Below, piece by piece: positions 1 through 64,000 of a stretch of 64,000 bases of DNA. Under the pieces are notes generated by a model. That model ran no database searches. It saw only the letters and a program-made list of their open reading frames with translations, and was not told where the DNA came from. The position numbers and the translations under genes were made by a program. The stretch is taken from IMG/VR virus record IMGVR_UViG_3300032303_001195, positions 1-64,000 of that record. One strand, 5' to 3'. The DNA comes from a virus. Its lineage: Duplodnaviria; Caudoviricetes. How positions within the stretch are numbered: the first letter of the stretch is position 1; the number at the start of each line of letters is the position of its first letter.

Positions 1-103
1 GTCGCAAGAGTTTTAGATGGAGAGATAACATTAGTCGCATCGAGCCTACCACCTAGACCGACTTCTAGAATAGCCACATCAACATTCTCCTCTTTAAAAT
101 ACT
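1..103 (-). pseudogene. folC: Fragment of folylpolyglutamate/dihydrofolate synthase (probable chimeric junction)
   Basis: Reverse strand translates [33 protein letters not shown], containing the FolC signature EVGLGGRLDATN. Similarity ends where nrdE sequence begins. Confidence 0.85.
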
Positions 104-2518
<2,415 letters not shown>

Positions 2519-2519
<1 letters not shown>

Positions 2520-2689
2520 TGGCATCAATGGAGTTTAGCGATTGGCTAGATATTGGTATCGAACAGGGATGGGTTACTACACCATTTTGTATGACCCATG
2601 AGGGAGATCCTTTTATGACTGAACAGGAAGCACAGGATTGGGAAGATGGCGGAGATCCATGTTGTCCTGTTATTAAGATCATAGAATAA
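2519..2689 (+). CDS. Small hypothetical protein (56 aa, C-x-x-H...DPC motif)
   Basis: Hand translation MASMEFSDWLDIGIEQGWVTTPFCMTHEGDP...DPCCPVIKIIE. Start overlaps the nrdF stop (TAATG). Confidence 0.8.
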
Positions 2690-2742
2690 AGACCCCCTGC
2701 TCCTAGCATGACTCATAAGAACCATTCACTGGAGCAGGGCTT

Positions 2743-2814
2743 GCCTCAATAGCTCAACGGTAGAGCACCTGTCTTGTAAACAGGAGGTTGTGATCTCGGA
2801 ATTCACTTGAGGCT
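2743..2814 (+). tRNA. tRNA-Thr(UGU) with atypical T-loop
   Basis: Acceptor GCCTCAA/TTGAGGC, D-arm GCTC..GAGC, anticodon arm CCTGT-CTTGTAA-ACAGG. T-loop reads CTCGGAA instead of TTCGAAT. Confidence 0.8.
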
Positions 2815-2844
2815 CTGTGCGGTATAATAGAACAAGGAGGAGTT

Positions 2845-3021
2845 ATGCCAGTATACGAATACTTATGCAAAACATGCAGTAGTATGGAAATTGAATCAAG
2901 AAATGCTGATAATCGAGATGATGAAAAGCTGTGTAAGACTTGCAATTTGCCAATGAAACGGCTATACTCTAGTATACGAACTGCTTTTAAGGGCAGTGGC
3001 TTTTATTCAACAGACAAATAA
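2845..3021 (+). CDS. FmdB-family zinc-ribbon protein
   Basis: MPVYEYLCKTC...CKTC..MKRLYS...FKGSGFYSTD, with AGGAGG RBS. Confidence 0.9.
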   Translation: MPVYEYLCKTCSSMEIESRNADNRDDEKLCKTCNLPMKRLYSSIRTAFKGSGFYSTDK

Positions 3022-3031
3022 GAGGTGTACA

Positions 3032-3283
3032 ATGACAACAACAATGGAAAAAGAAGCCGTTACAGAAGAGAAGGTTGAGCGTCAGCTAACCCTTAATGAT
3101 CGATGCGACTCTTGTAATGCTGCAGCTTATGTAAAGGTAACTGGGGTAACAGGTGAACTTTTGTTTTGTGGACACCACTATAATAAGTTTGAAAATACAG
3201 ACAATATGAAATCATTTGCTTTTGATGTTTTAGATGAACGTTCATTCCTACTTGGAGAAAACCGAATGAAGGGTGATGCATAA
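3032..3283 (+). CDS. Actinobacterial-type small zinc-binding protein
   Basis: DRCDSC...ELLFCGHH motif, with GAGGTG RBS. Confidence 0.75.
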   Translation: MTTTMEKEAVTEEKVERQLTLNDRCDSCNAAAYVKVTGVTGELLFCGHHYNKFENTDNMKSFAFDVLDERSFLLGENRMKGDA

Positions 3284-3627
3284 TGGAGAACGAAGATAAC
3301 GAACTCTTTGAGCGTCTTATTCTAATGGGTGCTGTAGAGCCAGCAGGAATGGACATGGATAGCGGAGAAATGCTTTTTAGTTTTTCTCCAGAGTTAAGCA
3401 AAGTTTCTCCAGAACTTGCTAACGCTGTTACTGAACACTTTACTTCTGTAGTTATGACATTGTGGAGTAAAGGATTTTTAAACATAGAAACTTCTGAAGA
3501 GTCGGAAGATTTAACTATTTCATTAACAGAGCAAAGCATTGATCCAATTGCTCTTTCACTTCTTTCTAATATTGAAAAGAATGTTATGGCTAATGTTGTT
3601 GCTTATTTTATTCAAGATCAAGTATAA
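3283..3627 (+). CDS. Hypothetical protein
   Basis: 114-aa ORF with a translationally coupled start. Confidence 0.75.
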   Translation: MENEDNELFERLILMGAVEPAGMDMDSGEMLFSFSPELSKVSPELANAVTEHFTSVVMTLWSKGFLNIETSEESEDLTISLTEQSIDPIALSLLSNIEKNVMANVVAYFIQDQV

Positions 3628-3642
3628 TATCTAAGAGGGCAT

Positions 3643-4059
3643 ATGGAATACTTCTTAGGATCTTTAATTACAGTAGTTGTAATTATATTAGTCAATAAAT
3701 ATCTATCTAAGAATGTAGTAAAGCCAGTTCGCTCAATTAGATATAGTCAATCTAATAACTTTGAAATGCTTTTAGAGTTTACAGTTAGACTCACAGAGGC
3801 TCCGCCAATAAAGGCAAGACAAACATTAAAACATTTTCATGAAGAAAATAAAAGAATACTTGTTCTTGATGATAATGCTTACTGGATTGATGAAAATACT
3901 TTTTATGTTGCAGATATAATCAATACAGAGATAGACATTAGTTCTGCTAGACAAGTTGACATAATGTCTATGGACAAGGTACAATTAGATAAGATGATTT
4001 ACATTGTCGAAAAACTAACAGAGGGGATACAGGATGATAATTGGAATTCAAGGCAGTAG
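3643..4059 (+). CDS. Hypothetical protein with N-terminal transmembrane helix
   Basis: Hydrophobic N-terminus, operon context. Confidence 0.75.
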   Translation: MEYFLGSLITVVVIILVNKYLSKNVVKPVRSIRYSQSNNFEMLLEFTVRLTEAPPIKARQTLKHFHEENKRILVLDDNAYWIDENTFYVADIINTEIDISSARQVDIMSMDKVQLDKMIYIVEKLTEGIQDDNWNSRQ

Positions 4060-4384
4060 AAACTTCAGCGACTATTCCATTTTTCTTCGTGCAATGGGTT
4101 CAGCCCTGTACGACCTAGATGGTGACACAGAGTTTACCATTCTATCTGCAGGACCACATAAAGTAAATGAAATGGCTATGGAGTTTACGAATGTATCCGA
4201 GCGTAGTCTTAAGGCAAGAGGAATTAAAGCTAAGGTAGTAAAGATGCCAGCAATTGCACTTAAGGAACGTATGGCAGATCTTGATTATTTTGTTTACTTT
4301 AGTCTTCCAAAAGAAACTGAGTCAGACTTAGTTCGTGAAGCACAGGACAAAGACGTTGAGGTAGGTATATACAGATATGCTTAG
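4034..4384 (+). CDS. Hypothetical protein, possibly SLOG/YspA-like
   Basis: N-terminal IIGIQGSRNFSDY resembles the SLOG GSR motif. Confidence 0.55.
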   Translation: MIIGIQGSRNFSDYSIFLRAMGSALYDLDGDTEFTILSAGPHKVNEMAMEFTNVSERSLKARGIKAKVVKMPAIALKERMADLDYFVYFSLPKETESDLVREAQDKDVEVGIYRYA

Positions 4385-4733
4385 TCGGAGTGAAGAAGCG
4401 TTTCTCTCCGTTGCCAGGTATATGTCTAAAAAATCTTTGGCTAGACAAAAGCACGGAGCTGTTGTTGTCAAGTCTGGGAGGGTTCTTGGAACTGGATATA
4501 ATAAAGACACGAATCACCCAAACCAAGTTTCCCCAGAGCATATCAAGACACACTGTAGTCGCCACGCAGAAGTAGAGGCGATTAGAGATGCGAACTGGAA
4601 TGTTAAGGGAGCAGTTCTTTACGTTGCTAGATTGAATAAGCAGGGTAAGGATCGAAACAGTAAGCCTTGTAGATATTGCGAGGCAGTTATTGAATCGACA
4701 CAAATAAAAAAAGTAATCTACACAGAAGGTTAG
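4377..4733 (+). CDS. dCMP/cytidine deaminase-family protein
   Basis: HAE and PCxxC zinc motifs, plus KHGAVVV and GYN. Confidence 0.85.
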   Translation: MLSRSEEAFLSVARYMSKKSLARQKHGAVVVKSGRVLGTGYNKDTNHPNQVSPEHIKTHCSRHAEVEAIRDANWNVKGAVLYVARLNKQGKDRNSKPCRYCEAVIESTQIKKVIYTEG

Positions 4734-4737
4734 AATA

Positions 4738-4947
4738 ATGAATATTTCATCACTTGAAAAGATGGAAACAATCGTGGCTAACAACAAGTCCCTAAATTGG
4801 GAAGGCTGGACAGTTATTGAATCTAAAGCTGATCAGTCTGCATGGATGAAAAAAGATGCTGCATTTATTGAAGATAAGTGGTATCGCATTAATAGATATG
4901 ACTCTGGTCCTAATGGATGGAATATTCCAGATAGGCTGATAAAGTAA
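4738..4947 (+). CDS. Hypothetical protein
   Basis: 69-aa ORF within an operon. Confidence 0.7.
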   Translation: MNISSLEKMETIVANNKSLNWEGWTVIESKADQSAWMKKDAAFIEDKWYRINRYDSGPNGWNIPDRLIK

Positions 4948-4948
4948 T

Positions 4949-5245
4949 ATGGATAAACACGCATGGAAGGAAGAAGGCAAGTGTAAAGATTTTGATACTA
5001 ATTTCTTCTTTGACAAGTATGAGGAAGATGAACAGTTACGTTTAGCTGTAGATAATCTTTGCTCTACCTGCCCAATGGCAAAGCATTGTTTTGCAGTGGG
5101 AGTATCACAAAAAGAGTGGGGCGTATGGGGAGTGATCTATTTAGAAAATGGAAAAATCTCCAGAGAGTTCAACAAACATAAAGATAAGGAAGACTGGGCA
5201 AAAACCTGGGTATACCTAACAATTAATCAAGAGAGGACTTCCTAA
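4949..5245 (+). CDS. whiB: WhiB-family transcription factor
   Basis: Four Cys (C...CxxCP...C) followed by the EWGVWG turn. Confidence 0.85.
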   Translation: MDKHAWKEEGKCKDFDTNFFFDKYEEDEQLRLAVDNLCSTCPMAKHCFAVGVSQKEWGVWGVIYLENGKISREFNKHKDKEDWAKTWVYLTINQERTS

Positions 5246-5493
5246 TGACATATACACCAGCAATGCGTCAAGCATTTCAAGAAGTATCTAGTTATTGTCC
5301 AAAAGGATTTTCACTACAAGTAATAGATAATGAACATTTCATAACTCTTAAAGCAAAAGAAAAAGATTTCATGACGCTTTTTGATGATGGAAAACGCCAA
5401 GCCGTAGAGTATATGGTAAGGGCAAAACAGGCTCTTGAAGCCAATGGAGCAATTGTTTTATTGGTTAGAGAAGGTGGAGAGGAAATCGTCTAA
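5245..5493 (+). CDS. Hypothetical protein
   Basis: Translationally coupled ORF. Confidence 0.7.
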   Translation: MTYTPAMRQAFQEVSSYCPKGFSLQVIDNEHFITLKAKEKDFMTLFDDGKRQAVEYMVRAKQALEANGAIVLLVREGGEEIV

Positions 5494-5864
5494 TGGATTG
5501 GACAGCTTTAACATCATTTTTAATATTCTTATTAGGAATGACGCTTCTTGTAATTCAAAACATTAAATACTATTTTGCAACAAAAACACTTATTCGAGAT
5601 AATGCACAATTAATTTTGGATAAGAGTGAGTTGCTGAAAAAGATTTCTCAAATTTTAGACCAACAAGATAGTGGCAAGATTGAAGAAACAACTGGCTTTG
5701 TGCGTTTTATATCAGAGTCTCGTGACTGGGCATTTCAATACATTGAAGATGTTCAGCAAGCCATTCAAGAGCTATCAGAAACACCAAGGTCTGATCGTGT
5801 AGCATATGCAAAGGCATATAAAAAGGTAATTAGCTTTTTACCAGAGGCTACTATAGAGAGTTAA
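5493..5864 (+). CDS. Membrane-anchored hypothetical protein
   Basis: N-terminal TM helix followed by a coiled region. Confidence 0.7.
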   Translation: MDWTALTSFLIFLLGMTLLVIQNIKYYFATKTLIRDNAQLILDKSELLKKISQILDQQDSGKIEETTGFVRFISESRDWAFQYIEDVQQAIQELSETPRSDRVAYAKAYKKVISFLPEATIES

Positions 5865-6888
5865 GTAATTCAACATAGCGTTCTTTTAGAACAAGAGGCG
5901 AGAAGTTTTTGTATCCTATATTGTATGCAGATCTTTTCGCCTCTTCTTTATTTTCTGAGTTAACATATCTATCAACTATTGCAGCAATAGAGGCAGGGTT
6001 TGGTTTACCTGCATTAACCATAATCTTTGTTCTAACAGACTGAAAACCGTTAGAATTAAATAGCCACTCTCTTGGTAGGATTGCATTGTTTGGTTCTATA
6101 TTAGTCATAAGAACTGGCAAGCCACTCATGAGACTCTCATTCATTGGTAGACATAAGCCACCATATCTTCTAGGTAATACAGTTGCATCAAACCCATAGT
6201 AAAGATCAGCATGGTTATCTGGATTATTATATTTAAGAGTAACCCTTGAATCATTTGTAAAATTTTCTATTTCTACCTGAGTTTTAATCACTAACTCAAA
6301 ATCTGTTTTGCAATGTCTTAGGCTTTGCATTAAAGCTATTGTTCCATTTCGATCAAAAGCAGCACCAGTTCCATGAACATGTAAAAGTCTATTATGAGTT
6401 TTTGATACGTTATATTCAAAATTTTTTGCAAATAGTTTTTCATCAGTAGGCGGCGGTATGTGTACAAGTTTTGATTTATTTCTAATAATATTATTCATTG
6501 CTTGAACATTCCAAGAACTAGGAGCTACCAGAACATCTGGAAGAGAAAACTCTCTATTGGTAGCACCAGGATATAACTCATAGTTATACTGAAGGACAGT
6601 TTTACATCCATTCTTTTTTGCAATATCTACAAATTCATCATTATAAAAAGTTTCACAACTAATAATTACATCATAGTTTGTTGTAAGCTTCTCTGCTAAA
6701 TGGTTTGAGATCATGCCATTATTAAGAATTGTTTTATAATTTTTATATCTTTTTGGATATTGTGGAAGATCTCTAAAAGCAGTAAAATCAATAATCACTA
6801 CAAGATCTGGATCAAGCATCTTTGCAAGCTCAAGTGTTTGATTTCCTAAACCTGTATTGTCACATCTACCTATTAATGCTATTTTCAT
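5851..6888 (-). CDS. Glycosyltransferase (GT-B/GT4-like)
   Basis: MKIALIG start, and the GLCLPMNESLMSGLPV motif. Confidence 0.8.
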   Translation of the reverse strand: MKIALIGRCDNTGLGNQTLELAKMLDPDLVVIIDFTAFRDLPQYPKRYKNYKTILNNGMISNHLAEKLTTNYDVIISCETFYNDEFVDIAKKNGCKTVLQYNYELYPGATNREFSLPDVLVAPSSWNVQAMNNIIRNKSKLVHIPPPTDEKLFAKNFEYNVSKTHNRLLHVHGTGAAFDRNGTIALMQSLRHCKTDFELVIKTQVEIENFTNDSRVTLKYNNPDNHADLYYGFDATVLPRRYGGLCLPMNESLMSGLPVLMTNIEPNNAILPREWLFNSNGFQSVRTKIMVNAGKPNPASIAAIVDRYVNSENKEEAKRSAYNIGYKNFSPLVLKERYVELLNSL

Positions 6889-7628
6889 AGGGGTAACCCA
6901 TAACGTATCTTTAATTCTTCTATAGAAGCTGGTTCCCAATATGATAAGTCATTGTCTGGATTATTAAAGGGACGAGTATAAATATGACTACCACCTTCCC
7001 AAACAGTAGGTAGGTCTGAGTATTCAAATGGTGGATCAATTTTTAATTCTGGTCCACCCCATTTATTAATAAAGTATTGTCTAAGGGGACGTATATTTAC
7101 TTGTACGCCATCTTTTGTTGCTCCACCATTGACTTGACAAATAGCATCAATCTCAATATTGCCATACTCTTTTTCTTTTGTTTGCATAAACCTATAATCC
7201 CAATCACAATCTTCAAGATATCCAGGATAAAAGTTTTCATCAGGTTTACCAACAAGCTCTATAGCTTTTCTAGACAAGCCTATGCAATGCCAAACATGGT
7301 TTGTTCTGAATACTAACCCATCATACTCTTTGACCATATCTATTATGTGATCAAACTTTTTAGGAAAGTACATAGATGCAGAAACTATAAATGTCCAATC
7401 ATGAACTTCATCAATAACTAAGTTCCATGATCTAGACACGCCAATATTTTCTTTTTGAAATAAAACTCTGATGCCTGGAAAAGATTTTAAAAGATCTTCG
7501 CATTCTCTTGTTCCACTGTTGTCAATAACAATAACGTGGTCATAATGACCAATTGATGCAACACACTTCATAGTCCTTGCATTTAATTTATATATTGGAA
7601 TACAAATTATGTAGTCTAGATCCTTCAA
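6885..7628 (-). CDS. Glycosyltransferase family 2-like
   Basis: VIVIDNSG, ENIGVSRSWN, DENFYPGYLEDCDWDYR. Confidence 0.8.
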   Translation of the reverse strand: MKDLDYIICIPIYKLNARTMKCVASIGHYDHVIVIDNSGTRECEDLLKSFPGIRVLFQKENIGVSRSWNLVIDEVHDWTFIVSASMYFPKKFDHIIDMVKEYDGLVFRTNHVWHCIGLSRKAIELVGKPDENFYPGYLEDCDWDYRFMQTKEKEYGNIEIDAICQVNGGATKDGVQVNIRPLRQYFINKWGGPELKIDPPFEYSDLPTVWEGGSHIYTRPFNNPDNDLSYWEPASIEELKIRYGLPL

Positions 7629-8584
7629 TTTATACCCAGCTTATCTAAAATAGTTTGCCAACGATGAACATAGGTGTGTTCTGTTTTTGCTCTTTCGTGT
7701 CCAGCTAATCGAATTGCTTCTCGCTCTTCATCATGAACAAGATAATAGTTAATCTTTTCTTTTAGATCATCTAAATTGCCATGCTCATAATATACAATTT
7801 CTTTTCCATCTTCATACCAGTCGGTAATCCCTTCAATTCGAGGGTAGATCGTAAATGCTCCACGACCAGTAGATTCAAATAATCTATCAGAAGAATAGTG
7901 GGGATATTTAAAATCAATATTTAGTGTATCTCCAACTGCAATCTTGCTTCTAACATACATTTCATTTAACTTATCTCCACGTAGACCACCTGTATCACCA
8001 TCTGGACCAACATGAGTAAATCGTTTTCCATATGTTTCTTTTAAAAAGTTAATTAGTTTTGGTCTATACTGCCATTCTGGATGATAAGCTTTACTACCAA
8101 CAAAGATTACATCATGATCAAATCGTTGTTTATCGTAATCTGAATGAATATAAGCCTCTTCGCCAAAAACGGCTGCTGGTAAGAATACACCCTTTACTCT
8201 TGTTTTTTCATTAAACCAATCAGCCATAAGTTTATCTACAGTAAAAAAGTATTCTATATCTTGATAGACTGGACTTCTTTCTAAATCAATCTGTCTTCTT
8301 AGACCAAACCAAAGATCAAGGTGGTAGCTTATTGATGGAACTCCAATACGTCTTAATTCTTTTAGGACCATCTTCATGTTCATTGTTCCACCAGTAGTCC
8401 ATTTGTGAGTGTGTACCCATACAAATAAATCTGCATTTCTTGCCTGAACCATAACCTGATTACCTGTAGCAGTTCCTTCTTGTAGTCTTATTACTGTATG
8501 CCCAAGTGATTCAAGAGATTTTGCGTGATGTGTTTCTGTTGTAAAATCAACATTAAAGTTGCCAAGAAATACTATTTTAGCCAT
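7625..8584 (-). CDS. Glycosyltransferase (CgeB-like)
   Basis: DVIFVGS, SDRLFESTGRG, EREAIRLAGHER...HTYVHR. Confidence 0.8.
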   Translation of the reverse strand: MAKIVFLGNFNVDFTTETHHAKSLESLGHTVIRLQEGTATGNQVMVQARNADLFVWVHTHKWTTGGTMNMKMVLKELRRIGVPSISYHLDLWFGLRRQIDLERSPVYQDIEYFFTVDKLMADWFNEKTRVKGVFLPAAVFGEEAYIHSDYDKQRFDHDVIFVGSKAYHPEWQYRPKLINFLKETYGKRFTHVGPDGDTGGLRGDKLNEMYVRSKIAVGDTLNIDFKYPHYSSDRLFESTGRGAFTIYPRIEGITDWYEDGKEIVYYEHGNLDDLKEKINYYLVHDEEREAIRLAGHERAKTEHTYVHRWQTILDKLGIN

Positions 8585-8639
8585 GTTATCCAATCGTTAC
8601 AATAAGTTTACCATATCAGGTTTATGTTATAATTGAAAC

Positions 8640-9089
8640 ATGAACGAACAATTAATTGCACAACTAAGAATGCTTTTAGCAGACAACATTGCCCTAAAGT
8701 TTAAGTCACATGGGTATCACTGGAATGTAGAAGGAGAAAACTTTCCTCAGCTACATGAATTCTTTGCTGAGATATATGAAGACTATGACGCTGCCACGGA
8801 TACCTTTGCAGAATGGCTTCGTATGCTTAAGGCTTATGCCCCATATAGACTAACTGATTTCTTTGACATGGCTACCGTTGGAGAACCCATTATTGTTGGA
8901 GATCCAGAGCCAATGTTAGAAGATTTATATATGTCAATTGAAAAGCATATTGAAGATCTTGTAATTGCAGGTGACATGGCTAATGCTGCAAAACAATATG
9001 GTCTTGCAAACTTCTTTGCAGATCGACAAACAGCATCACAGAAGTTCTGTTGGCAGATTCGTGCATCAATGGAAATGGAAGAAGACTAA
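8640..9089 (+). CDS. dps: Dps-family ferritin-like protein
   Basis: HGYHWNVEGENFPQLHEFF, D..AE.LR and a C-terminal W. Leaderless promoter TGTTATAAT lies just upstream. Confidence 0.9.
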   Translation: MNEQLIAQLRMLLADNIALKFKSHGYHWNVEGENFPQLHEFFAEIYEDYDAATDTFAEWLRMLKAYAPYRLTDFFDMATVGEPIIVGDPEPMLEDLYMSIEKHIEDLVIAGDMANAAKQYGLANFFADRQTASQKFCWQIRASMEMEED

Positions 9090-9466
9090 TGCCATATCGT
9101 GTAGGTGCTAAAGGAACAAATGGATGCAAAGGCTATCCAGTTGTTAAAGAAGGCGGAGAGGTTGTTGGATGCCACGCTACTCGTGGTGAGGCTGACAATC
9201 ACTTACAAGCTTTATATGCTAATGTTCCAGATGCAGAGAAGTCCTCTGTAGCTGGTGCAAATCCATCATTTACTGTTGATCCAAAATATCCTGGGGTAGG
9301 AATAAAGCGTCCAGAACAGGGTGTAAGACAGACTCCAATGAATGGAAGCATTAAGCCAAAGTATGGCAAGAAGCCTAATAAGGCTCGTAGAGGGCGTCAC
9401 AGCGACGCTCAGGACGCCGCACAGGGTGCTATAAGCTCTGGTGGTTCAGGAGGATCAATTGGATAA
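9089..9466 (+). CDS. Hypothetical protein
   Basis: Coupled start MPYRVGAKG...VVGCH...ALYAN. Confidence 0.7.
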   Translation: MPYRVGAKGTNGCKGYPVVKEGGEVVGCHATRGEADNHLQALYANVPDAEKSSVAGANPSFTVDPKYPGVGIKRPEQGVRQTPMNGSIKPKYGKKPNKARRGRHSDAQDAAQGAISSGGSGGSIG

Positions 9467-10223
9467 TAATATACCCAAAGAGGGCGATACAGTAGTTGGA
9501 ATGACAACTGAAGGAATGGTAGTTGGTCGTGTTGAGCACGTAATGCTTGAAGGTGGAACATATGGCGTAGCTGGCACTGAGTACGCTATTGAGTCTAAAC
9601 CAGAAGATCCAGCCATGGCTGTAAGAGTTTATGAAGAAGAGGACGGCTTGTGGTATCCTACAGCTTATTCTATTGGTATGCTTGCAAGTAACTCTAAGCC
9701 AATGGATATTGAGATTGGTGTTGAGGAAGAAGATGACATTGATGAATTAGAAAGACTTGCTAAAGCATCTCCTTGCTGGGAAGGCTACGTTATGCGTGGT
9801 ATGAAGCCAGGTAAGGGTGGAAAGAATGTTCCAAATTGTGTTCCAGTAAAGAAGTATCATGAAGCAGTTACTAAGGCAGATAACTATAGCCCTAATGCTG
9901 GAATGAAAGCTGCTGCTCGTCGTGCTCTTAAGTGGAAAGAACAGGGTAAGGCTACTGGTGCTGGTACGCCTGTTGGCTGGGGTAGAGCAACAGATATCGT
10001 AGCAGGTAGACCAATGTCTCTATCAACAGTAAAGCGTATGTACTCATTCTTCTCTCGTCATAAGGTAGATAAGAAGGGTAAAGACTTTAATAATACAGCT
10101 AATCCTAGCAATGGTCGTATCATGTGGGATGCATGGGGTGGCAATGCAGGATTTGCTTGGAGTCGTGCAATTGTAGAGCGTGAAAAAAAGTTCTGGCAAG
10201 GTTCTGCATTTGGAGATCAGTAA
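9441..10223 (+). CDS. Multi-module hypothetical protein, possible head-associated protein
   Basis: Contains CWEGY..G.K..VPNCVP and RMYSFFSRH...WDAWGG modules. True start is uncertain. Confidence 0.7.
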   Translation: MVQEDQLDNNIPKEGDTVVGMTTEGMVVGRVEHVMLEGGTYGVAGTEYAIESKPEDPAMAVRVYEEEDGLWYPTAYSIGMLASNSKPMDIEIGVEEEDDIDELERLAKASPCWEGYVMRGMKPGKGGKNVPNCVPVKKYHEAVTKADNYSPNAGMKAAARRALKWKEQGKATGAGTPVGWGRATDIVAGRPMSLSTVKRMYSFFSRHKVDKKGKDFNNTANPSNGRIMWDAWGGNAGFAWSRAIVEREKKFWQGSAFGDQ

Positions 10224-10741
10224 TGTCTACTATTGTTGATATTGATGGAACACTTCTTCGTAATGGATCACAGCCTATCCATAGAGTAATTGACTATGTT
10301 AATGCTCTTCCAGGCTCTGTGATTATTGTTACTGGTCGTAATGTTTCTGAGAGAAGAAAAACAGAAGCTGCACTTCGTGCTGCTGGTGTAAAGTATTCTA
10401 GATTAATTATGAATCCTGGATCATCTGCAGATACTGCAAAGTATAAAGAAGAGACAGGTAAAAAACTCAAGGGTAGCGTTAATCTAGCAATTGATAATAA
10501 TGCTACAATGAGAGCAGCATATAGTCGTGCAGGAATCAAGACAATGGATCCTGCACACATAGCAAATACAACTAAAGGAGTTATTATGGATAATTTTTGG
10601 GACGGTACAGCTTTTGGAAAGCGTACCAGTAAAGCAATGGATGAAAGTATTACCCCCACACAAACTGGTGATATGTGTACTCCAGATAGTATTAACTGCA
10701 TGGATAAAACTTGTAAGATGTGTGCAACTAAGCCTTACTAA
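10223..10741 (+). CDS. HAD-superfamily phosphatase (PNK 3'-phosphatase-like) with C-terminal extension
   Basis: DIDGTL, VTGR and IDN motifs. Internal RBS and in-frame ATG at 10586. Confidence 0.8.
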   Translation: MSTIVDIDGTLLRNGSQPIHRVIDYVNALPGSVIIVTGRNVSERRKTEAALRAAGVKYSRLIMNPGSSADTAKYKEETGKKLKGSVNLAIDNNATMRAAYSRAGIKTMDPAHIANTTKGVIMDNFWDGTAFGKRTSKAMDESITPTQTGDMCTPDSINCMDKTCKMCATKPY

Positions 10742-10767
10742 TTTAATTAGTAGTGTATACTATTGTT

Positions 10768-11043
10768 ATGGCTACTTTACATAACACTCTAAATGTTTCC
10801 GATTCTTCTACAGTAATCGTTGAAGCAAGTGGTGGATTCGGACACGATGTCACCATTCAAAATAATGGATCATATAATCTTTTTCTTGGTGGCAGCAATG
10901 TCGATAGTGAAAATTTTGGATTCAAACTTGTTCCAAATGCAGCAATCTCATTCGAGCTTGATGGACAAGATGCAATATATGGATATTGCGAAGACAGTAC
11001 ATTTGTTAATGTTCTAAAGATTAACTTGGAGCGTACCAAGTAA
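10768..11043 (+). CDS. Hypothetical protein, possible virion protein
   Basis: Beta-rich ORF with a leaderless promoter. Confidence 0.65.
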   Translation: MATLHNTLNVSDSSTVIVEASGGFGHDVTIQNNGSYNLFLGGSNVDSENFGFKLVPNAAISFELDGQDAIYGYCEDSTFVNVLKINLERTK

Positions 11044-12782
11044 TGGCTAGATTTACTAATCCAGCTGGATCAGTCAGCAACGAAGTGCCATTTAATCTTT
11101 ATGATAACAACAACGACCAGTTACTTGAAATTTCCAAAACTGGTACTGGAACCACTCGCATTGAAACTATTCAAGATGATTTATCTCTTCGTTCTGCAAG
11201 AGACATAACTCTTTATGCTGGCAGTGAAGGACCTGGAGAAGTTTATATTGGATGGGGAGATGCTACTTATACCCCCGATTCTCCAAACAGAGTTGCTACT
11301 GTTGGTTATGTTGATGATGCGGTAGATTCTGCAACTGGACTTAGTGGAGTCGTTACTCAGCCTTGGGGATATCCAACAGAATCAAGTGTGGCTATTCGTC
11401 CAGAACTTGCTGGAGAAGGTATAGCTCTCAAGTCAAGTCAGTCTACTGCTATTCGTTGGCATGTTCGTGAGAACTCCCCAAGTGTTGTAATTGCTGATCT
11501 TACTCCAACTGCAGCTGTTGTCACACCAACTGAGGGTGGATATTACGTTGATTTTACAATCAATGAACAAGACTATGCTCCAACTACAGAACAGCACTAC
11601 TATAATGTAGATGCTCCAGAGAGTACAAGCTATAACGGAAACTTTTTACCTGTTTCATCTACCACTACGTCTCTTAGACTTTTTTATGAAGCAGATCCTG
11701 GCGTATTTAACGCAACTAATGCTGAAATTGCACAGCCATCCGTTTATTCTCAGTTTGAGGTAAATGAAAATGGTGCATATATTAAAATTGCCAACTGGAC
11801 AGACGGTCCTGGTGGATACTCACAGTCATGGCAGTTTACAAAAGAAGGTGCAATTCACTTTCCTTACCAACAGTCTAATCAAAGAGCTGGCTCTGGAGAT
11901 GTTCTAAAGTTTGCACAATCATACGATCAAGCAATTATTACTGGACCAGAAGCTACAACTGCAAACCCAACAGCAAATAGAATTGTTGTTGCAGGTCAAG
12001 ATGGTGCTGCTGGTGAAAGTTTTGATGGTGAGGGTGGAGATATCTATCTTTGGGCTGGTCGTGGAGGCGGAGCTAATGGCGGTGGTGGAGATATTAAGAT
12101 TGATGCTGGTAACGGTGCTACTGCTGGTCAGGGTGGGTATGTAAAGGTCCGTGGAGGATACTCCGATAACGGCAACGGTGGATACATAAATATTGATGGT
12201 GGAGATTCTTATACTCAAAATGGTGGACAGATTAATATTAGAGGTGGTCAAAATAGTACTGGAACAGGAGGCGGTGGTCAAGTTTATATTCAAGGTGGAT
12301 ATAGTGCCGATCCTACGCTTGGTGGAGCTATTACTATAACAACTTTTCAGTCTGCACCGATCACAATTTCTGGTGCTGGTGGAGAGTTCTTGAATGATCC
12401 AGCCGTGCCAGGAAATCAAATTGCAACTATTGGGGACACTGCTAAGATCCCACAGACTTATTACGATGCAACAGAAAACTATAATCTTCAAGCAACTGAT
12501 GCTGGTAAGCACATTTACATGGTAAATAATTATGCGATCATTGTTCCTACAGATAGCACACTAAACTTTCCAATTGGAACAACTATTGTTCTTGTAAGCA
12601 CAGATAACAATGCAGGTGTGGTTTGTGAAGATTCAGGAACCACATCAGTTTGGGGTGCAGGTTATGAAGAAACAGACGCAGGAAGTGGTTGGTGCATTAC
12701 TAATCGTTCAATGGCAACACTATTAAAGACTGGTGCTAACGAATGGATGCTAAGTGGTGCTACCCTAACTTTAGGATGGTAG
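11043..12782 (+). CDS. Virion fibre/spike-like protein
   Basis: Gly-rich GGxxxIxGG repeats and a C-terminal FPIGTTI...ATLLKTGANEWMLSG module typical of phage fibres. Confidence 0.65.
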   Translation: MARFTNPAGSVSNEVPFNLYDNNNDQLLEISKTGTGTTRIETIQDDLSLRSARDITLYAGSEGPGEVYIGWGDATYTPDSPNRVATVGYVDDAVDSATGLSGVVTQPWGYPTESSVAIRPELAGEGIALKSSQSTAIRWHVRENSPSVVIADLTPTAAVVTPTEGGYYVDFTINEQDYAPTTEQHYYNVDAPESTSYNGNFLPVSSTTTSLRLFYEADPGVFNATNAEIAQPSVYSQFEVNENGAYIKIANWTDGPGGYSQSWQFTKEGAIHFPYQQSNQRAGSGDVLKFAQSYDQAIITGPEATTANPTANRIVVAGQDGAAGESFDGEGGDIYLWAGRGGGANGGGGDIKIDAGNGATAGQGGYVKVRGGYSDNGNGGYINIDGGDSYTQNGGQINIRGGQNSTGTGGGGQVYIQGGYSADPTLGGAITITTFQSAPITISGAGGEFLNDPAVPGNQIATIGDTAKIPQTYYDATENYNLQATDAGKHIYMVNNYAIIVPTDSTLNFPIGTTIVLVSTDNNAGVVCEDSGTTSVWGAGYEETDAGSGWCITNRSMATLLKTGANEWMLSGATLTLGW

Positions 12783-12783
12783 T

Positions 12784-13377
12784 ATGAGCGTTTTTGCAGC
12801 CACTCTTGGAACTAGTTTTTATGTTCCTTCAGGACCACCACCACCTTCAGTAATTGATCTTGGTGCTGGATATGGTCCTACTGCCAATCCTTCTGATGGC
12901 ACACTATTCAGAAGAGAATACATTGGATACCATACTGATGATATGAATTGGTTTTTATCAGCACCACTTTTAAATGCTCTTGCAGATCCAGGAATAACTG
13001 TTAATGAAACTACTACTAATAATGAATTAAGTGATAACTTCTCAGTTATGTGGACAGGATATTTTTATGCCCCATCTGGTGGTCAGTATAGATTTGGTAC
13101 AGCAAGTGATGATGGATCATACTTATGGATAGGCGATAAGGCTATTAATGACTGGAGAGTAGTAACAGCTGATGTACAAAATGGTGGTCCTCATGGATTA
13201 ACTCCCATTGAAAACACAACAGATGTTTTAATGGTTGGTGGAAGATGGTATCCAATCAGAATGGTATTTGGTGAATTTACTGGTGGAGCAGTATTCTCCA
13301 TGTCAGTAGAATTAGTTGGTAGTGGACCTGTAACTCCAATATGGCAATATAGCCAAGGTAGCCCTGAAGGGTTCTAA
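12784..13377 (+). CDS. PA14-domain (carbohydrate-binding) protein
   Basis: NFSVMWTGYF..P..G.Y.F...SDDGSYLWI...YPIR..FGE..GG. Confidence 0.8.
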   Translation: MSVFAATLGTSFYVPSGPPPPSVIDLGAGYGPTANPSDGTLFRREYIGYHTDDMNWFLSAPLLNALADPGITVNETTTNNELSDNFSVMWTGYFYAPSGGQYRFGTASDDGSYLWIGDKAINDWRVVTADVQNGGPHGLTPIENTTDVLMVGGRWYPIRMVFGEFTGGAVFSMSVELVGSGPVTPIWQYSQGSPEGF

Positions 13378-13378
13378 G

Positions 13379-13709
13379 TGGAAGTGCTGGGAATCGAACC
13401 CAGGTCCTAATCAGTTGTTGTCGGTATTCTACATGCTTAGATAGTTTCTCGAAGAGGTCTGGTTGCCACTATCAAGTCCAGATCCTTTTAACTATACCAT
13501 CCTAAGAAGCATCACATTATTTTACTGAGGATACCCACTGAGCGTGACCACTATAAGGTATCGGCTCTTTTTAATTGCCCTCGGAAGTTAGGCAGCTAGA
13601 GCGTAGCTGGATTTGTCTGCACTTATCCCTTTGTCACCAATCAAGTGATCGTGACAGTCACTACATGCTTCCCCGACACTGAGTGATTAGTCGAAAACCT
13701 TTCACTCCC
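13379..13709 (-). ncRNA. ssrA: tmRNA, tag peptide (A)ADKSSYALAA
   Basis: 5' GGGAGTGAAAGGTTTTCGAC and 3' GGACCTGGGTTCGATTCCCAGCACTTCCA form an Ala-type acceptor stem with G3-U. Resume codon follows ATAAGT at 13620, and the tag stops at 13588. Confidence 0.92.
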
Positions 13710-13728
13710 TTACGCTATTTAGTTATGA

Positions 13729-13986
13729 TTATAGTATATCACTTTGTTCACGTTCATATGTACGACGCTTGTGACAGTTTGCACAAACGACTTCACACTT
13801 AGCAACTTCTTGCCAAGCAGATTCTACACCGTACTTTTTGAGAACACGATAAACATTATCTACTTTTTTAGATCCAGGTAAATGATCAAACTCTAACATA
13901 TAGTGAGGATAATAGTTTCCACAGTCAGTGCATCCTGCGTCTTCTTTATATTGACGGAATGCTGGTAGGTAAAATCCTGGGGACAT
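13729..13986 (-). CDS. HNH endonuclease-like protein
   Basis: CTDC...LEFDH...CEVVCANCH. Confidence 0.8.
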   Translation of the reverse strand: MSPGFYLPAFRQYKEDAGCTDCGNYYPHYMLEFDHLPGSKKVDNVYRVLKKYGVESAWQEVAKCEVVCANCHKRRTYEREQSDIL

Positions 13987-14020
13987 TAATACTATTATAG
14001 CGTAACTGTTATAATAGAGT

Positions 14021-14704
14021 ATGGACATTGTTTATATTTGCCGTGAAGGTGACAACGAAGAGTTAAGATACTCAATTAGATCAGCAGTAAAAAACCTCCC
14101 TCATGATAATCTGTGGGTAGTTGGAGGGAAGCCTGATTGGTATACTGGCAAGCATATACCAGTAGAACAAAATAGATCATACTACGTAAATGCAAGAAAT
14201 AACTTAAGGGCTATTTGTGCCAGTAGAGACATCTCAGAAAGCTTTGTGCTGATGAATGACGACTTTTTTATAATGAACCCTACCCAAGGTATCCCCTATT
14301 TTCATTGTGGGTATTTAAAAGATAGAATTGAAAGAAGATTAACTAATGATAGAGCTAACATGTATACATATTATTTAAATCAAACATATAGTGATCTGTT
14401 TCAAAAAAGAATTTATAAACCAGTAAGCTATGAGCTTCATGTACCATTTGTTTTTGAAAAAGAAAAACTATTTGATGTACTAGGATATAAAGGTTTATGG
14501 AGATCTTTGTATGGGAACATTTATAATGTTGGTGGAGAACAAATGGAAGACGTAAAGCTTTTTAAATCTGAAAACCCATATGCAAATCATTCGTTTGATA
14601 TGGAAACTGCAACATTCGTGTCAACTGAAGATGAAGCGTTTCCACTATACAAAGAATGGTTCCAGAAGAAATTTCCAGAACCATCTTTGTTTGAGTCCCC
14701 TTGA
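14021..14704 (+). CDS. Stealth-family-like sugar-phosphotransferase
   Basis: DIVY, ELRYSIRS..KN.P and SESFVLMNDDFFI resemble Stealth conserved regions. Confidence 0.6.
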   Translation: MDIVYICREGDNEELRYSIRSAVKNLPHDNLWVVGGKPDWYTGKHIPVEQNRSYYVNARNNLRAICASRDISESFVLMNDDFFIMNPTQGIPYFHCGYLKDRIERRLTNDRANMYTYYLNQTYSDLFQKRIYKPVSYELHVPFVFEKEKLFDVLGYKGLWRSLYGNIYNVGGEQMEDVKLFKSENPYANHSFDMETATFVSTEDEAFPLYKEWFQKKFPEPSLFESP

Positions 14705-14768
14705 CTGGATTCGAACCAGCGACACAAGGATTAGAAGTCCTATGCTCTATCCACTGAGCTACAAGGGG
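14696..14768 (-). tRNA. tRNA-Arg(UCU)
   Basis: CCCCTTG/CAAGGGG acceptor, CTTCTAA anticodon loop, GGTTCGAATCC T-arm. Confidence 0.92.
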
Positions 14769-14778
14769 CAGGGTATTG

Positions 14779-15381
14779 CTAGAGACTAATAGCCTTAGCA
14801 AATACAACCCTGGAAGCCATCTTCGATGCACTAATAATTGCAATAGGTGCAGAGACGGCTAGAACAACACCAGCATACATCTGTGGCTGTGTCCAATCCC
14901 AATTCCAATAATCGAATGTGTGAAATGCATTGGCAAGAACTGCAATAGTAGCAAATCCAATCATGCCCATAATTGCACCCCAAGTCTTTTCAGGCTTACC
15001 GTTTTCATCTACACGAGATGCAAGAACTAGATAGGCAATCAAGAAGAGCAGGTACATCAACTCAACGAAGAAGAAGAATAGTCCTGCCATCCAGTCTGCA
15101 GATAGTCCTACAAACTGTGCTACAGCTGTAATCCCATTAAATGATACGATAGCTGATGCAACGAATGCAATCAGGATACCTGTAATCCAAGAGCCAAGAA
15201 CAATCTTCTGGTCGATCTGTACTCTTGGTGCTCGCTTTGCTTCTTGTGCAGCATAGATGTCCATCTTCTGCCTCTTAGCAGCGTACTGGGCGTTTGTAAG
15301 ACCACCACGACTGCGATTCTTTGTTGGCTTAGGTGTTTCTTGTGGTGTCTCCACAGGTGTTCCATATCCAGTTTGTGCCAT
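14779..15381 (-). CDS. Multi-pass membrane protein
   Basis: Four hydrophobic segments, with GGAGG RBS before the ATG at 15381. Confidence 0.75.
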   Translation of the reverse strand: MAQTGYGTPVETPQETPKPTKNRSRGGLTNAQYAAKRQKMDIYAAQEAKRAPRVQIDQKIVLGSWITGILIAFVASAIVSFNGITAVAQFVGLSADWMAGLFFFFVELMYLLFLIAYLVLASRVDENGKPEKTWGAIMGMIGFATIAVLANAFHTFDYWNWDWTQPQMYAGVVLAVSAPIAIISASKMASRVVFAKAISL

Positions 15382-15460
15382 TTTATTTGCCTCCATTACT
15401 CGTTTTACTTCCTTCCCAATAATACTATCTTTTAGTGTCATTGCTCCTCCATTATACCAG

Positions 15461-15536
15461 TCCCCTGGGTGGGGATTGAACCCACATGTACCGATTACCC
15501 TTTCTACACCTTATAAGAGTGAGGGGATACCAGGGG
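15461..15536 (-). ncRNA. tRNA-like element (UAU anticodon loop) lacking a D-arm
   Basis: Acceptor CCCCTGG/CCAGGGG, T-arm GTGGG-TTCAATC-CCCAC, loop CTTATAA in stem CACT/GGTG. No D-stem and a long 3' linker. Confidence 0.7.
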
Positions 15537-15543
15537 AAACCCC

Positions 15544-16245
15544 TTATAAAAATATTCTAGATGTTGTAGGAAATGCTTCTGCTGTAAGATCACGAACAGC
15601 TTTTGCATAATCCTGAATTTCTTTTTGTGCGTCGTGCTCTACCCTCTGATTAATAAAATGCATAACAGAATGAAGGGAAGCGGTCCAACGCCAACGAACA
15701 TACATACCATAAGCAGGAAGAAAGAGACGTGCGAGTTCGGGTGCAACACCATCGTCAATAGCAGAGTGATAGAGATCTGTACCGCTAGCAATAGTGTCCA
15801 CAAGCTTGCTGAAATAATACTGTCCGATATCGTCATTTACTGGTTCTCCACTACCCTGTTTACTATTTTCTGGCTTACTTCGCCATTCATTTTTTAGAGG
15901 TACATAGAACTGTTCATTCTCAGTAATGTACCTACGACTAGATTCATTCCAGCCATTTTGATCATCAACATGTGAAGAGCCAACAGCATACTTCCACCAC
16001 TGACGTGCTACAAAAAGTGGGGCATAGACTTCAAAAGTCATAGCAGCATGACGAAATGGAGAGGTATGACCGTTCTCCCATAAGAAGATAAGTAATCGTT
16101 CATCACGATCTTCCAGGTATTCAATCTCTTTATCATAGGATACACGAGCAGCATTTACAACACTTGTATCATCACCAAGCGTATCAACTAAACGTACGTA
16201 TCCTTCGTCAAGAACATTAATCTTCAAGATATTCTCCACGGTCAA
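15544..16245 (-). CDS. thyX: Flavin-dependent thymidylate synthase
   Basis: VNAARVSY, HTSPFRH, APLFVARQW, NESSRRY, HDAQKEI. Confidence 0.92.
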   Translation of the reverse strand: MTVENILKINVLDEGYVRLVDTLGDDTSVVNAARVSYDKEIEYLEDRDERLLIFLWENGHTSPFRHAAMTFEVYAPLFVARQWWKYAVGSSHVDDQNGWNESSRRYITENEQFYVPLKNEWRSKPENSKQGSGEPVNDDIGQYYFSKLVDTIASGTDLYHSAIDDGVAPELARLFLPAYGMYVRWRWTASLHSVMHFINQRVEHDAQKEIQDYAKAVRDLTAEAFPTTSRIFL

Positions 16246-16540
16246 TAATCTCTCGTAGTTCTACAAACTTTTGATTCACATGCTCTTCGTCAATAACCAT
16301 ATAAAAGTCTCCATACTTAGCATTTTGCTTAAGCCCAAACCCTACAAGGTCTGCCCACACATTACCCCACCAACGCTTAATCCAATTATCTGTTTGCTTA
16401 ATACGAACGGTATCAAAACCAAACTCAAAGATAGTATCGTCAAGGTTCCCTGTCATTTCAGCCATAATATATTTAAGATCTGCCTCACTGTAGGGAATAG
16501 AATAGGTAGCATTACTACTGTCAATATATTCGATTGTCAT
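16217..16540 (-). CDS. Hypothetical protein
   Basis: GGAG RBS before MTIEY. Confidence 0.65.
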   Translation of the reverse strand: MTIEYIDSSNATYSIPYSEADLKYIMAEMTGNLDDTIFEFGFDTVRIKQTDNWIKRWWGNVWADLVGFGLKQNAKYGDFYMVIDEEHVNQKFVELREIIDRGEYLED

Positions 16541-16541
16541 T

Positions 16542-16733
16542 TTACTCCGATCCAAGAATTGCATATGCAAGTGCAATAGCATTACGTACATGTGGAACCT
16601 TACGGTCCTGCAAATTTACCAAAGCATACTCAAGAATATTAATCATAGGATCAACAGTCAAGTCCTCTGGTTCATCAATCTTCCATTGATTTAGTTTATC
16701 AATTGCTGAATTAAGCAATACGTTTGGTTCCAT
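16542..16733 (-). CDS. Hypothetical protein
   Basis: AAGGAG RBS before MEPNV. Confidence 0.65.
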   Translation of the reverse strand: MEPNVLLNSAIDKLNQWKIDEPEDLTVDPMINILEYALVNLQDRKVPHVRNAIALAYAILGSE

Positions 16734-16734
16734 T

Positions 16735-16893
16735 TTAATCTCCTTCATATTGATATAATCTATAATCATCTTTACGCTTGTCAATCTTCTTGACGTAATA
16801 TTTATCTGTTTCGTAAAGATCATTATAATAAATTGCTGACCTTACAGCTTTGTTCTCTGTGTCATACATAAAGATAACTTTACCTTCACGCAT
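16735..16893 (-). CDS. Hypothetical protein
   Basis: Short ORF tiling the operon. Confidence 0.5.
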   Translation of the reverse strand: MREGKVIFMYDTENKAVRSAIYYNDLYETDKYYVKKIDKRKDDYRLYQYEGD

Positions 16894-16903
16894 CAGTAGC
16901 CAC

Positions 16904-17086
16904 CTAAGACTGCTCAACTCGTGTACCTCTTTCAAATCCTGCAAGATATCCATCTTTCCAGGCATACATCTCTTCCTGAGATACCTTGCCCTCAAGTTTG
17001 CTTGCCCAATCAGCCATATCTTGTTTTGCATTACTAGAAAGCTTCTCAAGCTTACGCTTATTTCTGCGGTATTCTGATCTATCCAT
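16904..17086 (-). CDS. Hypothetical protein
   Basis: MDRSEY..., sharing an E...WK.G...G motif with 17621..17797. Confidence 0.6.
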   Translation of the reverse strand: MDRSEYRRNKRKLEKLSSNAKQDMADWASKLEGKVSQEEMYAWKDGYLAGFERGTRVEQS

Positions 17087-17352
17087 TACACACCTTAATG
17101 ATAATTGCAAAAACAATTGATAGGACTATTCCTACAGTCATGATTGCAGACTTCAAGTCTTGATTCTTATAATCCATTATATCACTCGTCAACTTCTTCT
17201 AAACACTCTTCTATGAAATGACCAGCGGTAATACTACAAGAGAAACAAATAGTAGCATACCTTTTACTATAACTCAAGCTTGCCACTCACAGACAATGGC
17301 ATTGATATATGCAATAGCCATTTTAGGACTAATAAAGTTATCTAGGCAATCT

Positions 17353-17547
17353 TTAGTTACTTCTGCGATTGCTTCCATTGGTGCTGATTGGGTGTCGAAC
17401 CCCTTGAGATTGACGTGCATCGATTCTCTTTTCATTGTAGTATCTGATTACGTCGGCTAAATAAATATACGCTCCGCCAACTTTTCTAAGATCATCAGAA
17501 ACCTCTATGGCTTCTTCTGGAGACATCCAACTTCTATCAAATGTCAT
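17353..17547 (-). CDS. Hypothetical protein
   Basis: Leaderless ORF downstream of a TTGACA promoter. Confidence 0.5.
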   Translation of the reverse strand: MTFDRSWMSPEEAIEVSDDLRKVGGAYIYLADVIRYYNEKRIDARQSQGVRHPISTNGSNRRSN

Positions 17548-17620
17548 AACTAATTGTCTCAGACTCTAGTCTTAATGTCAAGCTTATACACCACAAACTT
17601 TACATCTATTATCGTCACAC

Positions 17621-17797
17621 TCAGAGCAGATCTCGTTCACGGTTCTCCATTGCTTCCTTGATTGCATTGCAACCATCCATGAATCCTGACTTCCAAAGTG
17701 AAAGCTCTTTATCATTAGGAAGATAACCAAAGATCTCCTGGAACTCGTCTAAGAATGCTAATGCATACTTATCTATAATTTTATCTATATCTGACAT
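17621..17797 (-). CDS. Hypothetical protein
   Basis: Leaderless ORF starting MSDIDK. Confidence 0.6.
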   Translation of the reverse strand: MSDIDKIIDKYALAFLDEFQEIFGYLPNDKELSLWKSGFMDGCNAIKEAMENRERDLL

Positions 17798-17869
17798 ATA
17801 TCTATAATACCACGCCCCAAAAGCTCGGCGGCACATAAGAAGTAATCCGTGCGAAACGCACGATATATA

Positions 17870-17898
17870 TTGACATTACGCCAGTATTCCTATACACT
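17870..17898 (+). promoter_or_regulatory. Housekeeping-sigma promoter, leaderless
   Basis: TTGACA-17 nt-TACACT, with an ATG 6 nt downstream. Confidence 0.75.
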
Positions 17899-17904
17899 AG
17901 AGGT

Positions 17905-18012
17905 ATGAGAAAAGGTGGGAGAATCCCTAGTGGTTGGTGCATGACAGGACACCACTGGGAATGTCCTGTTGAATTTAGTTTCGGAAGGTGCGTGTGTACA
18001 TGCCACGAGTAA
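17905..18012 (+). CDS. Small Cys/His-rich protein (35 aa)
   Basis: MRKGGRIPSGWCMTGHHWECP...CVCTCHE. Confidence 0.6.
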   Translation: MRKGGRIPSGWCMTGHHWECPVEFSFGRCVCTCHE

Positions 18013-18197
18013 AGCGTTTGTTTAAGCCTGGGGTAGATGATCCACAGGCAATATTTAAGTATGGCAAGGAATGCGGTGCAGAAGAAGAGCGTGAACGTAT
18101 CATCAATAAGATTCTCAATGACAAAGAGCAGCGATGGATCACTAATGATTTTGATATTGACGAGATAGCCTTAAGGAGGTTTATATATGACTCGTAG
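18000..18197 (+). CDS. Hypothetical protein
   Basis: Overlapping operon ORF. Confidence 0.6.
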   Translation: MPRVKRLFKPGVDDPQAIFKYGKECGAEEERERIINKILNDKEQRWITNDFDIDEIALRRFIYDS

Positions 18198-18393
18198 TAT
18201 AAATAACGCCTACTGGATATCAGTGGGAATACAGCGAGAAAGAGAAGCAACAATAGAACTAATAAAGAAACTACAGAAGATACAGCATAGTGACTTTATT
18301 AGTGGAGATGCAATGACATTCATTATTGAAAACGAAGAGCATCTAAAGAAAGAAGAAAAAGATCATCCATTTATATATGAAGGTTGGGACTAA
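18187..18393 (+). CDS. Hypothetical protein
   Basis: AGGAGG RBS. Confidence 0.65.
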   Translation: MTRSINNAYWISVGIQREREATIELIKKLQKIQHSDFISGDAMTFIIENEEHLKKEEKDHPFIYEGWD

Positions 18394-18605
18394 TGCCAAT
18401 TAAGAAAGAGTACACAGTATTCTCAGCAGAAGGATACAAGCAGAAAAATTCTTTCAAGGATAAGAAGGGTATTCGTTATGTGTCTTTTCATGTTCGTGAT
18501 GCTCAGTCTAATGTTTTCCTTGAGCTTACTATTGATCAAGCAAAGGAAGCTATCCAGGATATCGAGAAGGCAATAAAAGAATCAAAAAAGAATAGTGTAT
18601 TTTAG
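18393..18605 (+). CDS. Hypothetical protein
   Basis: Translationally coupled start. Confidence 0.6.
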   Translation: MPIKKEYTVFSAEGYKQKNSFKDKKGIRYVSFHVRDAQSNVFLELTIDQAKEAIQDIEKAIKESKKNSVF

Positions 18606-18618
18606 GGGGGGGTATGAA

Positions 18619-19131
18619 ATGATTGAAGTAACACTATCAAAAGAACGTGTAGCAGAAACACTAGAATTCGTAAAGGCTATGCGTGAAGCAAAAGAAAAGC
18701 ACAATGTAACTGATAAGATGTTTGATCGTAATAACACATCTTCAGGTATCAATGTCATTGGGCATCTTGGAGAACAGGCTATTGGACAAGCACTAGGATT
18801 TCCAGTTGATACAACTGTATTGATTGGTGGAGACAATGGGTCCGATATGGTTGTTGATGGTATGACTATTCAGGTAAAGACCAGCCAGCTGAAGAGCCTT
18901 ATCTTCAATGCTTCTTGGCAGTTCAAGTCTGATATTGCTGTCCTGGTACAGTATGTTGGCGAAGATAAAACCAAGTCAGAAGAAGATCCTCGGTTCATTA
19001 TCTGGGGGTATGTAGATAGGGAAACATTCAAAGCTAACCACTATAAGAAAGACTATGGTTATGGAGAACGTCTCGTAATGGATGCAAAGGATCTATTGCC
19101 TATTGAGTCTCTGCAATTTGCGAGGGTATAA
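18619..19131 (+). CDS. PD-(D/E)xK nuclease-like protein
   Basis: GxLGE...GSD...IQVKT motif. Confidence 0.55.
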   Translation: MIEVTLSKERVAETLEFVKAMREAKEKHNVTDKMFDRNNTSSGINVIGHLGEQAIGQALGFPVDTTVLIGGDNGSDMVVDGMTIQVKTSQLKSLIFNASWQFKSDIAVLVQYVGEDKTKSEEDPRFIIWGYVDRETFKANHYKKDYGYGERLVMDAKDLLPIESLQFARV

Positions 19132-19826
19132 AACGATGCGTTCGTAATACCTATATATAGAATAAGCCCTAGTCAGAATACATTGTTTTGATTGGGGTTT
19201 TTCTATTTGCCACATAGCCACATATGCGAAGATCATGTTACCCCCAAACATTCCCAGGACTATATATAGTGCTTCGTAATCCTTTTTTATACTATATGTA
19301 GATAGTTATGCACAGGTTTATTCACAGATTATCCACATATATCTGACTGAATATATAAATATAGACTAAGTGTTGTTTGATAGGATAGTGTTTGAGTAAT
19401 TGCGCCTCTATATCTAGGGGCTTCGTAATCCCCCAAACACTACATCTAGTATCCAAATATCCAAATCAAACAATCCACATAGCCCCAAGTCCCCAAACAA
19501 TGTATTTGAGAAGCCCAAATAAGTGTTTATATATATAGGGAAAATGATCTATTTTGATCAGAAATGTATTCATATATATAGGATTTGTTTATATATAGGG
19601 GATATTTGTAGGATTTCGTAATACCCTGGCGGATCCCCCCAAAAATCGGGGGTATTGTTAATGCCTACCAAACCACAAATTAACCACAGTAATACAAATA
19701 CCCAATAGAAGTATAAACACTATAGCTGCGATATCCATTTGATCTCCTTTCGTAAAAAGTCCCACGATTTTTTTAGGTCCTTCGTAATGTTATTTTTTGA
19801 TTTGGTGATTTGGATGCCCTAGGGGT
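19132..19826. repeat. AT-rich non-coding region with iteron-like repeats and tandem DnaA boxes
   Basis: TTCGTAA(T) at 19141, 19273, 19422, 19615, 19749, 19781. Also TATATATAG and CCCCAAAC repeats, and DnaA boxes at 19306, 19318, 19329. Confidence 0.8.
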
Positions 19827-19836
19827 GGGCGCCGCC

Positions 19837-19858
19837 CCACCTCCCCGAAGGGAGGCAG
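19837..19858 (-). terminator. cUUCGg hairpin, exact 22-bp repeat of 22153-22174
   Basis: CCTCCC-TTCG-GGGAGG on the minus strand, between a stop codon and the palindrome. Confidence 0.6.
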
Positions 19859-19867
19859 GGGTAGCAA

Positions 19868-20173
19868 CTACTCTTCTGAGTCAGCCTTGAGGTTTAGGTT
19901 ATCATTGGCAAGATTTACAATATCATTAAGGCTCTCAAACCCTGTATCCTCTAAGCCATAGATAGCCAGCAAGACATCAAATGTCTCGTTGATAAACTTT
20001 TCGGACAACTCGGTAGGCTCTACAATGCCATAAGCCAAAGCATAGGCAAGGGGTAGACCCAAGTCGTTGTAGTCAATGAAGTCCTCAAAGTCTGATTCGT
20101 TCTTGTATGTTACCCATAACTCAGCAAGGATTTCACACTTGCTAGAAAAGGGGGTCGATGTTGTTTCTGACAT
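19868..20173 (-). CDS. Hypothetical protein
   Basis: MSETTSTPFSSKCEILAELW...YNDLGLPLAY. Confidence 0.75.
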   Translation of the reverse strand: MSETTSTPFSSKCEILAELWVTYKNESDFEDFIDYNDLGLPLAYALAYGIVEPTELSEKFINETFDVLLAIYGLEDTGFESLNDIVNLANDNLNLKADSEE

Positions 20174-20351
20174 ATTCCATTTCTCTCTCATATTGTGCTG
20201 ACTCTGCAATTACGATAATGCGATGATAAGATACATTCGGTGCTTGTCTACCAAGATACCTTCCAACTTCCTCGATATCTAGTGTCAGGTCATTTACTAT
20301 TGTGGCAAGTTTTTTAGCCGCTTTTTCCTCTTCTGTTAGTTGCTTTTTCAT
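20142..20351 (-). CDS. Hypothetical protein
   Basis: ORF with GGAG RBS. Confidence 0.7.
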   Translation of the reverse strand: MKKQLTEEEKAAKKLATIVNDLTLDIEEVGRYLGRQAPNVSYHRIIVIAESAQYEREMEYVRNNIDPLF

Positions 20352-20377
20352 ATTACTCCAGTTTAGCAGTTGGTTGG

Positions 20378-20752
20378 CTAGTTGTCAATACCCTGCATTT
20401 GGTACGGTGGAAGATTGTTAAGGTAATCAACAATACGCTGTGGTACGTTCTTGTATACCTGAAGAATTGAATAACTATCTAACCAAAAATCTTCATCTTG
20501 AGCATAGTCGCCTCCGTCATCAATCCCAACACCAAGAGTCATCTGGTCAGCTTCTTCCTGAGTTAAATAAATATCTAGCTCTTGTCGCTCACGTCCTGTG
20601 CCATAAGATGCATAGTCTTCTGCAATCTCATTAAAGCTAAACTTCCATTGTGAGTTTTCCTTGGTAGGCTCTTCCCCATTCATGAGGTTGTGCCATCCTA
20701 GGTTCCAGATGTTGACATCATATACGTTATCTAATTCAACTCTCATTGTCAT
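20378..20752 (-). CDS. Hypothetical protein
   Basis: Acidic 124-aa ORF. Confidence 0.7.
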   Translation of the reverse strand: MTMRVELDNVYDVNIWNLGWHNLMNGEEPTKENSQWKFSFNEIAEDYASYGTGRERQELDIYLTQEEADQMTLGVGIDDGGDYAQDEDFWLDSYSILQVYKNVPQRIVDYLNNLPPYQMQGIDN

Positions 20753-21119
20753 CTTTGTCCATCTCGCATTCGCTACAAATAATTACAGGTGTTCCATCAT
20801 ATCGCTTGTGGTCTACCCACACATGCTCGTCCATGTCGCACAGTGTCATTTCATATATGTCTATCTGAATAATTACATCTTGGTTATGTGGTATGTGACA
20901 GACATAGAATCCCATGCGATTGACAAAACTAATACCATTACTGATTACACTGTAGTCACCACCGTCTGTCCATGTCCAAAGATATTCATTGTCTATCTCT
21001 TGAATGATATCGTAGTCTGCACCATATGTTTCATACATAACAGGATTACCATCAAAATCACAGATTGGTTTGTATTGCTCTACCCACTCGTCGTAGGTAA
21101 GGTCGATTATAGTATTCAT
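20736..21119 (-). CDS. Hypothetical protein with C-terminal Zn motif
   Basis: Leaderless ORF after a TGTC-box promoter. Contains YETYG..WT..DG...VNRMG and C..H...CxxC. Confidence 0.75.
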   Translation of the reverse strand: MNTIIDLTYDEWVEQYKPICDFDGNPVMYETYGADYDIIQEIDNEYLWTWTDGGDYSVISNGISFVNRMGFYVCHIPHNQDVIIQIDIYEMTLCDMDEHVWVDHKRYDGTPVIICSECEMDKDDNES

Positions 21120-21147
21120 AGTTACACCTTATCACTAGGGTACGACA

Positions 21148-21381
21148 TTAGGAATATAGGGCGATGTATTCGTCAATAAGGTCTGGTTGGAATCCACTCC
21201 ACCACATGGTCCCTGCATTAACGACAGGAGCAGACTTAAATCCCTCGGCTAAAAGTTGATCGAGTGCGTCTACATCCTCGGTAATATCGACGGTAGTGTA
21301 GGCTACACCTTTATCGTCAAAGTACTTCTTAGTAGCATTACACTGTACACAGTTAGGTTTGGTATAGATAGTAGGAGTCAT
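21148..21381 (-). CDS. nrdH: NrdH-redoxin
   Basis: IYTKPNCVQC...APVV...WSGFQPD. Confidence 0.9.
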   Translation of the reverse strand: MTPTIYTKPNCVQCNATKKYFDDKGVAYTTVDITEDVDALDQLLAEGFKSAPVVNAGTMWWSGFQPDLIDEYIALYS

Positions 21382-21384
21382 ACT

Positions 21385-21630
21385 CTAGTTTACCACGGTC
21401 CGATACTGCTTATTCACAAAGTAGTCTTGTGAGTAAATAGTTTTCATCTCATGGTCATGTACACATCGTTGATAGTTTTGGAAAGCTAGCTCACCATAGA
21501 AAAACTTAGGTCGCTGTCCCTCTAGTACTACCTTATAAAAATCATTCTCGGTATCTGACTCCCATACCTCTGCAACCTGGGAATGATAGATACGACGCCA
21601 AACCTGGTCAGCTGCTTTTGGTCTACGCAT
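21385..21630 (-). CDS. Hypothetical protein
   Basis: Coupled start MRRPKAA. Confidence 0.6.
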   Translation of the reverse strand: MRRPKAADQVWRRIYHSQVAEVWESDTENDFYKVVLEGQRPKFFYGELAFQNYQRCVHDHEMKTIYSQDYFVNKQYRTVVN

Positions 21631-21742
21631 TATGGGTGTACTTCCTCTCCTGTACAAATAACTATTTCATTATTCTTATCTACAAATACATGCATGTTAG
21701 GAAAAGCATTCCCTACTAGTCGCTCTACCTCAGCTACAGACA

Positions 21743-21922
21743 TCATGCCTCTTCCTCCTCGTCTTCATCGCCCTCTTCATAGATAAGCTCTGCATCTACA
21801 GAATCGACGGAATCGTACTGAAGGTTCTCCATATAGTATCCTAATTGCTCTGCCTCTTCCTGAGACTCAGCCTCGATAGTACCAGAAAATCTAATTAGGG
21901 TTTCAACATAGTATTGGTTCAC
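21743..21922 (-). CDS. Small acidic hypothetical protein
   Basis: Hand translation ...IEAESQEEAE... with an acidic tail. GGAG RBS and GTG start. Confidence 0.6.
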   Translation of the reverse strand: MNQYYVETLIRFSGTIEAESQEEAEQLGYYMENLQYDSVDSVDAELIYEEGDEDEEEEA

Positions 21923-22185
21923 AGCATCTCCTCTAGTTGTTCATCGGTCAGGCTATCAATTCTAGCAAGACCCTCCGACAGCATCATGGCAATAGCCTTT
22001 TCTAATTCGTTCATATGTATAGTATGGCATGAGGGTACGACATTCTGCAACTTTTCAAGCCTTTCGTTACCTTATCGTAATCTGGGAAATATGTTTGTCT
22101 ATCGTAATGCATTAGAAATGAATGTTTGTATACAAATGGATCGGCGCCGCCACCACCTCCCCGAAGGGAGGCAGTGACTGACCGA

Positions 22186-23208
22186 CTAGGAAGCCATTGT
22201 CATATTCTGAACAATGCGAAGAATACGGTTCTTCTCTGCGTTCATAGCAGGGTCAAAGCCAGAAGCCGAAGCCAACACAGACTCGTTGTTACCCTTGCGA
22301 CCATTACGATACCAGTCAAGCCGTTCGGTGATACCGTTGAGCACCCCCCAAGCCGTTCCCGAAATCGTGTTGTTGAACTGACCGTTGTAGATGTCCTCAA
22401 CGAGTTCCAACTTAGTCTGCCACTTGGACATAGCACCCTTAGCGTCCTTCTCAGGCATGGGGTAGACCTCACGAAGAATGTCTTGGAACTTGTCGTTCGT
22501 GACCTCAGTCTCAATCATAGCCTGAGCCATCTTGTCAAACTCGTCCATGTATTCATTCGCAAGACCGAGAGCGATACGAGCCTCATTGACACGACCCTCA
22601 GCCGTCTGAGTGTGACGAATCTTGAACGACTGCTTGGCACTACGCCAGTGACCTGTGCCACTACCGATAGCCATGTTCAGAGTGTTCGCACATACGACAC
22701 GCACAGGCGTGATGCTCGCCATAATGGACACCGACCCATCGTGAGATGTGTTTACCAATAGGTAAGTGTTTACCTTGTCGCCTACACCCTTGGGGTCAAG
22801 CACAGTCTCACGCTCAAGAGCCAAAGCACCAAAGACAACACGACCACCCTTGATAGAACCAGCCGTCTCCCAGCGTCCACCACCATCGAGCAGGTTGTCA
22901 CCAAAGGTAAACAAGTCCTCATTCTGAAGCGTGTTGTAACGCTCACCAACGATACCCAGAATGTCTTTCTGACCATCGGTGAATGGGTTATTACGAGTAA
23001 CAAAATAGTTAGTCTTGTCAGAGGTGAATCCGTCAGGAATAGGAATCTCAGTCAAACCGACATTCCACTTGTCAAGGTGAGCAAGTTCGAGCATCTCAGA
23101 GGTAGTTACTTCTTCCTCCATGACCGTACCCAAACCATGCCACGCAGGTTCACGCAGAGTAGCAAAAGCGACCTCGCCGTTCGCACCCTGTTCAAGTTCG
23201 TGTGCCAT
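22186..23208 (-). CDS. DUF932-family phage/plasmid protein
   Basis: PAWHGLG, WETAGSIKGG, NTSHDGS, TPVRVVCANT, RHT, TAWG..N..TE..D. Confidence 0.9.
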   Translation of the reverse strand: MAHELEQGANGEVAFATLREPAWHGLGTVMEEEVTTSEMLELAHLDKWNVGLTEIPIPDGFTSDKTNYFVTRNNPFTDGQKDILGIVGERYNTLQNEDLFTFGDNLLDGGGRWETAGSIKGGRVVFGALALERETVLDPKGVGDKVNTYLLVNTSHDGSVSIMASITPVRVVCANTLNMAIGSGTGHWRSAKQSFKIRHTQTAEGRVNEARIALGLANEYMDEFDKMAQAMIETEVTNDKFQDILREVYPMPEKDAKGAMSKWQTKLELVEDIYNGQFNNTISGTAWGVLNGITERLDWYRNGRKGNNESVLASASGFDPAMNAEKNRILRIVQNMTMAS

Positions 23209-23353
23209 GTATAGCCTTTCATTAGCGGTTGTTTAGTTATATAAGTATGACACAGACCACCGACAATTACAAGCTCCAGAGACATATTCTTAATCATCGT
23301 AATTGAAATGTTACATTCGCAGATCGGGGCGCCGCCCTCGGAGGGTATGAGAA

Positions 23354-23380
23354 TAGGCAGTTTAAAGACATGCCTAGGTC
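23354..23380 (-). ncRNA. Conserved H-type pseudoknot motif, copy 1 (others at 24637-24665 and 25157-25183)
   Basis: GAC-C-UAGGCA-U-GUC-UU-UAAAC-UGCCUA, with compensatory changes between copies. Confidence 0.7.
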
Positions 23381-23435
23381 TATTGGATGGAGCCAAGAAA
23401 GGAATTAACAAAACTCCATCCTAGCTTTAAGGTCC

Positions 23436-23954
23436 CTACTCGTCCTCAAACTCCACAGAGTCAAGGTCGTAGTCGAAACTACTCAGAGCGTCATAGCCAT
23501 AAGCCACATTCAGGTCAGCCTCAAGTTCATAGCGGTCAAGTTCATCAGTGTCCTCAAAGATACTAATCTCAATCTGACCAGAGAAGTTGATACTACCAGA
23601 TACGTTTACGGTCTTGGTGAGTTGGCAACCGACCAATTCAGCAATCTCTTTAGCACCAGCATTGGTGACAAGTTCATGGTCAATCTGAGTCTTGAGAAGT
23701 TCCCCAAGGTTCTTACGGATTTCGTCAATTTGACGAGCCTCACGGTAGTAGTTCTCTTCCCAACGTTTAGCCTTATTCTCAAGTACCTCAATGTCTTTCT
23801 TCAAGTCACCAATCTGCATTGCGAGTGCAGTCTCGATACCGAGGTCAGCCTCTGGTACAGTTCCAGATAGGATTCCGCCTACAGGTGGCAATTCCTTGTG
23901 CTCCACGTTCTTGTATCCCATAAGTTGGTCGTAGGTTTCGTAGTTCTCTTCCAT
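23436..23954 (-). CDS. Hypothetical coiled-coil protein
   Basis: 172-aa ORF. Confidence 0.75.
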   Translation of the reverse strand: MEENYETYDQLMGYKNVEHKELPPVGGILSGTVPEADLGIETALAMQIGDLKKDIEVLENKAKRWEENYYREARQIDEIRKNLGELLKTQIDHELVTNAGAKEIAELVGCQLTKTVNVSGSINFSGQIEISIFEDTDELDRYELEADLNVAYGYDALSSFDYDLDSVEFEDE

Positions 23955-23956
23955 TA

Positions 23957-24211
23957 TTAGTTCCCCATTTCTTGAAGCATTTCAATAGTGTTGTTGAGAG
24001 TCTCAAAACCCTCTTCACCGAGGCAAACCTCAGCGGTAAGGAATGAGGACATAGAAGCAACCTCACCCACAAGGGCAAGCAAAGCACTACGCATAGTGTC
24101 CTCAGTCATTTCGAGACGGTCATACAGAATGGCACTAGCCAAAGTGATAGCCCTATCTGTTCGTACAGATTCACGGACAGCAGTCTGTAATCCAAAAGCA
24201 ATGTCAATCAT
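23957..24211 (-). CDS. Hypothetical protein
   Basis: Own promoter and GAAAGGG RBS. Confidence 0.7.
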   Translation of the reverse strand: MIDIAFGLQTAVRESVRTDRAITLASAILYDRLEMTEDTMRSALLALVGEVASMSSFLTAEVCLGEEGFETLNNTIEMLQEMGN

Positions 24212-24258
24212 TCTTTTCCCTTTCGTTGTTGACTTTAGTTTAGCAGTACCCACCGACA

Positions 24259-24480
24259 CTAGTCGGATAGGTCAGTGATGTGAGTGACGATAGTGTCAGT
24301 CTCACCCTCTTCAATCAAGTCCATAGCCTCTTCAGCGTCGATATCAAATTCGGGGTAGTTAGACTCGTCCAAGTATCCCATACCGACATTCCAAATAGCC
24401 TCAGCCTCGTCAGCAGAGTTTGCTCTAACCAAATAGGTAGTGCCATTGATAATTTCGTATAATCCCTTTTTCTTTTCCAT
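24259..24480 (-). CDS. Hypothetical acidic protein
   Basis: Leaderless ORF after a TGTC-box promoter. Confidence 0.7.
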   Translation of the reverse strand: MEKKKGLYEIINGTTYLVRANSADEAEAIWNVGMGYLDESNYPEFDIDAEEAMDLIEEGETDTIVTHITDLSD

Positions 24481-24675
24481 ATATAGAGTATGACACTACC
24501 CTCCGACATTTGCAAGCTCCAGGGGTCTATTTCGTAACATCGTAACCTGTTTGTTATATGGGCGGCGCTGATCGGCGCCCCCCACGAAGAAACCCCCTGC
24601 TACCAGCAATCTATCCAGACGCTTCACAGGGGGGAGTGAGTAGTTTACTTAGACATACTCAGGTCATTTTTCTAC

Positions 24676-25125
24676 TTACAGCAGTTCCATTACGGTGTTG
24701 TAGGTAGAGGCATTGACTTCCTCTTGGTTTGTCATTTTGAGAACCTTGAGGTTCTTCTTGAGCAAGTCCAACTTCGTCGTGTAGTCACGACCATACGACT
24801 GACGCTCATTCGGGTTAGAAGGTTCGACAGGCTTGGCAGGAAGGTCAAGCGAGTCGGTGTTTACATGAACAGTTACGCCACCAAGACCATAACGATTAGC
24901 CTCAACACGGATAATCGAGTCATACGAATCACCAATGTTGTCAGGGTTCTTGAGAGCCTCAATAACAGCCTGAAGAACAGCGTCGTTGTACGACTTTGTA
25001 GCCTGACGGAATGCTTCCTTGTCTTTGGGGTAGGTAGCAATGTCAGCCTCAAGTTTGGCAATAGTAGCCTCAACATCAGCAATCAAAGTTGCGGTGGGGA
25101 TTTTTACAGCAAGTGAACGAGCCAT
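24676..25125 (-). CDS. Hypothetical protein
   Basis: 149-aa ORF with AAAGGA RBS. Confidence 0.8.
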   Translation of the reverse strand: MARSLAVKIPTATLIADVEATIAKLEADIATYPKDKEAFRQATKSYNDAVLQAVIEALKNPDNIGDSYDSIIRVEANRYGLGGVTVHVNTDSLDLPAKPVEPSNPNERQSYGRDYTTKLDLLKKNLKVLKMTNQEEVNASTYNTVMELL

Positions 25126-25201
25126 TAGATTCCTTTTCTTTAGCAGTTTGTTTGAGTGGGCAGTTTAGCCTGATACCCAGCAGACAGACTAGGGTCTGAC
25201 C

Positions 25202-25342
25202 TTACTTGACCGTTGTCCAACGGCTGTCACCGTTAGGCAGGGTGAGCAGAACACGAGTCGAACCGCTTGCGTTCTTGATTACCTCGGCAATCGTGCCAGT
25301 CACACCCGACTTCTGCGTGGTGAAGATTTCTCCGATATTCAT
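25202..25342 (-). CDS. Small SH3-like hypothetical protein
   Basis: MNIGEIFTTQKSGVTGTIAEVIKN...RWTTVK, with GAGGA RBS. Confidence 0.7.
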   Translation of the reverse strand: MNIGEIFTTQKSGVTGTIAEVIKNASGSTRVLLTLPNGDSRWTTVK

Positions 25343-25509
25343 TGCTTCCTCATTTCTGTTGGCGAGCCAGCCAACTTATTTGTCCAAGCCGTTTGCTTGT
25401 TATACAAGTATGACACACACCACCGACATTATCAACTCCAAATGGCACTTTTGGGAGTTTTGTTATCATTTCGTAACCTAATTTTTGGGCAGGGGGGCGC
25501 CGCCCTCCA

Positions 25510-26232
25510 CTACTTTTTAGTAGCAGAGAACAGAATGTCATTGCGTTGGAAGATACATTGCCCACAGGTAACACAGGCACTACCCTTTTCGCTAATCATG
25601 GGTAGTTTCTTGTTATTTTCGGGGCATGGGATAGCACTCTCACCAGTAATTTCAAGAATGTCAGCCTTACCAATAGCGAATGTCTGAGCAAGGTAAGCCA
25701 ACTTGATACCGTGAGTCTCTTTTAGACTGATAGCCAATTCTTTGTTAGCACTATCGGTTGAGAAGTAGAAACCAAGATTAGGAATGTCAATCAGGATAGG
25801 CACAGCAAAGTCTGAACGTGTGTATGCCCAGAATTGCACATCTTGAAAGTCACAAATCACATCACGCCATGCATATGTGTAGTCTTCGTTGAAGAAGTCA
25901 CCGTCCCAGTGAATGCGGAATAGTTTTTCTGCACCACGACGCTCGCAATCAGAAACAAAATCCTCAATCATCTCATGGATAAGGTTATACATGGTTAGGT
26001 AGTCAGCGTCTTTGACTAATGCCCAGTTGTGTTCGAGGTTGATACGCACACCCTTGAATACCTTTTCCAACTTGCCAGCGTAGCAGATAGTTTCGCATAC
26101 GCTAGTAGCACCTGGACATGAGAAGGCAGTGCCAGAAGGCAAACCAAAAGTGTTAGCGATACTAGCCTGTTTGCCATTAGGCGTTACAGCGTTGGTTACT
26201 TTACGGTCTTTAGAGCGAATCAACTTTGTCAT
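25510..26232 (-). CDS. GP88-like (radical-SAM-related) phage protein
   Basis: FGLP.G..CPGA...C...CYA and FRIHWDGDF...YTRS, with C-terminal CP...CxxC..C. Confidence 0.75.
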   Translation of the reverse strand: MTKLIRSKDRKVTNAVTPNGKQASIANTFGLPSGTAFSCPGATSVCETICYAGKLEKVFKGVRINLEHNWALVKDADYLTMYNLIHEMIEDFVSDCERRGAEKLFRIHWDGDFFNEDYTYAWRDVICDFQDVQFWAYTRSDFAVPILIDIPNLGFYFSTDSANKELAISLKETHGIKLAYLAQTFAIGKADILEITGESAIPCPENNKKLPMISEKGSACVTCGQCIFQRNDILFSATKK

Positions 26233-26369
26233 AGTCTTACTATACATTGACCCACCGACATTGGGGGATACAGGATCTGGTCGGCGCCGCCCCTAGGGGT
26301 TGTGCGTTATCGAGTCGCACCCCTCGGTCAGGTTCTCGCAATCCTGACATTGTTAGCGAGAGTCTTTGA

Positions 26370-26864
26370 CTACCAAGAAGCCTGATAGGTGAAACTCACA
26401 CTATCGTCACCGTAGGTCTGAATCAGAACACGGTCTAACTCTTTGGCGGTGTCCTCCAAGTCTGACCAATACCACTCGTCATACTCAGTTGAGCCAAAGA
26501 AGAAGCCTGACGAAGTAGGCAGAGCCACAGGTGCTTTCTCACGGTGAATGAGAACATCCTTTACCAAGTCACGCAAGTCCTCTAAATCCTTGCGACGGAC
26601 ATAGATAGGCTGACACTCGTCTACACCGTTGGCGAGATTGTCCACAAACCATTGGTGAATTGCATTTGCCTTACGCCAATAGATAGCGGTAGCAGTTACA
26701 GAAACGCTGTAGTTATGCTCGTCGGTCACGAAGTTTTTGAGTCCAGCAGTCTCAAGAATAGCCAAGCCTTCTGGCACATCCTTTTTGACAATATCGCCAT
26801 TCTCCTGAACCCAATCAGAAGTTCGAACATTCTTGCGAACCTCAAGATACATGTCCAAGCCCAT
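26370..26864 (-). CDS. Conserved phage hypothetical protein
   Basis: MGLDMYL...YWRKANAIHQWF...LPT..GFFFGS.EYD...Y.ASW. Confidence 0.8.
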   Translation of the reverse strand: MGLDMYLEVRKNVRTSDWVQENGDIVKKDVPEGLAILETAGLKNFVTDEHNYSVSVTATAIYWRKANAIHQWFVDNLANGVDECQPIYVRRKDLEDLRDLVKDVLIHREKAPVALPTSSGFFFGSTEYDEWYWSDLEDTAKELDRVLIQTYGDDSVSFTYQASW

Positions 26865-26910
26865 TAGTTTTTCCTTTCGTTTCTTTTTATTTTAGCAGTA
26901 CCCACCGACA

Positions 26911-27018
26911 TTACTCACAATTGTGAAACACATAACTGCTTGCGATATCGGTAAAGCCACACTCAACACATTCGCACATAAGTCCAGCACGAGTCGGGGT
27001 AATAATCATTTTCGTCAT
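26911..27018 (-). CDS. Micro Zn-finger protein (35 aa)
   Basis: CxxC...HxC, leaderless after a promoter copy. Confidence 0.55.
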   Translation of the reverse strand: MTKMIITPTRAGLMCECVECGFTDIASSYVFHNCE

Positions 27019-27198
27019 AAAATAACTATAACAGCACCCACCGACACTGGGGGGCGCCGCCCTCCTATGGATTCCTAGACTTGATTTTTCTAACTACTGA
27101 CTCAATGATAAACAACACTGCAAAAATCAAAGGGGATAAAATAGCCATCCCAATAATTATTGCAATCAGTGTGAGCGTTAGAATTATTAGAAACCCCA

Positions 27199-27976
27199 CT
27201 ACTCAAGCACCTCATATTTGGGATTAGAATATTCTCCCCTTACCCGAATGGATTCCTCGAACATCTTCCAGCCTGTTTGGAATGTCTTTGGGTGACAGTA
27301 TTGGTCAAGGGAATACAGGATATCCTCGCCATCAGTGTTTGGGTCAAAATCTTCGGGTACGGTAACATCAGTAGTCAGCGTAGTAGTGATACGATATGTA
27401 GGCATTATGCTCCTTAGTGGTCAATTTCGTGGTACAGGCAGGTAGTGCAGATTTTTGTCCAGTCGTTACCGTCGCCTTCATCGGGTGCGAGGGTATCGGG
27501 TGCAAAGTCATTACAAACAGTCATTTTACTCCTTAGAGAAACTCGAATGGGTCACGGTCTTGGAAGATATCCTCAAAGTCTTGCATGGAATAGGATTGTG
27601 GATTTTCATACCACTCTTCCAATGCCTCCAGGATTTCCATACCCTGCTCGTCACCCTCAAACGGATTGCTTTTCATCCCACACCTCCGAATACTTTACAA
27701 TGAACTCACGAACACTTGGAACATGAGTGAAGTCTGCTTCCTTATTTAGTGCCATGTCTAATAGGTCACCAGCCACGATAGCCAGAAACTGTTTCTCTTC
27801 CATTATGCCTCCCACTTGTCGGTTGGTAGTCCATTCAGTATAGCGTAGACGTACGACATTTTCTCGTAGTCAGGCAGGATTTCGAGGGTATCCCATTGGG
27901 CAATAGTCACGTCAGTAGTATCAAACACTAGACAATCTTCTGCCCCATAGTTACCATACTCTGATACATAAGCCAT
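27199..27976 (-). CDS. Operon of five small hypothetical ORFs (27803-27976, 27657-27803, 27533-27676, 27414-27524, 27199-27405)
   Basis: Tiled ORFs with RBSs downstream of the promoter copy at 28016. Confidence 0.6.
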
Positions 27977-28046
27977 GATTTTTTCCTTTCGTAAGTAATC
28001 CTATTATGACACTACCCACTGACATTGGGTCGGCGCCCCTGGATCT

Positions 28047-28122
28047 TGGCTCCCCCTCATGGACTCGAACCATGAACCTGCTGATTAACAGTCAGCTGCT
28101 CTGCCAATTGAGCTAAAGGGGA
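28047..28122 (-). tRNA. tRNA-Asn(GUU)
   Basis: Canonical cloverleaf, CTGTTAA loop, encoded CCA. Confidence 0.95.
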
Positions 28123-28123
28123 A

Positions 28124-28200
28124 TGGCGACTCTGACCAGACTTGAACTGGCGACCCCTACCGTGACAGGGTAGTGCTCTAACCAACTGAGCTACAGAGCC
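28124..28200 (-). tRNA. tRNA-Asp(GUC)
   Basis: Canonical cloverleaf, CTGTCAC loop, encoded CCA. Confidence 0.95.
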
Positions 28201-28214
28201 ATTGTCCTATTGTA

Positions 28215-28376
28215 TCAGGCATACTCCCGAATAGCAACCTGCTTGATTGCCCCACGAGTCCTCTGACGGTTAGGTCGATTGTCGTGAGTGGTAGCCGCAT
28301 TGGAACTACGCAGACCACGCATAGCAACAATGTATGCGGTGTTCTGAATCTTCTTGGGTGCTGTCTTTTTCTTCAT
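28215..28376 (-). CDS. Small basic hypothetical protein
   Basis: LRSSNAATTH...RQRTR, leaderless after a promoter copy. Confidence 0.65.
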   Translation of the reverse strand: MKKKTAPKKIQNTAYIVAMRGLRSSNAATTHDNRPNRQRTRGAIKQVAIREYA

Positions 28377-28468
28377 ATCTCAATACTAGCAGTGACCACT
28401 GACATTGGAGGCATTTTTAGTAATATACTTAATAACATTCCGATAACGGATCGGGGCGCCGCCCCCCC

Positions 28469-29767
28469 CTAAAAGGGAGGTCGGTTCAGTAGTGCCTCAT
28501 ATTCGGCTTCCTTGTATTTCGTGTACAGGTACAGAATCACAAGGGTGTCGAACAGAATCACGCCCATCATTATGACGAACAGCCAAAATAGGTTCATTAG
28601 TTCTCCTCGAAGTCATAGCAAGCGTTGATAAATACATTGCGTTGGAATCGCTCATTGTCCTTAGCAAACATATCTGCGAAGTCATGAACAAGGTCAAGCA
28701 TACGCTGTTCGTTACTGATTGGCATATCACCAATAAAATCAGCAAGAATGCTAGCGGTTTCCACATAGTCTTTGCGTGTCATCATTTTAGTGTGTCCTTT
28801 TCTTTGTTGGTTTTAGTTTACAGCAAGCCACCGACACTACGAACCGTAGACGGTCAGCAGTGTGCGGTAGCCATTGGCACGACCCTCGCACCACGAAGCC
28901 ATGCCTTCCATGCCAGCCTCACGGTACATGATTACATCAGCCTCGTTTTGCTCGGCAAGCCACTCAAGCGATTCGACTGGGATAGTGATTGTGTTTTCCA
29001 TAGTTTTCCTTTCGTTGTATAACAACTGTATCAGTACCCACCGACATTGCAGGGCATTTACAGCGTGTTTCGTATAACGGTTTGATAACAGTCGGGGCGC
29101 CGCCCCTGCTAGTTGTAGCCCTCTACCCAAATATTTTCCTCTAACAGCATGTCCACATAGTCAGCGAAGCCACAGCGGTATGCGATTGGGTCACAGTTCT
29201 TGAGAATGTCTGCAGGGTAGAACTCTGAGTAGCCAATGGTCACAATGCCATAGCAATCATTTAGATATGCGTCATAGTCATCTCGGGCTTGTTCTTCGGA
29301 CAGGATTTCGTGCTTTGCGATTTCGTTCATATAATGACTATAACACTACCCACCGACAGAGGTCGGCGCCCCCCTAATATCCATAGTCTTCGTCAGTACC
29401 CCAGCCAGCAGAGGCAAGAGCATCTGCATCCCACCAAGACTCGTCTGGCTCGTAGTCCTGAGACTCAAGAGAGTTGCCAGAGATGTCCCAATAGGCTTCG
29501 GTGTCCTCAACAGTCCACTCATTGCCGAGGTCGTCAAGGTAGGCGACAATCTCGTTACCCTCACCAAAAATAGGCTCAAAAATCATTAGTTATCCTTTCG
29601 TTGTTATAACAAGAATAGCAGGGGGTACTGACACTCCTCCGTAATTCACTTGGTAAGCGGATCGGCGCCGCCCCCTACCAGCGGAAGTCTTCCTGTTCGT
29701 CATACCATTCCTGGTAGACGTATTCGGTTCCACAGCCACAGCAGGGGCGGTCTTCACATGTACACAT
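28469..29767 (-). CDS. Six micro-ORF cassettes (28469-28597, 28597-28785, 28837-29001, 29109-29330, 29374-29586, 29675-29767)
   Basis: Each is framed by a promoter/RBS and a palindrome or the next promoter. They include MTRKDY...ERF...AC and CEDRPCCGC peptides. Confidence 0.7.
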
Positions 29768-29816
29768 AGTGTGCCTTTCGTTTGGAGTGATAAAAGAATA
29801 GCAAGGGCTACCGACA

Positions 29817-29972
29817 CTACATGTTTCTAGTGTCAGCCTCAGCCACGATTTCCGCATCAGGGAACACCTTGATACAGGTGGCACACAGTGCGACAGGGGT
29901 TTCTCGCAAGAAGCCAAGCTCAATAAGGTACACAGCGTCTCGGTGCTGGCAGAATTCACATTCGGGGTTCAT
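29817..29972 (-). CDS. CxxC-CxxC micro zinc-finger protein
   Basis: MNPECEFCQHRDA...LCATC...IVAEADTRNM. Confidence 0.65.
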   Translation of the reverse strand: MNPECEFCQHRDAVYLIELGFLRETPVALCATCIKVFPDAEIVAEADTRNM

Positions 29973-30133
29973 AGTTTTCCTTTCGTTACCACTAGACTAG
30001 CATGACCCACCGACATTGGGGAAAATTTCCGAGGCGTTTTAATGCGCTTACGTAAACTGATTTTGGAATGGTCGGGCGGCGCCGACCCCACCGACATTTG
30101 TCAAGCGACACGCCGATCGGGTTGACTTATTTT

Positions 30134-30265
30134 TCAGGGGCAGAAGGTCGCCCAAAACAAAAGAATAAACCAATAGGCAGAGTACAAAATAGCAAAAGCC
30201 ATACCAATGCGAACAACTGCCCTAGCGATACCACGAACAACATAGTAAGTCTTTGAGTGATTCAT
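30134..30265 (-). CDS. Small membrane protein
   Basis: AGGAG RBS and a hydrophobic C-terminal half. Confidence 0.6.
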   Translation of the reverse strand: MNHSKTYYVVRGIARAVVRIGMAFAILYSAYWFILLFWATFCP

Positions 30266-30272
30266 TATGCTC

Positions 30273-30443
30273 CTAGTCTGCAATCGGGAAGATATCAAGA
30301 ATCGGGAAGGCAGTTTCCAATTCATCGCACACGATAGCATCGTGGCACTGTTGACAGACAGCGACAAAAGTCAGTTCGACAATTTCGGTGTCATACTCCA
30401 AGACTTCACGAGCCTCACGGTAGTCACAGATTTCACATTCCAT
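30273..30443 (-). CDS. CxxC-CxxC micro zinc-finger protein
   Basis: MECEICDYREA...VCQQC. Confidence 0.65.
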   Translation of the reverse strand: MECEICDYREAREVLEYDTEIVELTFVAVCQQCHDAIVCDELETAFPILDIFPIAD

Positions 30444-30595
30444 TAGTTTTCCTTTCGTTTACGTTTTGATTCTAACAGCACCCACCGACATTCACATACG
30501 CGACACGCCGATAACCCAGAAAAAAGTTATCCACATCTTAAATAAAAGTTATCCACAGGGCGGCGCCGCCCCCTGCGACATTTGTCAAGTCCTGG

Positions 30596-30955
30596 CTAGG
30601 CGTTTCGCAAATATTCCATTGCCCTAGCGATGCGGTCTAAATCATCTTGGAACACGCCCAAGCCACGGTTACAGTTGTGGCAGATGTGTCCACGGAATGC
30701 ACCTGTACCGTGGTCGTGGTCTACTACCCACACCGATGCGTTGCCACCTGTTCCCTTTAGTTCATCTTCTGACTTCAGGCAGATAGGGCAGGTGTGTCCC
30801 TGTTCGGGGTAGCCATACTCTTTACGCAGAGCACGACGCTCACTAGACAACTTACGACCACAGTCACGGCACTCAGGTCGCAGGTACTTGCCACCAGAGG
30901 CAGGGGAGAATGAAGCGTGAGGTAGGGACTCTTGGCACTTGGAACAGGTTTTCAT
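30596..30955 (-). CDS. Endonuclease VII-family (HNH-type) nuclease
   Basis: CPIC...VVDHDH.TG..RG..C..CNRGLG.F.DD. Confidence 0.9.
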
Positions 30956-31160
30956 AGGTTTCACTTTACGCTAGGGTACTGACATTGTGGTAAGCGACAC
31001 GCCGATTACAGGAAAATTTTCAAGGCATTTTAATGGATCTACGTAAATGTGGATAAGTTATCAACAGGCGGCGCCGATTTTTTTGGAATACGCAAACCGA
31101 CACGCCGTGTATTCCAAAATTGGCATATGCGAGAGATCCCGATTTGGGGAGGGTAGTCTG

Positions 31161-31298
31161 CTAACTAGCAAACTCGCCCTCTTCACGCATGATAGCGAAA
31201 CGCTCGCTAATCAGGCAAGGCTTACAGATAAGCCATTCACCATGTGCGGACACATAGACAGTCTCTACAGACTTTTCACAAACTTCACAAATTTTCAT
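31161..31298 (-). CDS. CxxC-CxxC micro zinc-finger protein
   Basis: MKICEVC...ICKPC. Confidence 0.6.
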   Translation of the reverse strand: MKICEVCEKSVETVYVSAHGEWLICKPCLISERFAIMREEGEFAS

Positions 31299-31315
31299 TT
31301 TGAGTTTTCCTTTCT

Positions 31316-31471
31316 TTACTTGAGAGCGTCAAGCATACGCTCGAACGCCTCTTCGGTTAGTGACACGGTAGCCATGCCGATTACGAATGGGTAAGCCTCT
31401 GTGCGAGACTTGAGGTTGTACTTAGCGACACAAGCGTCAAGCACCTGATTCATCATTTCTGATTTTTCCAT
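31316..31471 (-). CDS. Small hypothetical protein
   Basis: GAAAGG RBS, and a repeated 5'UTR motif upstream. Confidence 0.65.
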   Translation of the reverse strand: MEKSEMMNQVLDACVAKYNLKSRTEAYPFVIGMATVSLTEEAFERMLDALK

Positions 31472-31667
31472 TTTAGTTTTACCTTTCTTTAGCGAGTGAG
31501 ACTTATTTGCTCTGAGACTTATTTGCTAGGCTCACCTTTCGGATTATTTGCTAGGCTCATTCTCTGAGGCTCATTCTCACTCTGTGTAGTTTTTATCTTA
31601 TGTCTTGAGACTATCAGACATTATCTGAAAAGTCAAGCCGACACGCCGTGTTTGCGAAAAAAAGTTT

Positions 31668-31775
31668 TTATTTCTTTTCTGCCATGAATGCGACCATCAA
31701 GCCAAGCAATTCTTCCTGGCTCATGTCTTCCATGTCCTGAACACCTTCGGTGGTGATTACCTTCATGAAACCCAT
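31668..31775 (-). CDS. Micro-ORF (35 aa)
   Basis: GAAAGGAG RBS after a promoter copy. Confidence 0.6.
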   Translation of the reverse strand: MGFMKVITTEGVQDMEDMSQEELLGLMVAFMAEKK

Positions 31776-31997
31776 TTGGTTTCTCCTTTCTATCTGTAAA
31801 CAGACTAACAGTACCCACCGACATTCGACCCCCTGTTTTTCCATCTAGGGGAAATTTTTAGGTAAACATAAGGTAAATTCTTATCCACAAAGTTATCCAC
31901 AGGGGGGCGCCGCCCCCACCGACATTTGTCAAGTCGACACGCCGTGTTTGTCAAAATTAGTTTGTGGTCGATCCACGAGCCACCAACAGGCGACACC

Positions 31998-32144
31998 CTA
32001 GTTTCGGGTATCAGCCTCAGCGACTATGTAGTGAGGCGTAGTCATGCGAGACTCGCAACGCACACACACATAGGTAGGCATGGACTCCATCATCATCATG
32101 ATTTCGAGAGTAGCCTCATAGTATTCACAGAATGTACAGGTCAT
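31998..32144 (-). CDS. CxxC-CxxC micro zinc-finger protein
   Basis: MTCTFCEYYEA...VCVRC...IVAEADTRN. Confidence 0.65.
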   Translation of the reverse strand: MTCTFCEYYEATLEIMMMMESMPTYVCVRCESRMTTPHYIVAEADTRN

Positions 32145-32189
32145 AGTTTTCCTTTCTTTGTATTTACAGTATGACATAGGGTACTGACA

Positions 32190-32390
32190 CTACAGTACGG
32201 TCACCTTGTTTCCAAGGGTAGCGTAGGCAGTAGTGCCATTAGTAAAAGTAACCTGACAGGTAGTACCGTTCAGTCCTTTCACGTTAGCGATAACACCTGT
32301 GTAGTGAAACACAGGTCCAAACGGATAAGGCTTGTTGCTGAACGCAACACGCTTTCCGATTAGGGATTTGATTTTTTGAGTGTAAGTCAT
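32190..32390 (-). CDS. Small beta-rich hypothetical protein
   Basis: GAAAGGA RBS. Confidence 0.7.
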   Translation of the reverse strand: MTYTQKIKSLIGKRVAFSNKPYPFGPVFHYTGVIANVKGLNGTTCQVTFTNGTTAYATLGNKVTVL

Positions 32391-32629
32391 GATTGACTTC
32401 CTTTCTTTTTAGGAGGGATTTATTTGCTAGGCTCATTCCCGATTGGGACTTATTTGCTAGGCTCACTCCCTCGTGACTTACTTACAGTATCGCAGTACCC
32501 ACCGACATTGGAGGGCATTTTAGTAGGGGTTTCACCCTATTTTTAGGTTAACGTAAGTATAAAGTTCATCCACAGAGTTATCCACAGGGCGGCGCCGCCG
32601 CCTCAAACATTTGTCAAGGCGACACGCCG

Positions 32630-32859
32630 TTAGGCGTTCATTTTCTTTTTGGTCAGAGCTAGCAACTCTTCGAATTCCAATTCAGTCATGTACTCACCCT
32701 TAGCAATGAGCATGAGTTCTTGATAGCGTGACATTAGTTTACCTTTCGTTAGTGTTTTGATTTTAGCAGGTGGTACTGACACTAGAGTCCGAATATCTTT
32801 ACCAAGATAACGAACACGAGGGTTAGTACCGATACTGTGAATGAGACGATAGCGAGCAT
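32630..32859 (-). CDS. Two micro-ORFs (32782-32859 single TM peptide; 32630-32734)
   Basis: Each has its own promoter copy and GAAAGG RBS. Confidence 0.6.
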
Positions 32860-33534
32860 TTGAGTTATTACCTTTCTTTGTTATGACTATAGTCAATCAC
32901 TAACCACCGACATTAGCAATGCGACACGCCGATAAGTGAAAAAATAAAAAAAAGAAAGTTTTGGGGGTGTGTAGTGGTGTGCTCACTATAGTCGACCCCC
33001 CCATAGGCTATTTTTTCTGTATCGTTCATCTTTAAAAAATATTCAGATTTTCATCAAATCCAAAATAAAAAATTTTTCAGATTTTAGCCATACACAGATT
33101 TAAGAATCAGGATCACCAGGGTGTACGATAGGACAATAGCCACAGCACCTGCGAGGATCAATCCGATATTTTTCAGGGCAGACAAAATCTTCGTCATGCT
33201 GTGATTGTTTCGGGGGTACGGTTAACAAGTCCATAATGCAAAGCCCATATAGTAATAAGCTTGTATGAAACCTTCTGCTCTTTGCTGATAGCACGAACAC
33301 TCTTGGTTTCTAGCTCTTTAGCGAGCCAATCTTTGTTTTCATAGTTTTTTACTTTGACTGGATCCATTATTCTCTCCTTAGAATGAGTCGGCGTCAGGAA
33401 TTAAGTTTATGTCATGGCAAATGCAATATTCTGGATCTCCATTAAAGATGCAGACGCATTCTTCTGATTTGTTAAGGTTTAAAACTTCGGGGGTATCACA
33501 AGAACAATTACCATTACACATAGTAATAATTATA

Positions 33535-33729
33535 TCACCATTTACCAACAGGACATGTAGCAGCTTCTAGCTTTGTTTTAAGCTTCATGAAGCATCCACA
33601 CTTTGTACAAGAAACTGTTAGCTTATTCAAGAAAGGACATTCAAAACAAATTGCTAGTCTTTCTTTTTGTAATTCTTCTTTTGATCTAGGTTCATTTGGA
33701 TTCAATAGGTCCCAAGGCTTAACACTCAT
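33535..33729 (-). CDS. Small Cys-rich protein (DUF6171-like)
   Basis: RLAIC..CP...C..CGCFM..K......CP..KW. Confidence 0.7.
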   Translation of the reverse strand: MSVKPWDLLNPNEPRSKEELQKERLAICFECPFLNKLTVSCTKCGCFMKLKTKLEAATCPVGKW

Positions 33730-34133
33730 ATATCAAGTATAACACTTCGGATGGTTTATTTTTCGAGGGTATACAACAGCCAAAGGCTGTCTTGATCAAA
33801 CACACATAGTGATAATTACTCTTGATCAAACATAAGAAATCCCCCTATACTAATATAAGGGGAAATCTATTTGGGGGTTTGCTGGTTTCCGATTTGTTAA
33901 TCAAACCTGAATGGCATGACTGGGGTCTTATCCAGGATATCACAAAAATCTCATATCAGAGTAGCTCCGCTATCATACATATTTGTCTATTTGGATGTTT
34001 CATCTGTTTGGACATAGTGTATGGGGTACTTCTCGCCGCCGATTTTTACCGCCGAACAATAGGAGCTTAATTAGTTATATGTTATAAACAGGGTGTGGAT
34101 AACTTTATAAAATACCTGTATAATTATACTATT

Positions 34134-34436
34134 ATGCAGTGGTACGAATGGATTCCAATTCTATTAGGTATTATCGGTATAACCACAGCTATTCTTGCAG
34201 CAATCAGATTCTTTATCAAATATCATGTAAAAGAAGAGATGGAAGATATCAGGCATGAACTCAAACCAAATGGTGGATCTTCAATAAAAGACCAAATAAC
34301 CAGAGTTGAAGCCTCACAAAAAGATTTTGTAGAACGTCAACATCAAGATGATGCAAAGTTTGAAAAACGACTTGATAAACTTGAAAGTAAGATCGACGAT
34401 GTGCTGAAGATTGTTATTGAGAAACTTTCTAGCTAG
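34134..34436 (+). CDS. Membrane protein with coiled coil, possible lysis accessory
   Basis: N-terminal TM helix and ELKPNGGSSIKD motif. Confidence 0.7.
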   Translation: MQWYEWIPILLGIIGITTAILAAIRFFIKYHVKEEMEDIRHELKPNGGSSIKDQITRVEASQKDFVERQHQDDAKFEKRLDKLESKIDDVLKIVIEKLSS

Positions 34437-34593
34437 GATTCTTTATCCTATATTCTTTCTAGCCTAATATTATTCTCTTCCCAATTATTACAATTATACA
34501 CATACAATTACCGTTCTTGATATCAAAATCTCAAATATTTTATAACGATTTGATAACAAATACATATCGTTACCAATATGTTATAATTGTTTT

Positions 34594-34652
34594 GACTAGT
34601 AACCAGGGTTTCTCTCTCACACCCACTTCCTTGGTTACTAGTCTTTTTGTTT
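34594..34652 (+). ncRNA. Candidate hairpin small RNA
   Basis: TGTTATAAT 6 nt upstream, a 15-bp stem, a 20-nt C/U-rich loop and a U-tract. Confidence 0.55.
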
Positions 34653-34679
34653 TAGAATAAATGATATACTTATACTACT

Positions 34680-35065
34680 ATGAGTTTAAATTGTTGCCCC
34701 GAACCATTTGGTGCTGATCCTGCACAAATTACTTGGAATGTTGTTAGAGGAGATACAGCATCTATTGTTATTCAGTTTTTAGAAAACGATGAAGTTACTT
34801 ATACTGATACATCTGGTTGGGCTTATATAGCTACTGCTTATGATCAAAAAGCTGATGCATATTATGAACTAGATGTACTTGAAGATTCAGGATTTGTAAC
34901 TGTTACTGCATTACCTGCTGTGACTGAACAGTGGGGTACTGGTATTAAGTCTAAGGTAGCAGAATTATCATTTGATCTTCAAGTTACAACTAATGATGAT
35001 ATTGTTTGGACACCTGTTATTGGTGTGATTAATGTTATTGGTGACGTAACTGAGGTGACACTTTA

Positions 35066-35066
<1 letters not shown>
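34680..35066 (+). CDS. Probable virion structural protein
   Basis: Beta-rich (RGDT...FDLQV) and coupled to the fibre gene. Confidence 0.7.
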
Positions 35067-40038
<4,972 letters not shown>

Positions 40039-40039
<1 letters not shown>

Positions 40040-41034
40040 TGACTGGTCATTTAAAAGTTGGTGGTGCATGGAAATCTACTACAGCTATAAGTACTAAGGT
40101 ATCTGGAGCCTGGAAAACAGTAACAGAAGGCTGGGTAAGAGTTGGTGGTGTTTGGAAAAAATGGTATCAACCGTTCACTGTTGACTTTCTAGTTATTGCA
40201 GGTGGTGGTAGTGGAGGTCAGTCTCAGACTCCTGCTGGTGTTGCTTCTGGTGGTGGAGGTGCTGGTGGATACAGAACATCTGTTGGAACATCTGGTGGAA
40301 GCTCATCTGCTGAGTCAGCAATAACATGTTTTTATGGTCAAACATATACCGTTACGGTTGGAGCAGGAGGAGCTGGACTCAACGCTGGTAATGGTAACAA
40401 GGGAAGTGACTCTAACTTTGGAGACTTAGTAGTTTCTACTGGTGGTGGTTTTGGGCGTAACGGTACAAATAACACTGGTGGGTCTGGTGGTTCGGCTGGT
40501 GGAAACGGTGTCGGTACAGGTGGAACTCCAGCAACAGTAACCTCTGGAACAACTGGTCAAGGAACATCTGGTGGTCTTGGATACAATGGCGGTTCAGCCT
40601 CTACAGTTGGTGCAGGTGGTGGTGGTGGAGCATCTACGTCTGGACTAAAAGATGCAACAAGTACTAGAGCTGGTAACGGTGGAACAGGACTTGCTAACTC
40701 AATTACAACATTATCTGTAACTAGGGGTGGTGGTGGAGGAGGTGCTCCATCAACAGGCTCAACAACTTTTACTAATGGTACAGCTGGAACAGGTGGTGGA
40801 TCTGCTGGTACAAGAAGTGCATCAAGCTCTAATGCAACTCAAAATACAGGTGGAGGTTCTGGTGGTTCTACTGGTTCAGGGTTTACTAGTGGTAATGGTG
40901 GCTCTGGTGTAGTGATTATTAGGTATCCAAACACCTTGCCAGCAGCTACATCAACAACTGGATCTCCAGACATTACAAACACTGGAGGGTATAGAGTTTA
41001 TGTATTTACAGGAGATGGGAGCATAACTTTCTAA
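40039..41034 (+). CDS. Glycine-rich virion protein
   Basis: VDFLVIAGGGSGG...GGSGVVIIRY. Confidence 0.8.
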
Positions 41035-41288
41035 TGGCACACTTTGCACGACTTGATGAAAATAATGTAGTTATTGCAGTTCATGTTGTTAATAATGACG
41101 TATTAGACCCAGACAACGAAGAAGCTTCGGGAATAGATTTTTTGACCGAACTGCATGGTCACCAATGGTGGGTGCAGACATCTTACAATAGTAATTTTCG
41201 AGGAACATACGCTGGAGTTGGGTATACATACAACGAAGAGCAAGATATATTTATTGCTCCAGAACCTACAGAAGAAACTTTGTCGTAG
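41034..41288 (+). CDS. Conserved phage hypothetical protein
   Basis: MAHFARLDENNVV...WVQTSYN..FR..YAG.G.TY. Confidence 0.8.
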   Translation: MAHFARLDENNVVIAVHVVNNDVLDPDNEEASGIDFLTELHGHQWWVQTSYNSNFRGTYAGVGYTYNEEQDIFIAPEPTEETLS

Positions 41289-41308
41289 TTTGCTGTACAA
41301 TAGACTTT

Positions 41309-42355
41309 ATGAAAATAGCAATTTACACTATAGCCTTAAATGAAGAACAGTTTATAGAAAAGTGGTACGAGTCTGCAAAGGATGCTGACTACTTACTTGT
41401 TGCAGATACTGGTTCTACTGACAATACCGTTGAAAAAGCAAAAGAGCTTGGTATTAACGTTATCGGCATCTCAGTTAAGCCATGGAGATTTGACGTAGCA
41501 AGAAACGCATCTCTCGCACACATTCCAGCAGATATCGACTATTGCATTGCTCTTGATATGGATGAAGTACTACTTCCTGGTTGGAGAGAAAAGCTAGAGG
41601 GTATGCTAGAAAAAGGAATTACTCGTCCAAGATATAAATATACATGGTCATGGAATGAAGACGGTACACCAGGATTAGAGTATGGTGGCGACAAGATTCA
41701 TGCAAGACATGGATATGTTTGGAAGCATCCTGTTCACGAAGTAATCGTTGCTGATCGAATTACTGAGGTGCAGTGTTGGAGTGATCTTGAGATTCATCAT
41801 TATCCAGATCAATCAAAATCAAGAAGTCAGTATCTTCCACTTCTTGAGCTTTCTGTTAATGAAGATCCAACAGATGATAGAAATGCTTATTACTATGCTC
41901 GTGAACTATTTTTTGTCGGGGAATATGAAAAAGCAAACGAAGAATTTAAACGACACCTATCTCTACCAAAAGCAGTATGGCAACCTGAACGTGCAGCATC
42001 AATGAGATACATTGCAAAATGTGGAATAGAAGATGCAGAATATTGGATTAAACTTGCTATTAAAGAAAGTCCTGGAAGAAGAGAGCCATTAGTTGAATTA
42101 GCACAATTATATTATAAAAATCAAGATTGGGAAAATTGCAAAATATACTGTTTAGCAGCTTTAGCTATTAAAGAAAAGCCACTAGATTATTTGTGTGAAG
42201 ACTTTGCTTGGGGATATTTACCATATGACTTGCTTGCAATTTCTTACTATTATTTAGGTGATAAAGAGAATGCTTTAAAATATGGCAAAAAAGCATTTGA
42301 ACTAAATAAGTCAGATCAAAGACTTATGAATAACTTATCTTTTTATAAAGGTTGA
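41309..42355 (+). CDS. GT2 glycosyltransferase with TPR repeats
   Basis: NEEQFI, DTGSTD, FDVARN, LDMDE, PVHE, and TPR-like C-terminal half. Confidence 0.9.
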   Translation: MKIAIYTIALNEEQFIEKWYESAKDADYLLVADTGSTDNTVEKAKELGINVIGISVKPWRFDVARNASLAHIPADIDYCIALDMDEVLLPGWREKLEGMLEKGITRPRYKYTWSWNEDGTPGLEYGGDKIHARHGYVWKHPVHEVIVADRITEVQCWSDLEIHHYPDQSKSRSQYLPLLELSVNEDPTDDRNAYYYARELFFVGEYEKANEEFKRHLSLPKAVWQPERAASMRYIAKCGIEDAEYWIKLAIKESPGRREPLVELAQLYYKNQDWENCKIYCLAALAIKEKPLDYLCEDFAWGYLPYDLLAISYYYLGDKENALKYGKKAFELNKSDQRLMNNLSFYKG

Positions 42356-42427
42356 AAAATACTAAAACGTCTGGTATATTAGAACGATACGTTGAAACTA
42401 CGGGATGTCCCCCGATTGGAGTATTAC

Positions 42428-43006
42428 ATGTTACCTTTTATTTTTTCTAACCTTTTGGTTGCCGCAAATATTTTTATACCCTCGCCAGATGTGTGTGGGT
42501 CTATAACAAATCAAGAAATTGTTTATGAAAATACACAAACAATAGTTGCAACAGGAATTGAACTAGACGCAACTCGTGGTCCTGGAATTTATACGCCCAA
42601 CTTTATTTGGTCTGTAAATCACACAAAAATTGGAGAAGGATTTGGAGTTCCTCGTCCAGAAACAAATAGCATTCATATGGGATTAGATATTTTTCCTGGA
42701 GAAGGCTCAGAAATTCACGCATCTACAGATGGAACTGTTACCAAAGTAGAATATGGAACTGGTTCATATGGATATATGGTTGAAATTTATGACGGCTATG
42801 AATACTCGACACTCTATGCACATATGATTGCTGGTTCATTTGAGCAGTATGGAATTTCTGTGGGTACACAGGTAAAGCAAGGACAAGTTATTGGTCTTGT
42901 TGGTAGTACAGGACGATCATCTGCACCACATCTACATTTTGAAATTCATGATTTTGATACTCAAGTAGATCCAGTTGCAGTCATGGCAAAATACGCAACA
43001 AACTAG
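42428..43006 (+). CDS. M23 peptidase
   Basis: HMGLD, YAH, GSTGRSSAPHLHFEI. Confidence 0.9.
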   Translation: MLPFIFSNLLVAANIFIPSPDVCGSITNQEIVYENTQTIVATGIELDATRGPGIYTPNFIWSVNHTKIGEGFGVPRPETNSIHMGLDIFPGEGSEIHASTDGTVTKVEYGTGSYGYMVEIYDGYEYSTLYAHMIAGSFEQYGISVGTQVKQGQVIGLVGSTGRSSAPHLHFEIHDFDTQVDPVAVMAKYATN

Positions 43007-43039
43007 CATGTTATAATTAAATGAAGGAGAGTGATATTT

Positions 43040-44155
43040 ATGGGAATGAGAAACTCATTCGAGGGTTATCCAATTACAGATGATTGGGCAGCCCACAAAG
43101 CAAGAGGTTCCCTCGGCGGTACTGACTTTGGTACACCAGTAGGAACACCAATCTATGCACCTAATCCAGGTTATGTTTCATATGAAGCTGGCAATGGTTC
43201 TGGTGGATATATTATTACACTTGATCTAGGAAACAGTCCTGGATACAAGATGCAGTTTTTACACTGTTCCGCTTTTGAGGGCAGTGACAGAAATGTAAGC
43301 GAAGGCGAACTACTTGGATATACAGGTGGAGCAGCTGGAGCACCTGGAGCAGGTAGCTCAACAGGAGCACACGTACACGTACACTTAGTAGATCCAAACG
43401 GTGTTCGTGAAGACGTAATGCCTTGGTTTGACAATTCAACCCCTGGTTCAACCCCTAGTCCAGCACCAGCAAATGTTGACTATGTAGAAGTTCAAACACT
43501 TTTAGCACAGCGTGGGTACTACAAGGGAGATATCGACGGTCAGTTTGGACAACAGTCTTGGACAGCTGTTCAGACAGTATGTGCTGACTTCGGTTTCTAT
43601 GATGCAACATACATTGATGGCGTTCCAGGTAAGAACACTTACATTGGTATGCAGATGTATGCAGCTAAAAATGATAACTACCGTTACGACATCGATGGTA
43701 TTCTTGGTCCAAACACTTGGGCTGGGTTTACACAGTCATTGCGTGAAGATGCTCCAAAGCCTACGGTTGCACCTGTTGTTGCACCTACAAAGCCACACAC
43801 AGCTACAAAGCCTAAGCCAGTAACAAAGCCTAAGCCTGTTACTAAGACTAAGCCTACAACGACAAAGCCAAATAAGGAGACAAAGCCTATGCCTACAATG
43901 AAGCCACTTCCTGCAGATGCAACAAATGCGTCACACGATGCTCTTGGAATTCTTATTCCTAAAGCAAAGTACCGCCGACTTGCATATGCAATGTATGGTC
44001 TTGCTGCATTAGTTATCAGCAATGTTAGTGTTGCAATTATGGCTGGTGGAATTCAAGCACCAGTATGGTTGATCATGCTAACTGCTGTAGTTGGAAACCT
44101 CGCAGTTCCATTTACAACTCTTGCAATTGCAAACGCTTCTACTGCTCAAAAGTAA
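43040..44155 (+). CDS. Endolysin (M23 + peptidoglycan-binding) fused in frame to a holin-like domain
   Basis: GTDF, FLH, STGAHVH, IDG.FG/PG repeats, a Pro/Thr/Lys linker and two C-terminal TM helices. Confidence 0.8.
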   Translation: MGMRNSFEGYPITDDWAAHKARGSLGGTDFGTPVGTPIYAPNPGYVSYEAGNGSGGYIITLDLGNSPGYKMQFLHCSAFEGSDRNVSEGELLGYTGGAAGAPGAGSSTGAHVHVHLVDPNGVREDVMPWFDNSTPGSTPSPAPANVDYVEVQTLLAQRGYYKGDIDGQFGQQSWTAVQTVCADFGFYDATYIDGVPGKNTYIGMQMYAAKNDNYRYDIDGILGPNTWAGFTQSLREDAPKPTVAPVVAPTKPHTATKPKPVTKPKPVTKTKPTTTKPNKETKPMPTMKPLPADATNASHDALGILIPKAKYRRLAYAMYGLAALVISNVSVAIMAGGIQAPVWLIMLTAVVGNLAVPFTTLAIANASTAQK

Positions 44156-44171
44156 AAGTTAATCAAAAGTC

Positions 44172-44203
44172 TACCCCTGGAGAAATCTGGGGGTATTCTT
44201 TTT
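44172..44203 (+). terminator. Intrinsic terminator
   Basis: TACCCC...GGGGTA stem plus T-tract. Confidence 0.7.
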
Positions 44204-44224
44204 GGTTTATGGTATCATATTAAT

Positions 44225-45616
44225 ATGGCTATTAAGATGCAACAGCGTAGAGGAACTACAGCTGAATGGAATGGTGTTGCTAGCACAGTAATATTGGCAG
44301 CAGGAGAAATTGGTTTTGTTACTTCAGGCGATGATGCTGGTAAGTTTAAGATTGGTGATGGAACAAAGACATGGAGTCAATTACCATTTTTTCAAAATGA
44401 AACAACACTTGGCTCAAATCTTCTTACAACATCTCCAGTAACAATTAGCCAAGATCCAGTAGGTGCTCAATATACAGTAGGATTTGATCAAACTGCACAA
44501 AATACTACAAATGATATCAGATATGCAAAATTAGAAGGAAATAATACTACTGCAACGACCTTTGTTGCAAAAACAACAACTTCGATACCGCTGACTGTTA
44601 AAGGAACTGGTGTTCAAACTGGAAATTTGCAGGAATGGCAATCATCTGGATCAACAACTCCATTAAGTAAAGTAGACTCAGCTGGTAATCTAACTGCAGC
44701 TACACTTGTCAGCAATGGAACTATTACAAGTACTGGCAATATTACTGCAGCAACAGCAACTGCATCAGCAGATAAACTTAGAGCAACAAATACAAGTGCA
44801 GATGCAAATGCATCAGATGCACCAATTGTTGCTGGAGATGTAGCTGGGGTACATATTGGAATTTCTAAAAATGGAATTGCAGCAGTAAATAATACAGGAA
44901 CTTCACCACTTAACGTTCAGCCATTTGGCGGCAATACCTTTATTAATAATGGTGCTGGTGGAAATGTTACTATTGGTACAGCTGGTACTTCAACTGTTAC
45001 TATAAGTGGCACTCAGGCAACTATTGGTACTAGCACTACTACAATAAGTTCTCAAACTATAAACATGGGAGATACAAGTGGTGGAGGACAAGCATATATT
45101 CTTGCAAATACTGTGGGGGTAGATGGAACTGCTTTAAACATAGGTACTTCAATGTCTACAAGCACTCTAAACATTGGACGAAGTGGAATTACTACTGCAA
45201 TACAAGGACCTACAACAATTGCTGGTACACTGTCTGCAACTAATAAAATTGGTTATACACAAACTTCAAATACTGTCACACAAGGAACAAGCAAAACAAC
45301 AGGTGTTACCTTAAATAACCTTTCTGGAACAATTACAACAGCTAATACAAGCTTGTCTGCCCTTGTTGTTGGTACATCACCAGCAATTACTTCTGGTGGC
45401 GTTGCGACATTTACTCTTACTAATTCATTTATTGCTGCAACAGATATTGTTTTAATTTCGGTAGTTAGTGGTACAGCTAACTCAGCTAACGCTGCAGCAT
45501 ATGCCGTATCAGCTGTACCAGCAACAGGTTCTGCCGCTATTTCTATTCGAAATATTACAGGTGGAGCACTAGCTGAAGCAGTTCAACTTAGATTTGTAGT
45601 AATTAAAACTACCTAA
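44225..45616 (+). CDS. Tail fibre/spike protein with Mtd/hyaluronidase-type N-terminal domain
   Basis: QRRGT.AEW...LAAGEIG...KFKIGDG...W..LP. Confidence 0.8.
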   Translation: MAIKMQQRRGTTAEWNGVASTVILAAGEIGFVTSGDDAGKFKIGDGTKTWSQLPFFQNETTLGSNLLTTSPVTISQDPVGAQYTVGFDQTAQNTTNDIRYAKLEGNNTTATTFVAKTTTSIPLTVKGTGVQTGNLQEWQSSGSTTPLSKVDSAGNLTAATLVSNGTITSTGNITAATATASADKLRATNTSADANASDAPIVAGDVAGVHIGISKNGIAAVNNTGTSPLNVQPFGGNTFINNGAGGNVTIGTAGTSTVTISGTQATIGTSTTTISSQTINMGDTSGGGQAYILANTVGVDGTALNIGTSMSTSTLNIGRSGITTAIQGPTTIAGTLSATNKIGYTQTSNTVTQGTSKTTGVTLNNLSGTITTANTSLSALVVGTSPAITSGGVATFTLTNSFIAATDIVLISVVSGTANSANAAAYAVSAVPATGSAAISIRNITGGALAEAVQLRFVVIKTT

Positions 45617-45649
45617 TGCTTACTATGCTAAAATAGATTGTGAAACATT

Positions 45650-48600
45650 ATGAAATCTCAATCTAACCTTTATGCAGATAGGATACTTCTAGAGCATCCT
45701 AATGCTATTTGGGCATTAGACGATACCGTTGATTTTTTATCACTTATTTATGGTGACAAAAGAAACTTATCTTTTACGAGTTTTTGGACTGTTTCTGGGG
45801 TAAGTCCATTAAGTGTAACCCTAGAAAATGCAAGTAATATACCTACAGTTCCATTTCCAGAAGACTATATAAATAAAATAGTAAACACTTCTTCTGGATC
45901 AATTTCTTTTGCTGGAAATAATCTTATTCAAAGATCATCTTTAAGTGAAGATTTAGAAAATATAACACTAAGTTTTTATACATACATTGAGGGATCTGTT
46001 GGTTCAAATACAAAAGCAAAACTAGGTTTTGACTATGGAGATTACTCAGTTAGACAAGAAATAGATATAGATGTTGCTAATACTTGGGTATTTATTTCTA
46101 AAACATTTGAGTTACCTAGTTACACATATTATCCAGATAATTATTTTGAACCATTTATTGGTTTTACAAATTTAAATAATTCTAATAAAAAGATCTATGT
46201 AAATGGAATTACTTTTGGTCAATTATCAGAAGAGTTTGCTCCAACATCTTTGGGTTCTATTTCAACTTTTACATACCCTTCAGATTTCCCAATTAATTTA
46301 GGTAGTACTGGAGTAGTTGCAAAAAAATATGGAAACTTTAAAACAGACCCACAAGTAAGCGATGGGGTATATGTTATCGAAAATGGTAAAATTTTAGCAA
46401 AAAATTCGGGAATACCGATGATCTATGGTGCTAAAAATGTTACTATGCTTAGTCCTAGTAGTTCTGAAAATCCATCACTAGTTTTACCTGGTTTTGGATT
46501 TCTTCATAACTCAGGCAAAAACAGAGATATGTCTATTGATTTTTGGTTAAGAATAAATCCACATACCTCAATTCCTAAGAAAATTTTTGGACCAATAGCT
46601 TCTAGTGATGGACTCTACGTTGATGGATCATTTTTAATTTGGAAAATTGGAAAATACTTTGGGTCATACTATGTTTCAGAATGGTATAGACCAATGCTTG
46701 TTAGCTTAATATACACAGCATCACATTCATCTGTAATGGTTAATGGAAAAGAAGTTATACTTTTAAATTTTGAATATGACGATAAAACTAATACAAATGA
46801 TTTAGATTTTCCAAAAAATAAATTTGAAGTAAATAATTCTGGAGCTACTATAAAAACCAAAAACTATAACTGGCTAGGTTTTTATTGTTATGAAGATATT
46901 TTTCAAATGGAGCTAGACTGTGTTGGTATTTATTCATATGAAATTCCGTCCACATTATCCAAAAGAAGATGGGCATATGGACAAGCAGTTGAATTTCCAG
47001 AAGGTATTATTTCAGATAATGGAGGAACATCAACTGTAGTAGATTTTCCATCTGCAAATTATGTAAATAATTTTAACTACCCAGCACAAAATAAATGGGA
47101 ACATGGAATTATGGATGCAGTTGCATCTATCAATGACACACTATCTTCTACAGCTTATTCAGCACCAGAAGTCTACTTTGATAATAAAACAGAAGTTGAA
47201 TGGCAAGCCACGATACAGGATACTAAAAATATTTGTTTAGTACCGACTCCAGACTGGGAAAATACAAACGGATATATAACATTTGGAAAGTTAAGATCTT
47301 TTAGAGATAATATCGTTTCTATTTATGGAGTTTTTCAAATACCAATTAACTTAACCTCTACACAAATTCTTTTTAAGTTATTTGATGAAAATACAGGCAG
47401 CTATCTACAATCAACCATTGACTCAACTGGTAGTCAGTTACAATATGACTTTTATTCTGCATATACTGATCTTCACACTACTTGGTCTTATGACAATATA
47501 TCTGATATAGATTTAAGAGGTACAAGCATTAATGCAGGTATATGTTTTAATTCTTTAACTACTACTGATGGAAACCAACAAGAGTTAGCAAACTTTATTA
47601 ATAATAAACAAAGACTTTCTGTTTATGTTGGTGGAAATGAACTTTTTACAAATACATTTACTGGAGTTATTGAAAATTTCTCATTCGTAAATAATAGAAA
47701 TTTCTTAGAGTTAGACGGATCTCCATTTATTAATTCTGCAGGATTCTTTTTTAACAATATCCAGTACAATAGCTCAATACTAATTTATGATGGTGGATCA
47801 TATAATACAAGTACCTGGGATTTTGATGTAGATGGAGGTAGTCCAGAAACTACATATATTTATAATGACTCAGCTTCACCAACATCAGTTCCAGAAACAT
47901 ATACAGTAATTGATGGTGAGAATTTCAATACAGAAAGTCTATCTATTGTAGATGGTGGAAGTTATAATACAACATCTTGGACATCTATTTATGATGCTGG
48001 AACTCCAGTATTACAAATTTCTGGCGGTATGTTAAACAATAGCCTAATGGATCGCTATGCAACATACTCATTATTTGGAAAATCATACCTAGAAAGTTTT
48101 GAATTATCTATTGCATCTAATGGATATTGGGAAGACTATATTCCACTGAAATCGTTAGCTAAAAAAATAAATGATTCTACTTATGATCTGTCTTATCTTC
48201 AGTTCAATGTTGGTTATCCAAAACCAGTAAAATATCTTTCATCTACTGCATATGACACTACAAAGTCTTCTGTAAGAACATATATAAGCTTTCAACAAAA
48301 CAATGCAAACAGAAATCTTGTTTTTACCACAACAGTAGAGCCAAAGATTCAGGGTCTTCATAATATCAATAACACAATGATTCAGTCAGATAAAAGATTT
48401 GAGGTTGTTGATGGTGACGTAATTAATATAGTTGACTTAACAACACAAGAAATTGAAAATCTTTATCTCGTTATTCATGTTGAACTTAATAGTCCAGATA
48501 TTTTAACTAGACCAATTAGAATAAAGAGTCTACAAATTGCAGGTAAAACAAATACAGTTAATACAGCTAATCCAATTGGAACAAAATTTGGATCAAATAT

Positions 48601-49336
48601 TTATCAGTATGAGCAAGATTCTAATTTAGTAAATGTTAATGCAAATCCATTTACAATTGGAAAACAAATGACTCCATACCTATATTTGACAAGATCTAGT
48701 GGAATTAAGTCAGTCTCAGGAAATCTGGAAACATCTGGACTTGCTGTGCCTGTCAATACAAATAAAGATACTGAGTATAAGTTGTCTTCTTTTGTTGCAT
48801 CTATAAGATATGACGAAAACTATTTTCCAAATAAAGAAAGTAAAATTGCAACAATTAAATATGCAACAGATTATGTTGACTTTTATATTAGTCCATATAA
48901 CTCAAAATTAACTCGTGCAAAAATTTATGCAAAGTTAAGAAGCACTGGAGCATCCTTTACTAATTTGCAATATTTTATTAATGGAAGACTTGTTTCTAAT
49001 CCAGTGATAAATGTTTATGAGTGGAACAACTTCGGGGTATTGTTTAACTCCCCAATAAACATGTATAATTCATCTGATGATATGTTTATTGCTTTTGTAA
49101 ATAAGTTTACTTTCAATAATGTTGTTTGCTATAAGTCTCTTGCTTATATCTCTAGTAATGAAGGAATGGATCTTACATATTATTATGGAGTTTCTCCAAA
49201 TAGAACAAATAATTTATTGATTAGACCAAAGAAAGTTGTAATTGAAGATAAAGGAACTCCATTATCTGCCAATTCTTACTCATTAAGATACTATAAGGAC
49301 ATCTCAACTACCACAAAAACCCTGACTCCTGCATAA
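45650..49336 (+). CDS. Large virion structural protein
   Basis: 1228 aa, beta-rich, with internal DGG repeats. Lies in the structural operon. Confidence 0.7.
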   Translation: MKSQSNLYADRILLEHPNAIWALDDTVDFLSLIYGDKRNLSFTSFWTVSGVSPLSVTLENASNIPTVPFPEDYINKIVNTSSGSISFAGNNLIQRSSLSEDLENITLSFYTYIEGSVGSNTKAKLGFDYGDYSVRQEIDIDVANTWVFISKTFELPSYTYYPDNYFEPFIGFTNLNNSNKKIYVNGITFGQLSEEFAPTSLGSISTFTYPSDFPINLGSTGVVAKKYGNFKTDPQVSDGVYVIENGKILAKNSGIPMIYGAKNVTMLSPSSSENPSLVLPGFGFLHNSGKNRDMSIDFWLRINPHTSIPKKIFGPIASSDGLYVDGSFLIWKIGKYFGSYYVSEWYRPMLVSLIYTASHSSVMVNGKEVILLNFEYDDKTNTNDLDFPKNKFEVNNSGATIKTKNYNWLGFYCYEDIFQMELDCVGIYSYEIPSTLSKRRWAYGQAVEFPEGIISDNGGTSTVVDFPSANYVNNFNYPAQNKWEHGIMDAVASINDTLSSTAYSAPEVYFDNKTEVEWQATIQDTKNICLVPTPDWENTNGYITFGKLRSFRDNIVSIYGVFQIPINLTSTQILFKLFDENTGSYLQSTIDSTGSQLQYDFYSAYTDLHTTWSYDNISDIDLRGTSINAGICFNSLTTTDGNQQELANFINNKQRLSVYVGGNELFTNTFTGVIENFSFVNNRNFLELDGSPFINSAGFFFNNIQYNSSILIYDGGSYNTSTWDFDVDGGSPETTYIYNDSASPTSVPETYTVIDGENFNTESLSIVDGGSYNTTSWTSIYDAGTPVLQISGGMLNNSLMDRYATYSLFGKSYLESFELSIASNGYWEDYIPLKSLAKKINDSTYDLSYLQFNVGYPKPVKYLSSTAYDTTKSSVRTYISFQQNNANRNLVFTTTVEPKIQGLHNINNTMIQSDKRFEVVDGDVINIVDLTTQEIENLYLVIHVELNSPDILTRPIRIKSLQIAGKTNTVNTANPIGTKFGSNIYQYEQDSNLVNVNANPFTIGKQMTPYLYLTRSSGIKSVSGNLETSGLAVPVNTNKDTEYKLSSFVASIRYDENYFPNKESKIATIKYATDYVDFYISPYNSKLTRAKIYAKLRSTGASFTNLQYFINGRLVSNPVINVYEWNNFGVLFNSPINMYNSSDDMFIAFVNKFTFNNVVCYKSLAYISSNEGMDLTYYYGVSPNRTNNLLIRPKKVVIEDKGTPLSANSYSLRYYKDISTTTKTLTPA

Positions 49337-49354
49337 TATGGTATACTAGTGTTC

Positions 49355-49723
49355 ATGGAAAAGATTATGAAGGGTCAAATTGGTGAAACCAAGATCCAAT
49401 TTGTTAATGATAACCTTACAAATGCTGGTGTTTATGTATGGAAAAAGTCTAATGGTAAGTTTTTTACCGATAATGATAATAATGTTTTAAACATTCCATC
49501 AATGCGTGGCGATCAATCTAAGATTGCAGAACTTAAAAAGGCAGCAGCTTATTACGGTGAACCTGACGGTGAAGCCGTATTTTTTGAGGGTACTGCAAGA
49601 ATCTCAGATGAAGAATATTCAGAACAAAAGGACCGTATGTCACAAGGTCTAATCCCATCCATGAATGACCTTGGTGCAGTTATTGCAGCCAAGAAGACCT
49701 TGGAGATGTATGGCGATGAATGA
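49355..49723 (+). CDS. Hypothetical protein upstream of portal
   Basis: Leaderless promoter TGGTATACT. Confidence 0.75.
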   Translation: MEKIMKGQIGETKIQFVNDNLTNAGVYVWKKSNGKFFTDNDNNVLNIPSMRGDQSKIAELKKAAAYYGEPDGEAVFFEGTARISDEEYSEQKDRMSQGLIPSMNDLGAVIAAKKTLEMYGDE

Positions 49724-51314
49724 GATAACTAAGATTGCAATTCCAATTAGAGATGATTCATATCTTGATCAAGATGTTGTTGTAAATAATGATCCATTTA
49801 CAAAAACGTGGGATGAAATTAAGAACTATTCTGGGATAGACCCAAACTTTAAACGTCGTGAATCTCGCATGGAAAAAGCAGCAATGACTGATGCTTACAT
49901 GGATTCTGCAAGTGCAATTGATTCTGGTCGTGAAGATGCAAAATCAAAGAAACTAAATCCAGGAGCCGTATATCGTAATGCCTACGGTATTTTTGATATC
50001 ATTACGCCACCATATGATGTATATCAGCTTGCTGGATACTACGATACTTCATTTGCTAACCACGCAGCCATTGATGCTAAGGTGGAAAACATTGTTGGTC
50101 TTGGATATGACTTTGTTGTTGCAGATAGAACTCTAATGCGTCTTGAAGCAGAAGAGGATTCAGAAAAGGTTACTCGTGCTCGTAAGCGCATTGAGCGAGC
50201 AAAGATCGAGCTACGTGATTGGATGGAAAGTCTTAATTCAGATGATAGCTTTACCACTACAATGGAAAAAGTTTATACAGATGTTCAAGCAACAGGTAAC
50301 GGCTACATTGAAGTAGGTCGTACAGTAAACGGACAGATTGGTTATATTGGTCACATTCCTGCCACTACTGTTCGAGTTCGTCGTTTGCATGATGGTTTTG
50401 TTCAGATCATTGCAAATAAGGTTGTTTACTTCCGTAATTTCGGGGCAACTAATGCAAACCCAGTAACACAAGATCCACGTCCTAATGAGATTATTCACAT
50501 TAAGGATTACTCTCCTCTAAATACTTTTTATGGTGTTCCAGATGTTATTTCTGCAATGCCCTCTTTGATCGGTGATGGATTTGCATCACAGTACAACATA
50601 GACTACTTCCAAAATAAGGCTGTCCCTCGTTACATTGTTACATTAAAGGGAGCACAGCTGTCACAGGAGGCTGAAGACAAGCTGTTTAGATTCCTTCAGA
50701 CAGGAATGAAGAGCCAGAACCACCGTACACTTTATATCCCACTCCCAGGTGATTCTGATATGAATAAGGTTGAGTTTAAGATGGAGCCAATTGAGGCAGG
50801 TGTTCAGGAAGGATCATTCCACCAATACCGTCAACAGGTTCGTGATGATATCCTTATTGCACACCAGGTTCCACTTTCAAAGCTTGGTGGTGGAGAAGCT
50901 GCAAACATTGCTGCAGCACTTGCACAGGACCGTACATTTAAGGAACAGGTTGCAAGACCTGCACAGCGTAATCTTGAAAAGATTCTTAACAAGATCATTC
51001 GTGAAAAAACAGATGTTCTTGAGCTTAAGTTTAATGAGCTTACTCTTACAGATGAACTTGCACAATCTCAGATTATGACTAACTACGTTAAGAATCAGAT
51101 TATGTCTCCTAACGAAGTCCGTGATGCACTTAATTTACCACAGCGTCCAGACAGCGATAAGATGATTGTTCCAACACCAAGACAGGCAACTGATGCAAAT
51201 GCGAATAATGAACAGAATAGAACTCGTGATGCTGAACGCCAGCAAAACCAAGCTGATAATACTGCTACCACCTCTGGAAGAAATCCAAAAGGTGAAGGCA
51301 GATCATCATCTTAA
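49716..51314 (+). CDS. Portal protein
   Basis: TGNGYIEV, HIPATTVR, EIIHIK.YSP...YGVP, YFQNKAVP, MSPNEVR. Confidence 0.9.
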   Translation: MNEITKIAIPIRDDSYLDQDVVVNNDPFTKTWDEIKNYSGIDPNFKRRESRMEKAAMTDAYMDSASAIDSGREDAKSKKLNPGAVYRNAYGIFDIITPPYDVYQLAGYYDTSFANHAAIDAKVENIVGLGYDFVVADRTLMRLEAEEDSEKVTRARKRIERAKIELRDWMESLNSDDSFTTTMEKVYTDVQATGNGYIEVGRTVNGQIGYIGHIPATTVRVRRLHDGFVQIIANKVVYFRNFGATNANPVTQDPRPNEIIHIKDYSPLNTFYGVPDVISAMPSLIGDGFASQYNIDYFQNKAVPRYIVTLKGAQLSQEAEDKLFRFLQTGMKSQNHRTLYIPLPGDSDMNKVEFKMEPIEAGVQEGSFHQYRQQVRDDILIAHQVPLSKLGGGEAANIAAALAQDRTFKEQVARPAQRNLEKILNKIIREKTDVLELKFNELTLTDELAQSQIMTNYVKNQIMSPNEVRDALNLPQRPDSDKMIVPTPRQATDANANNEQNRTRDAERQQNQADNTATTSGRNPKGEGRSSS

Positions 51315-51377
51315 AAATAGTGTATAATTATAACAAAATAGTAACTTTTTACAAAAAGGCAATATAATTAGATTAGT

Positions 51378-52667
51378 ATGACTATTCAAAAAGCACGTTG
51401 GGAATCTGAAGGCGACAATGTTCGTCTTTCAATGCCGTTCAGTAAAGTAGATCAAGAGAGACGTCTTGTCTCTGGTTTTGCTACTTTAGACAACATCGAT
51501 AAGCAGTCCGATGTGGTTACAACAGAAGCATCTTTAAAAGCGTTTGCTAAATTCCGTGGCAATATTCGTGAAATGCACCAACCAATGGCGGTAGGTAAGA
51601 TGGTTAACTTTAAAGAAGACAAGTACTTTGACCCAGAGACAAAGAAGTTCTATAATGGTGTATTTGTTTCTGCTTATGTTTCAAAGGGTGCTCAGAATAC
51701 CTGGGAAAAGGTTCTTGATGGAACACTTTCAGGTTTCTCCATTGGTGGAAAGATGAACAAGTGGGATGATGGTTATGACGAAAAGATGGATACATCAATT
51801 CGTATTATTAAAGACTATGACTTAGTTGAACTTTCACTTGTTGATAATCCTGCTAATCAATTTGCAAACGTTATCTCTATTGAGAAGAATCAGGCTGGTG
51901 ATACAGTAGTAAAGGGAGAGGTCGCAGATCTTAAAATTGAAAATGTATTTTGGGATAAAGAATCTGGACTAGTTATGGTTTCAGATAATGAAGTTGAAGT
52001 TAGCCCAACAAGTGGTATTCCAATGCAGAACATTGGTTTTGTTGAAAAGTCAGATTCTGACAAAGTAGACATGATTAAATTCTTGGTTAATAGTGCTAAA
52101 GGCATTAAGAATACTGAGATTAACAAGGAGGATAATATGACAGATGAAACAACAAATGTTGAAGAAGTCGAAATCGCTCCAGAGGCAGATGCCGCAATTG
52201 AAGAGGTTGTCGAAGAAACTACAGAGGTCATAGAGGCTGATGTAGAAAAGGCAACTAATGATGTTGTACCAGCAAAGCCTGAGTCAGAGGATGAAATGTC
52301 AACCGATGACGAGCAGGAAGATGCTGAAGAGGATATGAAGCCAGTTTCAAAGTCAGACGAGGAAATTGTGGAAACAATTACTGACATGAAAAATACTCTT
52401 ACATCAGCCTTTAGCGATATGGCAACAATGGTTAAGTCACTTAGCGATGAAGTTGCTGCACTAAAGAAGTCACTTGGATATGTCAACGAGGTTCTCGGGG
52501 ATGCAGAAAAGGACTTTAACAATCTTGGAAAGCGTATCGATGCAGTAGAAGCAGATACAGCTTTCCGCAAGTCTGGCGATCTAGGCGAGATCGTACAGGA
52601 ACCAGCAATGGTTGAAAAATCAGTATGGGGCGGACGTTTCCTCACAAATGCCGATCTACTGAAATAA
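51378..52667 (+). CDS. Prohead protease fused to scaffold
   Basis: RLVSGFA, REMH, GFSIGG, ELSLVDNPAN, then an acidic coiled-coil C-half with an internal start at 52137. Confidence 0.9.
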   Translation: MTIQKARWESEGDNVRLSMPFSKVDQERRLVSGFATLDNIDKQSDVVTTEASLKAFAKFRGNIREMHQPMAVGKMVNFKEDKYFDPETKKFYNGVFVSAYVSKGAQNTWEKVLDGTLSGFSIGGKMNKWDDGYDEKMDTSIRIIKDYDLVELSLVDNPANQFANVISIEKNQAGDTVVKGEVADLKIENVFWDKESGLVMVSDNEVEVSPTSGIPMQNIGFVEKSDSDKVDMIKFLVNSAKGIKNTEINKEDNMTDETTNVEEVEIAPEADAAIEEVVEETTEVIEADVEKATNDVVPAKPESEDEMSTDDEQEDAEEDMKPVSKSDEEIVETITDMKNTLTSAFSDMATMVKSLSDEVAALKKSLGYVNEVLGDAEKDFNNLGKRIDAVEADTAFRKSGDLGEIVQEPAMVEKSVWGGRFLTNADLLK

Positions 52668-52697
52668 AAAATAAAAAATCACTTGGAGGTGAAATAT

Positions 52698-53810
52698 ATG
52701 TCAGAAGAAATCATTAAGAATATCCCTGGAACAGGCGGAGCGTTTCCTAACTCAGACGGTCAGTTTGCTGCAGGTGGTATCGGTGGTGTAGCAGATCCTG
52801 CTTTTGCTTTTGTTGGTAACAATGTACCAGGCGAAGCAAACTATGGATCAACAGAAGGTATTAACGCTGTTAACCCTTCCTACACCGATAGCCCTAACTA
52901 CCCAGGTGCTGGTATCCTGCGTCCCGAACAAGCTCGTCGTTTTATCGACTACATTTGGGATGCGACAACCCTCGCTAACGATGGACGTCGCGTTACGATG
53001 CGAGCCAACACAATGGAGCTAGAGAAGGTTAACGTTGGTGAGCGTGTTGTTCGTGCTGCAAATCAGGGCGACCCATCATTCACTAACGCAGGAGCAACCT
53101 TTACTAAGGTTGAACTCACAACAAAGAAGCTACGTCTCGACTGGGAAGTCTCAGCCGAAGCTCTCGAAGACAATATTGAAGGAGGTGCTCTTGAGGACCA
53201 CTTGGTTCGTCTCATGACCACCGCTTTCGGTAACGACATCGAGGACCTTGCCATCAATGGTCTTGGTTCAGGCTCAGGCGATGACTTCCTTGGTATTATG
53301 CAGGGTTTTGTTGATCGTGTCCAGAACGATGGATTCGCTCACGAAGCTACTGTTGACCAAGGAGATGCTAACTGGACAGTACACGATATGCAGAAGCTAG
53401 TTCTAGCTATGCCACGTCGTTACCGTGCGCTCCAGACAGGACTTAAGTTCTATGCTGGAACAGACACATTTGCTAACATTGTCAAGAACAACGGTACAGT
53501 CTTTGACTCTATCGGTTCAACTGAGGCTGCTCGTGGTTCATACCTCGGCGGTGTCGATCAGACAGTTGGCGGTGCTCGTCAAACTCGCGTTCTCGGTATT
53601 CCAGTGCTTGAAGTTCCTTACTACCCTGCGGATTACGTAGACCTTACGTTCCCACAGAACCGTATCTGGGGCTTCCAGCGTGACATTACTGTCAACCGCT
53701 TCTACGTTCCCAAGAAGGACACCATTGAGTACACTGTATTCGTACGCTTTGGTATCAACTGGGAAGAGCAGGATGCTATCGCTTACGCGACAAAGCCAGC
53801 TCAGTCCTAA
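52698..53810 (+). CDS. Major capsid protein
   Basis: GILRPEQARRFIDY, EALEDNIEG, DIEDLAING. GGAGGTG RBS, and follows the protease. Confidence 0.9.
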   Translation: MSEEIIKNIPGTGGAFPNSDGQFAAGGIGGVADPAFAFVGNNVPGEANYGSTEGINAVNPSYTDSPNYPGAGILRPEQARRFIDYIWDATTLANDGRRVTMRANTMELEKVNVGERVVRAANQGDPSFTNAGATFTKVELTTKKLRLDWEVSAEALEDNIEGGALEDHLVRLMTTAFGNDIEDLAINGLGSGSGDDFLGIMQGFVDRVQNDGFAHEATVDQGDANWTVHDMQKLVLAMPRRYRALQTGLKFYAGTDTFANIVKNNGTVFDSIGSTEAARGSYLGGVDQTVGGARQTRVLGIPVLEVPYYPADYVDLTFPQNRIWGFQRDITVNRFYVPKKDTIEYTVFVRFGINWEEQDAIAYATKPAQS

Positions 53811-53824
53811 GTAGAACAATCTTG

Positions 53825-53862
53825 AGGGGGTGAGGACAATAGTCCTCGCCCCTTCTTTATTT
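53825..53862 (+). terminator. Intrinsic terminator after capsid gene
   Basis: GGGGTGAGGAC/GTCCTCGCCCC stem plus T-rich tail. Confidence 0.8.
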
Positions 53863-53896
53863 GTGTTGTATAATTAATTAAGGAGTTTGATATTTT

Positions 53897-54856
53897 ATGG
53901 AAGTTTTAAGAGTGCCACCATATCCCATTACAACTACATGGGATGTTCCAGAAGCGAACGCAGCTTACACACTTTATGTGGAGGATTTGGTTGATCACTC
54001 ATTTGAAACATCTACTGTAACATCAGATGCCAACTCAAAAATAACATATATTCTTCCAAGGTCTAAGGTTCAGTTTGATAGAGACTTTCTTTTTCGTGCA
54101 TATGAAGTAGATCTTAATGGTGAAATTGTTATAGATGAAAATCTAACAGTTTATAGACCATATGTAGATCCAAATATGCTTGGTACAACTGCATCAGAAA
54201 TTGCAGAATACAAAGAACTTGAAATTGTTGCTCGATCAATTATTGATACATTTCTTCAAGAAGGATCAGGTACTGGTGGAGCCTTTTATAACCACAAACT
54301 TATCATTCAGCAAGTAGGGCAGGGAACAGATTATTTTCCTCTTTGGCACAACACAAACCGTGTATTAAAGGTATATGAAAACAATGTACTAGTATTTGAT
54401 TATGAGACAAAGGCAGACTGGGAATTTCAGTACGCAGTAACTCTTGATAATACTAGTATTTATAGATATTCAACATCAGAACTAACTAATCCAGTAATTT
54501 CAGGATACAACAGATTAGAGTATAATCCAACAACACTTCCAGTTGCAATGGGAGATCTTGGATTCTACGGTAGAAGTGGATATGGAGTAGCATTTCCAAA
54601 AGGCTATGACTATATCTTTATTCTTGATGCTGGATATAAAGCTATACCACCAGATGTAGAGCTTGCAGCTAAATACTTGATTGAAGACATTAAGTGTGGA
54701 AACAATGAATACTGGAAGAGATTTATAACTCAATACAATACAGATCAGTTTAACATTAAGTTTGCCCCACAATTTTTGGAGGGAACTGGCAATATTATTG
54801 TAGATAAGATTCTTACTAACTATAAGGGTAATCTGCTTAAGCCAGGAATAATGTAA
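53897..54856 (+). CDS. Head-tail adaptor-like protein
   Basis: Position, and the GY..IPPDVELAA motif. Confidence 0.65.
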   Translation: MEVLRVPPYPITTTWDVPEANAAYTLYVEDLVDHSFETSTVTSDANSKITYILPRSKVQFDRDFLFRAYEVDLNGEIVIDENLTVYRPYVDPNMLGTTASEIAEYKELEIVARSIIDTFLQEGSGTGGAFYNHKLIIQQVGQGTDYFPLWHNTNRVLKVYENNVLVFDYETKADWEFQYAVTLDNTSIYRYSTSELTNPVISGYNRLEYNPTTLPVAMGDLGFYGRSGYGVAFPKGYDYIFILDAGYKAIPPDVELAAKYLIEDIKCGNNEYWKRFITQYNTDQFNIKFAPQFLEGTGNIIVDKILTNYKGNLLKPGIM

Positions 54857-55308
54857 TGAACATTGTATGTGAGAAAACAAACGTAATCTACCCACTTCTT
54901 GCAGATGTTTATTATCCAACTGTAGAACAAAGTGCCTATGGCGATACTCGTAAAACATGGATGCTTGATGCAACAATAGCTTGTTTTTTTGCACCAGCAG
55001 GTAGAAAATATCTACAAGAGGTCAGTACAAATCCAAACATTACAATTGATAATTCTTTAGTTGGACGAACAAGAAGTGATATAAGAATTTCTAGCAGAGC
55101 AGCAGCTACATCAATTACAAACATCATATTGACAAATATTCGTGACACTAATGGAAATCCAATCTATATTGAAACTGCTGGAGTCAGGGCAGGAAAGTCA
55201 ACAGTATTTGAAATAGCAACTAATGAGCCAATTGTAGGTGCTTTTGGAAAAGTAGAATACTATAAGGTAGTAATCAGAAGATCTGATAATCAGGCGGTAG
55301 ATGTATAA
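54856..55308 (+). CDS. Head closure/stopper-like protein
   Basis: Position and size. Confidence 0.55.
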   Translation: MNIVCEKTNVIYPLLADVYYPTVEQSAYGDTRKTWMLDATIACFFAPAGRKYLQEVSTNPNITIDNSLVGRTRSDIRISSRAAATSITNIILTNIRDTNGNPIYIETAGVRAGKSTVFEIATNEPIVGAFGKVEYYKVVIRRSDNQAVDV

Positions 55309-55979
55309 TGTTTAGAGTTGAAACAAAATATGAACAATCTATGAAAGATATGAAAAATCTTATTGCATATTCTGAAGGATTTTTAGAAGGTGCTAAAAGA
55401 AACAAAACTGTTTTTCTAGATGGTTTGGGATTACAACTTAAAGAAACTTTAGGGCAGTATATTGACTCTATGGCAAGGGTAGATCCACAAAGTCTCCATC
55501 ATGTGTATGAATGGTATAAAACAGGTAGTTCTGATGCAAGACTATTTGACATAGATTATACAGTTTCTGGCGTTGGTCTTTCAATTTATGGAACTTTGAC
55601 TCAATCAAAAACAGTTGCAGAAGGATCTAAAGAACCTTTTTATAATAAAGCAAGAGTTATGGAGTCTGGAAGTTCTGTAACAATTAAACCAAAAACTGCT
55701 TCAAAGCTTAAGTTTAATATAGATGGAAGAGACATATATTCTTCTGGTCCAATTACTGTAACTAATCCTGGAGGAAACCAGGTTAGAGGATCTTTTCATA
55801 ATACATTTAAGCAGTTTATGGAATCATACCTATCTCAATCATTATTGGACATAAGTGGTTTTTCTAGAAATCTTGCAAATCCAATAGACTTTAAAGAAAA
55901 TATTTTATCTGGAATTCGTGGCGGTAGATCTGTAGGAATCAGAGTAGGCATGAATTGGATAGCAAAAGGAGTAGCATAA
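55308..55979 (+). CDS. Neck/tail-completion protein
   Basis: Position. Confidence 0.5.
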   Translation: MFRVETKYEQSMKDMKNLIAYSEGFLEGAKRNKTVFLDGLGLQLKETLGQYIDSMARVDPQSLHHVYEWYKTGSSDARLFDIDYTVSGVGLSIYGTLTQSKTVAEGSKEPFYNKARVMESGSSVTIKPKTASKLKFNIDGRDIYSSGPITVTNPGGNQVRGSFHNTFKQFMESYLSQSLLDISGFSRNLANPIDFKENILSGIRGGRSVGIRVGMNWIAKGVA

Positions 55980-56539
55980 TGACAAATCCAGTAGCAATAT
56001 CATATCCCCCAGTATTACTCAATGAGTACCTTGCTGAAAAAATTGTAGAAAGAATACCACACAGATTCGATAGCGATGTTTTAAGATTCTTTCCAACAAT
56101 GCCAACAGACATAACTGCTTTAACAGAAAACTTCCCAGAAGCAGCAAATGATGTTTTTGTAGTTTATGACAGAATGTTTCAGATGCGTAGAGGTCCATTC
56201 CCACACATTAAGTCAGAGCAACTATTATATTATTTTTATAAAATCAATAGCGATCCAGAAGCACTTTTTGAAACAACACAAATTGTAGCAGACCTACTTG
56301 ATCGTGGAGATGAATCAGCACAAGAAGTTAATGAATGGATAGAGTCAAAAGCAAATGGAGGACTTGTAATTTTTGGAACTGGATCATTAGCAAGAACATT
56401 CAAACCAGTATTCTTTCATGACATTAAAATATTTCAACTTCAAGAAACAAAAGACGTCATTGATTTTAATACTGTTAGAACTTTTACAGGAAATAAAGTC
56501 ATTATCGATTATCGTTATCATACTCAGGATTATTTATAA
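55979..56539 (+). CDS. Tail terminator-like protein
   Basis: Position before the major tail gene. Confidence 0.5.
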   Translation: MTNPVAISYPPVLLNEYLAEKIVERIPHRFDSDVLRFFPTMPTDITALTENFPEAANDVFVVYDRMFQMRRGPFPHIKSEQLLYYFYKINSDPEALFETTQIVADLLDRGDESAQEVNEWIESKANGGLVIFGTGSLARTFKPVFFHDIKIFQLQETKDVIDFNTVRTFTGNKVIIDYRYHTQDYL

Positions 56540-56602
56540 ATGAATGATAAACTTTAAATGAGGAAACGCCCCAAATTCTAAGAAAAATGAGGTGAAATAA
56601 AT

Positions 56603-57313
56603 ATGGCAAATTATTCAAGAGGAACAAGTGCAAACATCATCGTTGGTGCTGCCGCACTTTTCACTTACGAAAGTGGTCCAATTGGTCAAACTACATCTGG
56701 TGCAATTACCGATCTAGAGGCTGAAAAGGATCTTCCAAACGTTGTAGGAGCAGGTGGAGGAGAGTCTTACAAAGAGACGCTCTCTAAGCCAGCCTACAAA
56801 GGTGTCTTTAGAAACGTTGGTTACACATCAAACGGTCTTGAACTTCAGTTCCAGCCTGACTTCGGTGAAGTTAAGGTTGACCAGATCCTTGACGTAGCCA
56901 GACTCTACAAGCAGGGTATGAAGGTAAACATGAAGACTTCATTCGCTGAATCAACGCTTGAGAACCTTCTGTTTGCAGTCGCTGGTCAGGGTACTGACCT
57001 TAGCGTTCCAACAGGTGGCTCTTTTGCTGGAAACAACGTTCTCCGTATGTCAGCAGGTGACATTGGTGAATGTCCAGTTGAGCGTGGTCTTGTAGCTGTT
57101 GGTCCAGGTACAGGTAACTGTGCTGCAGGATCATCCATCGAGCGTATCTATATTGCATACCGTGCTCTCTCAATTGAGAGTGTTACAGTATCAGCAAAGC
57201 GTGAAGAGGCTACTATGTTTGAGGTTTCATTCCGACTCCTTCCAAACGACAATAGCTCCTATGGTAAGATTGTGGATCACACACTCACAACCACTGGCTC
57301 TTCAGCAGCGTAA
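56603..57313 (+). CDS. Major tail protein
   Basis: NIIVGAA, VGYTSNG, VDQ, AESTLENL. Strong RBS and followed by a terminator. Confidence 0.85.
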   Translation: MANYSRGTSANIIVGAAALFTYESGPIGQTTSGAITDLEAEKDLPNVVGAGGGESYKETLSKPAYKGVFRNVGYTSNGLELQFQPDFGEVKVDQILDVARLYKQGMKVNMKTSFAESTLENLLFAVAGQGTDLSVPTGGSFAGNNVLRMSAGDIGECPVERGLVAVGPGTGNCAAGSSIERIYIAYRALSIESVTVSAKREEATMFEVSFRLLPNDNSSYGKIVDHTLTTTGSSAA

Positions 57314-57333
57314 TCTAACTTAATAATGGGATT

Positions 57334-57363
57334 GCCCAGACTTCGGTCTGGGCTTTTCCTTTT
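57334..57363 (+). terminator. Intrinsic terminator (UUCG loop)
   Basis: GCCCAGAC-TTCG-GTCTGGGC plus T-tract. Confidence 0.85.
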
Positions 57364-57381
57364 GTTTGATACAATTAGTTA

Positions 57382-58065
57382 ATGGCAACAAAAATATATA
57401 AAAGCATGTCTGTTACGTTTTTAAATGGACAAGAACTATTCATGACTCCACTAAAGATAAAATATCTTAGAGACTTTATGGATGCCTTCGCAATAGTAAA
57501 GCAATCAAGAAATGATGAAGAAGCAATTGACTATCTTATTGATTGTGTAGTTATTGCAATGAAACAATATTGCCCAGAGATCGCTACAAAAGAATCTGTA
57601 GAAGATCTGTGTGACCTAGCTATGATTTATGCGGTCATTGAAGCAGCAGCAGATATTAAAATGAAAGAAGACTCTAAAGATAGCGTTGCAAACCAAGCTG
57701 AAAAAGGCGGAAGCTGGATGGACTTTGATTTAGCAAAACTTGAATCAGAATTGTTTTTATCTGGTATTTGGAAAAACTATGAAGAACTAGAATCTTCAGT
57801 TTCTTTACCAGAATTAATCATAACGCTAGAATCAAAGAGAGATCTTGACTATCAAGAAAAAAGATTTTTAGCAGCAATTCAGGGGGTAGATCTTGATTCT
57901 CAGTCTGGTAAAGAACCAGAACAAAATGCATGGGAAAAGCTCAAAGCAAAAGTATTTAGTAATAATGGCACAGAAGATCCAAATGACATTCTTGCTTTGC
58001 AAGGTGTAAATGCAGAACAAGCAGGATTTGGTATCGGTATGGGTATTGAATATACAAAGCTATAA
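57382..58065 (+). CDS. Tail assembly chaperone, long (GT-like) form
   Basis: Lies between the major tail and tape measure genes. N-half is paralogous to 58119..58430. Confidence 0.7.
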   Translation: MATKIYKSMSVTFLNGQELFMTPLKIKYLRDFMDAFAIVKQSRNDEEAIDYLIDCVVIAMKQYCPEIATKESVEDLCDLAMIYAVIEAAADIKMKEDSKDSVANQAEKGGSWMDFDLAKLESELFLSGIWKNYEELESSVSLPELIITLESKRDLDYQEKRFLAAIQGVDLDSQSGKEPEQNAWEKLKAKVFSNNGTEDPNDILALQGVNAEQAGFGIGMGIEYTKL

Positions 58066-58118
58066 AAACAAAAGACTGTCTATGTTATAATTAATAAGAC
58101 AATACAAGGAGGAAATTA

Positions 58119-58430
58119 ATGTCAACAAATATTAATGAAGAAGAAAAGGTCACTCTTATAGATGGAACTGACATCATGGTTAGACCACTAAAGATCTCGC
58201 TTCTTCGACCATTTATGAAAAAGTTTGAGCAATTGGCGGAGGTAGCAGAAGATAACGATAAGTCTATGGATGTTCTAATTGAGTGCGTTCAGATTGCTAT
58301 GAAGCAATACAATGAACAGCTTTCTCTAGACATTAAGGCTCTTGAGGACAACGTAGACCTTCCAACGGTTTACAAGATTGTGGAAGCAGCATCTGGCGTT
58401 AAGCTTGGTGAACTACCTGGTCTAAATTAA
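58119..58430 (+). CDS. Tail assembly chaperone, short (G-like) form
   Basis: Own TGTTATAAT promoter and AGGAGG RBS. Confidence 0.7.
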   Translation: MSTNINEEEKVTLIDGTDIMVRPLKISLLRPFMKKFEQLAEVAEDNDKSMDVLIECVQIAMKQYNEQLSLDIKALEDNVDLPTVYKIVEAASGVKLGELPGLN

Positions 58431-58450
58431 TATAAGGATGGTGTAAATGA

Positions 58451-61400
58451 ATGGCTGATGTAAATTCTAATATCAATATAAATATTGATAGCGGAAACTC
58501 TATAGCAGAGCTAAAGAGACTCCAATCAGAATTATCAGCTTTTTACACTAGCATGGCTAAAGGCGGTGCTGCTGCTGCCGCTTCTGCAAGTAATCTACAG
58601 AATAATTTAATTAATTCTGTTAATGCTAGTGGTCAGTTTACTGCTTCAATGAAGCGTATTTCTACCACTACTGAATCATTTACAACTGCCCTTGAAAAAA
58701 ATAAGCTCTCTATGGGGCAATATTTTAAATATTCAATGGGCAGTTTTCAGGCTTTTAGCAAGGTATTTTCAAGTGAGTTTTCAACCATTGAAAAAGTTGC
58801 TCGTGAAAGAGTAAAGACCCTACAAACTCAGTACATTCAGCTTGGTCGTGATGCTACTGGTGCAATGAAGGCAATTGCTATCAGACCACAGGTTCTAGAT
58901 ATGAATGATCTAGGAACTAAAACAGCAATGGCTGCACAAAAAATGCAGATTCTAAACCAGCTTGTTTCTCAAGGATCTACAAATCTTCTAAACTTTGGTA
59001 AAAATACTCAGTGGGCTGGTCGCCAGCTTATGGTTGGTTTTTCTATTCCACTTGGAATTGCAGGAGCTGCTGCTGCTAAAGAGTTTATGAAACTTGAAGA
59101 GCAGTCAATTAGATTTAAACGTGTATATGGTGATACATTTACACCAACATCTGAAGCAGATGCAATGGTTAATCAGATTAAAGATTTGGCTAATGCATAT
59201 ACTGCATATGGAATTTCTGTAGATAAGACAATGGGACTAGCAGCTGATGCTGCTGCTATGGGTAAGCAAGGTGCAGATCTTTTAGCTCAGGTCAATGAAG
59301 CATCGAGACTGTCTGTTCTTGGTGGGGTAGATCAACAAAAAGCACTTGAGACAACTACATCTCTTACTAATGCTTTTGGTATTGCAACAAAAGATCTTGC
59401 TAAAGAAATCAACTTCCTTAACGGAGTTGAAAACCAAACTGTTACATCTATTGATGATTTGACCACTGCTATTCCAACTGCTGCTCCAGTTATTCAACAA
59501 CTTGGTGGTAATGTTCAGGACCTTGCATTCTTTTTAACAGCTATGCGTGAAGGTGGCATCGATGCCTCTGAAGGTGCTAACGCACTTAAATCAGGTCTTG
59601 CTTCTATTATTAATCCAACAACTGAAGCAACTAATATGCTTGCAAGTTTTGGCATTAATTTGCAGGGCATTGTTGACAAAGATAAAGGTAATGTTAAAAA
59701 CCTAGTTATAGATTTAGCAAATGCTCTTAATCAACTTGACCCAACAAATAGAGCACAAGCTATTGAGCAAATGTTTGGAAAGTTCCAATTTGCTCGTATT
59801 TCAACTCTATTCCAGAACGTAACAAAAGAAGGATCTCAGGCAAGTCGTGTTCTTGACTTAACTGCAAGATCAACAACAGAGCTTGCTATTTTATCACAAC
59901 GAGAAATGCAGAAAATTTCTGATTCTCCAATGTATAAGTTCCAGGGTGCTGTTGAAAAATTCCAGGCATCTCTTGCTCCATTAGGAGAGGCATTTCTAAA
60001 AGCTGTAACTCCAATTGTTGAATTCGGTACAAAACTTCTTGAACAGTTTAACAAGTGGGATGAAGGCACAAAGAATATTGCAATTATTATTGCAGGAGCA
60101 ATTGGTGGAATTGCGCCAATTCTTCTTATGTCTTTTGGTCTTGTTGCTAACGGTGTAGCTAACCTTATTAAATTCTTCTCTGGTCTAACTAGAATTTTTA
60201 TGGGGGTAGGAAGAGATTCAAATATTCTGGGCAATCAACTAGGATACATGACACAACAACAACTAGAAGCTGCTGCAGTCGCTGCATCACTAGATCAATC
60301 ACACAATAATCTTATTCAAACATTTACCTCTGAAGCTGGAGCAGTACACAACTTAGCACTAGCATATGAAAGAGCAGCTGCTGCTGCGTCAAGAATTGCT
60401 ATTGGTGGAGTATCTAGAGGTGCTGCAGGTAAGAAGATGGCTACTGGTGGTATCATTAGTGGTCCTGGTGGTCCCAAGTCTGATTCAGTACCAGCTATGC
60501 TTTCAAATGGCGAAGCTGTTATTCCTGCTGAAGTAGTTAAAAAATATCCTGGACTTGTTAATGGTCTTATTGCTGGTAATGTTGGGCATCATGCAGATGG
60601 TAATATGCAGTTTGCACACATTGGTCCAGGAGTTAATGAAACAGCTAGTCAGGCACTAGCTCAAAGTGGTTCAAGAAATTATACAGGAAAAGCATTAAAA
60701 GCTATTGAAACACTTGTAAGATTAAAGGTAGAAGGAGAAGTTGTTAGGCTTCAACATGCTTGGGGTATGTCAATGTCTGGATCTGTAAATGCTAATCTTG
60801 CAAAACCAAAAGGTGCTGATATTACACAGGTAGGTTCACAATTTGCTGGTAAAAAAGAAGGCGTTGCTGGTAGATGGCAAGAAAGCTTAAAATTATCTGG
60901 ACAAGAGGCTAGTCAAAGATTATTACAAGAATTAAATAATTATGAAAAAGCAATGTCAGCAAAAATTAGAGATCTTAAAAATAGAGGTATTCAAAGAATT
61001 GTTGATACTGATAAACAATTAGAGCAAATTCCAAAAGAACAAAGAAAACTTTATGCATCATTAGAATCATTAGATAGACAGGTAATTCAAGAAATCGGTG
61101 CAGAAAATAAAAAACTTGTTGAAGCAAGAAAAAAGGGTCTTGGAACAATTAGAGATGTTCGTGTAGATGTTGCTTCAGGTTCCGCAGCAGACAAAAAAAT
61201 TCGAGCAGATAAAAATGCTAGTGCATTATTTATAAGAAGAAGGAGTAGTCAGTCTGATGGCACAAGAGCTGGAGTTAGTGTTCAATCAGGTTCTGCTGGT
61301 GGAATGGGTGCTATGCCAGCTCAAACAAGAACTGTTTCAGAAGTTACTGGTGGTAAAGAAAGTCAGACAAGGGCTAGAAAAATTTCTGAAGCAGATGCTC

Positions 61401-64000
61401 GTGCCTCTATGACACCAGCACAAAAACGTAAATATACAATGGCTGATGAAGCAGGAAAGAAAGCTTTACTAGCTGCACAACGTAAACAAATTCGTGCAGC
61501 TGAAGAAGAGGCTACTATTGCACAACGTCAAGCGGCAGCAGCAAAACGATCTGAGGCTGCTCGTAAGGGTGTTGAAACACGTAGACTTAATGCAGAAAGA
61601 AAAGCAGCCGAAGCTGCAGAAGCAGAAGCTAGAGGAAGGCAAAAGCCAAGTTTTGGTTCCAGAATAAGGGGTATGGGTCAACGTGGTGGCGGTATGGCTG
61701 GAATGGCTTTATCTGGAGCCATGATGATGGGATCTATGGCTGGTGGTCCTGCTGGAGATGCTATGGGTGCAATTGCTGGTCCTTTGATGGGTGTAGCGTC
61801 AATGATGTCTATGATACCTGGACCTGCAGGATTAGTAGTTGGTGCTCTTGCTGGTGTTGGGATGGCGGCACTTGCAGTAAATCAAGCTATGAATGATGCA
61901 AGAGATAAAGCACTTGCATTTGGTAATGCTATGGGTGCTGGTACGGCAAACATGGAAAAGCTTGCATCGTTTACTGGACAAGTTACAGATAGTCAGGTAA
62001 AAGCAAAAGAACGCTTAGATATTATGACACAAGGAAAAGCAGCAAACGGTGCTGCTGATAGTGTTGGTGGTCAATTCCTTGCTTCAGATACTGGTAAAGC
62101 ATTAACAGATTCAATTGCTGCAAGCATTAAAAATGTAGACATGGCAACAATTAAAGAACAGATTTATCAGCAAATGGCAACAGCAGTTACCACAGGAGCG
62201 ATGGATACTGCAACAGCTAAGAGCATTGTAGATGCATTAGGACAAAAACTTAAAGATCCTGCTTTTGCAGTAACAATTAATGCAAAACTAAGTGATCTTT
62301 TAGGTCCAAATGGTGAAAAATTAGAGGGTGACAAACTTAACGTTGTAGCAGAATTAAGTAAACAATCAGTGACAAGTGTTCAAGGGCAGATCTCTCAATT
62401 GACATCAACGCTTCCAGACGCAGGACTTAACTGGGCTAGAATTTCTGAAGTAGCAGGACTTACAGTTTCAACAGGAGTACAGGCAATTGAACAGCAAAAA
62501 CAACTTCTTGACTCTCTTGATGTTGAGTATGAAAAGAGAATGGCAAATGCAAAAGCTACTGGAGCAAGTGCTAGTGAACAACAAAAAATAACTGATGAAT
62601 ATAAAAAATCAAGAGATGAAAATATTAAAGCTCAAAATGAAACTTTAAACCCAGTAGCTGACCCATATGCAGCTGCTGTAGGAATTAATTTAAAAACAGG
62701 AAATCTTTTAAGAACTTCAAATAGCATTGCTGCTGGTGAAATGGGTAAGGCAATGGATACCCAAATTGAAAATAAGTATAAAGATGATGCAATTCAACTA
62801 GAACTTGCAAAACAGGCTAGAGATAAAATTGTTGGCAGTGAAGGAAACAATCCTGGTGCTATGACAAAACAAGAGCAAGCACAAGCTCAAGTAAGAGAAT
62901 ATAAACTTAAAGCGGTTCTTGCTGAAGGAGATATTCCTCCTCAAGCATTCTTAGATCTTCTTAAAGGCACAGAAGGAAATGAAGCAGCTGCATCAAAACA
63001 AAATCAATTTGTTGTAGATATTATTGGAAAAGTTGGTAATGCCGATGGTGCAATGATGGTTCAAATGGCTTCTGCAATGAATGAACCTCAAAAATTAGCA
63101 TTTGAAGCAACTTTGACTGGAGATCCAGAAAAGGTAAAGCAAATGACAGATATGTATCAAGAAATATACAAATCTGGAGGGCAAGAAGCAGTAAACTTAG
63201 TGGCAAATCTTGAAGTTAAGTCCCAGGGTCAAGGCGCTGATGCTCAACAAGCAACAACCAGACTTGCAAAATTGAAACAAGGGTTTAAGGATATTGCTGA
63301 ACTTACTGCAAATGGTCCAATAACAATGGAAACCCTTATTAAAACTAATGGAGATTTTGAGGGATTAAAGGATCAGGCAGAGTATTTTAATAGTTTACCA
63401 GCAGCACAACAAAAAGTATTTGTTGAAAGATATCTTACTGTATACGATACCGTTTCTCCTGCAGAAGCAACTGCTTGGATGCGAGATCAAACTGGTCAAA
63501 CTACAGGAACTATGCTTGCAAGAGATAATGCAGGAAGAGGACAAACCTTTACTCAGGAAGAAGCAATGCAAGCTTATGCTGCAAATTCAGCTAGAGAATT
63601 TACTAATGCAATTGGTGGTGCAAGTGGATTAAATGAAGACAATAATAACTCAGATGGTGGCGGAGGTGGAGGTGGAGGAACTCCAGCAAAAACTATTGAA
63701 GATGTGATCTCTGCACAGCAAAAACTTATAACTCAAACTAATGATCAAAAACAGGCAATTCAAAGTCTTGTTTCTTCTGGACTAAGCCTTGCAGATGCAT
63801 ATAAGGTTGCATCAAATGCTGAAGATGCAGCATTAATTGCTCATGGTGCTAATACAGAACAAATTCAAAGACTTACAGAAGCAACTAAAGAAGCTGAAAA
63901 AGCAACAAAGAGTTTTGCAGCAGCACAGAATCTTGCACAATCTGTACAAGAAAATATTGATAAAAAAGCACTTGCTCTAAAATTAGCAGCAGATAGCACA
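58451..64000 (+). CDS. Tape measure protein (3' truncated by the window)
   Basis: Frame starting MADVNSNI appears open to the end (about 1850 codons). Ala/Gly-rich helical sequence with QWAGRQLMVG and GPGGPKSDSVPAMLSNGE. Absent from the ORF track because it has no stop. Confidence 0.9.
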   Translation, partial: MADVNSNININIDSGNSIAELKRLQSELSAFYTSMAKGGAAAAASASNLQNNLINSVNASGQFTASMKRISTTTESFTTALEKNKLSMGQYFKYSMGSFQAFSKVFSSEFSTIEKVARERVKTLQTQYIQLGRDATGAMKAIAIRPQVLDMNDLGTKTAMAAQKMQILNQLVSQGSTNLLNFGKNTQWAGRQLMVGFSIPLGIAGAAAAKEFMKLEEQSIRFKRVYGDTFTPTSEADAMVNQIKDLANAYTAYGISVDKTMGLAADAAAMGKQGADLLAQVNEASRLSVLGGVDQQKALETTTSLTNAFGIATKDLAKEINFLNGVENQTVTSIDDLTTAIPTAAPVIQQLGGNVQDLAFFLTAMREGGIDASEGANALKSGLASIINPTTEATNMLASFGINLQGIVDKDKGNVKNLVIDLANALNQLDPTNRAQAIEQMFGKFQFARISTLFQNVTKEGSQASRVLDLTARSTTELAILSQREMQKISDSPMYKFQGAVEKFQASLAPLGEAFLKAVTPIVEFGTKLLEQFNKWDEGTKNIAIIIAGAIGGIAPILLMSFGLVANGVANLIKFFSGLTRIFMGVGRDSNILGNQLGYMTQQQLEAAAVAASLDQSHNNLIQTFTSEAGAVHNLALAYERAAAAASRIAIGGVSRGAAGKKMATGGIISGPGGPKSDSVPAMLSNGEAVIPAEVVKKYPGLVNGLIAGNVGHHADGNMQFAHIGPGVNETASQALAQSGSRNYTGKALKAIETLVRLKVEGEVVRLQHAWGMSMSGSVNANLAKPKGADITQVGSQFAGKKEGVAGRWQESLKLSGQEASQRLLQELNNYEKAMSAKIRDLKNRGIQRIVDTDKQLEQIPKEQRKLYASLESLDRQVIQEIGAENKKLVEARKKGLGTIRDVRVDVASGSAADKKIRADKNASALFIRRRSSQSDGTRAGVSVQSGSAGGMGAMPAQTRTVSEVTGGKESQTRARKISEADARASMTPAQKRKYTMADEAGKKALLAAQRKQIRAAEEEATIAQRQAAAAKRSEAARKGVETRRLNAERKAAEAAEAEARGRQKPSFGSRIRGMGQRGGGMAGMALSGAMMMGSMAGGPAGDAMGAIAGPLMGVASMMSMIPGPAGLVVGALAGVGMAALAVNQAMNDARDKALAFGNAMGAGTANMEKLASFTGQVTDSQVKAKERLDIMTQGKAANGAADSVGGQFLASDTGKALTDSIAASIKNVDMATIKEQIYQQMATAVTTGAMDTATAKSIVDALGQKLKDPAFAVTINAKLSDLLGPNGEKLEGDKLNVVAELSKQSVTSVQGQISQLTSTLPDAGLNWARISEVAGLTVSTGVQAIEQQKQLLDSLDVEYEKRMANAKATGASASEQQKITDEYKKSRDENIKAQNETLNPVADPYAAAVGINLKTGNLLRTSNSIAAGEMGKAMDTQIENKYKDDAIQLELAKQARDKIVGSEGNNPGAMTKQEQAQAQVREYKLKAVLAEGDIPPQAFLDLLKGTEGNEAAASKQNQFVVDIIGKVGNADGAMMVQMASAMNEPQKLAFEATLTGDPEKVKQMTDMYQEIYKSGGQEAVNLVANLEVKSQGQGADAQQATTRLAKLKQGFKDIAELTANGPITMETLIKTNGDFEGLKDQAEYFNSLPAAQQKVFVERYLTVYDTVSPAEATAWMRDQTGQTTGTMLARDNAGRGQTFTQEEAMQAYAANSAREFTNAIGGASGLNEDNNNSDGGGGGGGGTPAKTIEDVISAQQKLITQTNDQKQAIQSLVSSGLSLADAYKVASNAEDAALIAHGANTEQIQRLTEATKEAEKATKSFAAAQNLAQSVQENIDKKALALKLAADST

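Follow-up and report, generated by a model that had tools for sequence, protein, structure and literature searches.

What function do the 17 copies of GGCGCC serve that separate small early genes in an uncultured freshwater phage with a genome of ~92 kb (record of 92,156 bp)? The original prediction, made from the 64,000-nucleotide stretch analysed here (hereafter the window), saw them as the joints of a gene-shuffling platform and named two precedents, integron attC cassettes and the promoter-stem-loop cassettes (PeSLs) of T4-type phages. The reading that we prefer, with confidence evenly balanced, is a PeSL-like boundary module whose cassettes are exchanged by homologous recombination and with no site-specific system.

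A palindrome confined to early-gene boundaries

The 17 copies in the window all lie within 19828-32596, at the positions given originally (19828 to 32591), whereas 100 dinucleotide-preserving shuffles of the window averaged 2.7 and never exceeded 9. Extending the count to the full 92,156-bp record left the total at 17, with 0 outside the array. Each copy has a stop codon (or tRNA) on one side and the regulatory region of the next cassette on the other (Table 1). The unit originally described was borne out: on the minus strand, a stop codon is followed by a G-rich flank, GGCGCC, a C-rich or GATC flank and a regulatory part made up of optional tandem boxes, a TGTC-box promoter, an RBS and one or more small ORFs. 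At 25510, 27065, 28469, 29109, 29374 and 29675 only 3-9 nt separate a stop codon from the palindrome, and the same holds for the end of tRNA-Asn (28047), which takes the place of a stop codon. Seven of the 17 sites have a GATC no more than 14 nt away, although this tetramer is 3-4-fold depleted elsewhere in the array.

Table 1. Features of the cassette array (window coordinates; junctions are GGCGCC sites, numbered by position)
Feature	Coordinates	Strand	Remarks
Early-gene cassette array	19828..32596	-	17 GGCGCC junctions, 16 intervals; every gene on the minus strand
Junction 1	19828..19833		Last in transcription order; preceded by CTCCC-TTCG-GGGAG hairpin; no TGTC promoter after
Junction 2	22143..22148		Same upstream hairpin as junction 1; GATC directly adjacent
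DUF932-family gene	22186..23208	-	Within array
Junction 3	23328..23333		GATC 2 nt off; upstream of regulatory region of DUF932 gene
Junction 4	24564..24579		Long form: arms GGCGC/GCGCC, GATC-containing loop; resembles hairpin form of relative L007
Junction 5	25496..25501		8 nt past GP88-family stop; lineage-specific cores at orthologous junction in L005-L009
GP88-family gene	25510..26247	-	PF17338; conserved anchor
Junction 6	26283..26288		GGCGCC
Junction 7	27053..27058		Occupies expected -35 of next promoter; TGTC box 6 nt on
Junction 8	28032..28037		9 nt past tRNA-Asn; TGTC box 7 nt on
tRNA-Asn and tRNA-Asp	28047..28200	-	Share one cassette
Junction 9	28455..28460		8 nt past stop codon; GATC 2 nt off
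Junction 10	29096..29101		7 nt past stop codon; major allelic breakpoint 8 nt off
Example array promoter	29337..29358	-	TGTCGG, 10 nt, TAnnnT; equals published PafBC -26/-10 motif
Junction 11	29365..29370		3 nt past stop codon; at -35 position of following promoter
Junction 12	29664..29669		5 nt past stop codon; GATC adjacent
Junction 13	30078..30083		TTGACA 15 nt upstream; TGTC box runs into core (promoter without -10)
DnaA-box-like pair	30527..30557	-	4 nt after junction 14
Junction 14	30562..30567		3' end of nuclease cassette; TTGACA 15 nt upstream; DnaA-like box pair 4 nt downstream; in 47-nt repeat family
Mobile cassette gene	30596..30964	-	122-aa Zn-finger beta-beta-alpha-Me nuclease (Pfam Endonuclease_7)
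DnaA-box-like pair	31048..31066	-	3 nt after junction 15; one box imperfect, one inverted
Junction 15	31070..31075		5' end of nuclease cassette; DnaA-like box pair after
DnaA-box-like pair	31881..31901	-	4 nt after junction 16
Junction 16	31906..31911		Within 92-nt module, repeated at junction 17 (83% identity)
DnaA-box-like pair	32566..32586	-	4 nt after junction 17; second box imperfect
Junction 17	32591..32596		First in transcription order
Exact PafBC-form promoters (n=16)	starts 21980, 24258, 26260, 26910, 27046, 28404, 28836, 29046, 29358, 29633, 29816, 30015, 30490, 30984, 31823, 32781	-	All on the minus strand

A TGTC-box promoter follows within about 110 nt at 16 of the 17 sites (12 of exact PafBC form, 4 near matches), at distances from the palindrome that range from 6 to about 110 nt. 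The promoters that had been described as cut off by the palindrome at their -10 are genuine, at sites 30078, 31906, 30562 and 32591. TTGACA stands 14-16 nt from the core in 16/16 cases, and the core is separated from the DnaA box by 3-5 nt in most cases; this rigid spacing hints at a nucleoprotein complex and suggests that the element is more than a passive boundary, a point against the reading that we prefer.

Conservation and predicted folding of the element

Comparison of 48 sites from three genomes refined the motif originally proposed, in that the core hexamer was unchanged at every site and the flanks, carrying at most about 1 bit, were much more variable. The genomes diverge by 15-30% around these six bases, and at orthologous junctions the centre of the core was 100% identical, as against 50-85% for the flanks. 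Next to the core, position -1 was C in 35 sites and G in 11, and position +1 was G in 29 and C in 19.

Might the sites be nothing but ordinary factor-independent terminators or stabilisers of mRNA 3' ends, the mosaicism being of the usual phage kind and unrelated to them? Their placement directly past stop codons would fit, and site regions are predicted to be more structured than random windows of the array (mean MFE -22 versus -14 +/- 5 kcal/mol); the breakpoints described below, which are not specific to the palindrome, point the same way. We nevertheless consider this explanation quite improbable. Many copies fold weakly, a strong core hairpin being predicted at only about 7 of the 17 sites. 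A hairpin is expected to be least constrained at its centre, yet here the centre is the most conserved part and the arms vary, a pattern unlike that of a hairpin. Some copies, moreover, lie inside promoter geometry at fixed spacing, and in one relative the element is found in either orientation. The narrower possibility of a canonical terminator was rejected: a downstream T-tract was found at 0/17 sites, whereas the late genes of the same genome end in hairpin-plus-T-tract terminators. The weak folding, the conserved centre and the missing T-tract also count against the boundary module that we prefer, as do those copies that have no G/C-run arms.

Cores in relatives and the avoidance of tetramers

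Uncultured relatives, retrieved through the GP88-family gene as anchor, carry the element at these junctions too, but built on other cores (GGCCGG, GGGCCC, CCCGGG, GGGCGCG or TCGA-centred), usually bordered by G- and C-runs, and these same-junction equivalents across the family argue for a boundary module. In L048, L068 and L032, for example, the element reads GGGGCC-loop-GGCCCC, in L007 it reads GGCCGG-loop-CCGGCC, and L022 carries a G4/C4 palindrome centred on TCGA. Two cores, GGGCCC and CCCGGG, coexist in L066, and a single core that is not palindromic occurs in both orientations in L009.

Observed against expected counts of the GC-only palindromic tetramers were 0/95 for GGCC, 0/44 for CCGG, 5/37 for CGCG and 28/70 for GCGC. 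Seventeen of the 28 GCGC lie inside the palindromes, and elsewhere GCGC is about 5-fold depleted. Palindromes are avoided generally in the array (observed/expected 0.57), the depletion of 4-bp palindromes being strongest in the early region. A perfect palindrome of G and C alone needs one of these four tetramers as its centre, so that GCGC is the sole centre permitted; the next layer has to be G...C, because C...G would make CGCG. With GGCC and CCGG absent and CGCG almost absent, GGCGCC is thus the sole GC-only palindromic hexamer that the genome can hold; in view of the restriction sites that the phage avoids, no other GC-only palindrome appears open to it. The variability at positions -1 and +1 indicates that invariance ends where the avoidance constraint ends. 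This argument for forced letters is valid only if the core must be GC-only; a TCGA centre serves in L022 and TCGA is available in this genome, which counts against it. Judged from the sequences compared, core type tracks the tetramers that a lineage avoids and not relatedness: L007, with 94% identity in GP88, tolerates GGCC and CCGG, avoids GCGC and has the core GGCCGG, and L087, at about 70% identity, has the avoidance set of the window's phage and carries GGCGCC 7 times.

A dimeric DNA-binding protein of phage or host, docking at the palindrome, offers another account of the constant centre. Such a protein might silence or insulate all early cassettes from a common operator or roadblock, or it might help to direct recombination to the joints. 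Beyond the invariance at 48/48 sites, the retention of GGCGCC in a genome that depletes GCGC and in an array that avoids palindromes would fit, as would the rigid spacing to TTGACA and the DnaA-like boxes; the two orientations in L009 are consistent with a role at the level of DNA, and the PeSL authors speculated likewise for their GGGG...CCCC motif (PMC2839356). We regard docking as unlikely. The core varies among close relatives, and two cores coexist in L066, so that repeated co-evolution or a very relaxed reader would be needed; a single sequence-specific reader is also argued against by the coexisting cores and the two orientations in L009. From palindrome to promoter there may be as little as 6 or as much as about 110 nt, and no candidate protein co-varies with the core, including the one nuclease examined.

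Gene order, the mobile nuclease cassette and breakpoints

Relatives differ in the order and content of their cassettes. Across the three genomes compared, the 11 downstream junctions of the 17 are collinear. Only in the upstream third of the array has the order changed, and there 3 of 5 junctions have common repeats of 47-92 nt with 83-94% identity. What stands of the predicted shuffling platform is therefore a set of self-promoted early cassettes that differ in order and content between relatives, but not dedicated exchange at GGCGCC. Nor did breakpoints prove specific to the palindrome when relatives were aligned: they lie 0-40 nt from the core or at the promoter, with no fixed base, and gene boundaries that lack a palindrome have allelic breakpoints as often as those that have one.

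In each of three genomes the nuclease cassette fills a different palindrome-to-palindrome slot. It matches that of a relative at 92% from palindrome to palindrome while the neighbours differ, and the nuclease is 99% identical to its copy in L005, neighbouring genes being far less similar. Among relatives of solved structure, the nuclease comes closest to the restriction endonuclease Hpy99I (E = 7e-13), a sequence-specific type II enzyme with a short GC-rich pseudo-palindromic site; T4 endonuclease VII is less close. These properties would suit a model in which this Hpy99I-like enzyme, itself hopping between slots, makes programmed nicks or breaks at GGCGCC, akin to T5 nicks or homing-type cleavage, and so seeds recombination at the joints. 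We think this very unlikely, as homologues of 67-73% identity are common in relatives without a GGCGCC array, L087 with its 7 GGCGCC junctions has no close homologue in the stretch examined, and most junctions are collinear.

Hardly credible, in our estimate, is an integron-like site-specific system with its crossover at GGCGCC, despite unidirectional cassettes bounded by a repeated palindrome and one cassette that matches a relative exactly from site to site. In agreement with the original prediction, which saw no recombinase in the window, a scan of ORFs across the 92-kb genome turned up no tyrosine or serine recombinase, transposase or integrase. A bipartite attC-like structure is absent and every cassette has its own promoter, so that the attC precedent had to be abandoned; scattered breakpoints, the 11 junctions that were never rearranged and the equal richness of palindrome-less boundaries in breakpoints tell against it as well.

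Under the boundary-module reading, recombination at the cassettes is probably driven by homology. Reordering tracks the long repeats, and general recombination genes are present where an integrase was not seen among the scanned ORFs; both observations argue for it. GGCGCC would form the compact centre, all G and C, of an inverted repeat of G- and C-runs that occurs throughout the family and marks the boundary of self-promoted early-gene cassettes, after the stop codon and before the next boxes and promoter; palindrome and promoter together would be a functional analogue of T4-type PeSL modules. Co-infecting relatives may swap cassettes, and now and then the cassette order may change, through the general recombination machinery of the phage (UvsX-like recombinase, Cas4-like exonuclease and RuvC-like resolvase), which would act wherever the repeated intergenic modules share short stretches of identity; no recombinase would have to recognise GGCGCC. 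The six letters would be fixed because the phage tolerates none of GGCC, CCGG and CGCG. We infer that the element insulates cassettes, by attenuating read-through or otherwise as a structural boundary.

Comparison with known systems

Avoidance of restriction-site palindromes is well established in phage genomes, and the absence or near-absence of GGCC, CCGG and CGCG here is of that kind; the difference is that here avoidance seems to decide which letters a repeated functional element has. A limited literature search found no published description of avoidance setting lineage-specific "invariant" cores. Phages of the T5 type carry sequence-specific nicks at GCGC-containing sites. The array likewise has recurring GCGC-containing sites, which differ in being clustered at the gene boundaries of one region. 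With integron attC arrays it has in common small unidirectional gene units, a repeated palindromic separator and order and content that differ between relatives, but it departs from them in its lack of integrase and attC architecture, its cassette promoters, its imprecise breakpoints and its mostly stable junctions.

The closest match is with the PeSLs (promoter-early stem-loops) of the T4-type myoviruses RB49/phi1, PST/T4 and nt-1/KVP40 (Arbiol et al. 2010, PMC2839356; Comeau et al. 2014, PMC4122927). These polyG/polyC stem-loops come after the stop codon and precede, overlap or take the place of the -35 or -10 of the promoter; degraded copies retain only the -35 and the stem-loop, and crossovers have been mapped in or beside the stem-loop (PMC2839356, PMC4122927). 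Terminator activity and mini-circles were shown experimentally for PeSLs, whereas our description of the array is drawn from its sequence. The phage belongs to an unrelated lineage, the nearest cultured portal (about 46% identical) being that of Streptomyces phages. Its promoters combine a -10 with a PafBC-like TGTC box in place of the plain sigma-70 consensus; most copies are loop-less GC palindromes of 6-16 bp with an invariant hexamer, as opposed to looped stems, and lack a T-tract; and GATC, DnaA-like box pairs and TTGACA at 15 nt are additional fixed partners. The likeness is nonetheless detailed, and this precedent held. Both have an early promoter with a polyG/polyC inverted repeat between small ORFan genes of a hyperplastic region, placed variably (upstream, over the -35 or over the -10), with degraded copies of just -35 and stem-loop. 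In both, whole module-bounded cassettes differ between relatives, the motif differs slightly with the phage lineage, and general recombination is thought to suffice. This matching anatomy argues for the boundary module, and by analogy the array appears to be a counterpart, in a new lineage of phages, of the "promoter plus stem-loop" joints known from T4-type cassettes.

Confinement of the GGCGCC junctions to the array

All 17 GGCGCC hexamers of the window fall within 19828-32596; dinucleotide-preserving shuffles averaged 2.7 copies and never exceeded 9. A genome-wide count over the whole 92,156-bp contig returned the same 17 copies and zero outside the array, confirming the confinement noted earlier. 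The array genes are all on the minus strand and, in that reading, a stop codon or tRNA precedes each GGCGCC, after which come the regulatory sequences of the following unit. The gap from stop or tRNA to palindrome is 3-9 nt at seven positions (25510, 27065, 28047, 28469, 29109, 29374 and 29675), bearing out the earlier claim that stops crowd the palindrome, and at most ~100 nt elsewhere. The array ORFs are ORFans for the most part; another 20 ORFs of the array and its surroundings, compared with Pfam, gave only a glutaredoxin (inside) and a PA14/GLEYA protein (outside).

The record is annotated as "linear, 85% complete". Because the gene for the large subunit of ribonucleotide reductase straddles the contig ends (C-terminal part at 104-1558, N-terminal part at 91395-92156 of the whole record), it is probably an essentially complete, circularly permuted genome. 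As a separate observation, GGACC/GGTCC inverted repeats recur at regular intervals along the DNA of the tail-fibre gene.

Features located in the window, with coordinates and strand where assigned
Feature	Position	Strand	Remarks
PA14/GLEYA-domain protein	12784-13377	plus	carbohydrate-binding; adjoins glycosyltransferase genes 5851-8593
tmRNA gene	13378-13709	minus	tag peptide ADKSSYALAA
tRNA-Arg	14695-14768		
Zn-finger nuclease	30596-30964	minus	122 aa; best solved relative Hpy99I, E = 7e-13
Hairpin + T-tract terminator	33863-33840		
Tail-fibre protein	35066-40039	plus	1657 aa; mostly collagen triple-helix repeats
Hairpin + T-tract terminator	44172-44195		
Hairpin + T-tract terminator	53824-53855		after major capsid gene
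Hairpin + T-tract terminator	57334-57353		

Conservation of the core and its replacement in relatives

The hexamer is unchanging in 48 sites drawn from the window and the two genomes closest to it, with flanking positions holding at most ~1 bit. In the consensus of this set, GGGC-core-GCCC, either flank may instead be GATC; C occupies position -1 at 35 sites and G at 11. At orthologous junctions, core identity is 100% versus 50-85% in the adjacent 40 nt. GATC itself is depleted 3-4-fold in the array (13 observed against 36-50 expected in window 19700-32700) and normal in the rest of the genome, and 7 of these 13 copies lie no more than 14 nt from a palindrome.

Relatives were drawn from a pool of ~600 IMG/VR contigs carrying the GP88-family protein of the array. 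By megablast, the array had no match among cultured phages, and the best cultured relatives by portal tblastn were Streptomyces phages with only ~46% identity. Among the closest relatives, GGCGCC arrays were found only in contigs L005 and L006 (99% GP88 identity; 15 and 16 copies). L007, at 94% GP88 identity, has no GGCGCC array at all; the same junctions hold a G-run followed by GGCCGG, in many cases forming a clear hairpin whose arms are GGCCGG/CCGGCC and whose loop contains GATC. Equivalent junctions carry GGGCCC cores in L032-34, L048 and L068, TCGA-centred G4/C4 palindromes in L022, and both GGGCCC and CCCGGG in the single genome L066. The boundary element of L009 (5880-15871) is a non-palindromic GGGCGCG, present in both orientations at different junctions. 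In these other lineages the element is bordered at one end by a stop codon, a hairpin or TTGACA, and at the other by tandem boxes of DnaA-like or GTTAC type plus a promoter. Since the cores differ at equivalent junctions, what the lineages share is a G-run/C-run inverted repeat whose centre varies with the lineage. In many distant relatives the promoter follows the stop codon immediately and there is no boundary element. The hexamers CTGCAG, CAATTG and GCCGGC, over-represented in some relatives, were rejected as junction equivalents; they are located in coding sequence.

Restriction avoidance and the choice of core

Over the whole genome, observed/expected counts are 0/95 for GGCC, 0/44 for CCGG, 5/37 for CGCG and 28/70 for GCGC. 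The palindromes themselves make up 17 of the 28 GCGC, the tetramer occurring 9 times outside the array versus 45 expected. For palindromic tetramers as a class, the ratio is 0.57 in the array and 0.87 elsewhere, against 1.0 in both for non-palindromic ones; this depletion, strongest in the early region, is a signature of restriction avoidance, and the early array may face restriction at a stage when protection is not yet established. The relatives have different but equally sharp avoidance sets, which points to strong, shifting pressure by the 4-base restriction systems of the hosts.

A perfect palindrome built only of G and C needs a GC tetramer palindrome, of which there are four, at its centre and, the others being avoided, GCGC is the sole usable one. 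The layer outside it must be G...C, because C...G would yield CGCG, and GGCGCC is therefore the only GC-only palindromic hexamer possible in this genome. The next layer out is unconstrained, which is where the observed invariance stops. This argument presupposes a GC-only core, a requirement that the TCGA centre of L022 shows not to be absolute.

Across the lineages compared, core type tracks the avoided tetramers and not relatedness. The core is GGCCGG in L007 and L008, where GCGC is avoided and both GGCC and CCGG are tolerated; in the GGGCCC lineages GGCC is the only one tolerated. L022 and L012 avoid all four GC tetramers; the former has its TCGA-centred core, and in the latter no equivalent boundary element was seen. 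L087, with a GP88 identity of only ~70% and without the GGTGG-type TGTC box of the window, has the same avoided set as the window and 7 GGCGCC junctions. Finally, the 17 GCGC-containing palindromes are retained in the region where palindromes are most avoided, which suggests that the element, whatever its molecular role, is needed.

The strict conservation of the hexamer thus acquires a simple, testable reason: heavy restriction pressure leaves one usable GC-only palindrome, and the motif switches when the avoided tetramer set switches. The same rule of restriction vocabulary might account for the invariant joints GCCGGC and GCCCGGGC in other arrays.

Promoters and composite modules

One promoter type, in which a TGTC box, a -10-like hexamer and a conserved RBS follow one another, lies within ~110 nt after 16 of the 17 GGCGCC sites. 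Most array promoters read TGTCRG, 10 nt, TAnnnT, a form with 16 exact instances on the coding strand (21959-32781) and 0 on the opposite strand. The PafBC (RecA-NDp) promoter motif of mycobacteria is tGTCgg, 10 nt, tAnnnT, with a -26 element in place of the -35 (PMC8635444). The array promoters have this form of the PafBC-dependent promoters of Actinobacteria; a dependence on PafBC and an actinobacterial host would both be putative. The host labels of metagenome-assembled genomes were dispersed over Bacteroidota, Actinomycetota, Cyanobacteria and others, and we took these as mis-binned phage contigs. In relatives, the six bases 3' of TGTC are lineage-specific (e.g. TGACCC, AGACCC, GTAGGG), which suggests a co-evolving activator or differing hosts.

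The position of the core relative to the promoter varies: upstream of it, at the -35 (27053, 28032, 29365) or at the expected -10 (30078, 30562, 31906, 32591). The last four are the sites where promoters had been described as cut off at the -10, and all four were confirmed on the sequence. A recurring composite, found in window 30078-32620 and in L119, L120, L007 and L089, consists of a GGCGTGTCG box, TTGACA, 14-16 nt, the GC core, 3-5 nt and two DnaA-like boxes. The distance from TTGACA to the core is 14-16 nt in 16/16 cases across five contigs, even where the sequence between them is unrelated, and that from the core to the DnaA box is 3-5 nt in most cases. In a separate search of IMG/VR, an exact composite pattern gave 0 matches. 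A looser pattern gave 32, about chance level by estimate and mainly in unrelated GC-rich contigs, with L087, L089 and L098 as the only new relatives. A reading of the DnaA-like box pair and GC cluster as the core of a replication origin, on the model of the DnaA-trio architecture, was considered; no trinucleotide repeat was seen by eye past the GC cluster.

Role of the palindrome

Junction regions show more structure, with a mean MFE of -22 kcal/mol versus -14 +/- 5 in random array windows. A strong core hairpin occurs at ~7 of the 17 sites, the other 10 giving weak folds. In a canonical intrinsic terminator, a T-tract on the transcribed strand comes after a GC-rich hairpin; a T-tract follows the palindrome at 0/17 sites, while genuine terminators of this textbook form occur elsewhere in the genome, after late genes. 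The canonical-terminator reading was rejected on these grounds, and the weak folds also speak against it. The invariant centre with variable arms, the occurrence of the L009 element in both orientations, and the rigid spacings to TTGACA and the DnaA boxes point to a putative role at the level of DNA or nucleoprotein. A single sequence-specific reader is disfavoured because L066 holds two cores and cores switch between close relatives.

Exchange of cassettes and gene order

Three independent genomes were compared, those of the window, L005 and L006; L121, identical to L006, was excluded as a fourth. Eleven downstream junctions are collinear in all three, with the palindrome aligned at each, and cassette identity in this part is strongly mosaic (one cassette, for example, is 94% and 70% identical to the two relatives). 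Three-way segmentation placed about five major allelic breakpoints no more than 16 nt away from a palindrome (29108, 28472, 28046, 26270, 24588) and about six at gene boundaries without one (28588, 27205, 26389, 25340, 25220, 25115).

Gene order is rearranged only in the upstream third (30.0-32.6 kb), where repeats of 47-92 nt, 83-94% identical, are common to three of five junctions (30562, 31906, 32591). In each of the three genomes the nuclease cassette sits in a different palindrome-to-palindrome slot. Against L005 it is 92% identical over its full length with both neighbours different, and the homology stops within the repeated module, at 35 nt ahead of one core and 15 nt past the other; against L006, it ends at the promoter and at TTGACA. 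This pattern of breakpoints and reordering fits homologous exchange between repeated regulatory modules, and would not be given by site-specific crossover. Among the ORFs scanned, which span the whole 92 kb, the recombination genes are all general and no integrase or transposase is present; a UvsX-like recombinase, a Cas4-like exonuclease, a RuvC-like resolvase and an SSB are encoded.

The original prediction of a gene-shuffling platform with breakpoints at the palindrome therefore stands in part. It holds for the upstream third and the nuclease cassette; 11 junctions are collinear, and palindrome-less breakpoints are as common. A PeSL-type cassette array with exchange at module boundaries is partly supported, and a dedicated GGCGCC recombination site is not supported by these alignments.

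The nuclease cassette

Among solved structures, the array nuclease is closest to the restriction endonuclease Hpy99I and not to T4 endonuclease VII. It is 99% identical to the L005 copy and, judged by its placement in the compared genomes, behaves as a mobile cassette. Homologues of 67-73% identity are common among relatives lacking a GGCGCC array; an association of the nuclease with these arrays was rejected on this ground, and a link to the palindrome is not supported. In a recombinase-free cut-and-paste scheme, which we consider very improbable, the palindromes would be dedicated joints: a nuclease of the Hpy99I/endonuclease VII type that itself hops between slots, or another reader, would break or mark them, whole promoter-gene units would be swapped there, and the reader would change its specificity time and again as successive cores are disabled by host restriction systems.

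Comparison with integrons and PeSLs

Integron attC sites are imperfect inverted repeats of 55-140 bp with conserved R and L boxes, which delimit promoterless cassettes and are served by an adjacent tyrosine recombinase, IntI. The array differs in that its element is a 6-16-bp GC palindrome and every cassette has its own promoter and RBS. No IntI-type integrase was present among the ORFs scanned over 92 kb, and the suggested analogy with attC fails for lack of integrase, attC structure and promoterless cassettes.

The other suggested precedent fared better. PeSLs are composite stem-loop/promoter modules with polyG/polyC stems, found among the small non-essential genes of a plastic region, in which the stem-loop takes five positional subclasses relative to the promoter and degraded copies retain only a -35 and a stem-loop; relatives differ by cassette indels, with crossovers within or adjoining the stem-loop (PMC2839356, PMC4122927). 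The stem-loop ends transcription, recombination between modules gives mini-circles, and the authors explicitly speculated that GGGG...CCCC is a protein target (PMC2839356, PMC4122927). In the array, too, small genes of a plastic region are separated by an inverted repeat together with an early promoter, the promoter following 16 of 17 sites, and there is a polyG-then-polyC consensus (GGGC-core-GCCC) at variable positions relative to the -35 and -10. Composite modules, positional subclasses and degraded copies are common to both. Cassette indels bounded by the modules hold here for the upstream third and the nuclease cassette; however, 11 junctions are collinear and allelic breakpoints are just as frequent at gene boundaries without a palindrome. 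The array is unlike PeSLs in its promoter type, its mostly loop-less cores, its extra fixed partners and its link to restriction avoidance. In function and not by homology, the array comes nearest among known systems to the PeSLs of T4-type phages, as an analogue in an unrelated phage lineage; PeSL-type organisation, with G/C-rich inverted repeats joining self-contained promoter-gene units, is not confined to T4-type phages and extends to an abundant family of uncultured freshwater phages.

Follow-up and report, generated by a model that had tools for sequence, protein, structure and literature searches.

The DNA studied here (the window) is the first 64,000 nt of an IMG/VR record of an uncultured actinobacterial phage. 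The record examined has 92,156 bp and is about 85% complete, about 15% of the genome being missing. Its early region holds about 30 small genes in a leftward array, and a strong ribosome-binding site precedes each of them (Table 1). The array has a GC content of 0.46-0.49, whereas its flanks have about 0.40. A 340-aa protein encoded at 22186-23208 corresponds to gene 2-4 of the BE-cluster Streptomyces phages, where it occupies two places per record. The terminal repeat of BE phages is 10-12 kb long and richer in GC than the remaining genome (PMC8612146), and these phages have in common with the array small leftward early genes with a promoter for each. By homology, the array is probably the counterpart of this direct terminal repeat, and we treat it as a putative repeat on that ground. 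DnaA and WhiA boxes were absent from the cultured BE phages in a sequence check, which indicates that a genome of this architecture can do without the sites.

Dozens of the small early proteins have no known function, and several of them contain Cys-X2-Cys pairs. No DnaA DNA-binding domain, OmpR-type winged helix or WhiA helix-turn-helix is encoded in the record as far as it is complete, and host proteins are therefore the likely binders of the motifs described below. A WhiB-like protein is encoded by the phage itself, as an earlier note on this DNA had stated.

Table 1. Positions of the early-gene array, promoters and motifs in the window.
Feature	Position	Strand	Remarks
WhiB-like protein	4964..5134	+	Pfam Whib 39.9 bits; outside array
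Three tandem DnaA boxes	19306..19337	+	11-12 nt period; 600-bp AT-rich, repeat-rich non-coding stretch, 19.1-19.7 kb
16 promoters, exact TGTCRG-N10-TAnnnT	21959..32781	all -	1.28 expected; no consensus -35
Early-gene array	22066..32931	-	
Four looser 11-bp RTWAY pairs	22066..25477	-	22081, 23314, 24557, 25477; mixed orientation; TTACGA word in each
Strict MtrA-type direct repeat	28432..28447	-	placed as 29074..29089 relative to palindrome and promoter
Strict MtrA-type direct repeat	29074..29089	-	right after palindrome; promoter TGTC element 43 nt downstream
WhiA-type box	30106..30115	+	then 1 nt, TTGACA, PafBC-type -26 element, GC palindrome; no DnaA box after
WhiA-type box	30501..30510	+	TGTC element of promoter at 30490 10 nt downstream
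Two exact DnaA boxes	30527..30557	+	22 nt start-to-start; second abuts GC palindrome
WhiA-type box	30995..31004	+	TGTC element of promoter at 30984 10 nt downstream
DnaA boxes back to back, 1 bp apart	31048..31066	.	exact on -; one-mismatch on +, beside GC block
WhiA-type box	31098..31107	+	within short inverted repeat; GC block and divergent DnaA pair downstream
WhiA-type box	31639..31648	+	canonical promoter 2 nt downstream: TTGACT, 17 nt, TAGTCT
DnaA pair, both exact, 3 bp apart	31881..31901	+	abuts GC palindrome
WhiA-type box	31935..31944	+	composite module like 32620 (box, -35, GC palindrome, DnaA pair)
DnaA pair, one exact and one one-mismatch, 3 bp apart	32566..32586	+	abuts GC palindrome
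WhiA-type box	32620..32629	+	right after stop codon; then 2 nt, TTGACA, GC palindrome, DnaA pair; half-promoter without -10
WhiA-type box	32922..32931	+	TGTC element of first array promoter 9 nt downstream
Exact DnaA box	34094..34102	-	over -35 position of rightward extended -10 promoter; outside array

Promoters and motifs in the spacers

The published PafBC promoter motif is tGTCgg(N10)tA(N3)T with no -35 consensus (PMC8635444). The early promoters of the array fit this motif, with a -26 element and a -10 but no -35, which would add a fourth host factor to DnaA, WhiA and MtrA. This fit was missed in the earlier note.

The same note had described the array as carrying DnaA, WhiA-like and MtrA-like motifs in a positional gradient. 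Counts of all three motifs were far above chance and confined to 19.3-34.1 kb of the 92-kb record. The gradient was recovered as well: within the array, DnaA and 10-mer boxes are confined to the 2.9 kb that lie upstream with respect to transcription, and all 11-bp pairs lie below 29.1 kb. Every DnaA and 10-mer box was located in an intergenic spacer.

The 9-mer TTATCCACA, a universal sequence and the highest-affinity form of the 9-bp asymmetric DnaA box (PMC8287927), has eight exact copies in the whole record, all within 19329-34102 and six of them in 30527-32586. Its reversed control gave one match in the record. Together with four one-mismatch neighbours these boxes form pairs or triplets (19306/19318/19329, 30527/30549, 31048/31058, 31881/31893 and 32566/32578), mostly with 3 bp between the members. 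The 9-mers of the array match the DnaA consensus at nine of nine positions and are predicted sites of DnaA domain IV. The pairs abut a GC block, 22-25 nt past TTGACA. The palindromes or hairpins in the spacers are short, have no U-tract and fold no better than shuffles; the hairpin or GC block may act as a terminator.

The 10-mer CGACACGCCG was found in eight exact copies in the whole record, all on the plus strand between 30106 and 32931. Shuffled sequences gave 0.36 even with one mismatch allowed, and the reversed control gave 0. All eight boxes are identical at 10 of 10 positions to the top WhiA ChIP-seq motif of M. tuberculosis, a mycobacterial consensus. That motif is CGACACGCCGn with the 8-bp core GACACGCC (PMC13473873). 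WhiA and WhiB act upstream of the -35 on the housekeeping holoenzyme (PMC10243135), and the spacing and strand of the motif with respect to the promoter are variable according to the literature. In six of the eight boxes of the array the end of the box lies 1-2 nt before a -35 hexamer or 9-10 nt before a -26 element. The boxes have the GACAC core, the extended sequence and a place upstream of the -35 that would allow a WhiB bridge to sigma region 4, and they are predicted WhiA binding sites. Three or four of them precede a -35 without a -10, which leaves those boxes unable to activate a normal promoter.

RTWAY words with an 11-bp period form six unique spacer pairs (22081, 23314, 24557, 25477, 28447 and 29089) between 22.07 and 29.09 kb. 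At the other spacings from 4 to 26 there were at most two pairs each (four at spacing 3); shuffles gave about 0.3, and none of 300 reached the observed count. The strict direct repeat GTTAY-N6-GTTAY, present in two of the six pairs (28447 and 29089), matches the MtrA consensus of C. glutamicum read on the complementary strand, with a likewise A-rich linker. The reverse complement of that consensus reads GTTAY-nAAATT-GTTAY, and in C. glutamicum activator sites lie upstream of the -35 (PMC3353115). Half-site and 11-bp period of the strict repeat agree with the MtrA consensus of C. glutamicum, M. tuberculosis and S. coelicolor; the half-sites are RTAAC / GTTAY in C. glutamicum and cGWnAYc in M. 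tuberculosis. The other four pairs are of mixed orientation and so do not fit a head-to-tail response-regulator dimer. In three of these four the promoter TGTC lies 49 nt downstream. As matches to published DnaA, WhiA and MtrA motifs, the three regulator assignments of the earlier note hold better than had been expected, but these four pairs depart from the direct-repeat rule. MtrA and GlnR motifs overlap strongly (PMC13718301), and we regard the MtrA-type repeats as candidate OmpR-family sites, with which GlnR, PhoP or another regulator of that family would be compatible too. The repeat consensus was built from 39 distinct sites, and its A-runs are phased at 11 bp. By eye, the E. coli IHF consensus fits half of the repeat sites too.

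Conservation and registers in related phages

We sampled 238 kb from 15 IMG/VR relatives with marker-protein identities of 54-94%. All three motifs recur in these diverged relatives, as the earlier note would have predicted. The gene strand carried 52 copies of the DnaA 9-mer and the opposite strand 9 (reversed control 0 and 2); for the 10-mer the counts were 24 and 2 (reversed control 0 and 0). GTTAY pairs at spacing 11 numbered 44 on the gene strand, with 7 or fewer at any other spacing. The relatives have 24 DnaA pairs with 3 bp between the boxes, and a DnaA-box cluster at the place equivalent to the triplet at 19306..19337. In some of them the MtrA-type repeat comes immediately after a DnaA pair, and in the most distant relative, L013, DnaA boxes lie directly upstream of canonical promoters.

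Among 82 distinct box contexts in the clade, 27 consist of the box, 1-2 nt, TTGACW, 20-30 nt and a DnaA box. A further pattern, the strict promoter pattern, was matched by 22, and many others are promoters with one extra spacer base; in all, 49 of the 82 show one of the strict WhiA-placement patterns. The full composite, with 25 fixed bases, was present in 24 stretches of 22 IMG/VR contigs. In 16 of 21 cases, 58-60 nt separate the start of the 11-bp repeat from the -10 downstream of it.

Possible roles of the sites

That the motifs stand in fixed register to -35, -10 and GC block favours a cis role at phage promoters and gene junctions. We propose that the spacers are composite control regions of host-protein sites, acting in cis on the phage's own transcription units, and give this reading about an even chance. 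The most likely effect of the sites would be a coupling of early phage transcription to the host cell's state; a main role as a protein sponge is less likely. Of the two roles offered in the earlier note, sponge or sensor, the registers thus speak for the second, and nothing specific was found for a datA-like sponge that arrests the cell cycle, although sequence alone does not settle the choice.

In such a control region, PafBC-type early promoters, which lack a -35, would be read by their -26 element and -10. WhiA would bind 1-2 nt upstream of the -35 position in the upstream 2.9 kb, acting on the housekeeping holoenzyme together with WhiB, which could come from the host or from the phage. 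The MtrA-type direct repeat at about -71 to -56 would occupy the typical spot of an activating response regulator. The DnaA pairs lie against a GC block or hairpin where the preceding gene ends, and DnaA bound there could stop read-through or influence the promoter that follows. Expression of the early genes would then depend on the replication, division and DNA-damage status of the host. Both the binding of host proteins and the direction of each effect are what we infer from these arrangements.

Known promoters offer partial parallels. In WhiA/WhiB promoters (S. venezuelae sepX and the M. tuberculosis WhiA/WhiB2 regulon) a GACAC-containing site lies just upstream of the -35; the extended site in the array is identical to the M. 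tuberculosis ChIP consensus, and a WhiB partner is available from the phage. However, the distance from motif to -35 is about 7 nt in sepX and 3 nt in the array, where the motif is on the template strand, and many phage boxes are joined to a PafBC-type -26 element or to a -35 without a -10. With MtrA-regulated promoters the array has in common a direct repeat of 11-bp period, the GTTAY / RTAAC half-site and a place upstream of the -35, the location seen at activated genes of C. glutamicum.

The closest known case for the DnaA boxes is that of T5-like phages, which have paired boxes in the left terminal repeat (first-step-transfer region). Like the present phage, they are virulent siphoviruses with leftward pre-early genes in a long direct terminal repeat, which is putative here, and towards the inner side of that repeat their non-coding DNA has consensus DnaA boxes paired at a distance of 3 bp. 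The T5-like boxes are conserved where coding regions diverge, and paired boxes of this type were also found by BLAST and read directly in BF23. The host phylum, however, is Proteobacteria for T5 and Actinobacteria here. T5 has eight boxes in one large untranslated region, as two inverted-repeat units with a constant 52-bp spacer, and no such units were found here in a repeat search. Instead, four or five gene junctions carry the pairs, and each pair is joined to a GC block and has a WhiA box and a -35 before it.

It is conceivable, but rather unlikely, that the DnaA pairs serve DNA transactions and not transcription, either as a DnaA-dependent origin or as a DNA-entry or end signal in the style of a T5 injection stop, with WhiA and MtrA sites regulating promoters independently. 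MtrA and DnaA sites occur together in mycobacterial oriC, and the MtrA-type repeats placed directly after DnaA pairs in some relatives resemble this; an origin role of the array would be hypothetical. The phage encodes a DnaB-type helicase, a DnaG-type primase, Pol III alpha and RecA, and no replication initiator was found among the genes of the record. Cumulative GC skew is lowest at 32-34 kb, but the skew switch coincides with the gene-strand switch. The triple box lies in the AT-rich, repeat-rich 19.1-19.7 kb. With box orientation relative to the unwinding element as in E. coli oriC, the expected unwinding side consists of a 10-16 bp GC block, a -35 and the GC-rich 10-mer; it is not AT-rich, and inspection of the CCACA side revealed no run of three or more DnaA-trios with an AT-rich unwinding element, and no frame with repeated trios. 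Tandem boxes 3 bp apart by a GC block do resemble the box pair of the bacterial origin unwinding system (PMC8287927), in which tandem consensus boxes no more than 3 bp apart are followed by GC-rich bases, an arrangement seen at 31881/31893 and 32566/32578; the GC-rich block is about 4 bp there, against the longer one here. T5-like phages have equally paired boxes in their untranslated left terminal repeat (bioRxiv 10.1101/866236), but the function of the T5 boxes is itself just a hypothesis. The spread of the pairs over several junctions rather than one locus, and the position of the boxes in L013, also argue against a DNA-transaction role.

A decoy that titrates DnaA, WhiA and MtrA off the host chromosome, especially after amplification of phage DNA, and thereby arrests host replication and division, appears improbable. 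The clustering of high-affinity-type sites for three cell-cycle regulators would suit it, as would two copies per genome if the block is a terminal repeat, and half-promoters (box and -35 without a -10) could hold protein without transcribing. A sponge, however, needs no fixed register to -35, -10 or gene ends, and the registers are tight and conserved; each copy offers only about 12 DnaA-type, 8 WhiA-type and 2-6 MtrA-type sites. The datA locus of E. coli is a single cluster of five DnaA boxes with an IHF site, and the array has no such cluster. A virulent phage with its own replisome genes would gain little from slow titration, and the cultured relatives do without the sites. There is an equally small chance that phage-encoded proteins read the motifs, or that these are structural promoter elements (phased A-tracts or a UP-like element), so that chance would explain the likeness to host consensus sequences, at least in the 11-bp repeat and the 10-mer. 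The small early proteins without known function, several with Cys-X2-Cys pairs, the missing part of the genome, in which a binder could be overlooked, the phased A-runs and the fit to IHF all point that way. Against it stand the exact matches to DnaA (9/9) and to the M. tuberculosis WhiA motif (10/10), the agreement of half-site, period and A-rich linker with an experimentally derived C. glutamicum MtrA site, and the lack of a matching DNA-binding domain in the record; moreover, early promoters must work ahead of any phage protein.

The early region of the putative terminal repeat might be a hub that simultaneously reads four host proteins reflecting DNA and cell-cycle status, namely PafBC, WhiA/WhiB, MtrA and DnaA. 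The conserved module that lacks a -10, in which the box and a -35 precede a GC block and a DnaA pair, might be a new kind of protein-gated junction, at which a holoenzyme parked by WhiA/WhiB and the DnaA pair decide on the passage of transcription between early cassettes, maybe also with a pause of DNA entry as proposed for T5. We put this forward as speculation that is more probably wrong than right by a wide measure.

Phages that borrow a host master regulator are already known, with Spo0A for phi29 (PMC2731898) and DnaA boxes in T5 (bioRxiv 10.1101/866236). Boxes for host Spo0A in phi29 and Nf, two Bacillus phages, are reported to link early transcription and replication with the host's developmental state. 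These are likewise lytic phage genomes with sites for a host master regulator, but they involve one regulator with repression shown by experiment, whereas here three or four, likely including activators, are proposed from motif matches. No report of a phage early region of WhiA, MtrA and DnaA consensus sites on PafBC-type promoters was found in the literature searched. If the sites work, they would provide a compact and testable model for the timing of takeover by a virulent actinophage according to the host's replication, division and damage status, and natural cis-elements for a joint study of WhiA/WhiB, MtrA and PafBC action. Paired DnaA boxes in long terminal repeats, a status inferred for the present array, appear to have arisen in phage groups that are not related to one another, and this suggests some general role yet to be discovered.

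Genome context of the early gene array

The IMG/VR virus record is linear, 92,156 bp long and about 85% complete, and the window covers its first 64 kb. Streptomyces phages of the BE cluster, among them Yaboi, BoomerJR and Coruscant, have portal proteins that share 46% identity with that of the record. The phage encodes its own WhiB, as the earlier note had stated, and this gene (4964-5134) points to an actinobacterial host. A tmRNA gene with the tag ADKSSYALAA was located at 13378-13709 of the window.

The block at about 22-33 kb has a GC content of 0.46-0.49, against about 0.40 in the flanks, and is made up of about 30 short leftward genes, each with a strong ribosome-binding site. The same gene layout was found in Coruscant and Yaboi. 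A megablast search with the complete array as query gave no match among cultured phages. A 340-aa protein encoded at 22186-23208 on the minus strand corresponds to gene 2-4 of BE phages. This gene is present at two places in each BE record, indicating that it lies inside the BE direct terminal repeat, which is 10-12 kb in length and GC-richer than the remaining genome (PMC7650747, PMC8612146). From the homology of the 340-aa gene, the higher GC content and the BE-like layout, we infer that the array is a long terminal repeat bearing early genes, collapsed into one copy in the record. A PafBC-type promoter at 28404 lies upstream of tRNA-Asn and tRNA-Asp genes, which are within the array (28047-28200).

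DnaA, WhiA-type and MtrA-type sites

The earlier note described a positional gradient of DnaA boxes, WhiA-type 10-mers and 11-bp RTWAY pairs along the array, and this gradient proved to be real. The DnaA 9-mer occurs in eight exact copies in the record, all within 19329-34102 and six of them at 30527-32586, compared with one copy of the reversed control. It is the DnaA box of highest affinity (PMC8287927), in agreement with the original assignment. Exact boxes and their one-mismatch neighbours form pairs, typically 3 bp apart, which adjoin a GC block or small hairpin beyond the preceding gene's stop codon. Folded as RNA, the hairpins at the junctions did no better than shuffles and are at most putative terminators.

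Eight copies of the 10-mer CGACACGCCG were found at 30106-32931, all on the plus strand (0.36 in shuffles and none for the reversed control). Like the DnaA boxes, they are all intergenic. The WhiA-like assignment is supported by complete identity with CGACACGCCGn, the highest-ranking WhiA ChIP-seq motif in another actinobacterium, M. tuberculosis (PMC13473873). The 10-mer contains the 8-bp sequence GACACGCC, recovered by ChIP-seq and in vitro (PMC13473873), and the Streptomyces WhiA core GACAC (PMC3781837). The product of the sole larger gene of the DnaA/WhiA sub-region (30596-30964, minus strand) is 122 aa long, has Cys pairs and a DHDH...CN motif and by eye resembles endonuclease VII or HNH-type nucleases.

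Six unique RTWAY pairs at spacing 11 were present in the spacers, a count reached in 0 of 300 shuffles (about 0.3 per shuffle). Other spacings (4-26) gave at most two pairs each, except spacing 3 with four. The pairs extend over 22081-29089, exactly the range previously reported. Their MtrA-like designation fits the two at 28447 and 29089, which are the only strict direct repeats (GTTAY-N6-GTTAY). The other four are of mixed orientation, have the word TTACGA in common and may be a different kind of site. TTACGAW was not enriched genome-wide (38 matches vs about 36), but 15 of the 38 matches were minus-strand sites between 19.1 and 25.5 kb.

In C. glutamicum, experiments defined an MtrA site in which a 3-bp linker separates two 8-bp RTAACAAT units (PMC3353115); the strict repeat corresponds to its reverse complement. 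The repeat also fits the MtrA consensus of M. tuberculosis and S. coelicolor; all of these motifs come from other actinobacteria. Because MtrA and GlnR motifs overlap, the regulator could be MtrA or another OmpR-family member. In mycobacteria, MtrA and DnaA sites co-occur at oriC. By eye, half of the repeats matched the E. coli IHF consensus; this reading was dropped since actinobacteria are not known to have E. coli-type IHF. Two further strict repeats, on opposite strands and facing each other, were found at 34542-34584, upstream of the first rightward genes of the structural region.

Registers of the sites relative to early promoters

The pattern TGTCRG-10 nt-TAnnnT was found at 16 sites, on the gene strand only, compared with 1.28 expected. 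It is the PafBC motif, with a -26 element and no -35, as defined in other actinobacteria (PMC8635444). Our literature search found no report of PafBC-type phage promoters. The two strict MtrA-type repeats of the array begin 43 nt before the promoter's TGTC element. Of 21 cases scored for distance to the -10, 16 have the start of the repeat 58-60 nt upstream, which puts the repeat at about -71 to -56.

The register of the WhiA-type box was tallied over 82 distinct box contexts from the clade. The box is followed by a -35 hexamer after 1-2 nt or by a -26 element after 7-11 nt. The strict promoter pattern was present in 22 of the 82 contexts, and 27 run on into a DnaA module; many of the remaining ones are promoters with one additional spacer base. 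Box position is similar to that in the sepX complex, but the phage motif is nearer to the -35 and on the opposite strand. The sequence GCCGATAA beside three boxes was considered as a sigma-WhiG/FliA -10 and dropped, as it has no -35 partner and is on the wrong strand. The stoperator of mycobacteriophage L5, which showed only a loose likeness, was also dropped.

Positions of pairs, half-promoters and box clusters in the window
Feature	Position	Strand	Remarks
11-bp RTWAY pairs	22081, 23314, 24557, 25477, 28447, 29089
Half-promoters	30076-30115, 31904-31944, 32586-32629		WhiA-type box and perfect -35 (two with PafBC -26 element), then GC palindrome instead of -10
Three tandem DnaA boxes	19100-19800		600-bp AT-rich non-coding stretch
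ATTACGAA, five copies	within 19100-19800	minus
CCCTATATATA-like and GTTTGGGG repeats, several	within 19100-19800
Exact DnaA box over -35 position of rightward extended -10 promoter	34094-34130		just outside array

Half-promoters were common in relatives too, and in most cases a DnaA pair follows the GC block. The spacing of this module is conserved and the intervening sequence is variable. We rejected the unit of box, TTGACA and GC block as a promoter, because no -10 is present at a distance of 16-18 nt and the gap to the DnaA box, 22-25 nt in most copies, is too long for that box to serve as one. A composite pattern of box, 2 nt, TTGACA, 20-30 nt and DnaA box, in which 25 bases are fixed, was recovered in 24 stretches of 22 IMG/VR contigs from many samples, with a gap of 22-25 nt in 18 of the 24. 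A 26-nt repeat (GAGCCTAGCAAATAA core) was present in two copies in each of two 5' leaders (31514-31564 and 32415-32470), between promoter and ribosome-binding site.

Conservation in relatives and possible function

The comparison covered 238 kb from fifteen loci, each with a homologue of the 340-aa protein (54-94% identity). On the gene strand the DnaA 9-mer was counted 52 times, on the other nine times (reversed control 0 and 2), and the 10-mer 24 times and twice (control 0 and 0). All 24 tandem DnaA pairs were on the gene strand, on which 44 GTTAY pairs were found at spacing 11 and at most seven at any other spacing. The motifs are conserved in this uncultured clade, and they were retained in relatives with different promoter spacers and palindromes. 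The cultured BE phages Coruscant and Yaboi (loci L016 and L017, 1-14000) lacked both DnaA boxes and 10-mers, also when the high-GC form of the box was considered. These phages have the same layout and their own repeated GC palindromes between terminal-repeat genes (top 10-mers in 13 and 11 copies, respectively). The DnaA and 10-mer sites therefore belong specifically to the uncultured clade of low GC content. A literature search on Streptomyces phages returned no account of DnaA boxes.

The earlier note proposed that the array is a sponge or sensor for the three host proteins. We prefer action in cis, mainly because a pure decoy would need no fixed registers, and consider a sponge very unlikely. 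Under action in cis, PafBC would adapt the host holoenzyme that drives the early promoters. These would be assisted by a phosphorylated regulator of the MtrA type near -60 and, in the upstream sub-region, by WhiA and WhiB bound at the box. The DnaA pairs at gene ends might stop read-through where the hairpins lack U residues, or modulate the promoter that follows. L013, the most distant relative, has DnaA boxes directly upstream of canonical promoters. Binding by PafBC, WhiA/WhiB, MtrA and DnaA, and the direction of every effect, are predicted from motifs and their positions. Phage-encoded binders or purely structural elements are similarly improbable, the record encoding no DnaA DNA-binding domain, OmpR-type winged helix or WhiA helix-turn-helix.

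A role of the DnaA pairs in replication origin or DNA entry is a serious rival to action in cis, although we regard it as unlikely. The phage encodes DnaB, DnaG, Pol III alpha and RecA, and no initiator was found. T5-like phages carry the same DnaA pairs, 3 bp apart, in the left terminal repeat. Blastn with one junction as query recovered these pairs, read in BF23, independently; they were its only matches, and the full module was found in no cultured phage. However, the DnaA pairs are repeated at several junctions, and the unwinding side of the boxes, with orientation taken from E. coli oriC, is GC-rich and without trios. Origin unwinding was rejected, as trios and an AT-rich element are absent.

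The AT-rich stretch downstream of the 340-aa gene may be an origin, a packaging site or a boundary of the repeat. In relatives, a DnaA-box cluster was found at the matching place, 3-4 kb downstream of this gene. The rightward promoter under the DnaA box just outside the array precedes a small membrane-protein gene. At the start of one compared locus, L022 (IMGVR_UViG_3300021226_000167), an Illumina TruSeq adapter lies 9 nt past a DnaA-box pair at the contig end; this junction could be a physical DNA end or a chimeric read.

What the first reader, a model, noticed from the sequence alone, without database searches (positions are those of the whole stretch)
23354..25183. Three copies of a compact RNA pseudoknot with compensatory base changes
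Seen on the minus strand, each downstream of an ORF: GAC-C-UAGGCA-U-GUC-UU-UAAAC-UGCCUA (23354-23380), GAC-C-UGAGUA-U-GUC-UAAG-UAAAC-UACUCA (24637-24665), CUG-C-UGGGUA-U-CAG-GC-UAAAC-UGCCCA (25157-25183). Both stems covary while the single C, the single U and UAAAC are invariant, which points to selection on structure. Inference: a nuclease-blocking element, a small ligand or protein aptamer, or a mimic of pseudoknotted type III antitoxin RNA. I cannot assign it to a named family.
Basis: partly seen in the sequence, partly recalled or inferred. Interest (0 to 1): 0.75.

Follow-up and report, generated by a model that had tools for sequence, protein, structure and literature searches.

The report
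Coremin-like RNA pseudoknot after phage genes
The three repeats are real copies of a 27-29-base RNA pseudoknot that phages and some bacteria place just after stop codons. It is in no RNA catalogue, resembles the plant-virus 'coremin' RNA that stalls RNA-degrading enzymes and ribosomes, and probably acts as a roadblock between genes, though this is untested.

Summary
Three minus-strand copies (25183-25157, 24665-24637, 23380-23354) share one plan: S1 of 3 bp, one C, S2 of 6 bp, one junction base, a 2-4 nt linker, UAAAC.

Phage relatives found by protein homology carry 3-5 copies each, and both stems covary. A pattern that left S1 unspecified gave at least 120 IMG/VR loci, and S1 paired perfectly in 121 of 123 matches. 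A second pattern gave 70 bacterial or archaeal loci. Rfam 15 has no match.

The knot lies on the coding strand. It usually starts 6-8 nt after a stop codon and almost never closer than 5 nt. An RBS, promoter, U-run or tRNA follows it.

Its invariant bases are the ones mutagenesis found essential in the coremin motif (xrRNA-C). Here an enlarged loop forms a Watson-Crick S2, and coremin's second hairpin is absent.

My best reading (about 45%) is a cis-acting barrier or insulator at gene ends against ribosomes and 5'-3' RNA decay. Recoding, type III antitoxin mimicry, known riboswitch classes and a promoter reading found no support.

Function was not tested here. This scan has noted the same motif before in at least 62 other genomes.

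The parts
25157..25183 (-). Pseudoknot copy a. S1 25183-25181 (CUG) pairs with 25172-25170 (CAG). L1 is C 25180. S2 25179-25174 (UGGGUA) pairs with 25162-25157 (UGCCCA). Junction U 25173, linker GC 25169-25168, UAAAC 25167-25163. It lies between a 46-aa ORF and a 149-aa ORF.
   Evidence: Sequence. Model R1 scores 42.5 bits, E = 3.3e-10 in the own genome; this copy was in the training set. The same position is conserved in relatives L001-L015.
24637..24665 (-). Pseudoknot copy b. S1 24665-24663 (GAC) pairs with 24654-24652 (GUC). L1 is C 24662. S2 24661-24656 (UGAGUA) pairs with 24642-24637 (UACUCA). Junction U 24655, linker UAAG 24651-24648, UAAAC 24647-24643. It starts 10 nt after the stop of the 149-aa ORF.
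   Evidence: Sequence. It was not in the model's training set and is still found at 26.1 bits, E = 2.6e-5. Orthologous copies occur in L003, L006, L008, L009.
23354..23380 (-). Pseudoknot copy c. S1 23380-23378 (GAC) pairs with 23369-23367 (GUC). L1 is C 23377. S2 23376-23371 (UAGGCA) pairs with 23359-23354 (UGCCUA). Junction U 23370, linker UU 23366-23365, UAAAC 23364-23360. It starts 55 nt after the stop of the 172-aa ORF.
   Evidence: Sequence. R1 scores 38.6 bits, E = 4.8e-9. An identical copy lies in L016; diverged orthologues with UAAAAG lie in L003, L006, L009.
25202..25342 (-). 46-aa ORF whose TAA stop (25204-25202) lies 18 nt before copy a.
   Evidence: ORF list; sequence; no Pfam or PHROG family.
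24676..25125 (-). 149-aa ORF. Its start lies 31 nt after copy a, and its TAA stop (24678-24676) lies 10 nt before copy b.
   Evidence: Homologues at 47-76% identity in 15 IMG/VR contigs. No Pfam or PHROG family.
23436..23954 (-). 172-aa ORF whose TAG stop (23438-23436) precedes a hairpin and then copy c.
24585..24633 (-). Intrinsic-terminator-like hairpin (CCCCCCUG...CAGGGGG) with a UUUCUUCG tail, starting 3 nt after copy b. A GGCGCC-centred hairpin (24583-24560) and a promoter-like site (TTGCAA 24515-24510, 17 nt, CATACT 24492-24487) follow.
   Evidence: Fold of 24560-24672: -44.4 kcal/mol, z = -2.9; sequence.

Best explanation
The three elements are RNA, transcribed as part of the phage's early minus-strand messages. 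Each folds into a compact H-type pseudoknot built as follows.
- A 3-bp stem S1.
- A single C that crosses the deep groove of a 6-bp stem S2.
- One unpaired junction base.
- A linker plus (U)AAAC that runs along S1.

The fold belongs to a large, uncatalogued family found in phages and some bacteria. The family shares its critical bases with the coremin (xrRNA-C / xrRNA-WCC) pseudoknot of eukaryotic RNA viruses.

I propose that it works in cis as a direction-dependent mechanical barrier at the end of a cistron. It sits as close to the stop codon as a terminating ribosome allows, so it stays folded. There it would stop whatever moves 5' to 3' along the message, namely stray or post-termination ribosomes and 5'-3' decay (RNase J, or scanning RNase E). 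That would insulate neighbouring translation and decay units.

Shown here: the fold (by covariation), the strand, the family and its breadth, the anchoring to stop codons, and the base-by-base match to coremin mutational data.

Inferred: that the RNA blocks anything, and which machine it blocks.
For: 1. Both stems covary, and S1 pairs in 121 of 123 matches where it was not part of the search pattern.

2. The sense strand is the one that folds. There are 116 G.U pairs against 11 A.C. In 251 of 270 copies a same-strand frame of at least 50 codons ends within 200 nt upstream or inside the knot.

3. The knot is anchored to the stop codon. Spacing from the stop to S1 has a cliff below 5 nt and a peak at 6-8 nt. 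This holds after collapsing the upstream ORFs into 181 unrelated groups, and the spacer sequences are diverse. From established ribosome geometry (my own knowledge), this is where frameshift-stimulating pseudoknots sit relative to the A-site codon. It is also the nearest point a terminating ribosome need not unwind.

4. What follows the knot varies: SD plus start in 123 of 270, a U-run in 43 of 270, otherwise promoters or tRNAs. The element therefore belongs to the end of the upstream gene.

5. It matches coremin mutational data (PMC6546385). Shared features:
- a 3-bp hp1 whose pairs can be swapped;
- a first loop base C (U tolerated);
- a penultimate loop A;
- a last loop base that is G, A or U;
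- A15-A17, C18 and U19 essential;
- U13 and U14 replaceable, and an insertion after G12 tolerated.
In 106 family members not selected by my search patterns, L1 is C in 104. The A, the AAAC and the following U are fixed, though the parse required AAC and counted the A, the core's first A and the U among its six membership features. The first U of UAAAC and the linker length vary.

6. PMC10321173 proposes the same H-type topology for coremin (L1 = nt 5, S2 = loop with spacer). It shows 22% -1 frameshifting, and that a Watson-Crick variant still blocks ribosomes without hp2. PMC10520033 shows that coremin blocks scanning ribosomes.

7. Cultured phages carrying the knot infect Actinobacteria, Firmicutes, Cyanobacteria, Rhodobacterales and, for crAss-like phages from human feces, presumably Bacteroidota (my knowledge). 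One weak Pasteurella-phage hit (E = 0.9) is the only other proteobacterial case. There is no match in 5,426 E. coli genomes for the commonest variant.
Against: Coremin's hp2, which is strictly needed for Xrn1 resistance, is not a feature here. A hairpin directly after the knot occurs in 29 of 270 copies, against 28-34 of 270 in controls.

RNase J (TIGR00649) was found in only 4 of 10 knot-bearing bacterial genomes and is absent from a record titled as a whole chromosome of a deltaproteobacterial MAG. An RNase J block therefore cannot be the general function.

In this window the spacings are 18, 10 and 55 nt, not the typical 6-8. Copies b and c are followed only by terminator-like hairpins, so nothing coding lies downstream to protect.

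Nested-fold energies are modest: -5.5 to -8.3 kcal/mol, z about 0 to -2.5.

The likeness to coremin could be convergence on a small fold.
Confidence: 0.45

Rival explanations
1. The knot is a 3'-end element of the upstream message. It would cap the mRNA against 3'-5' exonucleases after termination or downstream processing, and where a U-run follows it would act as a (leaky) intrinsic terminator.
For: - The element belongs to the upstream gene's end whatever follows it.
- 43 of 270 copies are followed directly by a U-run.
- L067 has eight cassettes of stop, knot, AUAUUUUUU and promoter within 3.3 kb.
- In Arthrobacter phage Amigo the knot ends 3 nt before tRNA-Gly. RNase P cleavage would therefore leave it as the 3' end of the SSB message.
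- Window copies b and c sit at the ends of transcription units.
Against: - A 6-bp S2 is a weaker 3' barrier than an ordinary GC-rich hairpin (-5.5 to -8.3 kcal/mol).
- The architecture (short S1 braced by an A-rich loop, 1-nt L1) is that of knots resisting force from the 5' side (PMC10321173).
- 84% of copies lack a U-run, and 46% are followed by the next gene's SD and start on what is most simply the same transcript.
- Copy b has its own separate terminator 3 nt downstream.
Confidence: 0.22
2. The knot is a binding site (operator or aptamer) for a protein or a small molecule, such as a phage or host RNA-binding protein or a riboswitch ligand, that controls the neighbouring genes.
For: The single-stranded bases are invariant (C, AAAC, U), and S2 has a fixed purine/pyrimidine orientation (U-R-R-R-Y-A). 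Both are typical of specific recognition. In bacteria the knot lies in 5' leaders of Rrf2/ferredoxin and thioredoxin/DsbD operons.
Against: - No Rfam family matches, even at E up to 10.
- The neighbouring genes are unrelated across hundreds of loci, and the knot precedes promoters, terminators and tRNAs as well as genes.
- The SD and start are not part of the fold.
- The same conserved bases are explained by tertiary contacts in the coremin model (PMC10321173).
- The spread across many phyla would require a universal partner.
Confidence: 0.12
3. The knot is a recoding signal that stimulates stop-codon read-through or frameshifting at the end of the upstream ORF.
For: The 6-8 nt spacing from the stop equals the spacer of frameshift and read-through pseudoknots. 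Coremin stimulates -1 frameshifting (PMC10321173).
Against: - Only 1 of 90 copies has a slippery heptamer.
- TAA, the tightest stop, is used in 69%.
- The spacings show no 3-nt periodicity.
- All three frames close after a median of 8-16 codons past the stop.
- In this window the spacings are 10, 18 and 55 nt.
Confidence: 0.04
4. It is a DNA-level signal or a decoy RNA: a variant of the phage's TGTC-box/-10 promoter, a folded single-stranded-DNA recombination site, or a mimic of a type III antitoxin or another defence RNA.
For: - TAAACT fits a TAnnnT -10 hexamer, and copy a's 5' flank (TGTCTGCT) resembles the abundant TGTC-box promoter.
- The site is annotated 'putative promoter' in S. aureus phage phiJB.
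- Many copies on early transcripts would suit a decoy.
Against: - Two interleaved covarying helices with G.U tolerated on one strand only are not a promoter property.
- Orthologous copies have AAAACU, CAAACU, GAAACU or UAAAAG, which break the -10.
- Copy a's spacing from the TGTC box to the hexamer is 11 nt, not 8.
- The copies are dispersed rather than tandem, and no ToxN gene is present (control uninformative).
Confidence: 0.06

Closest known systems
Coremin motif (xrRNA-C) of beny-, cucumo- and many other eukaryotic RNA viruses, GUCCGAAGACGUUAAACUAC plus hp2 (PMC6546385, PMC10520033)
   Same: - A 3-bp first stem whose pairs can be exchanged. GUC/GAC is also among the commonest S1 here.
- The first loop base is C.
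- The penultimate loop base is A, and the last loop base is mostly G, A or U.
- A 2-nt replaceable linker that tolerates insertions.
- An invariant AAAC followed by U.
- It lies in untranslated RNA close behind the last stop codon.
- Loops of up to 8 nt are tolerated in coremin.
   Different: - Here the loop is 8 nt and pairs by Watson-Crick rules (6 bp) with the bases after UAAAC.
- The second loop base is U, not G.
- The downstream hairpin hp2, needed for Xrn1 resistance, is absent.
- The loop-closing pair may be G-C here, which inactivates coremin.
- The carriers are DNA phages and bacteria, which have no Xrn1.
- Function is untested.
Watson-Crick coremin variant xrRNA-WCC (screen hits and Sanxia picorna-like virus 5; PMC10321173)
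   Same: An H-type pseudoknot with a 1-nt L1, in which the hp1 loop pairs canonically with the spacer. It blocks ribosomes (frameshift stimulation about 30%) even without hp2. The natural example lies 8 nt after the last ORF.
   Different: In xrRNA-WCC, S2 is 3 bp and includes the C of AAAC paired with the last loop base, and L1 is G. Here S2 is 6 bp, starts after the C, and L1 is C.
Luteoviral -1 frameshifting pseudoknots (BWYV, PLRV)
   Same: A compact H-type knot with a C in L1, an unpaired junction base and an A-rich loop along S1. In BWYV the L1 C forms a protonated triple in the S2 groove. The spacing from the decoding site is 6-8 nt.
   Different: The stem sizes are reversed (S1 5 bp and S2 3 bp in BWYV). 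Those knots follow a slippery heptamer inside an ORF overlap, whereas here there is a stop codon, no slippery site and no extended frame.
T4/T2 gene 32 mRNA pseudoknot (translational operator)
   Same: A phage mRNA H-type pseudoknot with a single-nucleotide L1 crossing a 6-7 bp S2, located in an intercistronic leader.
   Different: That knot occurs in one copy, 5' of the SSB gene, and is bound by gp32. Here there are many copies after unrelated genes, with different conserved bases, and no SSB gene follows in this window.

Membership tests
Coremin / xrRNA-C | 5' hairpin hp1 with a 3-4 bp stem whose pairs can covary | tested here: met
   S1 is 3 bp. It is paired in 121 of 123 matches where it was not specified, and there are 4, 2 and 3 pair types at the three positions.
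Coremin / xrRNA-C | hp1 loop consensus YGAD / YGNNAD (first Y, second G, penultimate A, last not C) | tested here: inconclusive
   The first base is C in 104 of 106. The penultimate base is A in 106 of 106, although A was one of the six parse criteria. The last base is A, U or G in 95 of 106. The second base is U (99 of 106), not G, and the loop is 8 nt.
Coremin / xrRNA-C | Conserved spacer GUUAAACUAC, with AAACU(A) essential and the first bases replaceable | tested here: met
   AAC is fixed by the parse. The A before it (99 of 106) and the U after it (106 of 106) were parse criteria, and both are invariant in the independently aligned A2 copies. The preceding U varies and the linker is 1-7 nt, mostly 2. 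The next base is G in 93 of 106 and A in 6. Compared with PMC6546385.
Coremin / xrRNA-C | Second hairpin hp2 directly after the spacer | tested here: not met
   The bases after UAAAC pair back into the hp1 loop instead. A hairpin starting at -1 to +2 after the knot occurs in 29 of 270 copies, against 28-34 of 270 at control offsets or in shuffles.
Coremin / xrRNA-C | Stalls Xrn1 in vitro; blocks scanning ribosomes | not testable with these tools
   This needs enzyme and translation assays.
H-type pseudoknot (structural class) | Two helices in which the loop of the first pairs with sequence 3' of it, both supported by covariation | tested here: met
   paired cells 95-96% against 25-46% when slid, with 7-8 of 9 pairs changing on both sides. 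A3 was pre-selected for pairing; A2 and one search were not selected on S1.
preQ1-I and other small pseudoknot riboswitches (Rfam) | Match to the family covariance model; position in a 5' leader with an expression platform | tested here: not met
   No Rfam 15 match at gathering score in the window or in 15 other loci, nor at E up to 10 in 23000-25500. The contexts are heterogeneous.
Type III antitoxin RNA (ToxI, CptI, TenpI) | Tandem array of 34-45 nt repeats next to a ToxN-type endoribonuclease gene | tested here: not met
   The copies are 500-1300 nt apart, each after a different ORF. No PF13958 match in the 92-kb genome, though the control genomes did not ring either.
Programmed recoding signal (-1 frameshift or read-through) | Slippery heptamer or leaky stop 5-9 nt upstream, with an open extended frame | tested here: not met
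   1 of 90 heptamers, TAA in 69%, and frames close after a median of 8-16 codons. Only the spacing fits.

The most novel reading that the evidence does not exclude
The knot is the prokaryotic counterpart of the coremin xrRNA. It would be a protein-independent, one-way barrier that phages (and some bacterial leaders) use to stop ribosomes and 5'-3' RNases at gene boundaries. Its natural 6-bp Watson-Crick S2 would supply the covariation proof, so far missing, for the pseudoknot proposed in coremin. That would make it the first exoribonuclease- and ribosome-resistant RNA class shared between DNA phages, bacteria and eukaryotic RNA viruses.
Probability: 0.3. Interest if true: 0.85.

Novelty: new variant of a known kind. 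Interest (0 to 1): 0.7.

Why it matters
If the knot really is a barrier, phages and bacteria have a tiny portable module (27 nt) that marks gene ends on polycistronic messages and separates the translation and decay of neighbours.

This would extend the xrRNA concept from eukaryotic RNA viruses to prokaryotes. It would also give structural biologists hundreds of natural sequence variants of the still unsolved coremin fold.

It would give synthetic biology a very short insulator. Genome annotators would gain a marker for true stop codons and transcript architecture in uncultured phages.

The motif occurs in cultured phages of Arthrobacter, Microbacterium, Corynebacterium, Bacillus and Staphylococcus, so the question can be tested directly.

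Tried and rejected
- **Rfam.** The whole window at gathering score, 23000-25500 at E up to 10, and 15 other loci gave nothing relevant.
- **Megablast of 22000-26500 against cultured phages.** No match.
- **Promoter reading.** TAAACT looks like a -10 and copy a's flank resembles the TGTC box. I rejected it because both interleaved stems covary, orthologues break the hexamer, and the spacing is 11 nt rather than 8.
- **Recoding.** Rejected.
- **RNase J-specific xrRNA as the general function.** Weakened: RNase J found in 4 of 10 carrier genomes, though most are MAGs that may be incomplete.
- **hp2-like hairpin after the knot.** No enrichment.
- **Thermodynamic support.** Nested folds of the isolated copies are unremarkable (z = 0.06, -2.15, -2.52). 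ViennaRNA cannot score the pseudoknot.
- **ToxN search.** Empty, with an uninformative control.
- **Pfam and NCBIfam on the bacterial micro-ORF.** Nothing.
- **A possible fourth copy at 55832-55808 (-).** S2 and TAAAC fit, but S1 is out of register and the model does not find it, so it is probably chance.
- **Literature searches for a phage or bacterial version of coremin or xrRNA.** Nothing found in the held library. Subscription journals are not covered.
Full report
**What the window is.** The 64-kb window is the first part of a 92,156-bp IMG/VR virus record, estimated 85% complete.
- It encodes a tape-measure protein, portal, head protease, collagen-like tail fibre and ribonucleotide reductase.
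- It also carries a tmRNA and tRNA genes: ARAGORN finds three, and Rfam finds a fourth on the + strand.
- The region from about 20 to 33 kb is a dense array of small minus-strand genes with many copies of a TGTC-box promoter-like repeat and GGCGCC palindromes.
- The DUF932 protein next to the finding has its best relatives in Streptomyces, Mycobacterium, Microbacterium, Arthrobacter and Gordonia phages. A neighbouring protein is Pfam GP88.
- An actinobacterial host is therefore likely. This is an inference.

**The observation.**
- Copy a (25183-25157) lies between a 46-aa and a 149-aa ORF. It is 18 nt after the stop and 31 nt before the next start.
- Copy b (24665-24637) starts 10 nt after the 149-aa ORF. 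A terminator-like hairpin with a U-rich tail follows 3 nt later.
- Copy c (23380-23354) lies 55 nt after the 172-aa ORF, behind a separate hairpin, and is followed by a GC palindrome and a promoter-like site.
- A covariance model finds only these three copies in the whole 92-kb genome.

**Is the pseudoknot real?** I fetched relatives by protein homology, not by the motif. Fifteen IMG/VR contigs encode a homologue of the 149-aa ORF at 47-76% identity, and one encodes the 172-aa ORF.
- Each of five relatives' records searched whole carries 3-5 copies, mostly at the same positions, with different stem sequences.
- On a gap-free alignment of 22 copies, 95.3% of cells pair against 25-46% with slid partners. 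All three S1 pairs and four of six S2 pairs change on both sides. No shuffle of 500 reaches the covariation score.
- The strongest test of the short S1 came from a collection scan with CTGGGYANNNNNNTAAACTGCCCA, which says nothing about S1. In 121 of 123 matches the three bases before the C pair perfectly with the three after the junction, in 16 different combinations.
- Among informative pairs, G.U is ten times as frequent as A.C (116 against 11). The strand that folds is therefore the coding strand.
- Nested-fold energies of the isolated copies are unremarkable. The case rests on covariation, not on thermodynamics.

**The family.** In all sequence held (1.9 Mb) a structural parse gives 294 members, clearly separated from the background. 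276 candidates satisfy all six extra features, whereas the background candidates satisfy 0-3.

In the 106 members that do not match my search patterns:

| Position | Observed |
|---|---|
| L1 | C in 104 of 106 |
| S2 5' strand | U-R-R-R-Y-A |
| Junction base | A 45, U 41, C 11, G 9 |
| Linker | 2 nt in 75% (range 1-7) |
| Core | NAAAC, with N = U in 61% |
| Base after the core | always U (a parse criterion) |
| Middle S1 pair | U-A or A-U in all 70 aligned copies |

- A second scan of 185,579 species genomes with a tighter pattern gave 70 loci. By my estimate about 0.03 are expected by chance.
- Those loci lie in Desulfobacterota, Omnitrophota, Planctomycetota, Chloroflexota, Cyanobacteria, Bacteroidota, Saccharibacteria, a Weissella and two archaeal MAGs. 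None is from gamma- or betaproteobacteria.
- Rfam 15 has no model for it.

**Context.** The knot is co-oriented with genes and anchored to the stop codon upstream.
- In 251 of 270 copies, a frame of at least 50 codons ends within 200 nt upstream or inside the knot.
- The gap between the stop and S1 has a sharp lower edge at 5 nt and a peak at 6-8 nt.
- The peak survives collapsing the upstream ORFs into 181 unrelated groups, and the spacer sequences are diverse.
- What follows varies. An SD-like sequence and a start occur within 70 nt in 123 of 270 copies, and a U-run directly in 43 of 270. Others are followed by promoters, as in eight consecutive cassettes in L067, or by tRNA genes.
- Even the copies before tRNAs have a stop codon 5-7 nt upstream.
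- In this window the spacings (18, 10, 55 nt) are looser than the family mode.

**Comparison with what is known.** An earlier agent's note in this scan (e1-5893644) pointed to the coremin motif. I read the three primary papers and compared position by position.
- Coremin is GUC-CGAA-GAC-GUUAAACUAC followed by a hairpin hp2 (PMC6546385).
- Mutagenesis there shows the following:
  - the 3-bp stem can be swapped;
  - the first loop base must be C (or U);
  - the penultimate loop base must be A, and the last G, A or U;
  - U13 and U14 can be replaced, and UU can be inserted after G12;
  - A15-A17 (as a block), A16, A17, C18, U19 and A20 (singly) cannot be changed.
- These are the positions that vary and that are invariant in the phage family.
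- One of the commonest phage forms, GUC-C-UGGGCAU-GAC-GU-UAAAC-U..., shares 15 bases with coremin.
- PMC10321173 proposes an H-type pseudoknot for coremin, with L1 the first loop base, S2 between the loop and CUAC, and the adenosines in the S1 groove. It shows 22% -1 frameshifting. A Watson-Crick variant keeps its ribosome-blocking activity without hp2, but not its Xrn1 resistance.
- PMC10520033 shows that loops of up to 8 nt are tolerated and that scanning ribosomes are blocked. It mentions neither phages nor bacteria.
- Differences here:
  - the loop is 8 nt and forms a 6-bp canonical S2;
  - the second loop base is U;
  - the loop-closing pair can be G-C;
  - hp2 is not a feature (29 of 270 against 28-34 of 270 in controls).
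- I therefore file it as coremin-like, not as a member of that family.

**Mechanism.** I rank a cis-acting 5'-to-3' barrier or insulator at gene ends first, at about 0.45.
- The architecture, the coremin parallel and the stop-codon geometry all point that way. From general knowledge of the ribosome's mRNA channel, 5-6 nt after the A-site codon is the nearest position that a terminating ribosome need not unwind. It is also where frameshift knots sit.
- Which machine is blocked remains open.
- RNase J is a candidate in this phage's likely host. Cultured carriers infect Actinobacteria, Firmicutes, Cyanobacteria, Rhodobacterales and, for crAss-like phages from human feces, presumably Bacteroidota (my knowledge). 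None infects enterobacteria, and no E. coli genome matches the commonest variant.
- Against RNase J as the general target, it was detected in only 4 of 10 knot-bearing bacterial genomes, and hp2 is missing. Together these favour the ribosome as the common target.
- The main rival, at 0.22, is a 3'-end cap or leaky terminator. It is supported by the U-run cassettes, by Amigo's knot ending 3 nt before a tRNA, and by window copies b and c lying at the ends of transcription units.
- Recoding is disfavoured: 1 of 90 slippery heptamers, 69% TAA, and frames that close within 8-16 codons.
- A ligand or protein operator, a promoter variant and an antitoxin mimic have little or no support.

**Standing in the scan.** A word search shows 69 earlier notes on 'coremin pseudoknot' in at least 62 other genomes, with the same conclusion from other follow-up agents. 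This window adds another actinophage-type carrier. It also adds the RNase J and hp2 tests, the clustered spacing analysis, and the bacterial micro-ORF leader described under things noticed in passing.

Noticed in passing
L143-L212 (for example L179:1815-1895:-, L180:3867-3944:+, L196:4320-4382:-): About 40 bacterial loci share a conserved micro-ORF of 18-29 aa, ...K[YF]M[LV]RPVAHC[KS]EGC..., with no Pfam or NCBIfam match. They come from Omnitrophota, Desulfobacterota, Planctomycetota, Aminicenantes and Geobacteraceae. The micro-ORF's stop lies just before or inside the knot (UGA formed by the junction plus S1', or the UAA of UAAAC). An Rrf2-type regulator gene follows 7-40 nt later in many loci (Pfam-confirmed with a ferredoxin-domain gene in L180), or a DsbD-like/thioredoxin-AhpC operon (L196). 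It looks like a ribosome-sensed leader built on the same knot.
   Followed up: partly
window 21100-32950, minus strand (for example 24262-24240, 26914-26890, 27053-27030): There are more than 20 copies of a promoter-like repeat, AATGTCGGTGGGTAnTGnTAnnnT, often preceded by a GGGCGGCGCCCC palindrome, giving one cassette per small gene. Copy a's 5' flank (TGTCTGCTGGGTA...CTAAACT) resembles this repeat but with 11-nt rather than 8-nt spacing.
   Followed up: no
window 13378-13709 (-), 14695-14768 (-), 28047-28200 (-), 2743-2814 (+): The phage encodes a tmRNA (tag ADKSSYALAA) and tRNA-Arg(tct), tRNA-Asn(gtt) and tRNA-Asp(gtc). Rfam calls a fourth tRNA on the + strand that ARAGORN does not report.
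   Followed up: no
L067:129-3321 (-): Eight consecutive cassettes lie within 3.3 kb of an IMG/VR contig: stop codon, knot, AUAUUUUUU, then a TTGTCG/TATAAT-type promoter. Here the knot doubles as the hairpin of a terminator-like signal.
   Followed up: partly
L020 and L021 (G001:11418-11450 -, G002:34522-34555 +): Close relatives of this phage have an extra copy 8-9 nt after a 216-aa ORF and about 30 nt before a DNA polymerase III alpha-like gene (MSYAGLHVHTHYSLFDG...). One of them has the variant core UAAUC. The own genome has no copy at such a place.
   Followed up: partly
L216:904-931 (Arthrobacter phage Amigo, NC_041949.1 about 39915-39942): In a cultured phage the knot sits 9 nt after the SSB gene's stop and ends 3 nt before tRNA-Gly. 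RNase P processing would therefore leave it at the 3' end of the SSB message. This is a good experimental system.
   Followed up: partly
L215:902-927 (S. aureus phage phiJB, KT344895.1 21456-21481): 83 Staphylococcus phage records hold a weaker version (S2 only 4 bp) followed by a U-run. It lies between a head-morphogenesis module and the scaffold and capsid genes. In phiJB, B166 and B236 the site is annotated as a putative promoter.
   Followed up: partly
window 23385-23428 (-): A separate hairpin (GGAUGGAG ... CUCCAUCC, about 20-nt loop) fills the gap between the 172-aa ORF's stop and copy c.
   Followed up: no
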